A DNA stretch of 64,000 nucleotides, taken from positions 30,814,001-30,878,000 of the forward strand of contig NW_025963857.1 in assembly GCF_023055435.1 (NCBI RefSeq), given 5' to 3'. The notes under the pieces were generated by a model, which was given only the letters and a program-made list of their open reading frames with translations, was not told the origin of the DNA and did not search any database. A program made the translations under genes and the position numbers. Below are positions 1-64,000 of the stretch, piece by piece (the stretch's first letter is position 1; every line of letters starts with the position of its first letter). Source of the stretch: Haliotis rufescens. Its lineage: Eukaryota.

Positions 1-1804
1 ATATTGTTTCAAACTCACTCACTCATTCACAGTTAAAATAGTAAGGGCCCAATTAAGATCAACAGTTCCTGTTGCACTGATGCTTAATCTTTGAAGAGAT
101 TTTATTTTGATAGAACCAAGCAAATACATTTAAATTGAAACAGTCTTGTGAGATGGGAGTATCTTACAGTGAGGGTCAAAGACAGACTATATACAGCGTG
201 TTCAAGGTGGACTTAGAAAGCCACTAAATATAGTCTGTGACTTTGAAGCCAGTGACAAATGCACTTTCACACAGATAAGCTGGACAAACACATAGGACAT
301 GAATACAAGGATGGAATCTGCTTGACATGCTCTTATATACTTATCTCTTATCTCAGAATGTATGAGTGTTGTTTACAGTTACCAATAGATTGCTGTAAGT
401 AGTGAAACCTTTCCTGGATATTCCAAATTAGATAGTGAGTTAAATGCTTTTGTTTGTGAGTGGTATTCTTCCTTGATAGATCTTGTCTTGTTAATCATGT
501 TAATTCAGGAAAGTCTTGGGAATAATATTGTTATAAATTAATTTTCAACCTGGCCATAGGCCCTTAAAGATGCCATATCAGCACTCACAATTTATTTTCT
601 GCTACATCAGCAGAATGCACAAGCAATAACAGTTACTTCAAACATATCACATGCCTTTGATGTAAAAATATTTTGTTCAACATAGCCACATTCAAATTAC
701 ATTGCGGTGTAGCCAATATTAATCAGTGTACTCAATCTGCCCCCCAGTGAGAATCACAATAGGACACTGTAGGCTCATATTTTACAGCATTGTGTCCAGG
801 TCGGGCAGGGATCTCCCCCTTGCCCTGTTGGCAGGTCGTCCTCAGTACCTTACAAGCAAACATGGCCGTCAAGAGTCCTTCCACTCTGTCCACTTTGATG
901 TTATTACTGACCCATGTCTCCAGGTCATATTCAACAAGCAAACCAAGCTGGCTGTTTGTGAAGAAGATCTGGTCCTAGGGACCATCTCAAAACATAACTA
1001 TTCCTATTTCTTCACTTGTTTGTCTATTGTGGTTTTCAAATCCTTGCTGCTTGAGTAAGAGGATGTATGTCATGCTCAGTTGGCTTGAGTACAGAACATG
1101 TAGTTGGGTGTTATCTTTCTATTGTCACTGTGTAGTTTACTGTCATGTTGACATAATGACTTTGAGACAGCCCGTGGTACTGATGTCCAAGATTGATCAT
1201 CACTGTTCACTGCTACATAATCTGGAATGTTTTTTGCTATTTAGTACAATACGAATATAAGGCTCGATGAAGCTGAAAAAACATGCACCAGATCAACCCA
1301 TTATTGAAAAATGTAACCTGATATTTATCATGTTTATGTCTAGTGCATGTAAAAAAAAAATCAAATTTGTGTCTGCCTGACCCTTACTTGTCCAGACAAC
1401 ATCAATCTTTGAACACACTCAGTACCTCTAGGCTATATTTACTGTACTATATCACTAATCCCTGTGTTATGTGTACTTTGTCAAGCTTTCTTTGGTTTGA
1501 CATCATCAAACTGGGGGTACTTTAAGATTTGTGCATGTTCCTATTATGTTTAACAGCAATATGTAATTAATGTATCTGACACTGGCAAGAGACTGGCCCA
1601 TGTTTCAACTTTGATACATTAATGGGACCAGGGTGCAATTAGGTTTTCATGTCAACATGCATCAACATAAACTCTTTCAACACCACAGACCAGTACACCA
1701 GCCAAGCCTTAGCCACGTCAAAATAGTATATAATTCTATAAACCTACCTGTCAAGTCATTCATTTATTAAATCTATCACTTTTCACAATGTCAGAAATAC
1801 GTAT

Positions 1805-1962
1805 TCAGCATCAGAAACTAACAGTTTCATTCCACTAGTCCTTATAATGATAACATATAGCAAAACCCTAAGAAATGACATGTTTCTACTAGTCCTTATG
1901 ATACCTTAACTATTAGGCAGTTTGGCAAGGACTATAGGACTAGTGAAAATTTCTAACACTGC
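1805..1962 (-). mobile_element. ~155 bp MITE family rich in GGACTAGT; other copies at ~3120-3290, ~4915-5072 and ~9205-9360 (+)
   Basis: Four dispersed, similar copies with short inverted ends (CAGTGTTAGAAA...TTTCTACAACTG). Confidence 0.7.
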
Positions 1963-2920
1963 ATATTTCATTTCAATTCATCATATTTTATCAATATGTT
2001 AAAAAATGTTCAATGTTATTGGAAACAAATAAAATTGGGACACATGCTTCGACAACAAATCCCGATAGAATTTGTCAAAGAGCAAAATAATACTAATGAA
2101 TAAAATCAACAAAAATATATCTAGAAGTTGACAAACTTACATATCAGTTATCATTTCCATCTTTTCATCTGTTCGCGTGTAATGTATGTCAAATGACATC
2201 TCGGCTTTGGTCGCCTCAATATCTAGGTTTCGGACATGATGTTTAATGCCAAAATATATGCAGCAGAGGTCTTTGTCACAACTCGTAACCTATCACGATA
2301 GGTCGATGAAATTCCATGTATTAAATGTAGGTCATCATTTCCTGCTAAAACATTAAGAATAATATGATCTAACCAAAACTTATGGTCTAAATCTAAAATA
2401 TATCGTACTAGAGGACCGTATTCTTTGCTGTAATTAGATCATGTGCTTGAATTTCACCAATCACGATAATTGTCGCAGATTTTGGCAAAAAAGCATGATT
2501 AACCAATTTCTATCCAATAAAATCGCGTGTTACAGCTACGAAAATACTCCAGGGGGAGGTAACTGTCATACTGATGAATAAAAATTAGCTCAGTGTTAGA
2601 GCAGTAAAAGCTTCTGGTTGACTGGTGTTGAAAGAGTTGAATCAAGTTCCTAAAATCGAGCCCTGCGAATATGCTGAGTGCATGTTTAAACCATGGTTTG
2701 ATTATGTGTAGGTATTGTATATAACTGTCAACAGTCTCTGGATAAGACTTGCATTATGCGGTAAAATTATGAATGAAGAATATTTATTTTATCCTATTTA
2801 GGATTTTTTCTGTAACCACAACGTGTTAAGCTTGACGTGAAACACCTGATTTATTCATCGATGCATGTAACAAATATTGAATTAACAGATTTGTAGCCAA
2901 ACTCAACACATTATCTACTA

Positions 2921-3001
2921 ACGGATCATGCTGATAGCTGTACCGATCATGCTGATAGTGTAACGGATCATGCTCATAGTATTACGGATCATGCTGATAG
3001 C
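2921..3001 (+). repeat. 21-bp minisatellite, 4 copies
   Basis: acggatcatgctgatag units at 2921, 2942, 2963 and 2984. Confidence 0.85.
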
Positions 3002-5460
3002 AAATCAGATATGTTGCTTGTGGTATTGGTATTCTTCTCAGTCAACTTCTCAAGAACCCCAGGTCCCCCCTTAATTTTGTACTCTGTGTAATGCTGTTGT
3101 AGGCTATCTGTTCAGGTAACAGCAGCATTAGAAACTGGCACTAGTCCTATTGTCCTTGCCCTATTGTCCTTGCTAAACTGCCCAATAGTTTAGGTATCAT
3201 GAGGACTAGTAGAAATTTGCCATTATTAGAGTTTTACTATATGTTATTATAAGGATGAATGGACTAAAACAGTTAGTTTCTATTGCTGTAACAGTATCAG
3301 TGTATAGAACTTGAGATGCTGCTTTCCCGACTACAATCCCTCTAACAGTGTGCCCCTCACAATCCTCACGATCAGTGACTGACTGAGACGGACACTGAAG
3401 AGAAACTGTATTTTTAGGTGGACAGTCGTGGGGTTACTGTTTACCTGCTGATGAGGGCAAGAATGTCTCCTCAGGTTGTGGCATTCCCCGACACTTTACA
3501 AACAAAGACAAACTGTGCAAGTCAATTTACTTAGCTATAGTACACGGATAGTCCAAAAAAACCTACTGTCAATATTTGTTCTTTCCAATTGGGGAAAAAA
3601 TGAAATCATCATTAGATTGTTTGTGTGACCCCAAAGTAAACTGAAACAAATTTAAATCTTAAGAACAAATTTGTGTCGAATTTGTTGCGAGACAAAGCGT
3701 TAAATGTATTTGAAATGAAGGATTTGTTAACATTTCCTCACATTCAACCTCCGTTTGTGTTATTAACAGTATGTATGCTTTTAATCTTGTGGAGAATGTC
3801 ACAGCGTGCAGTCGTCATGGGTTACAGGAACAGTGACACTGCTTTCTGATGTTCAATTTCAACCTGAAAGCCTGAACACACACAAGAATGTTCTTACGGT
3901 CATTCTCTTGATGAGGTAGTTGAATGAAACCTTTTGAAGGTATGGATTTCAGAGTGATGCTGAGATATTTTAGATGTTTATAGCATGTCAAGCTTGTGGC
4001 AAATTCTTACACAAGGTAATCAACATCTGTCACAAAAGTCAAGTTTGTCATGGTAGTCAGTCTTCTTGATACTGATCCTCACCCAACCATCCTGTGGTAG
4101 TCGAGATATTCATGCGTGACCCACACAATACCTGTGTAGATAGGGAAGTTCATTCAGGCATTACTTGGAGACAATGTTATGTTAGCTAGGCCTATGTTAT
4201 GTACGTTAAGATGAATGGTTTCATATAGCAGTCATGTCATGAATCTGTGATCTTCAAACTAAACGTGTTTGCTGTGTGAATATTAAGAAGCTTTTAAGAA
4301 TATGAACCACAATACATTAGAATGGGATTAGAATAATGAATTCACCTTTAGAAGAATCATTGATCAGGTTCAGATTTCTGTTTTGTGAAGCAGTTTGTAT
4401 TTCAGCAAATGTTGAATTTAAACTGGAATTATTTTTTCTCAGGCGAAGAAAGATGTTGTATGGGTTTTACATTTTGTTGTAATATGCAGTAATGTGTTAC
4501 ATAGCTGTTGTTAAATGTTGCAGGATTTTGCTGGGGACTCTCATTCTTTCTGCTTATAAGAGTCTATATTGAGTCTAAAACCAGATGATCAATCAGGGTT
4601 TGATTTAAGGAACTTTTTTAACTTGCACAAATTTCTGGGACTCAATGTTATTTTATTGGGCACCATACTCACTGGTTTAACTTCGTAAACAAATGATCAG
4701 TCCACATGGTGCCATCACTCTGGGGTAGATAAGCCTCGCCTCCCCTAATACCCCAAGATTCGACTAAAAAGAAAATTGGATGGTTACTGTGTATGGTTTA
4801 GCTGATTGTGTTTTTGTACACTGATACCATGGAATATTGCTCATTCTGTCAACCACTAGTTTGCCTGTTCTAGCTTGATTCCTTAATGGCCATCATGATA
4901 TTGCTTGGATATTGCAGTGTTAGAAATTGGCACTTATCCTACAGTCCTCAGAAAACTGCCCAATAGTAAAGGTATCCTAAGGACTAGTAGAAATTTGCCT
5001 TCTTAAAGGTTTTGCTATATATGTTATCATCATAAGGACTAGTGGACTGAAACTGTTAGTTTCTACAACTGTATTGGTGAATGTGTCCAGTCGTTTAACA
5101 GCATCTACTTTCCTCCCACATTAAGATGTGAAAACCCTGAAAAGGCATAAAGCTTCAAGGACCCATAGAGAAGCCGAGGGTACATCTTTGCTTCCAGTCT
5201 GGTTACGTTTCCATCTGTCTACTGGCAGTGTACACAGCAATGGCGTGTATGTTTACCATGCTGACTTTATCTTTCTAGCAGTCGGGACTCGGGTTATTCT
5301 CATCATAAAGCACTTTGTTGTTTACTGACTTCTCAAGTATCAGGATACAAGCAACATTTGCAGCCTAGACAAACATTAATCTTCTGATAATGTAGCTGCC
5401 TCACAGTCTGTTATTAGTGTGATATTACAATCGCCTGAGATTAAAGAAGGTGGTTCCGCT

Positions 5461-5500
5461 CTGTGTCTGTGTCTGTGTCTGTGTCTGTGTCTGTATGTGT
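5461..5500 (+). repeat. (CTGTGT)n microsatellite
   Basis: Seen directly. Confidence 0.9.
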
Positions 5501-7026
5501 CGATCGTGTAAAACTTTTACACCCATGACAGTGGCATTTAATAAATCTGATCTAAATCAAAGTCTATAATGTCGCCTAGTGTTTTTGTACTTCGATTGTT
5601 GTATGTATTTTATGATTGGTCACCATTGCATACAATTGCTGGTAGTGGAAGTGATGATAGAAATCCTGCTGGGGAATCATGCAGGAAGCAGAGGTACTGT
5701 AAGGCCCTATGATGGCCGTCATATAGCTGGATTATTGCTTAGTGCAGAGTTAAACAACAAACAAATAGACAAAGCCATGATCCTTGGTAAAGTTGTTTGG
5801 CTTTGATTGCTGCTGGCCTATAGCCTAATTTTAATTGATGAGAATGGTTTACTAATTTTGACATGGTTTAATGATGTGTTTAATTTTGACATGGTTGCTT
5901 TATGGCCTAACTTACAGCTTACCCTGTTACTGCCCGGGACATACTAGCTTGTTCTCATCACCATATGGCTGCAGTATTGCCGATGTGATGTAACATTGTA
6001 ACTTAGTCTGTTAGTTAGAGACCCTCAGCTGCCTTGGCTGTAATGGAATGTGGGATATATTGATCATAACATCCGTTATTGCCATATGATCACAACATCC
6101 GTTATGACAATGTGTCATCAATGTTTCATGTCGCCCCAGGCATATAATCGTCGGAAAGTGTGTACAAGCGTAATGTCATGTTTTCACAAACACGCTTCAG
6201 GTGGAATGCTTGTGTTCGTGGTTAATTGAAATAATATTATAGATATAATAAGGAACTATTATTTTATTTTCCGGTTGTTAAGACGTTTAATTTGGATACA
6301 ACAAAGATTGTGTGAATTATTGTTAATGTTTTCAAGACAAATGTTTAGAAATGGTAATAATATAATCATATTCATTCGTTGTGCATTAGGTTGTTTGGCA
6401 AGATATTTGATAAATTATTGATTTACTTTATCTGTGTAAACTAGTGTGATTATGTTGACGTAAGCCCACATCATGTTTACTTGAATTAATGTTGGGCATT
6501 AGGATTTTGTCATAGATCATTTGTCATTGTTATTTTTCTGAAGTGATTTATCATCCATTATGGATGTCATTTGATTTGCGAGTTTAAGTGTCTTATTCCA
6601 TAAATGAATTATTTAATTTGTTGCTTATTCATTATGACTTTGTTCATGTGCATCTTAATTACAACTGGACATACTGAATAAGAGTTTGGTAAAAACTATA
6701 AAGTGTCCAGTACAGTCCTACTCAGATCATGGACACTCACGATCTAGCAATGCTTCAGTACAGACAAAGTAATCAATCACAAACTCATAATGATCAATCA
6801 TAGCAACATTGCTTGGATAATATATAATTCAGTTGAAGGGCTAGACATTGGGAATATGTTCATGTTAGCACTGCAAGCATTTGCAAGTGTGTGGAAACTG
6901 GTGCAGTATAAATAAAATCATTCCCAAAAAGGGAATGTAAAGTTTAAATACTGTTTGTGTGCAATATATTGTGTTAATACATGATTAGTTTACTGTAACC
7001 CTGTCGTATTTTTCTCTCTTTATCCT

Positions 7027-7197
7027 GGGGCAGTCGGGTAGCTTAGTGGTTAAAGCATTCGCTCATCGCGCCGAAGACCCGGGTTCGATTCCCAACATGG
7101 GTACAATGTGTGAAGCCCATTCCTGGTGTCCCCCGCTGTGATATTGCTGGAATATTTCTAAAAGCGGCGTAAAACCATACTCACTAACTAACTCACT
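7027..7197 (+). mobile_element. tRNA-derived SINE, family A
   Basis: A box (TAGCTTAGTGGT) and B box (GGTTCGATTCC); tail gctggaatatt..gcggcgtaaaacc followed by (CACT)n; sister copy at 39151. Confidence 0.85.
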
Positions 7198-8426
7198 TCA
7201 TACTCCCTCAGCATAGTACCATGAACAACTCTGTGATTTAAGTACCAGTTGTAATGAAAGAGGCTAAATAAATAAGATAAACAAAATAAACAGCTGAAAC
7301 AAATGGATAAGTTAAATGCCACATGAGAAAACATAGAGAAATATTCCTGAGAGCCTTCCAACAAGGTATCTCCAAGATGTCAGCTGTTTGTTCCGAGTGT
7401 TCTGTTGAGGGGGGAGGGGATGGGGGCTGTCTATTGTTCCCTGCATGAGACCATGCAGACAAGGAGATGGGGTCAGGCACAAGAGGCTGAGATAAGAGCC
7501 CCCACCTTGAGTGTCCTGGGGCAAACTCCAGATAACCTGGTGCGGCTGTTGTAGCTTCATGGTCATTTCATTAATTAACCACATACTTGACTGATTAATC
7601 ATTGGATCATGTGCTTCGCTGGCCGTCTCACTGCCCTGGTGAACCTATGGTTGTGTATGTGCAATCCCCATGCAGAGATTATGGTCTCGGGGATTCAGTA
7701 CAACCTGTTCAGACGTGAAGTTTTGATGAGGTGGTAATCAAAGTTAAATAAAAGCGCTAGTTATTTGCAGCCCTTGGTTAAATGTGAAAGCTTATGTACC
7801 CACGATCATTGGACTTACAGAGGCTAGAAAATATCTTTATGACATGATTTGTGCTGATTTGTGGGCTTTTGTTTTATTTGTTGATTTGAAATGTCTTTAT
7901 TTATAGGGATAAATATACGTAATGATTAGCCCTGTAATTCCACTGCTCTTGATGTGAAAGTTACTGGTATGGGAGTTGCTGGGGTCCTGGAAGTTTTCTT
8001 CTCACACATTTTATCAAGGGGTCTCCTAAATCATTAAACTGAAGCCACATTTAAGAATGTTTTCTTGCAATTTTTTCAAAATGTTTATTTTTTTATATCA
8101 TATATTTTTTAAAAATTGTTCATAGTATCTTTGTAATTAAATATTGACATCACTGTTTTGTTGGACTGTATTTGGTGTATTTCATCAAGTAAGGAAAGAT
8201 GAAAACACATTTGGCAATTATTTTAATTTTGGGGAAAATTATGTGATATGAGGCAGGGTGTTTGGTAGTGAGGCAGACAGGGATGAAAATCTGATATCGT
8301 ATTTGCCACATTAAGCATGTTAAGTGCCCTGATCCAATAAGGAGTCATAAGGACACCCTGACCATCTTCTACACCAATATATAAGTAATTATTATAAGCA
8401 GCTCCTACAAACACTGTATATTTACA

Positions 8427-8703
8427 GGGGGCACGGGTGGCCCAGTCGTCTAAGGCGCCACGATTTGCTGTGCAGAGTTGCGTCCCTTGGGCACTCCAGA
8501 AACCTATGATTGTTGGTTCGAATCCCGGTTCGCCCTGATTATGTTTCTAGGTTTGTCAGCACCATACCCGTGCTCGGGGGTTTCACCGAAGTGGTCAACG
8601 TCTGAGACCTGCTTCACTTCGGGCTTTCCTCCCACATTAAGCTGACATGCCATGATATAACTGGAATACTGTTAAAAGCGGCGTTAAACCCAACTCACTC
8701 ACT
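8427..8703 (+). mobile_element. tRNA-derived SINE, family B (V-SINE/RUDI-like 3' half)
   Basis: A and B boxes, ttcctcccaca core, (CACT)n tail; 15-bp TSD cactgtaYatttaca at 8412-8426 and 8704-8718. Confidence 0.88.
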
Positions 8704-9903
8704 CACTGTACATTTACATATCAGTCGATGTGTTCATGTGTGTTTGTATGTATTACACATTTTTTACAGGCAACAGCCGTGGAGAAGGGGTGTCTAGCTG
8801 CCAAGACTTAGTGACTATTATTGAAAAAGTTTTATTTTGAATTGACAGTTGAACTAATTTTGTTCACTACCAGTTGATCCCTTAAAACAAATTTGACTTC
8901 TTGTGTATGGTTTATATGCTTATTAGAATGAACATAGTAATTATTTGATTATAGCCTTAACATTAGAGTATTGACAAGGTCAAACACCGATCAACAAGTA
9001 GCCAGTGTATTTATTCACACAATATGTGACTACCCGTATAAAGCAAGACATCATACACATTGTTTTCTTATCAAAGTGTTAGGTTAAAACTGTACTTCAA
9101 TCCCAAATGTTTAATGCTTAGTATATATAGTCACTTGAAAAAAATAGAGGATATAGAACAGGCTGCTATTTAAATGTCTCTCCTTACAAAATGTCTTATC
9201 ACAATGTGAGAAATTGGCACTAATCCTATAGTCCTTGCTAAACTGCCCAATAAGGTATTGGTATCAAAAGGACTAGTAGATATTTGCCATTTTTAAAAGT
9301 TTGCTATATGTTATCATTATAAGGACTAGTGGACTGAAAATGTTAGTTTCTACCGCTGTATTGACTATCGAGTTAATGTTGTGATTGGAATTGTAATCAG
9401 GTGAGTCATATCTCATTACCAGCCATGGCTGACAGGACCTCAGGGGTGGGGCAGCTGTTACTTCAGGCGCTCCACCCACATTGAACAGATCACCCAGATA
9501 GTACTGAACTGATGTTCTCTCAAGGGTTCAAGACATACTCCCACTCACATTATTGGAAATGAGTCAACAGTGTGGTTCTGATCATGTTGTTTTGTAATGA
9601 GCACTGTTCTCATTATCGTGACACATTATGTGGAGCACTGGGAGCCCCTTTGAAACTGTCACTTAATATCCTGTGCCTGCTGTATGAAAGAATGAAGTTA
9701 CATCATTAAGAAAGTTCTAATGTTGACATTTCACCATGTGACACATTCAGTATCACAGGGAATGATGTTTTGAATATTTTCAAGTATTTTCTCATGCAGA
9801 CCCCGAAACAAAACTATCCAAATATTCCAACACAAGTCTCCAATACTTTGAAAAGTCTATTGGTTTGTCTGGTCCAGACTTCATTATTTACAGCCTGCTG
9901 TGA

Positions 9904-10067
9904 CAGGGTTCACATTAGGAATTATGACATGGGCCCTTAATGTGAAAATATTCCAGAGGTACACCCACACAGCAGAATGTTAAAATGCCCCATTGCATTT
10001 GAAAATGTGGGCCTTTTTTCAAATTTTGGGGCTAAAAGCACAAAGCCCCACCCTAGAATTATCCCTG
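9904..10067. mobile_element. CAGGG...CCCTG MITE inserted into a decayed family C SINE
   Basis: Short TIRs and a 6-bp TSD ctgtga; the flanks rejoin into the family C 3' sequence. Confidence 0.65.
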
Positions 10068-10296
10068 CTGTGATATGGCTGGAATATTGATGAGTGCTGC
10101 TTAAAGCAACAAAGAAAGGTCTTGAGATTGATTTGTATTTATCAAGTTACCCATACCTTTGAAAAAAAATGTGTTTGGTTTCAGAACTAAAGGGCTCCAT
10201 ATGTAACTTATTTAAAGGATGAATGACCTTGATAATATGGGCCACTGTTTAGTGAGATAATCCTGTGAAGCTAATGATGTTCTTCTGTTGTTTCAG

Positions 10297-10961
10297 GTGA
10301 AAGCTATGGTGAAGCGAATGGCTATGGAACTCTCCCAGTGAAGAGGAGGAATCCTATCACAAAGTTAATGAAAGATGAGACCCAGCCCAAACCTAGGATT
10401 CATATTGGAATGCCCGAGGACTTCCGGAGAGTGTCAGCCATTATTGATGTCGATATTGTGCCTGAAACGCTGCGTAGGGTAAAACTGATGAAAAATGGTT
10501 CTGATAAACCACTTGGTTTCTACATTCGTGATGGTACAACTGTGCGGGTTACATCACAAGGACTTGAAAAAGTACCTGGAATATTTATATCGAGGCTTGT
10601 CCCTGGCGGGCTTGCTGAGAGCACGGGACTACTGGCAGTTAATGACGAAGTTCTAGAAGTGAACGGAATTGAAGTTTCAGGGAAAACTCTAGACCAGGTG
10701 ACAGACATGATGGTGGCAAATAGTGCAAATTTGATCATTACTGTGAAACCTGTTAATCAGAGAATGACACTAGGGAATCAGCGTGGGGCGCCAGGGCGAC
10801 ACTCCCAGATGTCCTCCACGTCACAACACTCGTACCGGTCATCTAAATCGTTTGACAGTGACACAGTTATTGAACACGATGACGAAGATGAAGTTCATGA
10901 TCATCTTAGTAAACCTGAAAAAGAGAAATCGGACAAAGACAGCGCTGTTGTGACTTTGTAA
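10297..10961 (+). CDS. par-6: Partitioning defective 6 (Par-6), terminal coding exon: semi-CRIB, PDZ domain, C-terminal PDZ-binding motif. The PB1 exons lie upstream of the window.
   Basis: Acceptor tttcag|GT at 10291-10297. The frame reads [88 protein letters not shown], the Par-6 signature, and ends SAVVTL*. Confidence 0.97.
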
Positions 10962-13900
10962 CAAAGCAGGTGCTGTGTGTTTGGTTTGGTGTGCTGGTTT
11001 ATGACTGGTTTCTAGTGCAACAGTGATGTGCTTGTGCAGTCCAGACCCTATTCCACAAAATTATCTCAGCACTGGACAGTCATAGCACTAAGATCGCTTT
11101 GTGGAACAGGGCCCTGAATGGAATATTGACTATGTTGTTGCTGCATATATCCAGTGCTGGAAAGACACTCGCTACATTACCTCTCTAATACTATTGCATG
11201 GCATATCCACTCAGCTTCACATGGGCATGTGCACTGTGATGTGAACAGAGAATTCCAGCAACTTTTCAACCTTCACCTAAGGAAAATTGAATTATTATGC
11301 TTTTGATGATGTACAGGCATCGGGTAGCCTGGTGGTACATGTGTTGACTTGTCCTGCTGAAAGTCCCAGGTTCAGCTGCCCACACAGTGTGTCTGGTATT
11401 CCTTGTTGTGATTGGGCTGGAATATTGCCCATAAGAACATACTCACTATCTTGCTTGTTGCAAAGCATTGAACATATTGCATTGCTTGAGTTAAACTTAA
11501 CACAATCCTCACTCTGGAATGTTTATGCATTGATAAATAGGCAGGAAAAATGTGTAATAGGTGTAATGAAGCACTATGTGCTTAGTCAGCAAAATTCTTT
11601 CGGGAAGTGGTTTGGGTTAAATTTGACATTTGCATTGGTGAGAAACTCTGTCCCAGAAGTATATTTGAAAGTTATGTGCATATATTTTATTTGTGCTTCC
11701 TGCAATTTTTGCCCACTTGCTGGTGACAAGTATAACATGGTACAGAACAATATGTGGTAATGTTCTTTTCTTTCACAGGCTGATTAGCAACAGGCTTGCT
11801 CTGTATTTATTCCTGTATCTCTTCCATAGTAATTGATGGTGTTTTCTTTAATCTAATATGCAGTTATATAATTAAAATTTGCTTGATTCAATTATAAACA
11901 TCTTCATAAGCATAATTGTGCTACAAACATTCAAGTCTGCTCAAATATCTTTGGCACATTTTACTAATTTTAAACATATGGACTGATATCAGCAATTGTT
12001 TTCAAGATGAAAGAGATTTTGAGACTTTATTTCTCAGAGATTTTAGCTAAAAATCAATCAGCATGTGAAAAGTGTTAAGTCCTTAATAGCTTTAAGATAG
12101 AGAGTGTTACCTCACTGCCAGAATCTACTAAGTCATATGTTAGATTGTCAAAACTGTAAGTAATATATCTGTTGCACAGGTTGTGTGTGTTTGTTTAAAA
12201 GTGGTAAGAAGTATTTTAAACAGTTTATGTAAGATGTTATGATGGATTCTTATTTTCATAGTTCAAAGCTGCACTTTGTTATTGCACTTGGGGACTTGCA
12301 CTGTCACTTTCATGTCACGTTTAATGTCAACAACACAGCATGCAGAAAAGTATATTCAGCTGTGGGTATGGATTACTTTTGTGAGGTATATAATTGCATA
12401 CAAATGCTCAGCTGCCACATTTGATGAAGTAATTAATGTTTCCTCTGCTCAAAGTAAATACTTCCATTTTGGGATAGCTTTACCATCATATCATCTTGTC
12501 TGAGACGTCATGTTGAAATGTATGAAGATTGTGAACATTTGGCCTTAGCATGTGAACAAATTTACCCATCATCTAGTTACAAGTATGTACAAGTGGCTAC
12601 ACAATTGGGCAGAATTGGGCAGTCAGAAGTATTTCTGCCAACTCCTTCGCAGTATTAGTGATACAGCAAGACTTGGACACTTGTTCGATTGGGGAAGACA
12701 GTTTACATCTCTTGGAACTCGCCAAAATAATTACAATTTCAACTTCTAGGCAAACTATTAGAATCAGGAAATATTTGCTTGCCAACACTTGCCTGTTGAT
12801 ATAGAAATATCTGTATTATAAGCAGTTGCTTTTTAGCTGGCAGAAGACGACCTCTCTCACTGGTTGATCACCCAGCTATTGCCATAAGAGAGGTGTTGAA
12901 GTGTAGCTGTATGAGTAGGGGTGTCACGATATGCCTCCCTCACGTACTGATATATTTCACAATACTTGTTTTGTGCCATATCTGAATGAACTTCATGCTC
13001 CATTTGGCCAAGTTTGTGTGAAGTCGTTGCTGTGAACCAGTTTGTGTATGAATTGGTTAATTTAAGCATCTTCTAACTGTAAGAATAAACAGATGATCTA
13101 ACACTAATCAGAGTTATTTTCATAAGGTGTTTACTTTGTAAATATTACTTTTTGAAAATCTCTACGGACTTAAAATATGAATTGATACAGAAGTAATATT
13201 TGCGTTGAAACGTGAGTAGGCATACAATGAACAGTATTCTGTGTAAATTCAAAATGCATCGGTATATTGGTGAATCGTGACGCCCCTTGTGATGGGAGAT
13301 TCCTGTAAAGTAATAATCAATAATCATCCTGTGCTACGAACAATGAACCTAGATCTGTTTGCTGGTTTCTTTTCCAGGCATTTGAGGAGAGGTTGCAATA
13401 ATACAGCGCCCCTTCATGTTGGATTTATCTTGCTGCTAACACTATGTTTTTACATGCATGTGTTTGGATTCGTGGATACTTTATGTATATAACCTTGAAC
13501 AAGTGATAATGAACAACACTGAACAATATGGTGCTTCAGAGGGAAAACAACACTTTTTGCCTTGTATTTTATTTGGACAAGATAGACTTGTTGAAATGGC
13601 AGGATCTTTTTTATCACTGAAGTCTTTAATTGTACAGATTCTTCCTATTTGAGCATGTTGAGCATTTTATGCATGGCTGTTTTGTTGTATCAAATGCCAG
13701 GATTTGTGTATAAGAACTGTTATCAATCTGATGGTTTTGAATGTAAATATTTTGTAGTTGCCACCATCTTCTCCTGCCATGGCATAGTCTAAGGGAGGTA
13801 ACTTGGTGATACTGGCTTATCTCCCTTAGACACAGTGATGCTGTTCTTGTGCCTTTTAACAAAGCTAAGTATGGACAATTGAATTATTTTCTGAATGGTT

Positions 13901-16900
13901 TATTTTGACAATATGAGTGACATTGATTATTAAGTTAGAATTGGAAATAAAGACATTTAGAATTATAGTTCTTAGAAGATATTCTTAGCACCTTGAACAT
14001 GATTAATCAAACCAGACATCGTAACTGGTATCATTTTACACTTGCTAGAAATTTAAAGTTCGTGATTTTCTTATTTCCAATATGGATCTCATTTGACAGG
14101 GAATGGTTCTCAGCTAGTAACCTTGGTAACATGTTATCATCTAGCTGAAATGAATGACAATTTAATTTCTGGTGTTACATTATTACAAAAGTCAGTCTGG
14201 TTAACCAAATAGCAATATTTGTTTCTGTGCTATTTTGACTAATTTCATTTGCTAACCTACTAACTTGGCTGCACGTCCCCTCTACACTGCACTCTGGTTA
14301 AGTTAATAACTCACTTTCACATTCCAGGCCTTTGACAAGCTTAAGACATCAAATGTCTGTTTTTATTCTGCTTGTTTGTGACCACATCCTGCTCTAAAAA
14401 CTGATATTTTACCTTAATTCTGATTTTTGAAAAAACTTTTTAACACTATCTGTTAATGCTTTGTTTAAAATGAATTTTTGGTCATTGAAGTAGGGGTTTA
14501 ACATATGAGAGTACATTTTGTGTTCAACACCATTTAAGTTTTTAGTGATTAATACATTTTCAATCATGTAGCTGGTAGCAGGGTTATAAATAAGAGCACC
14601 AACTGTTAGTGAATAACTGAATGACATTTATGCAAAAGTGATCCTGCCCTCTTTGTACCCAGCTCTAATGAGAACTGTGAATGTGTCTTTCATTGTGGTA
14701 TGACATACAGTAGAATCAGGATAGTTTCCTTCTTTACAGCTCCTGAGTAATGATACATCTCTTGTAAAAATAAAGTTGTAATGGTTCTCAAGGTTATTTT
14801 TCTGAGTAAATTGGTAGGTTCCACTGTGTATGCCAGAAGTGATTATTTTCAACTGGTTGTTTGTGAATATTGCAATTCTTTGAGTTACGGATGTTGGTTG
14901 TGACAGATATGTGACCATATAGTTATCACTTGCCTTAACACTCTATACCTATTTTGCCATTGACATCGTATGGTGGTTGTGAGTTCACATGTTGATGCTC
15001 AACATGCAGAGACGGAATCTAGAACTTCCAAGCTAGGGAACTGCATCTTTATGATGGAACAATATTGTGATACAGTGCAGTGGTGCCACACTGATTAATA
15101 TACTTATTTGGATGGTTTTGTATACAGTCAGTGCCCATGCTCACAACTGAAACACATCGTGCAAGCATTAAATATTCAACTTTGGTGTATTGTGGTATTT
15201 GGGGCTCGCATCTCACTGTCCAGTAGTCATGTACCAAGTTGTTTTATCTTCAAGGGACCATGGAGTTAGTTTTATTTTGTATGTAGATAATTTAGTCTTT
15301 GTTACCAAGTTTGCCTACATGCTGACACTACGTTCATTTTATTCAGGTATTGTTATAGATTGGTTGTCGCCTAAGTCACTTGGTGTCTTCATGTTGAAGG
15401 GTACATTTATATATAGATTGGCCATGAATACTTCATTGCCGCTGTCGTTGTGGTGCCGATGCAGTACAGAGTAATAATCAGTGGTTTACGGTCCACTCAG
15501 AACCAAGGTAAGGGACCATATTCTGGATGGAGATATTGGTTTGAGACATACAGTTTTCTCTCTGAATGCTTTATGGTTTGTTTTGTTTTTTCTCAGACAT
15601 GAGCCAGAAACGTTTAAAATCTTTTTGTATAACTTCAGAAAAAATTATCTTTTTCCATTTTTTTAAAAGGTAACAGATTGTTCTTTTCAAAGAAAAATCA
15701 TCAAGCCCCAGAATATCAAATGGTCAGCCCTAAGACCTCAATTATTAATTACATTATATAACAGTTATTTTCAGATTGTTAAATGCCTACTGCCAGGATC
15801 GATGTTGCTCTGTCCTCCCCAGTGGTTAAATGAAAAGAATTGTTTGGTTCTTGGTGGAACAGTTGGGTAGATCAGTCACTGTTAACAAAATGTAGAAGTT
15901 AAATGGATGTCAAATCTTAAAGACAGGTTATCCACGGATGTTTCTATCTCAAGTGCCTAATAATAATATGTTATGGAGGCAAGGAACCAAGCAGTTTATT
16001 TGTGTCAGACCTCAGCATATTTATCAATGGCGCTTTGGAATATCTTCAAATTAACATATTGTCGCCTGTTGCTACCAGTGTTGATGCATGGTATACAACT
16101 AGTGTCTGTTGACCTTGACCTTAGTTTACACAACTTTGACCTTTATTGATGCAAGTCCGGTTCTGTATATATTTGTCAAAATCAAAACCCACTTCGTCAT
16201 TGGGACAAGCGCTACAATATTTGCCATTCCTTGTTTCCTGTATCTTCCTGTCTGTTGTATCTTTGTTACCTTTGCTATCCTAGAGCCAGCGACTACTTCA
16301 ACATTTCAACCTTAATCTCTTTCTCTGCCCAGCTTGAAAGCACACAACTTCATTTTCTTTCAGACCTATTTTTAAAAAAAAATCATTATGAACTTCGCTG
16401 TTTGATGTGTATATTATCTTACTGATTTAAGCTTGAATCAAAACATTAGCTGTCCTTATTGTATTTGATAGTGGTATTTTTATAACCATACAATATTCAA
16501 TTTATTGTCATATGATAACTGCATATATTCCCCCTTGTTAATTACAGCCAGTGTATCACACTTTCCATGTATCATTGAATAAGGACATTGTATCACAGGA
16601 TATGCTTGTCCAATGCTCAGTTGATTTGAGCTCAAAGGTTGTGAAGTATGTCTGTATATATGGTAACTTAAAAAGACAAGTACATTTTAGTCTGTTAACC
16701 TTTTTTTTAATTATGATGGTTTGAAACCATTCTGCTTATTTTTAAGATGAAAAGACCTGAATTGTTAATCATTCCATCTTTATTTCAGGTGACTTTTTGC
16801 ATGTGTAATGTTTATATGCAGGGAGATTTTTTATCCATATTTGTACATAGGATATTTACTACATGAGGTACTGATAGCCTGTAAGTACGCAGAGTAACTG

Positions 16901-16950
16901 TAGACACAACCTGACAACAATGAATAAAATAATAACTGATATGCTTGTCT
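10962..16950 (+). other. Probable long Par-6 3' UTR with several candidate poly(A) signals
   Basis: AT-rich, CpG-poor, non-coding. AATAAA at 13084, 13946 and 16923; the last is followed by a GU/U-rich tract, and the CpG depletion ends there. Confidence 0.5.
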
Positions 16951-16967
16951 GTTTCATTCTTTCAAAA

Positions 16968-17320
16968 GGTCTGCCTCGGTCATTTAGTGGTAGAGCGTCC
17001 TCCCGGAGAGAGGAAGGTTCGGAGGTTTGATCCCCGGCCGTGTCATACCAAAAGACGTTAAGAAATGGTTTATTTTTGTTACTCTGTCTGGCGCTCGGCA
17101 CTGAGGGGCAAAAGCAAGGACTGGTCAGCTCGGAGTCAGTATACTGTGTATGAGTGGGGTATTCATGTTAAACTTGCAGCATGGTATCTCAGTGGGCTAG
17201 CACTATAAATCGGCACCAGTCCGGTCTAGTACAAGCAGCCACACACACACACGTGCATGCACGTTGCTATATAAGTGCAATAATCTTGGACGCGACGTTA
17301 AACCCCATTTCACCTCACAT
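16968..17320 (+). mobile_element. tRNA-derived SINE, family D (Meta/MESC-domain-like)
   Basis: tRNA head followed by gtcataccaaaagac..aaatggt..ctgtctggcgctcggcactgaggg, which resembles the Meta domain; tail gcgacgttaaacccc. Confidence 0.7.
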
Positions 17321-17812
17321 CACCTTAATGGTGCCCGAATCTATATGGGACTAATTGTGACTCAAATCTAAGATTCAGCCTGATTATGAAGTGGGTCAGA
17401 ACTAGGAATTGCCTGTATCCTGTTTCACTTCTACCAAGTTAGCTTGACACAACTTGATTTACTTATATTAAAAATGCAATTCCGGTAATGACCATAGTTA
17501 ATTTCATAAACAGGACTAGGTCAGTGCTCAAAGGTGATATTGCCGAAATAATACTGTTGCGCTTTTAATGATGACTAATAAATAATTGAAATTATTTTCA
17601 AATCCGTTTTGAGCCCAACTCAAACACAAACTTGAAGGGAACTTCGAGGGGATTCTGGGTTAACATTGGCCTCCAGCAACCTATGCTTTCCGTATGAGGC
17701 GACATGATGGATCGGGTGGTCAGGCTCGGTGACCTGGATCATGCATGATATTAATCGCTTGCATATGGTCCTTGTGTCTGTTGAGGGGATGGCGTTTGTC
17801 TACACTGAAACA

Positions 17813-18069
17813 GACCCGTGAAGATCCAGGGTAGAATAAGTTTCCAGCAACCCATGCTTGTCGTAAAATGCGACTGTGCTTGTAAGAGGAGACCAACGTG
17901 GGGTGGTCTGGCTCGCTGACTTGGTTGATGCATGTCATCGTACCCCAGTTGTGTAGATCGATGGTCTTGGTGTCAATCACTGGATTGTCTTGTCTAGACT
18001 CGATTATTTTACAGACTGGGATATTGCTGGGTGCATTGTTAAACAACAAACAAACAAACAAACAAAACA
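17813..18069 (+). mobile_element. SINE-like retroposon, family C (no tRNA head, (AAAC)n tail)
   Basis: gacccgtgaagatcc...gcttgtcgtaa.aggcgactaacgggatcgggtggtc...gctggaatattgctgagtgcggcgttaaac; more than 10 copies in the window. Confidence 0.85.
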
Positions 18070-18182
18070 TTAAATCAACAGGCACATATCCCGTGTAGCT
18101 ATAAAGTGAATCACCTCACTATATTTTAACTGCCCTCTCGCCGTATCCCTTGTCTGCATTGAAACACGCATATATCAAACTA

Positions 18183-19015
18183 TACTCTTCAAAAAAAGAA
18201 ACTTAACAGATGTATAACCACCATTCTCAAAATATCAAAAATCATTAAATGAAATGTGTGTGTGTGTGGGGGGGGGGGGGGGGGGGGCAGTCGTCGTGAT
18301 TGGCTGTGCAGAGTTGCGTCCCTTGACAATGCCAACTGTGTGCAGCAGGTTGTCCCATTTGGCGGCGGGAGTGTCATGGTATGGGCCGGAATTCATCACG
18401 GTGGTAGGACGCCTCTTGTGCATGTGGCAGGTACATTGACAGGCGTGCGTTACAGAGACATGATCCTACAGCCTTACGTTCTGCCTCACTTCAACGTTCA
18501 CGGTGGGCAATTCCAGCAAAACAACGCTCGACCGCATATTGCACGTGTTTGTCAGGACTTTCTACAGCGCAACAACATCCAGACATTACCTTGGCCAGCG
18601 CGGTCACCAGATTTGTCCCCGATTGAGCATCTGTGGTACGAGTTGGATCGACGCGTGCACAGAAGGACTCCACCACCCAAAACACTTCCGACGCTTCTTG
18701 TGGCACTTAGAGCATGAATGGCAGCACATTCCAAAGCGTGTTATTGACAACTTGATTGCATCTATTGGTCGTCGGTGTCAAGCGGTAATTGATGCACGTG
18801 GTGGTCACAACCGATACTGACATTTCCTATACCCTAGTGACATTAACTCTATTGTGTACGTGTGTCTGTCTGTGTGACACGATTAATGTTTTGAACATTG
18901 TGTACATTGATCCTCAAACGGTGTTTCAATTATGGTTTCTGTGTCCTAATTTTAAACATTGTGTTTATTTTAAATTTTGAAAGACGGTGTCAAGTTTCTT
19001 TTTTTTTGAAGAGTA
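18183..19015 (+). mobile_element. Internally deleted Tc1 element carrying a transposase DDE-domain remnant
   Basis: TIR tactcttcaaaaaaagaaactt with TA TSDs; GGGSVMVWAGI..FQQNNARPH..WPARSPDLSPIEHLW..GGHNRY; catalytic D>N change and a frameshift. Confidence 0.92.
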
Positions 19016-19091
19016 TATATCCCTTGTGTTCTTAGTGTACCTTGACAGGAAATTGCGAAATGGTCGTTCTATTTTGAGCACGTTAAGTACT

Positions 19092-20979
19092 TACCGTATT
19101 CGACGTAATAAGCGCCCCACTCTAATAAGCGCCCACGGCGATATTTGTTAATATATTGGCTAGTGAACAATCCCAATTGGCACCCCTTCCGACTGATCAA
19201 TGTACACAAGACTTATTTATTCGTGTATAATACGCACTCGTGTGTTATATGCACCCTTAATTATGGGCAATTAAATTCTGGAAAATATACTGAACAATTA
19301 AAGTTCCTGTGACATTGAATACGATTTAATGCAAAGTTATGTTTTTTACCAAATCTGAAACAATTTCGGTTTGCAACAGATAAAAGACTCCTGTAGTGGT
19401 TCAAATGGTTTAATTTGCCATACTGACTTCAGAAAATGCGTGATTTCATAAAAAAAACATGAACATGCCAAAATGTCAATTTACAAATCAATAGCGTGTG
19501 TGTCCACCACTGGATGCGATGCAAGCAACACATCTTCGTCTCATGGAATGGACCAGGCGTCGCACAAAGTCCTGTGGGATATCTGTCCAAATCTGCTGGA
19601 GCATGTTTCAAAGTTCATGGAGTGTCTGTTGAACACGAGGTTGACGTCGAAGGCGCCGATCCATCTCATGTGCTCGATTGGTGAGAGATCAGGGGAACGA
19701 GCCGGCCAGGGTATGACATTCACTTTGTTTTGTTGAAGAGAATCCTGAACAAGTGGAGCAATTAAGGCCGGGCGTTGTCATGTTGAAAGGTAATGCCTGG
19801 GCCATGACGACGCAAAAACGGTAGAACAACAGGGCCGATGATCTCGTCGCGGTAGCGCTGTCCATTGAGATTTCCCTCTACCACTATTAAACGGGTCCTC
19901 TGTCTTGCTGTTATCCCACCCAATACCATAACGCTTCCGCCCCCGAACCGATCTTCTTCCATGACACAATGATTGACGTAACGTTCACCTCGACGTCGGT
20001 ACACTCGAATCCGTCCATCGCTGTGACTGAGGTGAAAACGAGACTCGCCAGTGAATAGAACTTGTCCCCACTGCATGGCCATCCAGCGTAGACGCTGTCT
20101 GCACCACTATAGACATTGCTTGACGGTGGTTTCCTGTCAAAATGTGACGTCTGGCGGGTCTTCTGGCGACAATCCCTGCACATCTGAGGCGACGACGTAC
20201 GGTTTGTGAAGATATTCGTCGAAGGCCAGGGATGCTTCTTGCAGTCACTGTTGCTGGCTGGAATCGATTTCGAAGGGGTTTTGTTCGAATCCAGTTGTCT
20301 TGTCGATTATTGGTTACGCGTGGCCTGCCACTCCGAGGATGTTCTCTGACTGCATTCGTCTGTTGCCAACGTTGCCATAAACATCAAATGGTGTTTCTGT
20401 GGACGTTAAATTGTCTTGCAACATCACGTTGACTCGATCCTGCTTCAAGCATACCAATGGCTCGCAGACGCTCATTTTCGGACAGGCGTGACATTTCGTA
20501 ATGTTGAATAATTGCGTAATTTTGTTGTTTTTCTAAGTGGTTGTTGTCAGCACGATGCTAAACAATGCATCTGGAATCCCGTTAACGCACATGTTTTTAT
20601 ATCCATTCTTGGGTAGTGAAATGCATTGGACTTGCATAAAAGTCAACTTGTGCATGAAATGCATGCTTTTCTGTAGCAGTTGCGTTTTTGTGACTTGATT
20701 CCATGCATGTATTACAATATTGAAAACCAAACTTTACTTGTTTGAAAAATACACTAAAACATTGGTGTCACAGGAACTTTTGTTGGTGAGTATATATCTG
20801 TCGTGTATAACATGCACAGATTTTTTCTTTTGTATCATTTCATTCAGGCTGTCAGCAGAAACCACGAAATTTTCAATCTTTCAACTCTGTTTTTTCTCTC
20901 ACTAAAATTATATTCGAATAAGAGCCCCCTATTTCTAATTTTGAGAGGGCCCTGGGCGCTTATTACGTTGAATGCGGTA
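19092..20979. mobile_element. TACCG-ended non-autonomous DNA transposon (pogo/mariner-type ends) hosting a nested Tc1
   Basis: 26-bp TIR: taccgtattcgacgtaataagcgccc / gggcgcttattacgttgaatgcggta. Confidence 0.75.
19288..20792 (-). mobile_element. Near full-length Tc1 element with transposase pseudogene (20494-19488)
   Basis: TIR ...aaagttcctgtgaca with TA TSDs; MSRLSENERLRAIGMLEAG..VARQFNV, W.QVLFTGESRF, FQHDNARP, WPARSPDLSPIEH, GGHTRY*; stops and frameshifts. Confidence 0.93.
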
Positions 20980-22005
20980 CTTATTTTTTTCCAAACTATA
21001 TTGGCATGCTATTCAGAAGAACCAGCCATGTCAGGTGTGTTACTGTACACGGGCAATGGTGTCTTTCCCTTTTTGCATACCGGTACAATAAACTTGCTAT
21101 GGTTGATAGCATTAATATACACTTACCTTATACCCCTTGTGTAAAGTGGAAATGACCCACGGTGCAATTGTAAGTTTGTTTTTCGAAGCTCTTGATTCGG
21201 CAACATATGAACGATGAAGACATGCCAATTTGATACCACTGACAAGTGGGATACCAAGTGTGATACCACAAGCTTTCTCAGCTGGGAATCAATCACTGCT
21301 TCACACTGCTCAAATTCAGACGTTCGTCAACAACTCTTGTGATTGGTTGAAAGATGGGGATAGTGATACTGGTGACATTTGTACAAGTAATTATTCCATA
21401 CTCGATACACTGTCTATCCATAAAAGGTAAACCTCTCACGTTTTTCTTTTTGTTCACAAGGCTTGATCCTAGATCCCTCGTGGAACAAACACGGTCTATG
21501 TTGAAAGTAGATGCCATAAAGACATAAATGTATTAAGCGCAATTTCAGACTCATCATGAGGTGGCTATAGAGATACCTGGGTGCCAGCTGGACCTCAACA
21601 AAGTATTAATCAGATCAACACTATATGGTTGTGAGACCTTTCACTCGGAACACTGTCTTGGTTTGTTTTTGTTGCTGTTTTACGCCGCACTCAGCAATAT
21701 TCCAGCTAAATGACGGCTGTCTGTAAATAATCGAGTCTGGACCAGACAATCCAGTGATTGATATCATGAGCATCGATCCCCGCAATTGGGATCGATGACA
21801 TGAATAAACCACTGTCTTGAGGACGCCTTGGCAGAATACAGTACTAAGCTCTTATGCCAGCCACAGGTTTAGGTACGCCATCAGAAGCTCTAAAAGTAGA
21901 AATCTGATATCTCCCACTGAAACTAAGAAGGGAGTAGGCAGTACTCTTATCCTGGGGTCCAACAGCAAATCCTATGGATAAAAATACATGGACAAAAACG
22001 CTCGC

Positions 22006-22431
22006 CATGACGCCGAAAGCGACACCAAGCCCATGGACGATTGCAACCTGGACAAACCGCCCGGCAAGTAGCCAATGCATTTCAAGGCTACGTAAGGACC
22101 ATATACAGGCTCCAGCAGCGGTACCAGGGTCACCGCCCAATGTCAGGATCGTCAGATTGTGCGACAGCATCTTCAAGATCGCTTTGTTACTGCTGCGGAA
22201 ACTGCTCGACAGACCATGAGGACACACCAGCCGCACATTAATGCGGACACCGTGCGTTGACGATTGACGAGCAGACACCTCCACTGTCACAGGCCACACC
22301 GAGGACCCATTCTGACACCACGTCATCGCCGGGACCGTCTTCAGCGGGCAACACAGCACCAGCATTGGTGACACCAGCAGTAGTGGAGAAGGGTCCTCTT
22401 CTCAGACGAGAACCGTTACTGTATCTCAACA

Positions 22432-22477
<46 letters not shown>

Positions 22478-23113
22478 CGTGGTGTGGTTCGGGCATCATG
22501 GTGTGGGGTGGAATTGGTCTTGCACAGAAGGTCGACCCTGTGGTCTTCAAGAACATCGGTCCAGGGAGAGACAATGGTGTCACAGCAGCTCGGACCATTG
22601 ATCAAGTCTCGAGACCATACGCCATACCTCATTTGGCACGTCACCGCAACCACGAGTTTCAGCATGATAACGCCCGTGCCCACACTGCGAGAGCAACAAG
22701 AGACTTCCTCCAGCAGAATGGCATCAGAACCATGCAGTGGCCTGCCCTCAGTCCCGATTAAAATCCCATTGAGCACATGTGGGACGAGATTCAAAGACGG
22801 CTGAAAGACGTCCGACCAAGGCCGACAACTGCAGCTGAACTGCGTCAGGCGTTCCTCAGAAATGTGGGCTCAAGTGTCTTTGGCCTTCATCAACCGCCTC
22901 ATCCATTCCCTGTATCGACATTGCACGGCAGTCATCAATGCACATGGCGGAGACACGAGATACTGACCTGTGATGCCATTTTCCCAGAGACTAGATGATC
23001 AGTTTTGCCAAGTTTCATCTTTTTAATATGTCTCAAAGTATGTTTACAGTGTTTGGACATAAAACGTTTCTCATATATCTATCCATGGTGACGTTTCTTT
23101 TGCGGTTCAGTAT
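22006..23113 (+). mobile_element. 5'-truncated, decayed Tc1 element
   Basis: HTH remnant (GQTARQVANAF), MVWGGI, FQHDNARAH, WPALSPD*NPIEHMWD, GGDTRY* ending at 22966; only the right TIR is visible. Confidence 0.88.
22434..22472 (+). repeat. (GA)n microsatellite inside the Tc1 remnant
   Basis: Seen directly. Confidence 0.9.
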
Positions 23114-23534
23114 ATTTGTGCCAGTATGTACCACCAATGGTATATTTAGCCTTACTATTGGGATAAAGGATGCTCCTCACTGCACCATGTTAGCTGCATC
23201 ACAGCTTCTCCGATGGTAGGAGAAAAGCTCAAGATGAGGCAGGTCGCATAGACAGTTCGATGAAAATCATGGGCAGGAATATTGAGCTGACACGAGGATC
23301 AAAACCTTGGTATCTTTGAATCGAACCCACATTCAGGGGATCCTAGAAAGTCACAATAGACAGCCACACAATAGACAGCATTACTGGACCGCAAAAAGTG
23401 GATCGCTGGGGTGCCCTTGGATCCGATGGTTTGTTTACAGAAACACTCACACAGCGAAAACCTTCATCGCAACGTATTGGCATCGTTAATCAATAGTGTA
23501 TTAAGCCCCGTGAAGATCCGTGTTAGAATTGGTA

Positions 23535-24853
23535 TATAAATTGGGCGGCAAAAGAAAGTATAGGTCGAGTTTCATGATCGATAAATAACAAAAAGAGGTT
23601 TTGTTGTGAATTATAATATAATCTAGGGAGGGGTAACAAATGATTGATCAACCACAGTTTGAATGAAATTGTGCAGTCACAGGTAATGTAAGCTCAAGGA
23701 AAACAATGGTGGGGTAAGAAATTTCATTTTCAAAAGTTGCCTGAAATGTCACCAAAAAATTGTCAGACACACTACAAGTTCATTGTCGACACAGTTGCCT
23801 TCAATAGGGTTTATGACCTCCAGCTGCCTCAATGCCTGCTGTGATACGCCACCTCATCGATGACGTCAGTCTTCTGATTACGTGGACTGGAATCCGTTGC
23901 CACTCGTCTTTCAGGTCCTGCTGCATCTTGTCTGTTGGCGGGAGGCTGATGGCGTGCTCTAATCTGTCTGTGAAGATCGTCCCACAGATGTTCAATAGGA
24001 TTCATATCGTGTGAGTGGGCAGGCCAGGTTAAAACGTCAACGTTCTGCTGGTTTTGAAAGTTCCGAGTTAGTCTTGCAGTATGGGGCCTGGCATTGTGCT
24101 GAAACAATGTCCCCTGCTGTTGGTTTTGTAAGAACGGAAGCACAACTGGCTGCAACACTTGGTCTCTGTACTGCACAGCGTTCAGGTTTCCCTGTTTAAT
24201 CACCAAATCAGTCTTCTGATCTCCACAAATACCGCCCCACACCATAACACCTCCCCCGCCGAATGGATGGACCTCTCGAATACACGCCAGAGCCAAACGT
24301 TCCCCTCTGCGTCGATAAACTCGTTCTCTGTCGTCATTTCGAAACAAGTTAAACCGACTTTCATCAGTGAACAGCACTTGACGCCAATTTCTCACTTGCC
24401 AGCGTCGAACCTGCCTCGCCCATCGGGTGGCCCAGTCGTCAAAGGCGCCGCGATTCGCTGTGCAGGATTGCGTCCCTTGGGCACGCCAGAAACCTATGAT
24501 TGTGGGTTCGAATTCCGGTTCGCCCCAATCATGTTTCTAGGTTTGTCAGCACCATACCCGTGCTCGTGGGTTTCACCGAAGTGGTAAACGTCTGAGACCT
24601 GCATCACTTTGGGCATTCCTCCCACATTAAGCTGACACGCCGCGATATGACTGGAATACTGTTAAAAGCGGCGTTAAACACAACTCACTCACTCACTCAC
24701 GAGCGCCGTCAAAGGTGGCGCTTTTGGGTGAGGTGTTTTTTGTACCTGTTCCTGGGCAGTCATATTCCCAATACCCACTTTCCCCTAGATATCGCTGTCT
24801 TTAGGAAAATTACAAATTGCCAATCTATACTTTCTTTTGCCGCTTAGTTTATA
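23535..24853 (-). mobile_element. Internally deleted Tc1 element; transposase remnant at 24420-23801
   Basis: TIR ...gcggcaaaagaaagtatag at both ends with TA TSDs; WRQVLFTDESRF..GGGGVMVWGGI..WPAHSHDMNPIEHLW. Confidence 0.92.
24421..24700 (+). mobile_element. Family B SINE nested in the Tc1 element
   Basis: Highly similar to 8427-8703. Confidence 0.88.
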
Positions 24854-25019
24854 TACAGCACCCCATGCTTGTCGTAAAAGGCGACTGTGCTTGTCGCAAG
24901 AAGCAACTAACGAGATCGGGTGATATCAATCACTGGATTTTCTGGTCAGGGATTGATTATTTACACACAGCTGGAATATTGCTGAGCGCGTCGTTAAACA
25001 ACTTATATACAAAATATAA

Positions 25020-25258
25020 GACCCGTGCCGTAAAAGGTGACTATGCTTGTCGTAAAAGGCGACTAACGGGATCGGGTGGTCAGGCTCGCTGACTTGGTTG
25101 ATGCATGTCATCGATCCTAATTGCGTGGATCGATGCTCATGATGTCAATTACTGGATTGTCTGGTCCAGACTCGATTATTTACAGACCGCCGTCATATGG
25201 CTGGAATATTGCTGAGTGCGGCGTTAAACAACAAACCAACCAACCAACCAACCAACAA
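25020..25258 (+). mobile_element. Family C SINE
   Basis: Matches the family C body with an (AACC)n tail. Confidence 0.85.
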
Positions 25259-25696
25259 AATATAAATTTACATGTATGTTTGTATTTTGGATGCAAGGTC
25301 GTTATACTTGCCTATACCTTGCCTTGTATACCTTGGTGACTTCAAGTACCACATACTTGGTAGATATTCTGTTAAAAGCTAGCTTAGTATATTTGCAATA
25401 TTTAGTATAGTCAATATCTCATTGTCATATAGTCAATAATATAGAGAGAAACAATTGATATATTTACCGGATACTCACAGATGTGACCCATCTCTCTCTC
25501 ACTCTACCACTAGTTATACCTGTTATAAAGTCAGGTATTAAACAAAGCACCAGATGATGACCACAAATACACAGATGTAGATTAATACCACGAAGAAGGG
25601 ATAACAAGGGCATAGCGATTGCAATTCACTAAAATATGTTTTGAACTGAACTTTGTAACACCTATTTGTTATATCCTTAAGTGTACGCAGTTGTGC

Positions 25697-25719
25697 ATAC
25701 ACATTTAGATAAATATATA

Positions 25720-25776
<57 letters not shown>

Positions 25777-25788
25777 CTAAATGTGTAT
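25697..25788. repeat. (TA)n microsatellite inside a near-perfect palindrome
   Basis: atacacatttagataaat ... atttatctaaatgtgtat flank the TA tract. Confidence 0.9.
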
Positions 25789-26940
25789 CTATATCTATAT
25801 ATATGTTGTAAAAATCAATCTGCGCCAGAAGTAAGTTTACAATAGCCAAAACTTGAATTTCATTTTACGACAACGAAGCTGTCACGTGGCATGTATATTT
25901 TTAATATTATTGGTCTAACAAAATGGACATACAATTTCTATTTCCATTGGAAACGACGTCACTGACAAAGTGAAAGGCACTACTTTGGATATATGTATAA
26001 AGGGATCAGATAAGTATGATGTAGTGAGTATATATTGATATCATTAGAGATTTCAGCCATGTTGGCGGCCAGCTTGGATTTTCTACCACCGAGGGCTCTG
26101 CTGAGGTGGATCCATATCCTAAAATGTTCGGAATGGTTCAATGTGTAAGTGTGCCAAGTTTGGTACTTTTAACCCAAAGGGCACAATTTTAGCCTTAATC
26201 GCCCCACTATATGTGCAAAGTACAAATGTAGCAGAATGCTTGCCACGTTTAACCTCACAAGTGGGATATCATGGGGCGTCTGTCTGTGATGATCACGTAT
26301 CATATTTGATGGGTGTGTATTGCACCACGTGACATGCTGTTCTCGTCACCGCCCTCCGCCGTGCACTAACTCTTCAGATGACACACCGATAACTCCTTGG
26401 CGAGGGACATATGCTGATTGAAAGAAATATGAGAACACACGACAACAGTGTAGAAAGTAGTGTACTGTCACAATAGCATTTTTTCACACTGGGGGCCGAC
26501 CATTTGTCCGGTAGACTTTCCCCATATCTTCACAATCATGAGCATTTTAGCGATTGGTCGGCATTATGACGTCACATTACTTCATTGTTGAGAACAATGC
26601 TATGATGGCATTCATTGTTCCTGACATCACAGGTTGATAACATTACATCATCTGAGCATCTGGAGAATTTCGTGACGTTTCTGTGGTTGAAATTACACAC
26701 GTTTTTCTTCAATGTCTTTCTAAAGTCACAATGAGATTTTATGTAGAATAACCTACTCGGGGCTTGTATAATTAATTCACTCGGGACACATTGGCCTAAT
26801 AAGCAATTCCCAGTATTTAGTTGGGTATTCTCTAGTTTTATAAATAATTGTCTGTACATAATTGACTATACATTGAAGATAAAATGTGTAATAATTGTAT
26901 AGGTGTAGGTCAAAGGTTTATGCATTTCTCCTAGACAACG

Positions 26941-27111
26941 CACGTGGAACTGTTATTGCTTGTAAAAATACTTTGACCAATCAGATGCCAGTGCTATATA
27001 TATATCCCGGATACTCACAGATGTGACCTCTCCCTATTTGACCTTACACGGCTGACTGTATCGCCTCGACTGTGCAATGATGTTTTAGAAATAAATCAAG
27101 GAAAGGTGAGT
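26941..27111 (+). promoter_or_regulatory. Candidate core promoter and non-coding first exon of arrestin-fusion copy 1
   Basis: CACGTG at 26941, CCAAT at 26977, TATATA at 26995 and a consensus donor AAG|GTGAGT at 27105/27106. The first coding exon has a matching acceptor, tgtttctctag|G, at 29321/29322. Confidence 0.5.
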
Positions 27112-28864
27112 GGCAAGTAACATAAATAGAGTTCGTACGGAATAGTTTGACTCGTATCAATAAAACACCGACTTCGAAATTTAGACAGAAGCAAAATCAG
27201 TTCTCTATCGTCGTCAGAAACTGTCGTGGACTGAAGGCCAAGTCGCTTGTTGCCGAGGTGGTGTGTCGCGAGCTACCTGCTTTTTTGTTTTATTCATCTG
27301 CCAAATAATGTACAGAATAATACGTGAACAAAATTTTCAAACCAAGCAACGTTGACGACTCGTTCGTCTCTATCATCCTCCCACAAGATCACAGTGAAAG
27401 TATATTTTTATGCAGCGAGAAAAAGACGAGTCCGATCACAAGGGAGGTAACTCAATCTTGTTAACTACATTTGTAGGTCGTGTTGGTCGGTACAGGTTCG
27501 AGTCGCCCTGAATAAAAAAAATGTTTTTCCTACAGAGTCTGAACATTTTCAATTTTTCACCCATTGCTAACCCTTGATGCTTAGGAGATCAATGTCTTAG
27601 AACTTTATGACTGTATATAAATCATGATTGATGCGCTTTTAGGGCAATCTCTGTGTAACTCCGACAGTTTAATTTTTAACGGTCATGTTATTTCCAACAT
27701 ATTGGTAATGGTATATATTGTATTTAGATACACAGGTACAATTCCTGGTGATATCTTTTTTCAACGCACCAGAAACATTAATTTCTACTTTGTCGTAAAA
27801 TTCCATCAATGAAATGAATATAAACAAATGCTAGTAGAGCATCTCAATAGTTGGCAAACGTAACTATTTATAATTAAACGATTTTAGTTATCTGGAATCA
27901 AAGTTGAGGGTGATTATGAGTAAAGAATGTTTCGACCGGAACCAGACGAAAGTATCAACTTATACATTTTCATGTAGTTGCCCTAAAGGATTATTATTAC
28001 ATCCTATGTTTCAGATTCAGGATGTGGTGTGTCATCTGATCGTGTGAGGTTTGTATAATCCATGTATCGTCAGACAAACATGTCGGAATTTGATGTGCAC
28101 ATAAATAACCTGTATGATAACATAATTACTGATTTTAAAAAAATGCCAGTTTCGAATAGATAAAAGCCTGTTTGGCAATATCAGACTTTCTTTCACCATA
28201 CGTTGATACCGTCTTAAACAATGTGGTCGGTATCGCGACATAACAGTACACACATCGACGGCCCAGTTAATATAATATATAACATGTTACTTGGCATGAT
28301 CACTTCATGTTGATACAGGTGAGCAGAAACGGAATTTCTCGACTGTAATTTGGATTCCCCGATATTCTGTCGTGGTGAAAGGAGTCCGCTTCGGTGGGCG
28401 TGGCTTGATTTTTTTTTCATTCATTGGGAAATGAATGCATAACACGTGACCAGTTCAGCTAATCAGAATTCAAGTATTACCAGGCACACAATGGAAATTC
28501 AATTATATTTAGATGTTAACAATAATTATATAAAACAATTCTATTACATATCAAGAAGGTCCTATCACACGGAATCTGTCGTCTTCTCCACATGTTTTTC
28601 GTATGACATCGGGAATGTCCGAACTCTTATAAGGGGCCAGGCTGGGTGGGGTGGGGTGGGGTAGGTTGGTGGTGGTGGATGGTAGATGGTGCTGTATATT
28701 AACGAGTGGTGAACAAGAAGGCAGCTCTGGGCCGCGAGAAGAACGTCGTTTCATGGTTATTTTGAGCTGTTGATGAATGTGAAGCATGGTCTACGCGAGA
28801 GATGTTCCAGTCAGTGTCCCATTACACGAGTTATCAGAAAATTGTGATACTCCGTTTACTCATA

Positions 28865-28995
28865 ACAGTGACGTCACTGTCAGTATTTGGTCTCGCTGTA
28901 ATGAAGTATTAGGGCCTAATTACAAAATATGTGCCGGAAAGTTTAATCACATGGAAATTTCCGTTGACAAGCACGGCGGCGTCATTATCCCGTGT
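28865..28995 (+). promoter_or_regulatory. CRE plus kappaB-like element, conserved upstream of both paralogue ATGs
   Basis: 16-bp palindrome ACAGTGACGTCACTGT (28865-28880) and GGAAATTTCC (28953-28962). The copy 2 equivalents are TGACGTCA at 48572 and GGTAATTTCC at 48640, in otherwise diverged sequence. Confidence 0.45.
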
Positions 28996-29330
28996 TTCGT
29001 TGTAATGAATACTGTATATAACGCGGGGCTGAGATACGTCTACAGTATTTGTGGCGTATGTATGTCTGTGTTATCTGGCGTCAATATCACGTGTCAGGGC
29101 ACTCCACTGTTACAATCACAAGAGTCATCGTCACGAAACTGTCGCAATATCTGTGTTGTATATAACACAAGTGGCCACAGCCCCACTGCACTTGTTTCGA
29201 TACACACACCGTATTCAATATTGTGCACACCGTTGTGATATACACCGTCAACATTAGGCCTTACCAACCTCCAAGTATTGTTTTTCGTCAACACCGGGAT
29301 ATAAAGTGTGTGTTTCTCTAGGACTGAACG

Positions 29331-29583
29331 ATGCCGATATTCCAGACATGCGCAGTGCTTCTAGACGGCAAGAAGGAAGTGTACCGGAAGGGAGAGACGG
29401 TGACGGGGTCTTTAGTGCTGGACGTCACAGAGAATGTCATAGTTAAGGGGGTCAGAGTTTACCTGTATGGGGAGACGCTCGTCAAGTGGGACGAGTTCTC
29501 TCCAGGCAGCCTTGGAGGAACCAAGGACTTCGTTGCCAAGGAAAAATATGTCGGACTTGTGTTTACAGTATTTGGCAAGAAAC
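29331..29583 (+). CDS. Copy 1 exon 1: Arrestin_N start
   Basis: MPIFQ..VYRKGETVTGSLVLDV..KGVRVYLYGE..VKW, a typical ARRDC N-terminus; donor gtaagt at 29584. Confidence 0.93.
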
Positions 29584-32500
29584 GTAAGTTTAAGAAATTT
29601 TACGTGGACTAGAATTAACATTGTCAGAAGCCTATTTTTCTTCGCTTCGAGTCTTTCAGCTAACTTTAAAAATTAAAAAAATAATCAATCAATGCGTAAA
29701 GGTAAGAGACCTTTTACAATGACTTTAAGTCTGTGTTTGTTATTGCTACCTAGCATCTGTGTCTATATTAGTCTTCGCATCTGTGTCTATGTGTGTCCAC
29801 GTAACTTCAGAAAGTCAATATTGGAAGGCGAGTAACTGTTTGACTTGGTTCAGAAAGTAGATATATAAGAAGTAAGTTACAAACTAAATATTTTTTTAGA
29901 AAATTATTTTGACGTCGACAACATACATTACCCTATGTGTTTCCTTCATTTTCATTGCATTTTTATACTAAAGCCCTATTATTGTATTGGAACACATAGA
30001 TAGATCAAGATTTTAATGTTAATTCTATTGAGGATTTGTACTCATACGGAATTCACAAATAAATTCCAGTATTTTGTTTTTGTGTATAGTTTGTATTAGT
30101 CAGACATGTGATGTTCTGTGTCAATTCAGGTAAGACAGAACTTACACAAGACCTGTACAATGTTGAAAACGGGTGATATTTGAGTCAATATCAGGCTGCT
30201 ACTCCAGATACATAATCTGTCATATGAAGTAGGTCAACACTGGTTGTACAGGTCTTTGTAGGTTTATAGCGTAGACTTTAAACCAAGCGTCTATAATAGG
30301 AGCGTTGAACATTAACATTCCAGGGCCCACTTGCACAAAGCGATCTTAGCGCTAAGATGATCGTAACTCCCATACTTTAACATAGGCTTACAATATTCTT
30401 AGCGCTAGGATCGCTTTGTGCAAGTGGACCCAGGTCATTGTGTACACAATACGATCTGCTTTATGTTGACCGTAATCGGCTACGCCCTTGAGCAAGTATT
30501 TTTTACCGGAGATCATATTACCATCTATTTCAGTTTTTGCGTGGAAAAAACAAAAATCTGATTGTGACGTCTCCATCCTTGAACCTTTGTCGGTGTTTTT
30601 ATAAGGTTACAATAATAATCAGTTCAGCTTAAATGCACAGAATCTGTCACCAGTATCCCATGCTTGTCGTAAGAGGCGACGAAAGATGATTGGATGATTA
30701 GTAAGCCCCGACGACGTGGTTCGTTTCTAGTGCAATCATCCAGTGGTTCTCCTGGTCCTGACCATCTTCCCCAGACAAGAGAGTTAACTGACTATAAAAG
30801 TCCAGTTTCCACCCTTGCCGAACTTGGCTGGTATTATGGAGTTACATTTTGGCTGGACTAACGAGTCTATGCATAGTCCAATCAAAATCGCGCACCGAAA
30901 TCGAAATCCGGTTCGTAAACTGTCGTGCAGATTTTAGCCGATTGCGGGATTTGCAAAGCATAAGCACCGCCAACTCGTTGACAGCGGATATTTTGCAAAT
31001 CTTTTCATGTTTTGAATCAAGGTACACACTTGATTTGATGCATTTCGCGATGTAAGACCCGTTTTATCACAATATAGATCTTGATTATCGATCAGATCGT
31101 CCTGACTCGGCGCCACCAAGCGATACGAGAGGTGGAATCTGATTGGTCCATAGGCGAGGCGTAGAAGGGACATAACTGGTAATAGCCACTGGTGGCGCTA
31201 CGATCGAGCCCAGTAATTCCACCCTAGTTCGGCAAGGGTGGAAACTGGACTTTTAAAGTCAGTTAACTCTCTTGCCTCGGGAAGATGGGTCCTGACTCGA
31301 TTACTACAGGCCGCCGTGATATCGCTGGGATATTGCTGACTGCGGCGTTAAACAACACTCACCTCCTCATGATTTGTGTCTGAGCATTTATACAACATAC
31401 TACTGATACCTTTGTCTCCCAGAAAACGCCACTGGTCCAAACCACACCCTTACAGCGGGACGACACAATTACAGATACAAGTTCAACCTCCCAAAGGAAG
31501 GCCTACCGTCGTCTTACGAGGGTCAGAATGGCGCCATCAGATTCTGGCTTAAGGTTGAGGTGAACAGGCCGTTCCCCAACTTCAACCAGTGCTGGTACCG
31601 TGGCATTACCGTCTTGGACGACATCAACGTCAACGACTCTCAGTATAAGGTACGAGAGTATGTCAGTGTCAACAAGGTATAAGTGTGTACCTTTTGAAGC
31701 ATCCACCTTGTATCTTGCGATGCACGAGGCGCTGTTCGTACCGTTCGAAAAAAATAGTATACCACTGAATATTTTCATACAATCTTCTGTCAAATGAGGG
31801 GCCTTACTGTAGCCTTGTGGTTATATAATAAGTCACACGGAAGACCCGAGTTCGCTTCCCAAAGCTGACACTATGTGGGAATACCCTATCGGTTCCCCAG
31901 TCACGCTTTTACTGAAATGTTGGTAATATTCACGCACAAAATAACTCGGGTCGAATTATACTAAGGCTGTTGTAATTCTGTAATTTCTGTAGTCCATTTA
32001 AGCTTTCCATAGACCACCTAAATGTATGTATATTTGTGACAGGCATCAGTTCGACGTCAGGCAAAGAAACAGATTTCTAAGGCTCTTGGTTTGGGAGATG
32101 CTGGTTCTCTCACCTTGACCGCTGCAACTGACAGGGGAGCTTACTGTGCAGGAGAAAAGATCGCACTGAAAGGTATACTTTAGGTCAAACTCCGAGTAAC
32201 ATGTCCTGTCTTATCTATGTTGATGCTTTTGGAGTTGTGTTTCAAGCCTGGAGTATAGAATCAATCCCCTGTTTCAGTTGTGGTGAAGAACGAGTCAACG
32301 AAGGACATGGGGAAATTGAAGGCTCAACTGGAGCAGAAAGTTGTCTTCACGGCCAGCAACGAGACGAAGACACGTTACACCGTTATAAGGGTCCTGGAAG
32401 GATCTCCTGTCATGAAGGTCGGTCAAGATAATGCCCCTAAAAGTGAAAGTTAGGTCTTAAATTAATACGGAATACTAGTATTTACATATGTGGAATGCTT

Positions 32501-35500
32501 GTACAGAGCAAAACACGCTTACCCTTTTCGCAGACACCTGGCGTCATCACTGATGTTCGTTTAGTGACCTTTTCATATGTCACATCTCTGTTTTGCCTTT
32601 ATGCCGTATCAGATCAGTTTCGGCAGATAATCGCGATTGATTGGCGGTGACGTTTCCTGTTTAACAAGTTCTCTTATTATCCAGGGAGAGGAGAGGGTCT
32701 GGAACAACCAACTGCTGGAGGTAGACGCCATTCCACCGTCAACCAAGACCAGGTCCTGCCACATCATCGCGGTCAGCTACTGCATCAAGGTAAGTCACCG
32801 CCCCTTGATCAATCTGGAAATTTTCATGACAAGTTGTCCGTCTAATCTAAAATTAAAAAAAGGTAAAAAACGTATAAAGGCTAGAAAAAGTACCATACGC
32901 TGGGGCATATATTTTATGGAAGATCTCAATCCGGTATTCACCTCATGCTTACGTGGTATGTTTTATTCCAAAACAAAGTGTCACAAACATAGACTTAGAG
33001 TTGTTACAAATACAGATGTCTGAGGAAATAATCAAAGACATCAACTTCCACAAAGATCTATGGTGCTGCAATGCTGTGTACTAGTTTGCGGCCTGTGAGG
33101 GTTTCGAATACCAGATTTGCCCCAACTATTATTCTTGGTGTGTCAGAACCATACCCGCACTCGATGGTTTCACCACAGTGGTAAACCTCTATGACCTCAG
33201 CCACTTTTGTCTTCCCTTCCATGTGAAGCAGATAAGCCCTGATGGAACCAACCCAAACAACGTTAAACGGAAGGAACTTAGTCACTTTGACCCAGTAATA
33301 CAGTGTAGAAATTGGCTTTATTCCATCAGGTCCTGGTTGAGGTGCCTCTAGGATTTAACCTTGAGACCATCATGCCCATCACTATCGGCACCATCCCGTA
33401 TGGCCACGCCCCTGCTGCTGGGGCACCGAGAAGGGGAGCTACTGCTAGCGGCGGTGCAGGTAAGTCTGACCCCGGCTAATTCAGTGTGTGTCCAGAGTTG
33501 TGGTTGTTTTTGAGCATTGAATATCAGGATTTATTATATACTTCAGTGTGAAAGAATGAGTTTTCCGAAGTTGACAAAAGTGATAATTTCATTACAGAGA
33601 ACATAACAATTGATACTTCACTGCAGTGAATCAAGATCTATATTGTAATAAAACGGGCCTTACCTCTCGAAGTGCATCAACTCACTTGAGCACGTTGATT
33701 AAAAACATGATAAAATTTGCAAAATATCAATCTACGCCCACTTGGCGGAACACATGCTTTTCTAATCCTGCAGTCGTACGCAATCAGCACGTTGAAATCC
33801 ATTTCGTTTAGTTCGTTATGCGATTTTGATTGGACTATGCATAGACTCGTTAGTCCAGCCTAAATATAACTCCAGAATACCAGCGGGAATACGGCAAGGG
33901 TGGAAACTTGACTTTGGACTTTTATGGTCAGTTTAATATAGCGAATGTCCAGATTGTCAGAAGACACAAAGAGAAATCTCAATTTATCCAGTTTCTGGTG
34001 GTGTCAATTACAGTGTTTGTTTAGTATTCACATGTAGGATATATTACAGTTAATATTGTTAAACCTCGCATTCTGGTTTGAACCAAAATACGCCTGATGT
34101 ACAGCAACTCTGACACAGACTAATATGTACCACCAGGCCGTTCCTTACTGTGGATTCATTTCAGAGATTGATGTCTCCAGTGCCATAACCTACACCAAAT
34201 GCAACGCCGGGTTCCATGTCTGCCGGACGTCTGAGGGGAACTTTGTGAACTACAAATACACCCCCATGTGTGCCTACGTGGTTAACTACACTTTCCCCCC
34301 TCCCCCTAGCCCCGCCGGTGGTGCTGTAGGGACACGCCCTGCTGCTGCTACTGCTGCTGCTGCTGCAACACCACGCCCTACTGCTGCTGCAGCTACTACA
34401 AAGGCACAACCCAAGCCGGCGTCTCAAGGTGTGAAGGTTCCTCCAGCAACCTTTGTCCAAGCTCCATCTTATGCCCTTGCCCCAACACCGTCCCAAGCCC
34501 CGCCCCACGTTACTGCTCCTCCCATGGTGCTACCACCGTCCTATGATGATGTGCTTAGGATGGACAATCCGGCTGCTACTACGGAAATTGCTGTCACAGT
34601 AAGTAGGCCTAGGGTCAATGAAAAACAAGAAAACCGTTATCACTATTCCCGCCATCGGGCACATTAGAATTTGAAGTGTTTACCTCAATGCTGATTTTCT
34701 AACAGCATGCAAGACAAACAGGAAGCACAAAACCCAAAGCATGGAAAAAGGGAGGGTAACACCGGACAAAAATATTAAAGGCATCAGATAATTAGCTCTT
34801 GACAGATATCTCTCAGATAAGCATGACAAATTATATTCACGTAACGTCAGTAGTTTCTGAGAGAAATTATCCCCAATGTGGCCAAAATGCGCCAAACAAG
34901 GAAACACAAAATATATTTTTTCAGAAATACCAAACTATCAAAAGTCACCAATTCAGCATGTGTTTGATGCATATGCACAGTTTCATAATAAAATATTAAA
35001 CGACATCGGAGTTTATGTTCCGGTAGCGAAACGTAAGGGGTGTAAAGACACATAGAACCCATTCCTATATCCTCCTCCCACTTCGTGGCGGGGGATAATA
35101 ACCTTCAACCGCCGCGGATCTGAAGAGTTGAACGCATTATTGCTATGGTCTGTGCCCTTTTCTAATCGGGACACGTCTTACGCAAACAGGTTGTTTTTAT
35201 CATTTGTATAAGGAACTTGCTCATGTTGCGATGAATCGATTGTCAACAAGTGTATCTAGGTTTGTAGTCTCTTTGTCCGTTCGCTCCAAGATTTACTTCA
35301 CGTCATACATTCATGGCCACAGTTCATAGATTTTGTCTTTACTTTGTTTCCAGCCGGAGATGGCAGACAAGCCGTATGGACTGCTTTTCCTTCGGTTCCC
35401 GGACACCCGTGTTCAGGAGTTCAGAGACACCATAGTGAGAGAACACCAGAGTCTTGCTGAATGTGAGGGAGAAATCATTGCATTTGCGCCACAGGTGATA

Positions 35501-38500
35501 CAAAGTTTAGTTTCCATACCCCTAGGACGAATAGAAATTCATTTTTCCTTCTTGTAATTATGTGATGCACAGCCGTGTCCCAGCTGTAATTGGACAACGG
35601 TGTTGATGGGAACGGGATTCAGTTCATGGTACACTTCCACCAATGATCAACAGCGCGTTGAACCAGACGGATAACACTGATACTGTACAGATCATGTAAT
35701 CACGTGTTATCAGTCATCTGTGAATGATTGCTTTAACGCAGTTTTAGTAATGTTCCAGCAACATAACGACATTTACATTTACATGTGGGAATGGAACAAC
35801 CCGGGCATTTCGCATGACGAGCGAACGCCATAATCACCAAGCTACAGTACATCCCCCACCCCCACCCCGCCCCAGTAGTCCTCTGTAATGGACACTATTT
35901 AAGGATTGGTTTTGGGAACACTTACTGTGTCAACGAAACCACCCTTTTCCTCACACAGTTAGAAATAGAAATTCTTATAGATATGTTAGGGCGTACTGTG
36001 ATATTTCAAAAATTATTATTGATGAAAATAATTTTGTGTCCCCCCCAAAAAAATAAAAATAAATATTTTTTTAAATAAATAAAAATAAATAAATGAAAAA
36101 ATAATGCTTGCTGCTGATGATGGATGTCCTAAAACATGTGTTGTTTGTCTTTCTGACAGTATGTTTTTAATCGACGGATCTCATATTCACTAATTCAGCA
36201 ATTCCTCCGGTGCACGCTGGAGAGAGATATATACAACTTGGTGTTAATAGTAAAATACGACAGTTAATATTTCAAGCAACCTTTTGTCATTTTGGTTTTT
36301 GGAAATTAATGACTACATTTGTTGTTTCTATGATCGATGATAGCAAAATCCTAAAATAGAGTATGCTTATAGGTCCTACAGGAACATAGCCAATGGCCAG
36401 CACGTACGTCTGTCGCCGTTTTGAAGTTTCCGTCTGCGGAGGTGGCAACTGATTGGTTCAACAAGACGCCAGGAGTAGCTGATCCAAAATGGCTGGAAAC
36501 ATGTGACGCCATTGTTGGAATTATGAAGGAACAGTTCAGAGAAGGTTTGGACGTATAGGATATATATTCCATAGAAAAATAATATTTTAACTGATCTGTG
36601 ACTTGAGTGACTATTTACGGCCATAGTCAGCAATATTCCGCTATATCATGGCGGTCTAATAATCGAGTCTGGACCGAGCAAACCAATGACTGAAAGCATG
36701 AGCGAGGATCCACAACACGAGGACACGGTGAGGACGAGGACAGCCTGACCAGCCGATGTATTAAGGTCTTCTCTTGTGACAAGAATAGAGTACTGGGGAC
36801 CAAGTCGACACAAAAATTCCTAGCTCATCTGGAAAAGGTCCCGTTTGAGCCATATTTGTTATTTTGAAAATTGAAAAGGGTATTTGGGATATTGACCTTG
36901 CCATGTCTTGGACCTTCTCATTGAACATTTTAAATTCATTTCGAGGCCTTGGTTAATCTTGACTTTTCCAAATTTGAAGCACCAGTGGTACAAAATGATG
37001 TCTGATCCAGTACACTATTTTGATTTGCGCTATGTTCCAGTGTAATTTTTAGGCGACTTGCATATACATGTGTTTCTGACGGTGCCACCGGTGGGGCAGG
37101 ATACGCTCAGCTCGCGAGTACCTGCTGTCATCACTACTTCATAGTGATTCATAAACACGTGCTTGTGATATGGTTGATGTGACGTTGTTGCGTACACAGT
37201 TGCGTTGTGGTCAGTTGTCCACAAACATGAAATATGCCAATACCATAATGTGATGCTTTCCTCATTGACAGCCAACAGCATCTTTTCAATGATAACATTG
37301 AAATACAAGCTACCAGTTAAAAAAGCCAAGGTCAACAAGTACAGCACACTGTTCAGTCAGACGCTGCGTCCTCTCAGGTAAGATTCCATGCTCACAATTG
37401 TTTAACTGATGAATCTTGCCTCATGATGCAATGTCATGTGTTTTCTTCCTCAGCTAAGGGTGATTGGTTTTGTATGACAACTCGCCTGAAGGATATTGCT
37501 TCAATCACTGATAAACAGATTCCGGGGTAGACTATGTCTTCAGCAACCCATACTTGCCGTAAAAGGCGACTATGCTTGTCATAAAAGGCGACTAACGGGG
37601 TCGGGTGGTCAGGCTCGCTGACTTGGTTGATACATGTCATCGATCCCAATTGCGTGGATCAATGCTCATGATGTCAATCACTGGATTTTCTGGTCCAGAC
37701 TCGATTATTTACAGACCGCCGTCATATAGCTGGAATATTGCTGAGTGCGGCGTTAAACAACAAACAAACAAACAAACACTGATAAACATAATGTTAGTGT
37801 GTAGAACAAGCGCAGATAGAGAATTGGGGAAAAAGGGGAGGGGTGAATGGAGTGGGATCGGTGCATGTGGATACCAGGTTAAACTTCAGTGTCAGTGGAG
37901 TAAATTGATCTCGAACAAATGACCAAATGAGTTAGTTGTAGTATTGCTTTAAAAATTCAAATGTTATATTTTAGTGCTGCTTCCCAAAAGACTGTGTGTG
38001 GGGTGTGGGGTGTCGGGTGTGGGGTGTGGAGTAGTTTCGGCTTCTCGTATGTAGAATGACCGCTCACCCGTATTGTAGCAGGTTACACAAAAACTGGCGA
38101 AATATAGTCATCAGTTATCGTTCCCTTTACACACCCCTGGAATGGGGGTTAGCGCAGGTGTGAAACACATTTGATCTCTTTGTTGTTATTATACTGAAAC
38201 TATTCTGCAGTCAAGCGGTATGAGCTATTCTGCACTAAATTTTCGAATGGATATGTATCCACGTGACATGATTGCAACATAACATACAATGTTTCACGTA
38301 CTGTCAAATTTTCAAATCATCAGCTCGTCTCTCTCTCGACATGTCTACTGTAGGGAGAAAGTAGTGCACACAAATCCTTTATTTTTGTCCATATGTCTTT
38401 AATTCTTCATATTATCTACCCTCAAGAAAACACTGTTCGACAGTTTAAAGTAGTTCATCATTTTATGCTGTAAATCTGTTGTGCAAATAAACAAATAAAC

Positions 38501-41500
38501 TGAGTAGAACATATCAAACGTTTTATTAATTCATCCATTACATAATTGCTTTGACTATCACCTGCTGTATCTATCACCATATCTTGTAATTATTAAAGCC
38601 AGCGATGTGCGAGAAAAAAAGATATGAAGAGATGGCGTAGTTGACGTCATATATTTCGTTTATACGTTTTGCAACATATGCAAAATTATTACGTTAAAAT
38701 TAAGTGTTGCCTCTTTATTGTACAAAGAAATGTCATTGAAATTATTCCACTTCACGTTTGACGTCGTTAGCAATGGATGACATCATTTCTAGTTGATTAC
38801 GGCAATATAGTACTTCCTGTCAGACAGAGAAAAGAAGATTGACCAATTAACCTCCTGGATATTCTAATGCAGCAAAAAGTTACAAAAGGCCAAATAATGA
38901 TATAACATTGCTGAATGCACTGACGCTTGTTTTCACTACGTGTTGAGGAAGGAGGACGTTTCACTGTTTGACGCATCAGTCACCAAAGTGGTGTCCGGTG
39001 CTATTCTTTATGTAGACTTGAAGCATATGTTGTAGTGTTGTATCAGGTGAAGATGTGCCTTGCCTTTGCCTTCATGTTTGTCGCGGAGCCATCGGTGGGG
39101 CAGGATACGCTCACCAAATCGTTATGTGATGGTGATTCATAAACACATGCGGAGCCGTCGGGTAGCCCAGTGGTTAATGCGTTTGCTCGTCACGACGAAG
39201 ATGCGGATTCGATTCCCGACATGGGTACAATGTGTGAAGCCCATTTCTGGTGTCCCCCGCCGTGATATTGCTGGAATATTTCCAAAAGCGGCGTAAAACC
39301 ATACTCACTCATAAGCACATGCTTATGCTTTCATATAGTCGGAATCATACAATGGATAGCTTTTAGCAGAGATTTCTTATGGTTATTGAAAGAGCTTTGT
39401 CGCTTTTCTTCACGATATAAGATGACTGTGGCTGGTTGTTACAGACTGTTGAAGACTGGGGTGAATCTGGTGTCGACAAACAAGTTCACCACACTGCGGG
39501 GCAGCTGGCTGGAAGACAAGTACTACCTCTCGGTCACACAGTGGGAAACTTTAGATCTTTACTTCGAGTACAGAAGCGAAAGGAAATGTGGTAAGCATGT
39601 TTGTGATTAACCTCCGGAGGTTATGCTAATCGTAATTAGTAGTCACTTGAAACGGGACAGTTCGAACGATTTGTCACAATATGACCACCCTGCATTTGAA
39701 TTTTCATGTCTATTGTGCAAAGGTTATTCACATTAAGGGATCTTTGTTAGAAACAGTATTTTTGTGGTCACTGCTTCAACACGTACTTTTTTCTTATGAA
39801 AAGCAATTGTTTGTTTGCTTGTTCCACAGCTCATTTTGTCAGAACATACAGTATATTTGTCCATCAAAATCCTTTTTTGACGTGAGGCAAAATTATTTTC
39901 TGAAGGTATTTTCTTGCCTTCCTGGGATATCAAATGATCAGTCGTTTAGCTGTATGTTGATCGGTGTTTTCGGTCTAAAATTATTTAAGTGAACTTATTA
40001 TCCCCCGCCCAACAAAGTTGGCGGGGGATGTAGAAACGGGCTCCGTCCGTCACCTCGGTTAAAAAAGGTTAGGGTTTGTTTAGATTTAATAATGTCATAA
40101 ATTCTGCAACAGGGGTGGGGACATAGCCACGTTAGTGGCCAACTCTTGTTAATTTAAAAATATTATATTTGTTTGTTTGTTTGTTGTTTGACGCCGCACT
40201 CAGCAATATTCCAGCTATATTACGGTGGTCTGTAAATAATCGAGTCTGGACCAGATAATCCAGTGATTGACATTATGAACATCTATCCACGCAATTGGGA
40301 TACGATGACATGCATCAACCAAGTCAGCGAGCCTGACCACCCAATCCCGTTAGTCGCCTCTTACGACAAGCATGGCTTGCTGAAGACCTATTCTACCCCG
40401 GATCTTCACGGGTCTAAATATGATATGAAGCCTATTTAAAATTATTGCCACACTTGCTTGAAGCAATCTTGGAACAGCAACAAGCCATTTAGCATCGTTC
40501 ATGAAACAAATTCCGTTTTTGTAATTTTCTTTGAAAAAAACTTGTTTCGAATGAATATGTCCTTTCGCGGTGTTGAGGTCATTAACAATATCATGGTCTA
40601 ACATAGGTCTAACCAATCGTAATGCAGGGTTAATACATGCCATGGAAGAATACCAGTTACTGTTGCACCTTGCCGTGTATAATCCTAAGACTCATTACTT
40701 GTTTCATCCCAGGAAAGAAATGTTTGAGGACTAGATGTGGAATGTTGGTTGGTTGGTTTGTTGTTTAACGCTGCACTCAGCAATATTCAAGCTATATGAC
40801 GGCGGTCTGTAAATAATCGAGTCTGGACCAGACAATCCAGTGATTAATATCATGAGCATCGATCCACGCAATTGGGATCGATGACATGCATCAACCAAGT
40901 CAGCGAGCCTGACCACCCGATCCCGTTAGTCGCCTTTAACGACAAGCATAGTCACCTTTTACGGCAAGCATGGGTTGCCGAAGACCTATTCTACCCCGGA
41001 ATCTTCACGGGTCAGATGTGGAATGTTACGATTCTGGGGAAATCCAGGGGAAATCCAGGGGAAATCCAGGAGATAACAGTAAAGGGACTGCTTCTGTTTT
41101 TGCAGGTGCTGGCAAGGACCTGCAGTTATCAGTAGTGCTCCAGATTGTAAACATCTCATGTGTGTACACTCACATCAGTATGACCATTGCATTTTGTTCA
41201 CAGGTCCCAATAAAGAATGTTCTGAGTTGCTCAAGGAAGTATTTGACATACAACCAAGTGTTATCTTCCAATCCGAGGATTTGTCTCTCTTTCAAATGAC
41301 ATCCATACAAACGGCCGAGAGATCTGACAGCCCGGCCGTCGAGATGCAGTCAGAGACTACACAAACTCAAAGCGAGGCTCCAGGGGATGGGACCGAGGGC
41401 TCAGGGGAAGGACAGACAGACCTCACAAGATCTGACAGTCCAGCCATCGAAGTGCAATCGGAGGATATCGATAGTGCCGCTACCCAAAACCAAAGCGAGG

Positions 41501-41583
41501 CTTCAGCTGATGGGAATGAGGCTGCAGAGGAACGTCAGGAAGAAACTGCTGACATAAAAACCACAATAGCTGACTTACAATAG
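29331..41583 (+). CDS. Alpha-arrestin (ARRDC-like)-PPxY-tandem DUF1330-like fusion gene, copy 1; 12 coding exons, 787 aa
   Basis: Exons 29331-29583, 31423-31649, 32043-32172, 32278-32417, 32685-32789, 33330-33459, 34165-34598, 35354-35494, 36373-36544, 37272-37377, 39445-39590, 41204-41583. All GT-AG with matching phases; total 2364 nt with no internal stop. The paralogue has the same exon structure. Confidence 0.88.
30324..30430. mobile_element. PIF/Harbinger-type MITE; relatives at ~11043-11115 and ~59980-60091
   Basis: TIR ggcccacttgcacaaagcgatc with a 3-bp TSD cag; the site is empty in paralogous intron 1 (~50455). Confidence 0.8.
30763..31287. mobile_element. Non-autonomous DNA transposon with ~60-bp TIRs
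   Basis: catcttccc..agagttaactgact..aaagtccagtttccacccttgccgaac is inverted at both ends. TSD is ggtcctgac (9 bp, or 7 bp if the ends are CC/GG). Empty site in copy 2 at ~51820; a related inverted fragment lies at ~33625-33935. Confidence 0.85.
31423..31649 (+). CDS. Copy 1 exon 2: Arrestin_N core
   Basis: LTAGRHNYRYKFNLPKEGLPSSYEGQNGAIRFWLKVEVNRP matches the alpha-arrestin LP(S)SFEG.HG.IRY motif. Confidence 0.95.
32043..32172 (+). CDS. Copy 1 exon 3: Arrestin_C start
   Basis: GSLTLTAATDRGAYCAGEKIALK; AG/GT flanks. Confidence 0.92.
32278..32417 (+). CDS. Copy 1 exon 4: Arrestin_C
   Basis: VVKNESTKDMGKLKAQLEQKVVFTA; AG/GT flanks. Confidence 0.92.
32685..32789 (+). CDS. Copy 1 exon 5: Arrestin_C
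   Basis: WNNQLLEVDAIPPSTKTRSCHIIAVSYCIK; donor gtaagt. Confidence 0.92.
33330..33459 (+). CDS. Copy 1 exon 6: Arrestin_C end
   Basis: LETIMPITIGTIP, the classic P(I/V)TIGT(I/V)P end of Arrestin_C; donor gtaagt. Confidence 0.92.
34165..34598 (+). CDS. Copy 1 exon 7: Cys/Tyr segment, Pro/Ala/Thr linker, PPSY motif
   Basis: ttcag acceptor; ...LPPSYDDVL...; donor aca|gtaagt conserved in copy 2. Confidence 0.9.
34622..35100 (-). mobile_element. Helentron/HINE-like non-autonomous element
   Basis: Ends aaacaag... and ...ggcgggggataata with a subterminal hairpin; absent from copy 2 intron 7; relative at 39995-40150 (+). Confidence 0.6.
35354..35494 (+). CDS. Copy 1 exon 8: DUF1330-like repeat 1, N-half
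   Basis: PEMADKPYGLLFLRF..ECEGEIIAFAPQ; phase 0 at both ends; near-identical in copy 2. Confidence 0.85.
36373..36544 (+). CDS. Copy 1 exon 9: DUF1330-like repeat 1, C-half
   Basis: VLQEHSQWPARTSVAVLKFPSAEVATDWFN resembles the DUF1330 pattern V.EG.W....V.IIEFPS.E.A..WY.S. Confidence 0.85.
37272..37377 (+). CDS. Copy 1 exon 10: DUF1330-like repeat 2, N-part
   Basis: ANSIFSMITLKYKLPVKKAKVNKYSTLFSQTLRPL; phase 1 in, phase 2 out; same length in copy 2. Confidence 0.82.
37517..37778 (+). mobile_element. Family C SINE
   Basis: Full body with (AAAC)n tail. Confidence 0.85.
39151..39310 (+). mobile_element. Family A tRNA-SINE
   Basis: A and B boxes; 12-bp TSD ataaRcacatgc at 39139-39150 and 39311-39322. 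Confidence 0.87.
39445..39590 (+). CDS. Copy 1 exon 11: DUF1330-like repeat 2, core
   Basis: TGVNLVSTNKFTTLRGSWLEDKYYLSVTQWETLDLYFEY, a degenerate L(E/R)G.W...V.(E/Q)(F/W)..L motif; donor gtaagc. Confidence 0.83.
39995..40150 (+). mobile_element. Short Helentron/HINE-like element
   Basis: ttattatcccccgcc..ggcggggga hairpin, tccgtccgtc, terminal ...ctcttgtt. Confidence 0.6.
40168..40414 (-). mobile_element. Family C SINE
   Basis: Reverse complement of family C. Confidence 0.85.
40747..41013 (-). mobile_element. Family C SINE, young full-length copy
   Basis: Perfect 14-bp TSD agatgtggaatgtt at 40733-40746 and 41014-41027; empty site in copy 2 (~62935). Confidence 0.92.
41204..41583 (+). CDS. 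Copy 1 exon 12: end of repeat 2 plus acidic Ser/Thr-rich repeated tail
   Basis: ttcacag acceptor; two RSDSPA(V/I)E.QSE..TQ.QSEA..DG.E units; TAG at 41581-41583. Confidence 0.85.
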
Positions 41584-41810
41584 TCTTGGAAGACTTGCTG
41601 CAAGACCTCAAAGTGTATAAATTTATTTTTTACAGGAAAACTGTTGCTTCTTGACGTATTTCATCGCATGTGTGGTCATAGTTGATTGGATGTTGTTCAC
41701 CTGTGTTGCTCGACACCTGCACACTTCACCTTTAGGTAGGTCATTACTAAACTGAACCTAAACTGAAGTCATGACATGTAAGATTGACCAACCTTTCATC
41801 ACCTGTCACG

Positions 41811-42075
41811 GTTTGTTGTTTGTTTGTTTGTTAACGCCGCACTCAGCAATATTCCAGCTGAATGACGGCGGTCAGTTAATAATCGTGTCTAGACCAGACA
41901 ATCCAGTGATTGACAACATGAGCATCGATCCACACAATTGGGATCGATGACATGCATAAACCAAGTCAGCGAGCTTGACCACCCGATCCCGTTAGTCGCC
42001 TCTTACGACAAGCATAGTCGCCTTTTACTGCAAGCATGGTTTTCTGAAGACCTATTCTACCTCCTTCTTCACGGA
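41811..42075 (-). mobile_element. Family C SINE just downstream of the copy 1 stop; further partial copies at ~21657-21805, ~45730-45930 and ~46715-46896
   Basis: Reverse complement of family C. Confidence 0.85.
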
Positions 42076-42120
42076 TTACTTCATGTATTTATTGGGTTGT
42101 GCAATACTGTGTGGAACAGA

Positions 42121-44870
42121 CTGTAATTAGTGTGACTGTTACCTGTAATTAGTGTGACTGTGACCTGTAATTAGTGTGACTGTTACCTGTAATTAGTGTG
42201 ACTGTTACCTGTAATTAGTGTGACTGTGACCTGTAATTAGTGTGACTGTGACCTGTAATTAGTGTTACTGTAACCTATAATTAGTGTGACTGTTACCTGT
42301 AATAAGTGTGACTGTTACCTGTAATTAGTGTGACTGTGGCCTGTAATTAGTGTGACTGTGACCTGTAATTAGTGTGACTGTTACCTGTAATTAGTGTGAC
42401 TGTGACCTGTAATTAGTGTGACTGCGACCTGTAACTAGTGTGACTGTTACCTGTAATTAGTGTGACTGTTACCTGTAATAAGTGTGATTGTTACCTGTAA
42501 TTAGTGTGACTGCGATCTGTAATTAGTGTGACTGTAACCTGTAATTAGTGTGACTGTTACCTGTAATAAGTGTGATTGTTACCTGTAATTAGTGTGACTG
42601 TTACCTGTAATTAGTGTGACTGTGACCTGTAATTAGTGTGACTGTTACCTGTAATTAGTGTGACTGTGACCTGTAATTAGTGTGACTGTGACCTGTAATT
42701 AGTGTGACCGTTACCTGTAATTGGTGTGACTGTGGCCTGTAATTAGTGTGACTGCGACCTGTAACTAGTGTGACTGTTACCTGTAATTAGTGTGACTGTT
42801 ACCTGTAATTAGTGTGACTGTGACCTGTAATTAGTGTGACTGTGACCTGTAATTAGTGTTACTGTAACCTATAATTAGTGTGACTGTTACCTGTAATAAG
42901 TGTGACTGTTACCTGTAATTAGTGTGACTGTGGCCTGTAATTAGTGTGACTGTGACCTGTAATTAGTGTGACTGTTACCTGTAATTAGTGTGACTGTGAC
43001 CTGTAATTAGTGTGACTGCGACCTGTAATTAGTGTTACTGTAACCTATAATTAGTGTGACTGTTACCTGTAATTAGTGTGACTGTTACCTGTAATTAGTG
43101 TGACTGTTACCTGTAATTAGTGTGACTGTGACCTGTAATTAGTGTGACTGTTACCTGTAATTAGTGTGACTGTTACCTGTAATTAGTGTGACTGTTACCT
43201 GTAATTAGTGTGACTGTGACCTGTAATTAGTGTGACTGTGACCTGTAATTAGTGTTACTGTAACCTATAATTAGTGTGACTGTTACCTGTAATAAGTGTG
43301 ACTGTTACCTGTAATTAGTGTGACTGTGGCCTGTAATTAGTGTGACTGTGACCTGTAATTAGTGTGACTGTTACCTGTAATTAGTGTGACTGTGACCTGT
43401 AATTAGTGTGACTGCGACCTGTAACTAGTGTGACTGTTACCTGTAATTAGTGTGACTGTTACCTGTAATAAGTGTGATTGTTACCTGTAATTAGTGTGAC
43501 TGCGATCTGTAATTAGTGTGACTGTAACCTGTAATTAGTGTGACTGTTACCTGTAATAAGTGTGATTGTTACCTGTAATTAGTGTGACTGTTACCTGTAA
43601 TTAGTGTGACTGTGACCTGTAATTAGTGTGACTGTTACCTGTAATTAGTGTGACTGTGACCTGTAATTAGTGTGACTGTGACCTGTAATTAGTGTGACCG
43701 TTACCTGTAATTGGTGTGACTGTGGCCTGTAATTAGTGTGACTGCGACCTGTAACTAGTGTGACTGTTACCTGTAATTAGTGTGACTGTTACCTGTAATA
43801 AGTGTGATTGTTACCTGTAATTAGTGTGACTGTTACCTGTAATTAGTGTGACTGTGACCTGTAATTAGTGTGACTGTTACCTGTAACTAGTGTGACTGTT
43901 ACCTGTAATTAGTGTGACTGTGACCTGTAATTAGTGTGACTGTTACCTGTAATTAGTGTGATTGTTACCTGTTATTAATGTGACTGTGACCTGTAATTAG
44001 TGTGACTGTGACCTGTAATTAGTGTGACTATGACCTGTAATTAGTGTGATTGTTACCTGTAATTAGTGTTATTGTTACCTGTAATTAATGTGACTGTGAC
44101 CTGTTATTAGTGTGATTGTTACCTGTAATTAGTGTGACTGTTACCTGTAATTAATGTGACTGTGACCTGTAATTAGTGTGATTGTTACCTGTAATTAGTG
44201 TGACTGTGACCTGTAATTAGTGTGACTGTGGCATGTAATTAGTGTGACTGTGACCTGTAATTAATGTGACTGTTACCTGTAATAAGTGTGACTGCTACCT
44301 GTAATTAGTGTGACTGCGACCTGTAATTAGTGTGACTGCGACCTGTAATTAGTGTGACTGTGACCTGTAATTAGTGTGATTGTTACCTGTCATTAGTGTG
44401 ACTGTTACCTGTAGTTAGTGTTACTGTGACCTGTAATTAGTGTGATTGTTACCTGTCATTAGTGTGACTGTTACCTGTAACTAGTGTGACTGTGACCTGT
44501 AATTAGTGTGACTGTTACCTGTAACTAGTGTGACTGTGACCTGTAATTAGTGTGACTGTTACCTGTAATTAGTGTGATTGTTACCTGTAATTAGTGTGAC
44601 TGTAACCTGTAATTAGTGTGACTTTGACCTGTAATTAGTGTGACTGTTACCTGTAACTAGTGTGACTGTTACCTGTAACTAGTGTGACTGTTACCTGTAA
44701 TTAGTGTGACTGTTACCTGTAATTAGTGTGACTGTTACCTGTAATTAGTGTGACTGCGATCTGTAATTAGTGTGACTGTTACCTGTAATTAGTATGACTG
44801 TTACCTGTTACTAGTGTGACTTTGACCTGTAATTAGTGTGACTGTGGCCTGTAATTGGTGTGACTATGAT
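42121..44870 (+). repeat. 22-bp tandem satellite CTGTAATTAGTGTGACTGT(T/G)AC, about 125 units, with a degenerate tail to ~45200
   Basis: Head-to-tail units with no spacers. Confidence 0.97.
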
Positions 44871-47396
44871 CTTAGATTAGTTTTACAGTGATCATAGATC
44901 AATCTGACTGTCATCAGTGATTAGTGTCATTGTCGTCAGATATTGGTTTGATGGTGATAATAGATTAGTGTCATTGTCATCAGATATTAGTATAACAGTG
45001 ATCAGAGAATAGAGTTAGTGTCATCAGTGATTATTGTGACTGTATTCCGAGATTAGTGTTACTGATGTAGGAGATTAGTGCGACTGTGATCAGAGATTAG
45101 TGTTATTGTCATTAGTGATTATAGTGCAACTGTGATTAGTGATTAGTGTTACTGACATAGGAGAATAGTGTGACTATGATCAGATCAGAGATTAGATCAT
45201 CAACGAATTTTGTAGATGACAACATGCACGAAGTAAGAACATGACCGACAGGCCTACCCGATATTTCAGAAACGAATACACCTCACAGGTTGAATGGTTC
45301 CAGAGTTCCATGTATTGTGATGTGACTTAATATGATCGTCGCTGGTAATGATAAAGGAACCGATTGATCATTATGTGTTTATTCCCATTGTAATAAAGTA
45401 TATAGAGCTATTAGCTGATTTGTCATTGATAGACATGACAGCACATATTGGTATAACAGCCCAGTCCTACATGGGATGATGTATTCTAGTTACACAACCA
45501 TGACATCCAATGCGTTGTCCGGGAGGTGGTCATACACGTTTGTCCTATACACTGTGTATCGGGTGATAAAAGTGTATCAATATTTTTATGAGTGGTACAT
45601 GAAACTGATGAAAGGTTGTAAACTGATCAGCTTTAGTTGTAATGTTTCATTGTAAACGAAGCTAAATCGAAAAGTTCCTGGCCTCGTGGATATTGCTTTG
45701 TGTAATGTCAGGTTTCGGCGCGTGTATGGATTTGTTTTGTTTGTTTGTTGTTTAACGCCGCACTCAGCAATATACCGACGGTCTGTAAATAATCGAGTCT
45801 GGACCAGATAATTCATTGATTTACATCATGAACATCGATCCGCGCGATTGGGATACGATGACATGCTTTAACTTAGTCAGCGAGCCTGACCACCCGATCC
45901 CGTTAGTCGCCTCTAAAGACAAGCATAGTGAATAACATCCTATTGGAAGACACTAAGTTACAGATTGGTAACTGCATGCAACTCTAAGAAGTCAACTGGA
46001 TAATTTAACAAGTGAGAAAAACTGCAAAAAATATCGAAAACTGAGAAACGAGCTGTGATTGATGAAGTACCTACATAAAGTGGGCACGTCACCACAGGAA
46101 ATACACGAAGACGCGAAAATAAAGACTGAAAAGCACTTTACATAAGCATAAAACATTTTTGCTGAAAGCAGAATTCATTGTATGATTCCAACAATATCAC
46201 AAGCATGTGTTTAATCACTATCAAATAGTGATGATACCGGTGTTCGCGAAAAGATGTGCGTATCCTGCCCCACAGGTTACAACCATCACAAACACATGCA
46301 ATGGCAAGTCATTCTTTCACCTGAAAAACACTGGAACATATGTTACAATTCAGTTATTGCATCAAGTGGGAATGAAAGACGGTGACGAAAACGACATTTA
46401 TAGCTTTCTGCACTTGGACTGTTTAATTTATTTCTTTTACTTTCCCATATTGCTGACAGACAGACAGGCAGGTACAAGCTGTACAAAAGAAACAAAGTAC
46501 CAATAAATACATGCTCTTTCAAATCACGATTCATCAATAAACATACAGATGTTTACACGTTTATGTTATCTATACACTGCAAAAAGAAATTCCGGATTTT
46601 AACATCTTTGAAATTACGACATCAAACTTTCAATGAAAGCACTTATTAAACAACCTCATTTGTTCCTTACATGTACAAAACATATTCAGAAATATATTTT
46701 AGGCGTTTATATCACACAATCCAGTGATTAATATCATGAGCATCGATCCACGCAATTGGGATCGATGACATGCATCAACCAAGTCCGCGAGCCTCGCCAC
46801 CCGATCCCGTTAGTCGCCTCTTACGTCAAGCAAAGTCCCCTTTTTACGGCACGCATGGGTTGCTGAAGACCTATTCTACCCCGGATCCTCACGGGCCACC
46901 TGCCACGGTGGCACAGTGGGAAAACATAGTGTTAAAAACTTATCACTATATGTGAGGTTGCATGTTCGATTCCCGTCATCCATAATAAAAAAATGTTTTA
47001 AGCCTAGTCTTCAATTTTAGAACATTGAACGTCCAAACTTCGTCTGCTACTCAACTCACCAGGTCTTACTAGGAAAAAGCAGAATCTCCCATGAGGTTAT
47101 CACGAAAAAACAAGTACCGTCCAAACAAAGGCCAATATCCGTGGTAAGTTTATACTCGCTGCTATCCGAGCAAAGTTGAAACAGAAGAAATCCAACATCA
47201 ACATACACTCTTCAAAAAAAGGAAACGCGCAGGTAGTTTGTAGTTCATTGGCTGAAGCTGCCCTGTGCCCCTTACCCTCCTGACCTGGCACCTCTGACTA
47301 TTGTCTCTACCCTAAACTCAAATTTCCCAGTGACAACGAAGTGATTGTCCTCATCGAGAACGTTTTTTGGTATCAAGAAAAAGCAGAACCATCAGT

Positions 47397-47592
47397 TGAT
47401 CATCCTGTGATTATTCCTGCTCACAATAAACCTATATAGATCCATTAGCTGATCATCCAGTGATTATTCCTGCTCACAATAAACCTATATAGATCCATTA
47501 GCTGATCATCCAGTGATTATTCCTGCTCACAATAAACCTATATAGATCCATTAGCTGATCATCCAGTGATTATTCATGTCTTCAATAAACCT
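47397..47592 (+). repeat. 53-bp minisatellite, ~3.6 copies
   Basis: Units start at 47397, 47450, 47503 and 47556. Confidence 0.92.
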
Positions 47593-48991
47593 GTACAGCC
47601 CCACTTGCTGAACATTTCCCTTTTTCATCATATTTAACATTTATACACTGTACGTTCCTAACAGATTATCGGGTTATTAGACAAACGTCTCACGCCAGTA
47701 TAACTAATTCAGAGTATATAACCGCTGTCTTCCTATCGAAACTGGAACATGGAGAAATATCGATAGATGAAATGGTATTGTCATAGTTCTATTACCTGCT
47801 TGAACGCCCTTTTACCAGACAGTTATTGGAAACAATGTACACAAATTATTACTTGGTTGACACAACCACCACAAATCTGACAAACATTTCACTGTAAATT
47901 AGGTAACTGTTGGGAGTAAATCTGTAACTATCATCAAACTGTCCACACTGGACTACACAATGACGCTAACTGGAGGATAGGAGGGTATTCCGGTCAAAAC
48001 ATGCCTCCTGACACATGTTGAATCTTGTTAATGTGTGAGAACGACGGTTTATAATGTAGCAGGAGATAAGTACCCATTATTCAAAGATACCCCAACACAC
48101 TTATCAGATTCTTGATATACAATGGCTACGAATCACCTCCGAGGTCAGAGACTAAATTTGACTCGTCGACCCCCCTAGCACATGGCCCTCATGTGATGTA
48201 AACATCGTAGCTTGCAGTCGACAGCCACTAGCCGCAGGAAACTTGTAATCTTGTCGTTGTATGTATTACCAACAGCGATAGATCACTAATGTTGTTTAAG
48301 TAAATTCAATGACGGTTTGCAGTCAAAGCTAGCTATCATCACTTAGTTTTGGTACCCTGATGCTTTTGTTTGCAGTCACTGTGTTGAAATTTTCAAAACG
48401 TTGTTGAATACAAGTATCTTTTGAATACATTTATTGTGCATCCGCGAGTGTGTTAAGATGGAAGCCTGTTCACTGTATGGGGACAAGTTTCCCCATTTCC
48501 TACATTCACAGCCGAGTCTTCTTTGCGGTTACGAAAAGGAGTGAGGTGTGCCGATTGCTGTACGGATATCGTGACGTCATAATGGTTGATGTGAAATATT
48601 GGATATTGAAAGAGACAATCACACAAAGTTCAGTCATCAGGTAATTTCCGTTGACAAATACGGCGTCATTATCCCAGGTGTGTAACTGATAGTATAAATG
48701 AACGCTCATCTAATATTCGGGGCATATATCAAAGCGTTATCACTACCATGTATCTCGTTATTATCTTCAACGATGGGGTCAGCAGGGCTGTACACTCACA
48801 ACAGCGTTGCAGTCACCTGATTAACAGTCATATAAAATGTGTTGGTATATAACAGCAGTGACCATAACAGCCACTGAACGTCCGATGCACACAGAGTGTA
48901 CAACACATTGGGCGTTATCAACCTGCAGCTCCGACTCTATATTCACAAGGATATATAAAGTGTGACAGGTCTGTTTCTCTAGGACTGAGCG

Positions 48992-49244
48992 ATGCCGATA
49001 TTCCAGACATGCGCAGTGCTCCTAGACGGCAAGAAGGAAGTGTACCGGAAGGGAGAGACGGTGACGGGGTCTTTAGTGCTGGACGTCACAGAGAATGTCA
49101 TAGTGAAGGGGGTCAGAGTTTACCTGTATGGGGAGACGCTCGTCAAGTGGGACGAGTTCTCTCCAGGCAGCCTTGGAGGAACCAAGGATTTTATCGCCAA
49201 GGAAAAATATTTCGGACTTGTGTTTACAGTATTTGGGAAGAAAC
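48992..49244 (+). CDS. Copy 2 exon 1 (Arrestin_N)
   Basis: Two amino-acid differences from copy 1; donor gtaagt. Confidence 0.93.
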
Positions 49245-52200
49245 GTAAGTTTAAGAAATTTCGAGTGGAATAAAATATAAATTTTGAGAAGCCTATTTTT
49301 CTTTCCATCGAATCTCTTAACTAACTTAGAAAATAAAACAATTTGAACAAATTTAATCAAAACAGGAAGAGAAGTGACCTTTTACCTTAACTTTGATTCT
49401 GTGTTCATTGCTACTACTGTCTTAACATACATGCTAATGTTTCGTCTTTGCATATGTGTTTTCGTGTGTTGACGTCCTTCCTTGTCCTTGTGAAGGTCTT
49501 TCATAAAAGGGGAATAAAATTAAAGACTGTTCATCGAGTCTGTCAACAACTTTCATTCATGAAACACTCTTAAATAACGGCAATCAATTCGTGAAGGGAA
49601 GTGACCTTTTACCTTGACTTTACGTCTGTGTTTGTTAATACAATTGTCTAAGCATATGTGTTTATGTTTGTCTTTGGATATGTGGTTATGTAAGAAGAAT
49701 TCCCTTAGGGGCAATACAATCTTACCTGATCTTATCTTAAATTACGTCAGGGTTTGGTAATATATGTTGGTTTTGGGAATTCCAACCTGGCCGTTCACAA
49801 AAACAGAATACAATCAACATTTTCTTTCTTTTACCTTAATTTCAGAAGGTCAAGATTGGAAGGAAAGTGACTATGTTCAGAAAGTAGATATTAGAAGTGA
49901 ATTTGAAAAACCCCATATGATTTACAATGTTATGTTCACGTCATGTTTCCAAATATAACTAATTTAGTAAAAGCATTATTGATTTTTATTGGACATATCC
50001 GGATTTTGATTTTAATTCTTTTAAGCATTTGTAATCGTATAGAATTTGAATTTAGTTATTGGTTTTGGTTACGTGTTATTATGTAAGGGTTGTCTTTTAA
50101 TAATCAGAATAAAACGGTACTAAAAGGCAATAAAAAAGGCCTTTGTACGATTCTGACTATATCTCAGTGAGTGAGTATGGTTTTACGCTGCTTTTAGCAA
50201 TATTCCAGCAATATCACGGCGGTAACTATATCTCAAGCACAGGATGTTCTGTGTCCAATCTGTGATACGCCATTCGCATGTACTCCCAGCCTTGATACAA
50301 GTGATAACAAGTGATATTTGAATCAATATTGAGATAGCTTCCCTTGAAACATAATCTCTGGTATAAAGTAGGTCAACACGGATTGTACGTGAAGGTGTAT
50401 GTAAATTTATGACTTTGAACCAAGAGTCTGTAACAGGATAGTTTAACATGAACATTCCGGGTGCGTCAATACACAATACGATTTGCTTAATGTTGAACTG
50501 TAATCGCCTACGCCCTTGAACAACCCACAAATAAGAGAACGGATGAGATGATAGTGAAGGTTTAATGACGATAAATGTCTGTAAAATTACTGCATCTCTG
50601 GCGTTCACTCTCCTCCCGAGAACATCACACAGACGTGCTATTGGGGACATGTCAGGAAACGAAGGGTGCCAGTCCAATGTCCGTATGCCTTCTCGTCGCA
50701 GGATATCGGTGACGACCTGGGCACGATGTGGAATAGATACAGATCATGGTCAAAATGTTTTGGCCTGGCATACCGCGCGGCGCTAACGCAGTTTCCTGCC
50801 TTCTGAGAATTGGAAACAAAACATTGATTCGTCTGTAAATATGGTATTTAAAGGTGTTAGTGTTACACCCTTAGCAGGACGCCTTGCTTTCTGGTGGGAA
50901 GCACGGTGCCGGTTTTTAACGGTAGATGTTTAAATTCCCCTTCGTGTTATTGTGCCGAATTCTCTATTGATAACAGGTGCAGATTTGAATATATTATGAA
51001 GTTGAATTGATGTAATGAGACGGTATTTTCTAGGTGTCGTTTTGAGGCCTGCCATGCCCATGCCTCATTACAACCGTCTAACCATACTTGTCCAACAGTT
51101 GGGGAATTACACTTTTTGATTTGCCAAACATTCAGGCAACTTGGGATTTTGACGTCCACCCCCGACCCCGCTACAGGCGCTCGCTTTTTGACTTCTGTGT
51201 GCACGTGATTCACATGCTGTTCATGTTTGAAGTGAAATTTCATTCTGATATGATGATGTTGAGATGCAACGCCACGGTATTGTAAATATGCATCTCAATG
51301 ATAGCTACATTCAGACTATAAGAACCTTTTTTTGTAGGTAGTATGGGCTATCGTCTATGTACGTTTTTGCTTGGGATAATATCAAAGGATGGTATTTATT
51401 GTTCAAAATATTCTTCACGGAAGCCTAGAAATTTTGCATACACAGACAAACACTCACAGACACAGACACATAAGCACGCACACAAACACGCAAACAAGCG
51501 AGCACACAAGCAGACACACACAGACACACAAAGAAATCAGAATATCACATCTTCACCCTTGAACCTTTCTCGGTAGTTTGATAAGGTTACAATAATAATC
51601 AGATCTGATAAAATGCACAGCTGGTTTTTGATTTTTATCATAAACTGATCGTGTTGCACATTTTCATTTTGGCATACTAGAGGTCAAGGTATGCTGCTGG
51701 TGCAGAATCGCTCACCATTGTCCAATACTTGTCATGAGAGCCAATCTAAGTAGAATGGATGATTATTGAGCCCCGACACCCTTGCTCGTTTCTCACACAA
51801 TCAACCATTGGTTCTCCTTGTCCTGACTCGATTACTACAGGCCGCTGTGATTTCGCTGTGATATTGCTGACTGCGGCATTAAACAACTCTCACTTCTCAT
51901 TGTTTGTATCTGTGCATATTAACAACTAAATAATGTCACCTCTGTCTCCCAGAAAACGCCGATGGACCAAACCACACCCTTACAGCGGGACGACACAATT
52001 ACAGGTACAAGTTCAACCTCCCAAAGGAAGGCCTACCATCATCCTTCGAGGGTGAGCATGGCGCCATCAGATTCTGGCTTAAGGTTGAGGTGGACAGGCC
52101 GTTTCCCAACTTCAACCAGTGCTGGTACCGTGGCATCACCATGCTGGACGACATCAACGTCAACGACTCTCAGTATAAGGTACGAGAGTATAGCAATGGC

Positions 52201-55200
52201 CAACAGGGTATAACTTACCTTTTTAAAGTTAAAGATGCACGAGGCACTGTTCGTACCGTTCGTAACAAATAGCACACTATTGACGACCTTCATACAATGC
52301 TCTTCTGTATAATAAGTATTCTACTACTACTACGACTATGACTACCACTACTACTTCTACTACGTTTACGACTACAATTACCACTTCTACTACTTCTACT
52401 GCTACTGCTACTGCTATTACTACTGATCTACTTAGTGTCTAAATTACATGAAGGTGCTCGACACTGCTGAAAAAAAAATCAACATATACACAAAAGGGAT
52501 GATGAAAATAGAATCGAGAAAGCCATATTCATATGTAATCTCAGGGTCGATTGTACAGTTCCAAATAAATCATGAGCATGTGTCTATAAATAATTATTAA
52601 AATGTGATGATACCAGGTGTTCATAAAAACGAAGGCGTATTGCACCCGTCACATTTGTCTCTGATGATTCAGTTTGAGAAATGTCTTCCGCATGTACATG
52701 TCTACCATAACACCTTTAGAAAAGTGTACTGTATAGAGTTGCGACCCTTCGAATGCTGTTTCACGCCGAATATGTTTACTGGTTTGTCAGCTCCATACCT
52801 GTGCTCGTGAGTTTCATCAAAGTGGTAAACGTCTGAGACGTCTGCTTTCCTCCCACATTAAAATGAAATGCTGTGATATAACTTGAATACTGTTCAAAAC
52901 GGTGTTTAACCCAACTCACTCACTCACTCATTTTGACACATTGTCCTCAACCTCCGAAGATAGAGATGTAACTATATCCGTGTCACCACGATTAGTAACA
53001 CATGTTCCACGGATCAAGGAATATAGTTTTCCCTTTAGTTGAAAATGAAATGTTTTGACAGAATTGATCCTTTTGGTTTTTGAGACTCAACAAAGAACTA
53101 ATTTCACTTTTCTCAAATATTGTTTGTGATTAAATCAAAGATATCATTTGGTCACCATCCTTTGTGACCATGGCTGCATCTACGTCGGGTGCCGGAAACA
53201 GACTTAATACATTTACGTCAGCTTCTTGGTTAGAAGGACCACCAACGTCTTTTATTTTCCATATGGCATTACTGTATCCAAGGATTTTCTCTGTACATCC
53301 TATAAGGATGCATTTAATGCTATTAGATGGATGGTATATTTCCATGCAAAGGATAGAGTGATTTTCAGAATTGAAATGTTGGTAGACAATATTGGAAACA
53401 TTTCTGTTGATGCCCGATCACTGCTGGCTGACTCATGTCGATAATTGTTATCTCTCGAACAAAGTGTACATTCAGTGCCAAAGGTGACTTTATAGTTTTG
53501 CCGTTACAGGTCTTCAAAAGGTTTCATGCAGTGAGTTTTAGCTGTAAAGCTAGATTTAAATTCAGGATCACTTATCAAAATAGGACAAGTTTTGCGATTT
53601 GTTTGTGCCACATGGAGATGTGTTCGAAAGAAATATGTCATCCAACTTCACTGATTCTATTGTAAATGAATCTCAGTTTTTGAAATAGAAATTGCCTTCA
53701 TGTTGAATAGGCAATTCGCGATTTCCTGAAGGACCACCATTCTATATCATAATAAATATAGTTATGTGTGAGAAGTTGTAGCTTGAAGTCAATTCTGTAC
53801 TGGGAGCCAATGAAGGGAGTTTACAAAAGGAGGGATATGTTCAGTCCAATGAGTTCTGGAGATCCTTGTTCCGGTTTATTACAGTCTGACAGTTGCAGTT
53901 CCTCTCGCCTCTTGCCTTGATTAACAAGTCATGTGAACTTTGTTTGCTGCCACTCTCCGTTGATGGGCTACTGACTTTGTAGAAGTGTCAAGTTATGTGC
54001 ATAAATTAAACAATCACCTGATTCATGTCACGTCATAGTATGTATTCCTAGACCTGTAACGTTTATCAATCTCGCCATTTTTGTCTGCTTTGATTTATGT
54101 TATTATTTTTGATTAAGCTGTTGATGCTAACACATATGTTTGTTGTCGAATTTGATTATAAGTATTGACTGTGTATTTTGTTTTGGTTCATTTAGGAGGA
54201 ATCGAAAAAGCGATGTGTAAACTTGTAGCGGATTCACACAGTGTGTACGTAGGTGTTTAATATCTCAATTAACCCTAAAAAATATGCAGTCAATACTTCA
54301 TTGCATTTTATAGGTGATGACAAAAACCCACATTTGCTCCCCAAAGCCGATACTGTGAAACCCATTCTCGGGTCCAATAACACTAAGTGTGTTGTAAATT
54401 TGTTGATCCTTTAGTGGGAGCGCATTTTGACTTTCCACAGGGAACTAATAAGTATGTTTATATATGGCAGGCACCGGTACGACGTCAGGCAAAGAAGCAG
54501 ATTTCTAAGGCTCTTGGTTTGGGAGATGCTGGTTCTCTGACCTTGACCGCTGCAACTGACAGGGGTGCTTACTGTGCAGGAGAAAAAGTCGCACTGAAAG
54601 GTATACTTTAGATCAAACTCTTGGTAACATGTCCAGTATGATCTAACTATGCTGATATTTTTGTGTTGTGTTTCAAGCCTTGAGTATAGAATCAATCCCC
54701 TGTTTCAGTTGTGGTGAAGAACGAGTCAACGAAGGACATGGGGAAACTGAAGGCTCAACTGGAGCAGAAAGTTGTCTTCACGGCCAACAACGAGACGAAG
54801 ACACGTTACAGCGTTATTAGGATCCTGGAAGGATCTCCTGTCGTTAAGGTTGGTCAACATAATGCCACATATCTCCTTCTTTCAGACTTAGCTGTCACTT
54901 CACACATGGAAATTTAGAAATAACGTCCATTTATATTCCATTGTTTACAGGCCTGCGTCATGCCGAAAGGCTATTACTGGGTGCGGCGTTACACTACAAA
55001 CACTTTTGTTTTTAATGACAGTTGTGTGAGTGGCGGGTGTTACCAGTGGAATAAGACATAGGAACAACTGGTGTTCCAGTAATCCATTCTTTCAACTTTC
55101 TGAGTATTTTGCCGTTTATGCCCTTTGGAATCAGTTTCAGCAGATAATCGATATTCTCTGTTTTTGACGTGATGATTTCCAAGCATAGGTATATATCTTT

Positions 55201-58200
55201 TCTTCCAGTACATTTGAGAGGTAATTGGTCCTTAACAAAATCAAAGAGTTAACACGTTCTCCTACTGTCCAGGGAGACGAACGGGCTTGGAACAACCAAC
55301 TACTGGAGATAGACGCCATTCCTCCGTCGACCAAGACCAGGTCCTGTCACATCATTGCCGTCAGCTACTGCATCAAGGTAAATCAGAAAAACTTTCATCA
55401 ATCTGTCTTATTTCATCACAAATTGTCTGTGCCATTCTTAAATCTTTAAAAATGTAAACATTTTGTTGGGTAGAAAAGAGACCATAAATTTGGTTAGATG
55501 ATTTATGACCGATCTCTGTTCTCGCCTAAAGGTCTCGGTGGTATATTTTATTATGAAATACATTGTCTCACACACAGAAACATAGGTTAAGTGTAATTAC
55601 AAATGTCTAAGGACATTACCAAATGCATCAACTTTAACTCCACAAAGATTGATTTTGCTGCATTAGAGCATGGATCGGCCTGTGTGGGATTCGAATCCCA
55701 GAATTGCTGCAGTGAATACTCCTAGCTTACCAGAAACATGCAGGTACTGTATGTTTTCACCAAAGAGGTTAATTTCTTTGACTTCTGTCACTTTTGTCTT
55801 TCCGCCCATATGACGCCGATCAGCTGTGAAAGAACGTTCCAAACAAGTTTACTCATTCACTTTGTCCAAATAACAGGTAAAGAAAATGTTGTTATTCCAT
55901 CAGGTACTGGTTGAGGTGCCTCTAGGATTTAACCTTGAGACCATCATGCCCATCACTATCGGCACCATCCCGTACGGCCACGCCCCTGATGCTGGGGCAC
56001 CGAGAGGGGGAGCTACTGTAGGCGCTGGCTCGGGTAGGTCTGACCCGGCTGATTAAGTGTGTGTCCAGAGTTGTGGTTGTAATTGAGCATTTAATTCTGG
56101 GACATGACATTTGGAACCACATAAGGATTGTTGATACAAAGAAGAAAAGCCATCAATAAGTTATTGGGTCATGACATCATCAAAACGTTGATAATTTATT
56201 AGAATGATAAAATATAATTAAGGCATATGCTTTCATGACAACTGAGCAGCTTGGTCAGCAGAAAACTGGGAGAGAAGTGATGAGTTGTTTTTTACGCCGC
56301 ATTAACAGTATTTCAGTTATATCACGGTGTGACAGCTTAATGTGAGAGGAAAGCCGGAGGTGATGCAGGTCTCAGACGTTTACCATTTTGGTTTAACCTG
56401 CATAGACGGGTATAGTGCTGACAAGGCAAGAAACATAATCAGGGCAAACAGGGATTCGAACCCAGAATCATAGTTTCTGGCATGCCCAAGGAACGCACGC
56501 CTTATTTGGTTATTTAGGGTAGTTATCTCAAGGGTAGTTATTTCGTATGGTATTGATCAAACTGTGATAAGGAACAAATACGTTAGTTATAAAGTACGTT
56601 GTTGCATATGTTTGGGTCTTAGAAATTTTCTTTATTAACCAAAAAAATGATTCATGCACCCTTGAAAGTCAAGAAACTATCCACGTTTCATATCCATTTA
56701 ATAACGTATTTCAATCAATCTGAGAACAGCACCCACTCCCGTTAATAAGAAATGAATAAGTGACGTTAGCAATTAACCAAAGCATTTATCCATGAAGTAT
56801 GCATATAACATGTATGCCACACCCCAATAACGTAAGTATGAAACTGCACAACGGCACATTTTTCACCAGCGTACAAACACAGATTCCAGAGAAATCATTA
56901 GCAGTGTTGGCAAATGGCCATCACAGGTAACTGATAAATGGTATCAGATTGCATATATTAACAAATCACCCTGCATCACAACTTGTCCAAAATAATTATG
57001 ACAACAATATTCCACCAAAAGAGATCATGCTGATAACTGGTCACAATGACATCGATTCTGAGAATAATTCCCATCAAATAAATTCTAATAAGCACAAGCA
57101 AATATCCAATGTAAGTTTAGGAAACATCCCATCTCACACAGCACCGACCCGTTTTGATGTTACTGAAACTCCTGTCTTGCATAGCAGCCCATTATTATGT
57201 TCAAATCGTCAGTGGACAGAATGAGCCATCTCAATTTATAGTTTCCAGTGGTATCAACTAACGTGCACCAACCGGTCTTTCCTCATCGTCAATAAATTTC
57301 AGAGATTGATGTCACCAGTGCCATAACCTACACTAAATGCAACGCCGGGTTCCATGTCTGTCGGAAGTCGGAGGGGAACTTTGTGAACTACAACTACATC
57401 CCCATGTGTGCCTACGTCGTTAACTACACTTTCCCCTCTCCCCCTAGCCCTGCCGGTGGTGCTGTAGGGACACGCCCTGCTGCTGCTACTGCTACTGCTA
57501 CTGCTGCTGCTACTGTTGCTGCAACACCACGCCCTGCTGCGGCTACTGCTGCAACACCACGCCCTGCTGCTGCCATCACAAAAGCACAACCCATGCCGGT
57601 ATCTCAAGGCTCTCCAACTCCTGCCCCAGCCCCTCCCCAAACCCCACCCCAGGCCCAGCTGCGAGCCCCACACCGAGACCCGCGCCAACCTACTGCTCCT
57701 CCCATGGAGCTACCACCGTCATATGATGATGTGCTGAAGATGGACAATCCGGCTACCACCACAGAAATTGCTATCACAGTAAGTGGACATGGGATCAGCA
57801 AAGTAACCTTCAACAGCTGCAGATCTGAAGAACTCGAAGCAGTATTTCTGTGTTCTGTGCCCTTTAGGGGCCATGTCTTAAGTGAAAACATGGTTCGTTT
57901 CGTTTATATGAATAAGGAACTCGCATCTGTTGAAATGAAATGATTATCCACAGTATAATTGGGTGTGTAGTCTTTTTTTTCGTTTCCTCCAGGAGGCACG
58001 GGTGGCCCAGCCGTCTAAGCCGCCTGAATTCGCTGTGCAGAGTTGCGTCCCTTGGACACGCCAGAAACCTATGATTGTGGGTTCGAATCCCGGTTCGCCC
58101 CAATTATGTTTCTAGGTTTGTCAGCACCATACCCGTGCTCGTGGGTTTCACCGAAGTGGTAAACGTCTGAGACCTGCATCACTTCGGGCTTTCCTCCCAC

Positions 58201-61200
58201 ATTAAGCTGACTCCCACATATAACTAGAATACTGTTAAAAGTGGCGTTAAACCCAACTCACTCACTCACTCACTCACTCACTCGTTTTCTCCAATATTTC
58301 TTTAACGTCATACATTTATGGAAACAGTTCAAACATTTTGTCTTTATTTTGTTTCTAGCCGGAGAAGGCAGACAAGCCGTATGGACTGCTTTTCCTTCGG
58401 TTCCCGGACACCCGTGTTCAGGAGTTCAGAGACACCATAGTGAGAGAACACCAGAGTCTTGCTGAATGTGAGGGAGAAATCATTGCATTTGCGCCACAGG
58501 TGATACAAAGTTTAGTTTCCATGATCCATAAGTCGAATAGAAATTCTATCCATCTTGTTATTATGTAATGCACAGCCGTGTCTCAGCTGTAATGTGCCTT
58601 GTTGATAGGGTCAGGATTTAGACCATGGAACAGCTGTAATGTGCCTTGTTGATAGGGTCAGGATTTAGACCATGGAACAGCTGTAATGTGCCTTGTTGAT
58701 AGGGTCAGGATTTAGACCATGGAACAGCTGTAATGTGCCTTGTTGATAGGGTCAGGATTTAGACCATGGAACAGCTGTAATGTGCCTTGTTGATAGGGTC
58801 AGGATTTAGACCATGGAACAGCTGTAATGTGCCTTGTTGATAGGGTCAGGATTTAGACCATGGAACATAACCAACTAAAAGGACAATGTAGATGCAGATC
58901 ATGTAATCATGTGTTATCAGACATCTTTGAATGATTGGTTTTACGCTGCTTTTAGTAAAGTTCCATCAATATCACGGGAATTGGTCCGGGGCCTTAAGTA
59001 CAACGAGCGAAGGTTAGAACCACTGGTCCTCTGTAACAGTATTTAACAAAACAACACCTGACTCACATATAGGTCTGATCGGAAATAGACATTGTGAATG
59101 ATATGTGAGGGTATACGGGCTACATTTGAAACACGATTTTGATTAAAATATGCTCACTACTTTGTTTTACGAAAATGTCCATAAAATTTTCGGTGGGCGT
59201 CCTGGATGTCCCAAAATATTGTTTGGTTCATCTTCTCAAGAATACGCAAATCCTCTGGCGCACGCTGGTGAGAGAAATGTCGACAACATGGTGTTTAATA
59301 GTGAAAAAGTCCCCGTTGGTCATATCGTTTCATGCAAATTGATAAACTATATTTGTTGTTTCTAACATTGATGATCGCAAAATCCTAAAATAGTGTATGC
59401 TTTAAGGTCCTACACGAACCTAACCAATGGCCAGCACGGACGTCTATCGCCATTTTGAAGTTCCTGTCTGCGGAAGTGGCAACTGATTGGTTTAACAAGA
59501 CGACAGGGGTCGCTGATCCAAAATGGCTGGAAAAATGTGACGCCATTGTTGGAACAATGAATGAACAGTTTAGAGAAGGTGTGGACTTAGGATAAATATT
59601 CGTTAGATGAAATTCATCTTAGCTCACCTGAAATTTGAAATGAATGATTGTTTAAGACAACAGGCAAGAATATCATGCTATATCACGGGGTTATAGAATA
59701 CTAAACGGGCGCCCGTGTAATACGTATTTTTATGAAACGAGTGAATAGTTCTGGTATCTTCACGAGTCTCATAACATTGGTATTATGCGGGGGCGAATTT
59801 AGTACATCATCTGTTACTTGCCGTTTATAACTATGTTTTAATTTCACTGTCGTGTGTGAATAGGCAGACATCCACAACATAATCATATTGAGTTTAACAG
59901 AATAATACTTCAAACACTTCAAACGTTGATGCTTGACACTATCATTTTAATACCACACAACGGCCCACCTTTAGAATTCAGGGGTCTGCTCCATTAAGCT
60001 ATCTTAGCGCTATGATTATCATAACTCCCATAATTTAACATAGACTTACGACTGTCGTTGCGCTACGATCGCCTTGTGGAACGGAGCCCTGCACAACAAA
60101 GTTTACGATAACGTCACAATACCCTATGACGTTATTTTGTTGCAAGACACACCGGCAAAACAATGCTTTGTGACATCAGCTTTGCAACAGGGTTGCAGGG
60201 GTCATCGAGTGTGCATGAACTCCGCTCAGAAATCTATCATCTTTACAGGCAATGTCGATGAATTTTGCAAGGGACGTTGAGAGTTTTCAATATTTGTTTG
60301 TGAAACTTGTTCCCACGGTACATAAGCACGTGCTTATTGTTATTAAACAGGTGATACCTTCATAGGCGAGAAATAAAACTGTTATGAACAAAAACCAACC
60401 AACCACAAAACTGTATGAAAAGACAGATAACTTCATCTTTCCAAAAGTCAACTTTCTCTTTGGGAGCAATATCCCGCCAGCTCCGTCCTTTCTATGAATA
60501 TTTCAAAGAGCATTATACGCCTCAGGCTTAAAGATTGTTTCATCAGGGTTACACCATTTAAGGCCTTGGAAAAGCTTTCAGAAAATTTAGTGTGTATTTG
60601 TAGGTGAACAATCGACTTGCCCATGCATGTGTTTGTGAAGGGTGCGAACGATGGCTCAGGATAGGTTCATCTTTTCGCGAACATCTGTTATCATATCATA
60701 GTGATTCAGATACACCTGATTGTGATATAGTCGGTGTGACTATAGTGTGTACACAGTTAGATCAAAGTGTTCATATATTCCATATATTAGTCCATATATC
60801 AATATATAAAAAGGCTGATAACAGCATCTGTTTTTGAGACGTCAACTTGATAATTTAACGAGAGAAAATGCGAAAATAAAGAAAACTGAAAAAAAGTTTT
60901 GATTGAGTATCAGTATAATAAAGGCATGTCGCCAAAGGAAATACACGAGTAACCCTTTCCATAAGCATAAGAAGTCTCGATTGTACGATTCTGACTTTTT
61001 CATGAGCATGTGTTTATGAATCACTATTGTTGATTGTTAACATGAAATATGTCAATACCATAATCTGGATTTTCCTTGTTGGCAGCCAACCATATCTTTT
61101 CAATGATAACATCCACATACAAGCAACCAGTCAAAAAAGCCAAGGTCAACAAGTACGTCAAACTGTACCCGAGGACACTGCGTCCTCTCAGGTGAGATTT

Positions 61201-63507
61201 GTCACTCACAGTGGTTTAGCTGATGTATCTTCCGTCATGATGCAATGTAATGTCTTTGAATTCAGTCCGAGATCACGTTTAACTACAGTGCTAGACATTT
61301 CACCAAATCAGTTTGTTGTAGTATTCAGCGCAAAACAATTCAAATATATTAATATTTTTTAAGTATTGCTTTAAAAGAAAATTCGTATGTGTGTGAGGTG
61401 TGTGAGAGAGAGTTCCACATTCCCCTGGTTGTATATATGGCGTATGTAGAGCCCCCTTGTTTATTGGCGTGTGTAGAATCCCCTTGCTGATTGGTGTTTG
61501 AAGAATCCCCTTGTTGATTGGTGTATGTTGAATCCCCTTGTTGATTGGTGTATATGTAAAATCCCCTTGTTGATTGGCGTATGTTGAATCTCATCGTTGA
61601 TTTGTGTTTGAAGAATCCCCTTGTTGATTGGTGTATGTTGAATCTCATTGTTGATTGGTGTTTGAAGAATCCCCCTGTTGATTGGAGTTTGAAGAATCCC
61701 CTTGTTGATTGGTGTATGTAAAATCCCCTTGTTGATTGGTGTATGTAGAATCTTTTTGTTGATTCGCATATGTAGAATCCCATTCTTCTTATTTTTCTGG
61801 TGAATTTGTATCCACATGCGATAAATCTTTCCATGATACATACAAACATTTTAGGTACTGTCCATTTTCAAATCATCACCCCTCTCCCGACTTTTCTTCT
61901 ATAGTGGAAAAAATAGTGTGACAACAAGTTCCTTTTGTTTTGTCTGACAGCGTCCAAGAAGAAACTTATATGAGGCCATCACTTTATGCATGTAAATCTT
62001 TTGTGCCCAAAAGCTTATAATTTGACCAGAACATATCACGACACATTTAATTGAGCTATTCATTACATACTTCCTTTAACTATCTCCTGCTGTGTGCTGA
62101 ATAACAGACTATTGAAGACTGGGGTGAATCTGTTGGCGACTTCGAAGTACACCACACTGCGGGGCAGCTGGTTGGAAGACAAGTGTAGCCTCTCGGTCAC
62201 ACAGTGGGAAACTATAGATCTTTACTTCGAATACAGAAGCGAAAAGAAATGTGGTAAGCATGTTTGTGATTAACCTTCGGAAGTTTGGGGTTTCAGAGTT
62301 ACGATACTCGTAATAAGTAGTCATCTGAAATGGGACTTTTTTAAACATTTGCCAGAATCCCCTTGTTAATTGCCGTATGTAGAATCCCGTTCTGCATTTG
62401 ATTTTTCCCATGTCTACTTGCAAAAGTTAGGATCTTTGTTCGAACCAGTATAATTTTGCGGTCACTTGCTCAAGATATGTCCAAGTCAAATCAAGTAAAA
62501 CCATTATTTGTTTGTTTGTTTGTTTGATAGTTTCACAACTATTTTTTTCAGGACATCCAGCATGTCAAGGTTTTTCTACAACCTTAGGCAAAAATATATT
62601 TTTCAAGTATTTTTCTCAATCAAATTACCCCCTACCCCCATTGATATCTTATGGTTGGTCGCTTAGCTGTTGTTTATCGGTGTCTTCAGTCTTAAATATT
62701 GCCACGCTTGCTTGATGTTATATGGGAACCGTCACACGTTATTTAGCAACGTTCATAAAACGAATTCCGTATTTGTAATTTATTTCTATCATGGTCTAAC
62801 GTAGCCCTAAAAATCATAATGCAGGGTTAAAATATACCATGGTAGAATACCAGTTACTGTTGCACGTTGTCTTGTGCAATCCCTAGACTTATTAGTTGTT
62901 TCATCTCTGGAAAGAAGGGATGTTTTAGGACTGGAAGTATAATGTTATGATTGTTTGGGCATCGAGGAGACGGCAGTAAAGGGACGGGCTTCTGTTTTTG
63001 CAATTATACATTAAAGCGACAAAAGTACTTGGATGTTCTTGTACACACTTGTAGTTATCAAAAGTGCTCCTGATTCATCGTAGGTGTGTACTCCCACATC
63101 AGTAAAACTATTGCATTTTGTTCACAGGTGTATGTAAAGAATGCCATGATTTGCTCCAAGAAATAGTTGACGCACGACCTAGTATTATCTTCCAATCCGA
63201 GGATTTGTCTCTCTTTCAAATGACATCCATACTAACGGCCGAGAGATCTGACAGCCCGGCCGTCGAGATGCAGTCAGAGACTACACAAACTCAAAGCGAG
63301 TCTCCAGGGGATGGGACCGAGGATTCAGGGGAAGGACAGACAGACCTCACAAGATGTGACAGTCCAGCCATCGAAGTGCAATCGGCGAATATCGATAGTG
63401 CCGCTACCCAAAACCAAAGCGAGGCATCAGCTGATGGGAATGAGGCTGGAGAGGAACGTCAGGAAGAAACTGCTGACATAAAAACCACAATAGCTGACTT
63501 ACAATAA
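48992..63507 (+). CDS. Alpha-arrestin (ARRDC-like)-PPxY-tandem DUF1330-like fusion gene, copy 2; 12 coding exons, 801 aa
   Basis: Exons 48992-49244, 51953-52179, 54471-54600, 54709-54848, 55273-55377, 55904-56033, 57303-57778, 58359-58499, 59407-59578, 61086-61191, 62108-62253, 63128-63507. Exon lengths equal copy 1 except exon 7 (+42 nt, in frame); 2406 nt, open. Confidence 0.88.
50590..51385 (-). mobile_element. Highly decayed Tc1 fragment in copy 2 intron 1
   Basis: DWHPSFPDMSPIARLCDVLGRRV resembles WP..SPD.SPIE..WD.LGRRV. Confidence 0.65.
51953..52179 (+). CDS. Copy 2 exon 2 (Arrestin_N core)
   Basis: LPSSFEGEHGAIRFWLKVEVDRP. Confidence 0.95.
52320..52405 (+). repeat. Imperfect (TAC)n/(TGC)n microsatellite
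   Basis: Seen directly. Confidence 0.85.
53130..53620 (-). mobile_element. Penelope-like retroelement relic (GIY-YIG endonuclease region)
   Basis: Fragments in shifting frames: KTCPILISDPEFKSSFT, ECTLC, IVYQHFNSENHSILCM, LDTVMPYG, RRRCSHGHK. Confidence 0.7.
54471..54600 (+). CDS. Copy 2 exon 3 (Arrestin_C)
   Basis: Paralogous to 32043-32172; AG/GT. Confidence 0.92.
54709..54848 (+). CDS. Copy 2 exon 4 (Arrestin_C)
   Basis: Paralogous to 32278-32417; AG/GT. Confidence 0.92.
55273..55377 (+). CDS. Copy 2 exon 5 (Arrestin_C)
   Basis: Paralogous to 32685-32789; AG/GT. Confidence 0.92.
55904..56033 (+). CDS. Copy 2 exon 6 (Arrestin_C end)
   Basis: MPITIGTIPY; donor gtaggt. Confidence 0.92.
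56949..57130 (+). mobile_element. Crypton-type tyrosine recombinase relic
   Basis: LTNHPASQLVQ..DNNIPPKEIMLITGHNDIDSENNSHQIN..HKQIS resembles TNHS.R...VQ.L....P..IM.ITGHK...S...Y; catalytic residues decayed. Confidence 0.65.
57303..57778 (+). CDS. Copy 2 exon 7 (linker, PPSY)
   Basis: Expanded Ala/Thr tract; LPPSYDDVL; donor gtaagt. Confidence 0.9.
57992..58282 (+). mobile_element. Family B SINE; decayed copies also at ~52725-52930 (+) and ~56277-56500 (-)
   Basis: A and B boxes, (CACT)n tail, TSD cgtttYctcca. Confidence 0.88.
58359..58499 (+). CDS. Copy 2 exon 8 (DUF1330-like repeat 1)
   Basis: Identical to copy 1 exon 8 except ATG>AAG. Confidence 0.85.
58584..58867 (+). repeat. 47-bp minisatellite, 6 perfect copies
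   Basis: cagctgtaatgtgccttgttgatagggtcaggatttagaccatggaa x6. Confidence 0.95.
59407..59578 (+). CDS. Copy 2 exon 9 (DUF1330-like repeat 1)
   Basis: VLHEPNQWPARTSIAILKFLSAEVATDWFN; weaker AAG acceptor. Confidence 0.83.
61086..61191 (+). CDS. Copy 2 exon 10 (DUF1330-like repeat 2)
   Basis: ANHIFSMITSTYKQPVKKAKVNKYVKLYPRTLRPL; donor gtgaga. Confidence 0.82.
61440..61790 (+). repeat. 27-bp minisatellite, ~12 copies
   Basis: aatccccttgttgattggtgtatgttg-like units. Confidence 0.9.
62108..62253 (+). CDS. Copy 2 exon 11 (DUF1330-like repeat 2)
   Basis: TTLRGSWLEDKCSLSVTQWETIDLYFEY; donor gtaagc. Confidence 0.83.
63128..63507 (+). CDS. Copy 2 exon 12 (acidic tail)
   Basis: Paralogous to 41204-41583; the TAA stop overlaps an AATAAA. 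Confidence 0.85.
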
Positions 63508-64000
63508 AGTCTTTGTAGACTTGCTGCAAGACCTCCAAGTGTTTAATTTTCCCACGGTTTTTTAATCTACATTTACACCCGACATTGGTACGGAAGGTTG
63601 TGGAGTCTTCGTGTTACAACTTCAGTTGATGTATGTTCACGTGAAGACTTGCTTCTTGACGTATTCAAACACATGTATGGTCATGTTGATTTGATAGTTG
63701 TTCTCCTGTTTCTTGTCAGCAGCACATGTTCAACTTTAGGTTGATTATCGCTAACTAAGTTCATGCAATTATTGATATTGCTTAATGTATTTAATATGAT
63801 GTGCAATACCGTGTGAAACAGATACCTCTTTGTGATACCCGTTCACATACCGATTGAACGAAATCAGCGAGTGGCAGGAGCTGGCGGCAGGTTTCTGACA
63901 TATACCCAATGAGTGTGACTTTGATCAGTGATTATTGCCACTGTGAACTGTAACTAGTGCTACTGTGATAATAGCTTAATGTGACTGTCAGCAGAGATTA

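Follow-up and report, generated by a model that had tools for sequence, protein, structure and literature searches.

A 12-exon gene of the abalone Haliotis rufescens encodes a 787-amino-acid (aa) protein that begins as an alpha-arrestin, continues through a PPSY-containing linker into a predicted two-domain barrel and ends in an acidic tail. It is probably a real, conserved abalone fusion gene in which an alpha-arrestin carries a tandem DUF1330-type barrel as an added binding module. The architecture is so far known only from abalones and one further relative, P0004.

Known alpha-arrestins consist of an arrestin fold and then a disordered tail with short motifs. DUF1330 occurs widely in bacteria; four structures of the family have been solved, and neither an activity nor a ligand is known. 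An alpha-arrestin whose tail ends in a conserved, folded domain would offer a new means of regulating the adaptor or of supplying it with cargo. The abalone fusion ties DUF1330 to a well-understood trafficking machine and provides a concrete setting for testing what the domain binds. No paper mentioning a combination of arrestin and DUF1330-like domains was found in the literature. RefSeq models of the abalone protein exist, named ARRDC1-like and with the C-terminal domain unannotated. The first-pass annotation had called the architecture undescribed, which is accurate for the combination in the literature but not for the protein, already annotated in RefSeq.

Gene structure

The window analyzed is a 64,000-nucleotide stretch of contig NW_025963857.1 (positions 30,814,001–30,878,000), and coordinates below are window positions. 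The gene is present in three tandem copies. Copy 1 spans 29331–41583 on the + strand, and its exon lengths total 2364 nt, equal to 787 codons and a stop. Every internal exon boundary has AG/GT, and phases are compatible. Its protein is XP_046366993.2 (P0011, 787 aa), which RefSeq names "arrestin domain-containing protein 1-like." Exons were matched to P0011 one by one, unjoined; the in-frame translation of each is an exact substring of P0011 at the expected residue number, and the six split codons were checked by position arithmetic only. This match bears out the 787-aa reading frame of 12 phase-compatible exons first proposed from the DNA. Features are as follows.

29331–29583, +: exon 1, start codon and first part of Arrestin_N (P0011 1–84; Pfam Arrestin_N E 3e-08, exon alone)
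31423–31649, +: exon 2, second part of Arrestin_N (P0011 86–160; Pfam Arrestin_N E 3.5e-12)
32043–32172, +: exon 3, start of Arrestin_C (P0011 161–203)
32278–32417, +: exon 4, Arrestin_C (P0011 205–250; Pfam Arrestin_C E 0.0053, exon alone)
32685–32789, +: exon 5, Arrestin_C (P0011 251–285)
33330–33459, +: exon 6, end of Arrestin_C (P0011 286–328)
34165–34598, +: exon 7, Pro/Ala-rich linker with VTAP and PPSY (matches P0011)
35354–35494, +: exon 8, first half of repeat 1 (beta1, alpha1, beta2; P0011 474–520)
36373–36544, +: exon 9, second half of repeat 1 (beta3, alpha2, beta4; P0011 521–577)
37272–37377, +: exon 10, first part of repeat 2 (beta1, alpha1; P0011 579–612)
39445–39590, +: exon 11, middle of repeat 2 (beta2, beta3, alpha2; P0011 614–661)
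41204–41295, +: exon 12, first part, end of repeat 2 (alpha2, beta4; matches P0011 and the predicted fold)
41296–41583, +: exon 12, second part, acidic Ser/Thr-rich tail and stop codon (pI 4.05; pLDDT <50)
48992–63507, +: copy 2, whole gene with the same 12 exons (P0012, XP_046366994.2, 801 aa), PTAP and PPSY

For exon 10, a single AG...GT pair yields the required 106 nt. The start of exon 8 coincides with the N-terminus of the barrel domain. Exons 8 and 9 are each found in three copies in the genome, and copy 3 aligns exon for exon. The layout of copy 1 recurs in orthologues from H. cracherodii and H. rubra and in P0004, a 32%-identical relative.

Arrestin half, linker and tail

Judged by its Pfam domains, the N-terminal half of copy 1 is a standard alpha-arrestin. 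Arrestin_N was found at P0011 residues 7–155 (E 7.3e-27, 94.6 bits, cut-off 24.9) and Arrestin_C at residues 181–309 (E 5.1e-26, 92.1 bits, cut-off 27.7), in agreement with the initial placement of both at about residues 1–310. All eight PDB sequence matches to this half are TXNIP (E 6e-24), ARRD-6 (E 1.9e-22) or ARRDC3 (E 5e-19), and none is a beta-arrestin. The linker (residues 330–473) is 35% Pro+Ala and contains PPSY at residues 452–455 (window 34533–34544). Conservation at the PP.Y positions is at least 90% in the family alignment (A1), and P0004 keeps the motif; the PPSY claimed at first pass is thus present and conserved. Up to this point the protein resembles ARRDC1–4, TXNIP, C. elegans ARRD-6 and the yeast ARTs, which have Arrestin_N and Arrestin_C followed by a Pro-rich PPxY tail. 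Unlike them, it does not stop there: a predicted folded barrel of two domains, about 215 residues long, comes next, and after it an acidic tail. The tail (residues 693–787) has a pI of 4.05, 24% Asp+Glu and pLDDT below 50, as expected from the acidic tail noted earlier. In copy 1 it includes two SDSPA[VI]E.QSE repeats and a conserved terminal ADIKTTIADLQ.

Relationship to DUF1330

Exon 9, which carries a WP...KFPS..A.DWF motif, was the query that retrieved homologues P0001–P0006, and every one of its ESM-atlas neighbours belongs to DUF1330 (score 0.89). Repeat 1 aligned to DUF1330 in hhalign with a probability of 96.3% (E 1.6e-9) and, in a further hhalign comparison, of 91.1%. Control probabilities were 0.3% for ABM, 0.7% for Dabb and 1.6% for NIPSNAP. 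The alignments cover 59–67 columns, begin near residue 484 and take in the FPS...A..W/Y motif. The DUF1330 pattern originally read in repeat 1 is thus corroborated by profile–profile comparison at 91–96%, against less than 2% for three sister families.

Curated Pfam searches detect the arrestin half only, and the barrel has been overlooked by standard annotation. A profile check had been proposed for all three domains; Pfam found Arrestin_N and Arrestin_C but did not detect DUF1330 (PF07045, gathering cut-off 23 bits) in the exons, the six-frame genome or the full proteins. The only sequence to reach 16.2 bits was the fragment P0006, below the cut-off. With the Pfam model under threshold, the domain is not a DUF1330 member by the family's curated test.

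No sequence similarity was detectable between repeat 1 and repeat 2. Repeat 2 scored 14% against DUF1330 in hhalign and below 1% against the other families, and exon 11 aligned to DUF1330 positions 25–67 at low probability. Among single-domain structures, its best matches are 3lo3 (Z 8.6; rmsd 2.6 Å over 92 of 94 residues) and 2fiu (Z 8.4; rmsd 2.8 Å over 96 of 96 residues), both confirmed as DUF1330, with NIPSNAP 5k9f tying at Z 8.4. The suggestion that repeat 2 is a degenerate version is supported by the structural matches and by the register of the hhalign match, which is the one proposed, although its probability is low; the likeness of repeat 2 to DUF1330 is confined to the predicted structure. 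Repeat 1 resembles the DUF1330 family by profile, and repeat 2 resembles its members Atu0297 (2fiu) and the Colwellia protein (3lo3) by superposition. The bacterial DUF1330 proteins found consist of one domain of about 95 aa each, and 2fiu was deposited with two chains. In contrast, the abalone protein joins two very divergent copies to an arrestin within a single chain; it comes from an animal, and introns split the copies.

Predicted barrel

AlphaFold2 predicted two beta-alpha-beta-beta-alpha-beta units at P0011 residues 481–571 and 581–684, each with pLDDT 70–85. This range holds across residues 479–691, and pLDDT is 80–93 over P0002 residues 70–285. In the models, residues ~479–691 are predicted to fold into two ferredoxin-like units whose sheets pack against each other, giving a single-chain pseudo-dimeric alpha+beta barrel, a packing predicted from a 10-sequence alignment. 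The best structural matches of the whole module are single-chain tandem barrels, with about 190 aligned residues spanning both units and Foldseek E-values down to 5e-8. They include 2pgc from a marine metagenome (Z 13.4–14.3; 193 residues aligned at Z 14.3), 6xub, a coproheme decarboxylase/HemQ (Z 12.3–13.1), the anthrone oxidase-like 5f9p (Z 11.8) and FN1347 (3mcs), with an overall Z of 11–14. The pseudo-dimeric barrel expected from two ~105-aa repeats is consistent with these matches, which reach Z 14.3. Unlike the abalone module, none of these tandem barrels is fused to an arrestin; identity is 5–13%, and there is no sequence-profile link.

The same neighbours raise the question of a catalytic module carried to membranes by the arrestin half. 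Cofactor-independent oxygenases, isomerases and haem enzymes are common among relatives with the dimeric alpha+beta barrel, and the structural neighbours here also include putative monooxygenases, chlorite dismutase and DyP peroxidases. However, a common fold at 5–13% identity is no proof of common function, and the hhalign probability to ABM is 0.3–0.8%. DUF1330, the specific sequence relative, is without a known activity, and conserved His, Cys or other candidate catalytic residues could not be matched to any known site. We regard a catalytic role as quite unlikely.

The exon 7/exon 8 junction

The arrestin and barrel parts meet at junction 34598>35354, the exon 7/exon 8 junction of the copy 1 model. 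This splice rests on the Gnomon model, conservation and P0004. An annotation artefact would instead have merged, by prediction, an arrestin gene (exons 1–7, stop at 34665–34667) with a separate tandem-DUF1330 gene (exons 8–12). Read-through of the exon 7 donor (34598) adds 22 codons before that stop, a normal alpha-arrestin end. In copy 1 an ATG lies at 35360, close to the start of exon 8, and the H. rubra RefSeq isoforms P0002 and P0010 present the C-terminal part without the arrestin half. However, no Met occurs at the position equivalent to 35360 in copies 2 and 3 or in P0004, and since exon 8 lacks a start codon in copies 2 and 3, those exons cannot form a separate gene. Phase-0 GT/AG sites flank the junction in all three paralogues. 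P0004 is a single ORF on a 1795-nt contig that runs uninterrupted through the junction, taking in the end of Arrestin_C, PPSY and both repeats. P0002 starts within the exon-7 linker, PPSY included, and so also spans the junction. Merged genes are accordingly a very improbable reading of the locus.

Proposed function

In the fusion gene that we favour, the PPxY of the Pro-rich tail would recruit NEDD4-family HECT ligases to membrane cargo, by analogy with ARRDC, TXNIP and ART proteins. Splicing from a donor within the ancestral last exon would extend the tail into five more exons, which would supply two divergent DUF1330-type ferredoxin-like domains, packed together, and then the acidic tail. 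The paired domains would reproduce, within one chain, the homodimeric alpha+beta barrel of DUF1330. We infer that the barrel is an added binding module, its target being a small molecule or another protein, and that it either modulates the adaptor or is carried by it. That ligand sensing by the barrel is coupled to ubiquitination is pure conjecture.

Most family members also have P(S/T)AP eight residues upstream of PPxY, a pair that was not among the observations of the first-pass annotation. The motif is PTAP in copy 2 and PSAP in copy 3, H. rubra P0002 and the divergent P0004. Copy 1 has a degenerate form, VTAP (residues 444–447, window 34509–34520), and P(S/T)AP is absent from copy 1 and its orthologues (VTAP in H. 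rufescens and H. cracherodii, ASAL in H. rubra). The abalone paralogues with the pair resemble ARRDC1 in this respect, and copy 1 does not. By analogy, this pairing hints that the family is connected with ESCRT and budding in the way ARRDC1 is. The C-terminal PSAP of ARRDC1 binds TSG101, leading to release of ARMMs, which take up a protein fused C-terminally to ARRDC1 (PMC9105457).

The abalone protein might accordingly serve as a budding adaptor of the ARRDC1 type that brings its own cargo. Its arrestin half would take it to the plasma membrane, ESCRT would be recruited via the P(S/T)AP of the family's putative ancestral tail and the TSG101 UEV domain, and the barrel would leave in ARMM-like microvesicles or be brought to where budding occurs, with copy 1 (VTAP) specialised and its route lost or weakened. 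The motif pair, the RefSeq product name and the ARRDC1 precedent agree with such a role. The lack of P(S/T)AP in the copy 1 lineage speaks against it; a four-residue motif may also arise by chance in a Pro/Ala/Ser/Thr-rich linker, and ARRDC1 affiliation comes from the product name only. Overall, a budding adaptor is possible but doubtful.

Engineered ARRDC1–cargo fusions have the same order of arrestin, late-domain motifs and folded C-terminal protein (PMC9105457). They are artificial and load ARMMs, and the abalone likeness is one of topology alone. A bolder and rather unlikely proposal is that the abalone genes are their natural counterpart, with P(S/T)AP- and PPxY-dependent budding exporting or membrane-positioning a small-molecule-binding DUF1330-type barrel. 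A metabolite or xenobiotic signal would in this way be linked to vesicle release or transporter ubiquitination, and the route used would have come to differ among the three paralogues, copy 1 having lost P(S/T)AP.

The arrestin exons have a dN/dS of 0.19 between copies, and repeat 1 has 0.37, values that speak for the fusion gene. Comparison of two copies gave 0.59 for repeat 2 and 0.93 for the tail, from small counts; selection on both regions looks relaxed between these copies, a point against it.

Gene model and arrestin half

The Haliotis rufescens gene at window positions 29331–41583 is an alpha-arrestin carrying a previously unrecognised, predicted folded tandem barrel of DUF1330 type. 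It comprises 12 open exon segments on the + strand with AG/GT boundaries and compatible phases. Exons 1–12 measure 253, 227, 130, 140, 105, 130, 434, 141, 172, 106, 146, and 380 nt, summing to 2364 nt, or 787 codons and a stop. Exons were searched singly and each in-frame translation was compared with the RefSeq protein P0011 (XP_046366993.2, 787 aa). All 12 translations are exact substrings of P0011 at the expected residue numbers; the six intron-split codons were checked by position arithmetic only. Because every exon translation sits where expected, the 12-exon, 787-aa model of the first-pass annotation is correct and the same as that of RefSeq, in which the arrestin domains alone are annotated. 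The window lies on contig C79 (30.81–30.88 Mb) of a 1.33-Gb assembly, and three paralogous RefSeq proteins are encoded on one 32.8-Mb contig.

In single-exon Pfam searches, exons 1 and 2 match Arrestin_N and exon 4 matches Arrestin_C. On P0011, Arrestin_N covers residues 7–155 (E 7.3e-27) and Arrestin_C residues 181–309 (E 5.1e-26). Among solved structures, the only sequence relatives are alpha-arrestins, namely TXNIP (E 6e-24), Caenorhabditis elegans ARRD-6, and ARRDC3. The N-terminal half is an alpha-arrestin, as first read.

Copies, orthologues, and the exon 7–8 junction

The gene is triplicated in tandem.

Gene copies
29331–41583 (+): copy 1, P0011, 787 aa
48992–63507: copy 2, P0012, 801 aa; same 12 exons, lengths, and phases, with exon 7 longer
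About 35 kb past copy 2, beyond the window: copy 3, P0001, 747 aa

A merged gene model, with arrestin and barrel joined in annotation only, was weighed against a true fusion of exon 7 (donor 34598) to exon 8 (start 35354). Conservation argues that the fusion is genuine. Annotated orthologues in Haliotis cracherodii and Haliotis rubra have the same architecture. The divergent relative P0004, only 32% identical, is encoded by a single unbroken ORF on a contig of 1795 nt, running from the last Arrestin_C strands through PSAP and PPSY to both repeats. In the family alignment, A1, the exon 8 start has no nearby Met in copy 2, copy 3, or P0004, so exons 8–12 of copies 2 and 3 cannot be translated alone. 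Copy 1 has a Met at 35360, and this was considered as a fossil start codon. That reading is unlikely: only the copy-1 lineage has the Met, copy 2, copy 3, and the outgroup-like P0004 lack it, and it therefore looks derived.

Alignment to DUF1330 starts close to the exon 8 boundary, within a few residues of it, and the in-frame stop at 34665 is 22 codons beyond the exon 7 donor. On both counts, an arrestin gene may have acquired a new donor within its last exon and so captured a barrel gene lying downstream.

Two H. rubra RefSeq isoforms of LOC124280225 (P0002, X3; P0010, X1) start within the exon 7 linker and have no arrestin domains. Truncation of the model may explain them, as may a paralogue expressing the barrel without arrestin.

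Fold of the C-terminal module

P0011 was modelled with AlphaFold2 from a shallow 10-sequence alignment. The arrestin half folded poorly; residues 479–691 reached pLDDT 70–85 and formed two beta-alpha-beta-beta-alpha-beta units, at 481–571 and 581–684. The model of the C-terminal-only P0002 reached pLDDT 80–93 over residues 70–285, with pTM 0.55 despite disorder in 178 of 393 residues. Searches of solved structures with both models gave single-chain tandem ferredoxin-like barrels as top matches, with alignments spanning both units.

Top structural matches to the two models
2pgc: marine metagenome protein, Z 13.4 and 14.3, 193/206 residues, rmsd 3.7 Å
6xub: coproheme decarboxylase, Z 12.3 and 13.1
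5f9p: anthrone oxidase-like protein, Z 11.6 and 11.8

Foldseek E values reached 5e-8, with target-normalised TM scores of 0.5–0.63. As far as prediction goes, these matches support the earlier proposal that residues ~479–691 form a pseudo-dimeric single-chain alpha+beta barrel. The barrel would most likely be a binding module gained by the arrestin, with a regulatory role or as cargo in its own right. A tethered enzyme is a rival reading of the same barrel; for DUF1330, which the literature mentions in passing only, no ligand or activity was found reported.

Ovorubin, the egg carotenoprotein of Pomacea canaliculata (PDB 9uaj chain F), is also a tandem-barrel match (Z 9.6, 167/184 residues, 8–9% identity) and is a further gastropod protein sharing this fold.

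Relation to DUF1330

Pfam DUF1330 gave no match on single exons, in a six-frame whole-genome search, or on full proteins, and hmmsearch of PDB sequences with the family profile found no DUF1330 match. Profiles were compared by hhalign with those of 36 bona fide proteobacterial DUF1330 domains, with 25 ABM, 15 Dabb, and 7 NIPSNAP domains as controls. Repeat 1 (exons 8–9, family sub-alignment) matched DUF1330 with 96.3% probability (E 1.6e-9, 67 columns), versus 0.3% for ABM, 0.7% for Dabb, and 1.6% for NIPSNAP. The whole family alignment matched a 20-sequence DUF1330 alignment with 91.1% probability (E 1.1e-6) over residues 491–551. In language-model space, exon 9 and the two-repeat part both lie nearest to DUF1330 clusters (score 0.89), a lead only. 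The atlas also gives a lead to free-standing tandem-DUF1330 proteins of about 208 aa in flatworms, candidate donors of the barrel. Judged by its profile, repeat 1 is a divergent DUF1330 relative, as first proposed, though it falls below Pfam's own test.

Repeat 2 (exons 10–12, first part) had been called a degenerate version. It aligned to DUF1330 in the proposed register, though with only 14% probability; other families scored <1%. Among single domains, it superposes best on 3lo3 (Z 8.6, rmsd 2.6 Å, 92/94 residues) and 2fiu (Z 8.4, 96/96 residues), which with 3dca and 3hhl were verified as the solved DUF1330 structures. A NIPSNAP structure ties with these at Z 8.4. Repeat 2 resembles DUF1330 in predicted structure only. 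The two repeats have no similarity to each other detectable by hhalign. Kinship with NIPSNAP, ABM, and Dabb was ruled out by the hhalign scores.

Some proteobacteria encode two adjoining DUF1330 genes, as close as 15 bp (G093:C4:160112-160390 and 160405-160680; G025:C11:104962-105240 and 106342-106620). Tandem-domain forms could plausibly have arisen from such pairs.

Linker motifs and proposed role

The exon 7 linker is 35% Pro+Ala; its PPSY, already seen in the first-pass annotation, lies at residues 452–455 (window 34533–34544). Across A1, conservation of the PP.Y positions is at least 90%. A second motif, P(S/T)AP, which that annotation did not include, lies eight residues before PPxY in most family members.

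Residues at the P(S/T)AP position
PTAP: copy 2 (P0012 residue 458)
PSAP: copy 3 (P0001 residue 412)
PSAP: H. rubra P0002
PSAP: divergent relative P0004
VTAP: copy 1 (window 34509–34520) and its H. cracherodii orthologue
ASAL: H. rubra P0009

Copies 2 and 3 and P0004 have P(S/T)AP, but the copy-1 lineage has VTAP or ASAL in its place, which suggests that function has diverged among the paralogues.

Alpha-arrestins bind to membranes or membrane cargo through the arrestin fold and bring in NEDD4-family ligases through PPxY. The abalone arrestin fold would likewise engage membrane cargo or membranes and recruit a NEDD4-family ligase through PPxY, with the barrel as the putative binding module. The ligand-sensing ubiquitin-ligase adaptor first envisaged is one putative version of that role. 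A link to ESCRT may come with P(S/T)AP in the paralogues. ARRDC1 has the same pair, P(S/T)AP adjoining PPxY, which is common to most family members, not copy 1. ARRDC1 PSAP binds the TSG101 UEV domain and drives ARRDC1-mediated microvesicle release, and proteins fused to the ARRDC1 C-terminus are packaged into these microvesicles (PMC9105457). As a rival reading, the family may be a budding adaptor of ARRDC1 type whose cargo is built in, which the motif pair would fit in most members and the VTAP of copy 1 would not.

Selection between copies 1 and 2

By region, and with small counts, dN/dS between copies 1 and 2 is 0.19 for the arrestin exons, 0.37 for repeat 1, 0.59 for repeat 2, 0.59 for the linker, and 0.93 for the tail. 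Exon 8 DNA (35354–35494 versus 58359–58499) is 99.3% identical with zero synonymous changes, in a block that with its flanks is ~88% identical. Gene conversion may account for this near-identity, as may very strong constraint.

Range

The papers searched include none that names both arrestin and DUF1330, nor any on this gene in Haliotis. The C-terminal region of P0001 retrieved Haliotis proteins only, P0004 and P0006 each retrieved only themselves, and the family alignment had no match in the bacterial and archaeal genomes scanned. The range so far is abalones plus one relative, P0004, from queries that were short or word-index-dependent and so weak for wider range. Three plasmid tblastn matches to exon 9 (E at least 1) were discarded as chance. 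Two candidate exon 9 homologues were dropped, P0003 for being repetitive and P0005 for lacking both an aligned stretch and any Pfam domain.

Other features of the window

10338–10958 (+): PDZ open frame (Pfam E 8.5e-12), likely an exon from an upstream neighbouring gene
18256–18714 (+): DDE_3 transposase open frame (E 4.5e-07)
23832–24395 (-): DDE_3 transposase open frame (E 1.4e-16)
37596–37919, 40215–40340, 40731–40916, 41872–41982, about 45730–45929, and 46705–46898: short interspersed repeat
42121–44865: 22-bp satellite (CTGTAATTAGTGTGACTGTTAC), 124.8 copies, 91% match
58584–58867: perfect 47-bp x 6 tandem repeat, copy 2 intron 8
61438–61781: 27-bp x 12.7 repeat, copy 2 intron 10

The tandem-repeat listing reports neither the 47-bp nor the 27-bp repeat in the corresponding introns of copy 1. 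The DDE_3 frames are likely remnants of Tc1/mariner-type elements. Open frames of the interspersed repeat read ...VRLADLVDACHRSQLRGSMLM..., and it occurs on both strands, in introns and between gene copies. The satellite occupies the space between copies 1 and 2 and continues in degenerate form to about 45184.
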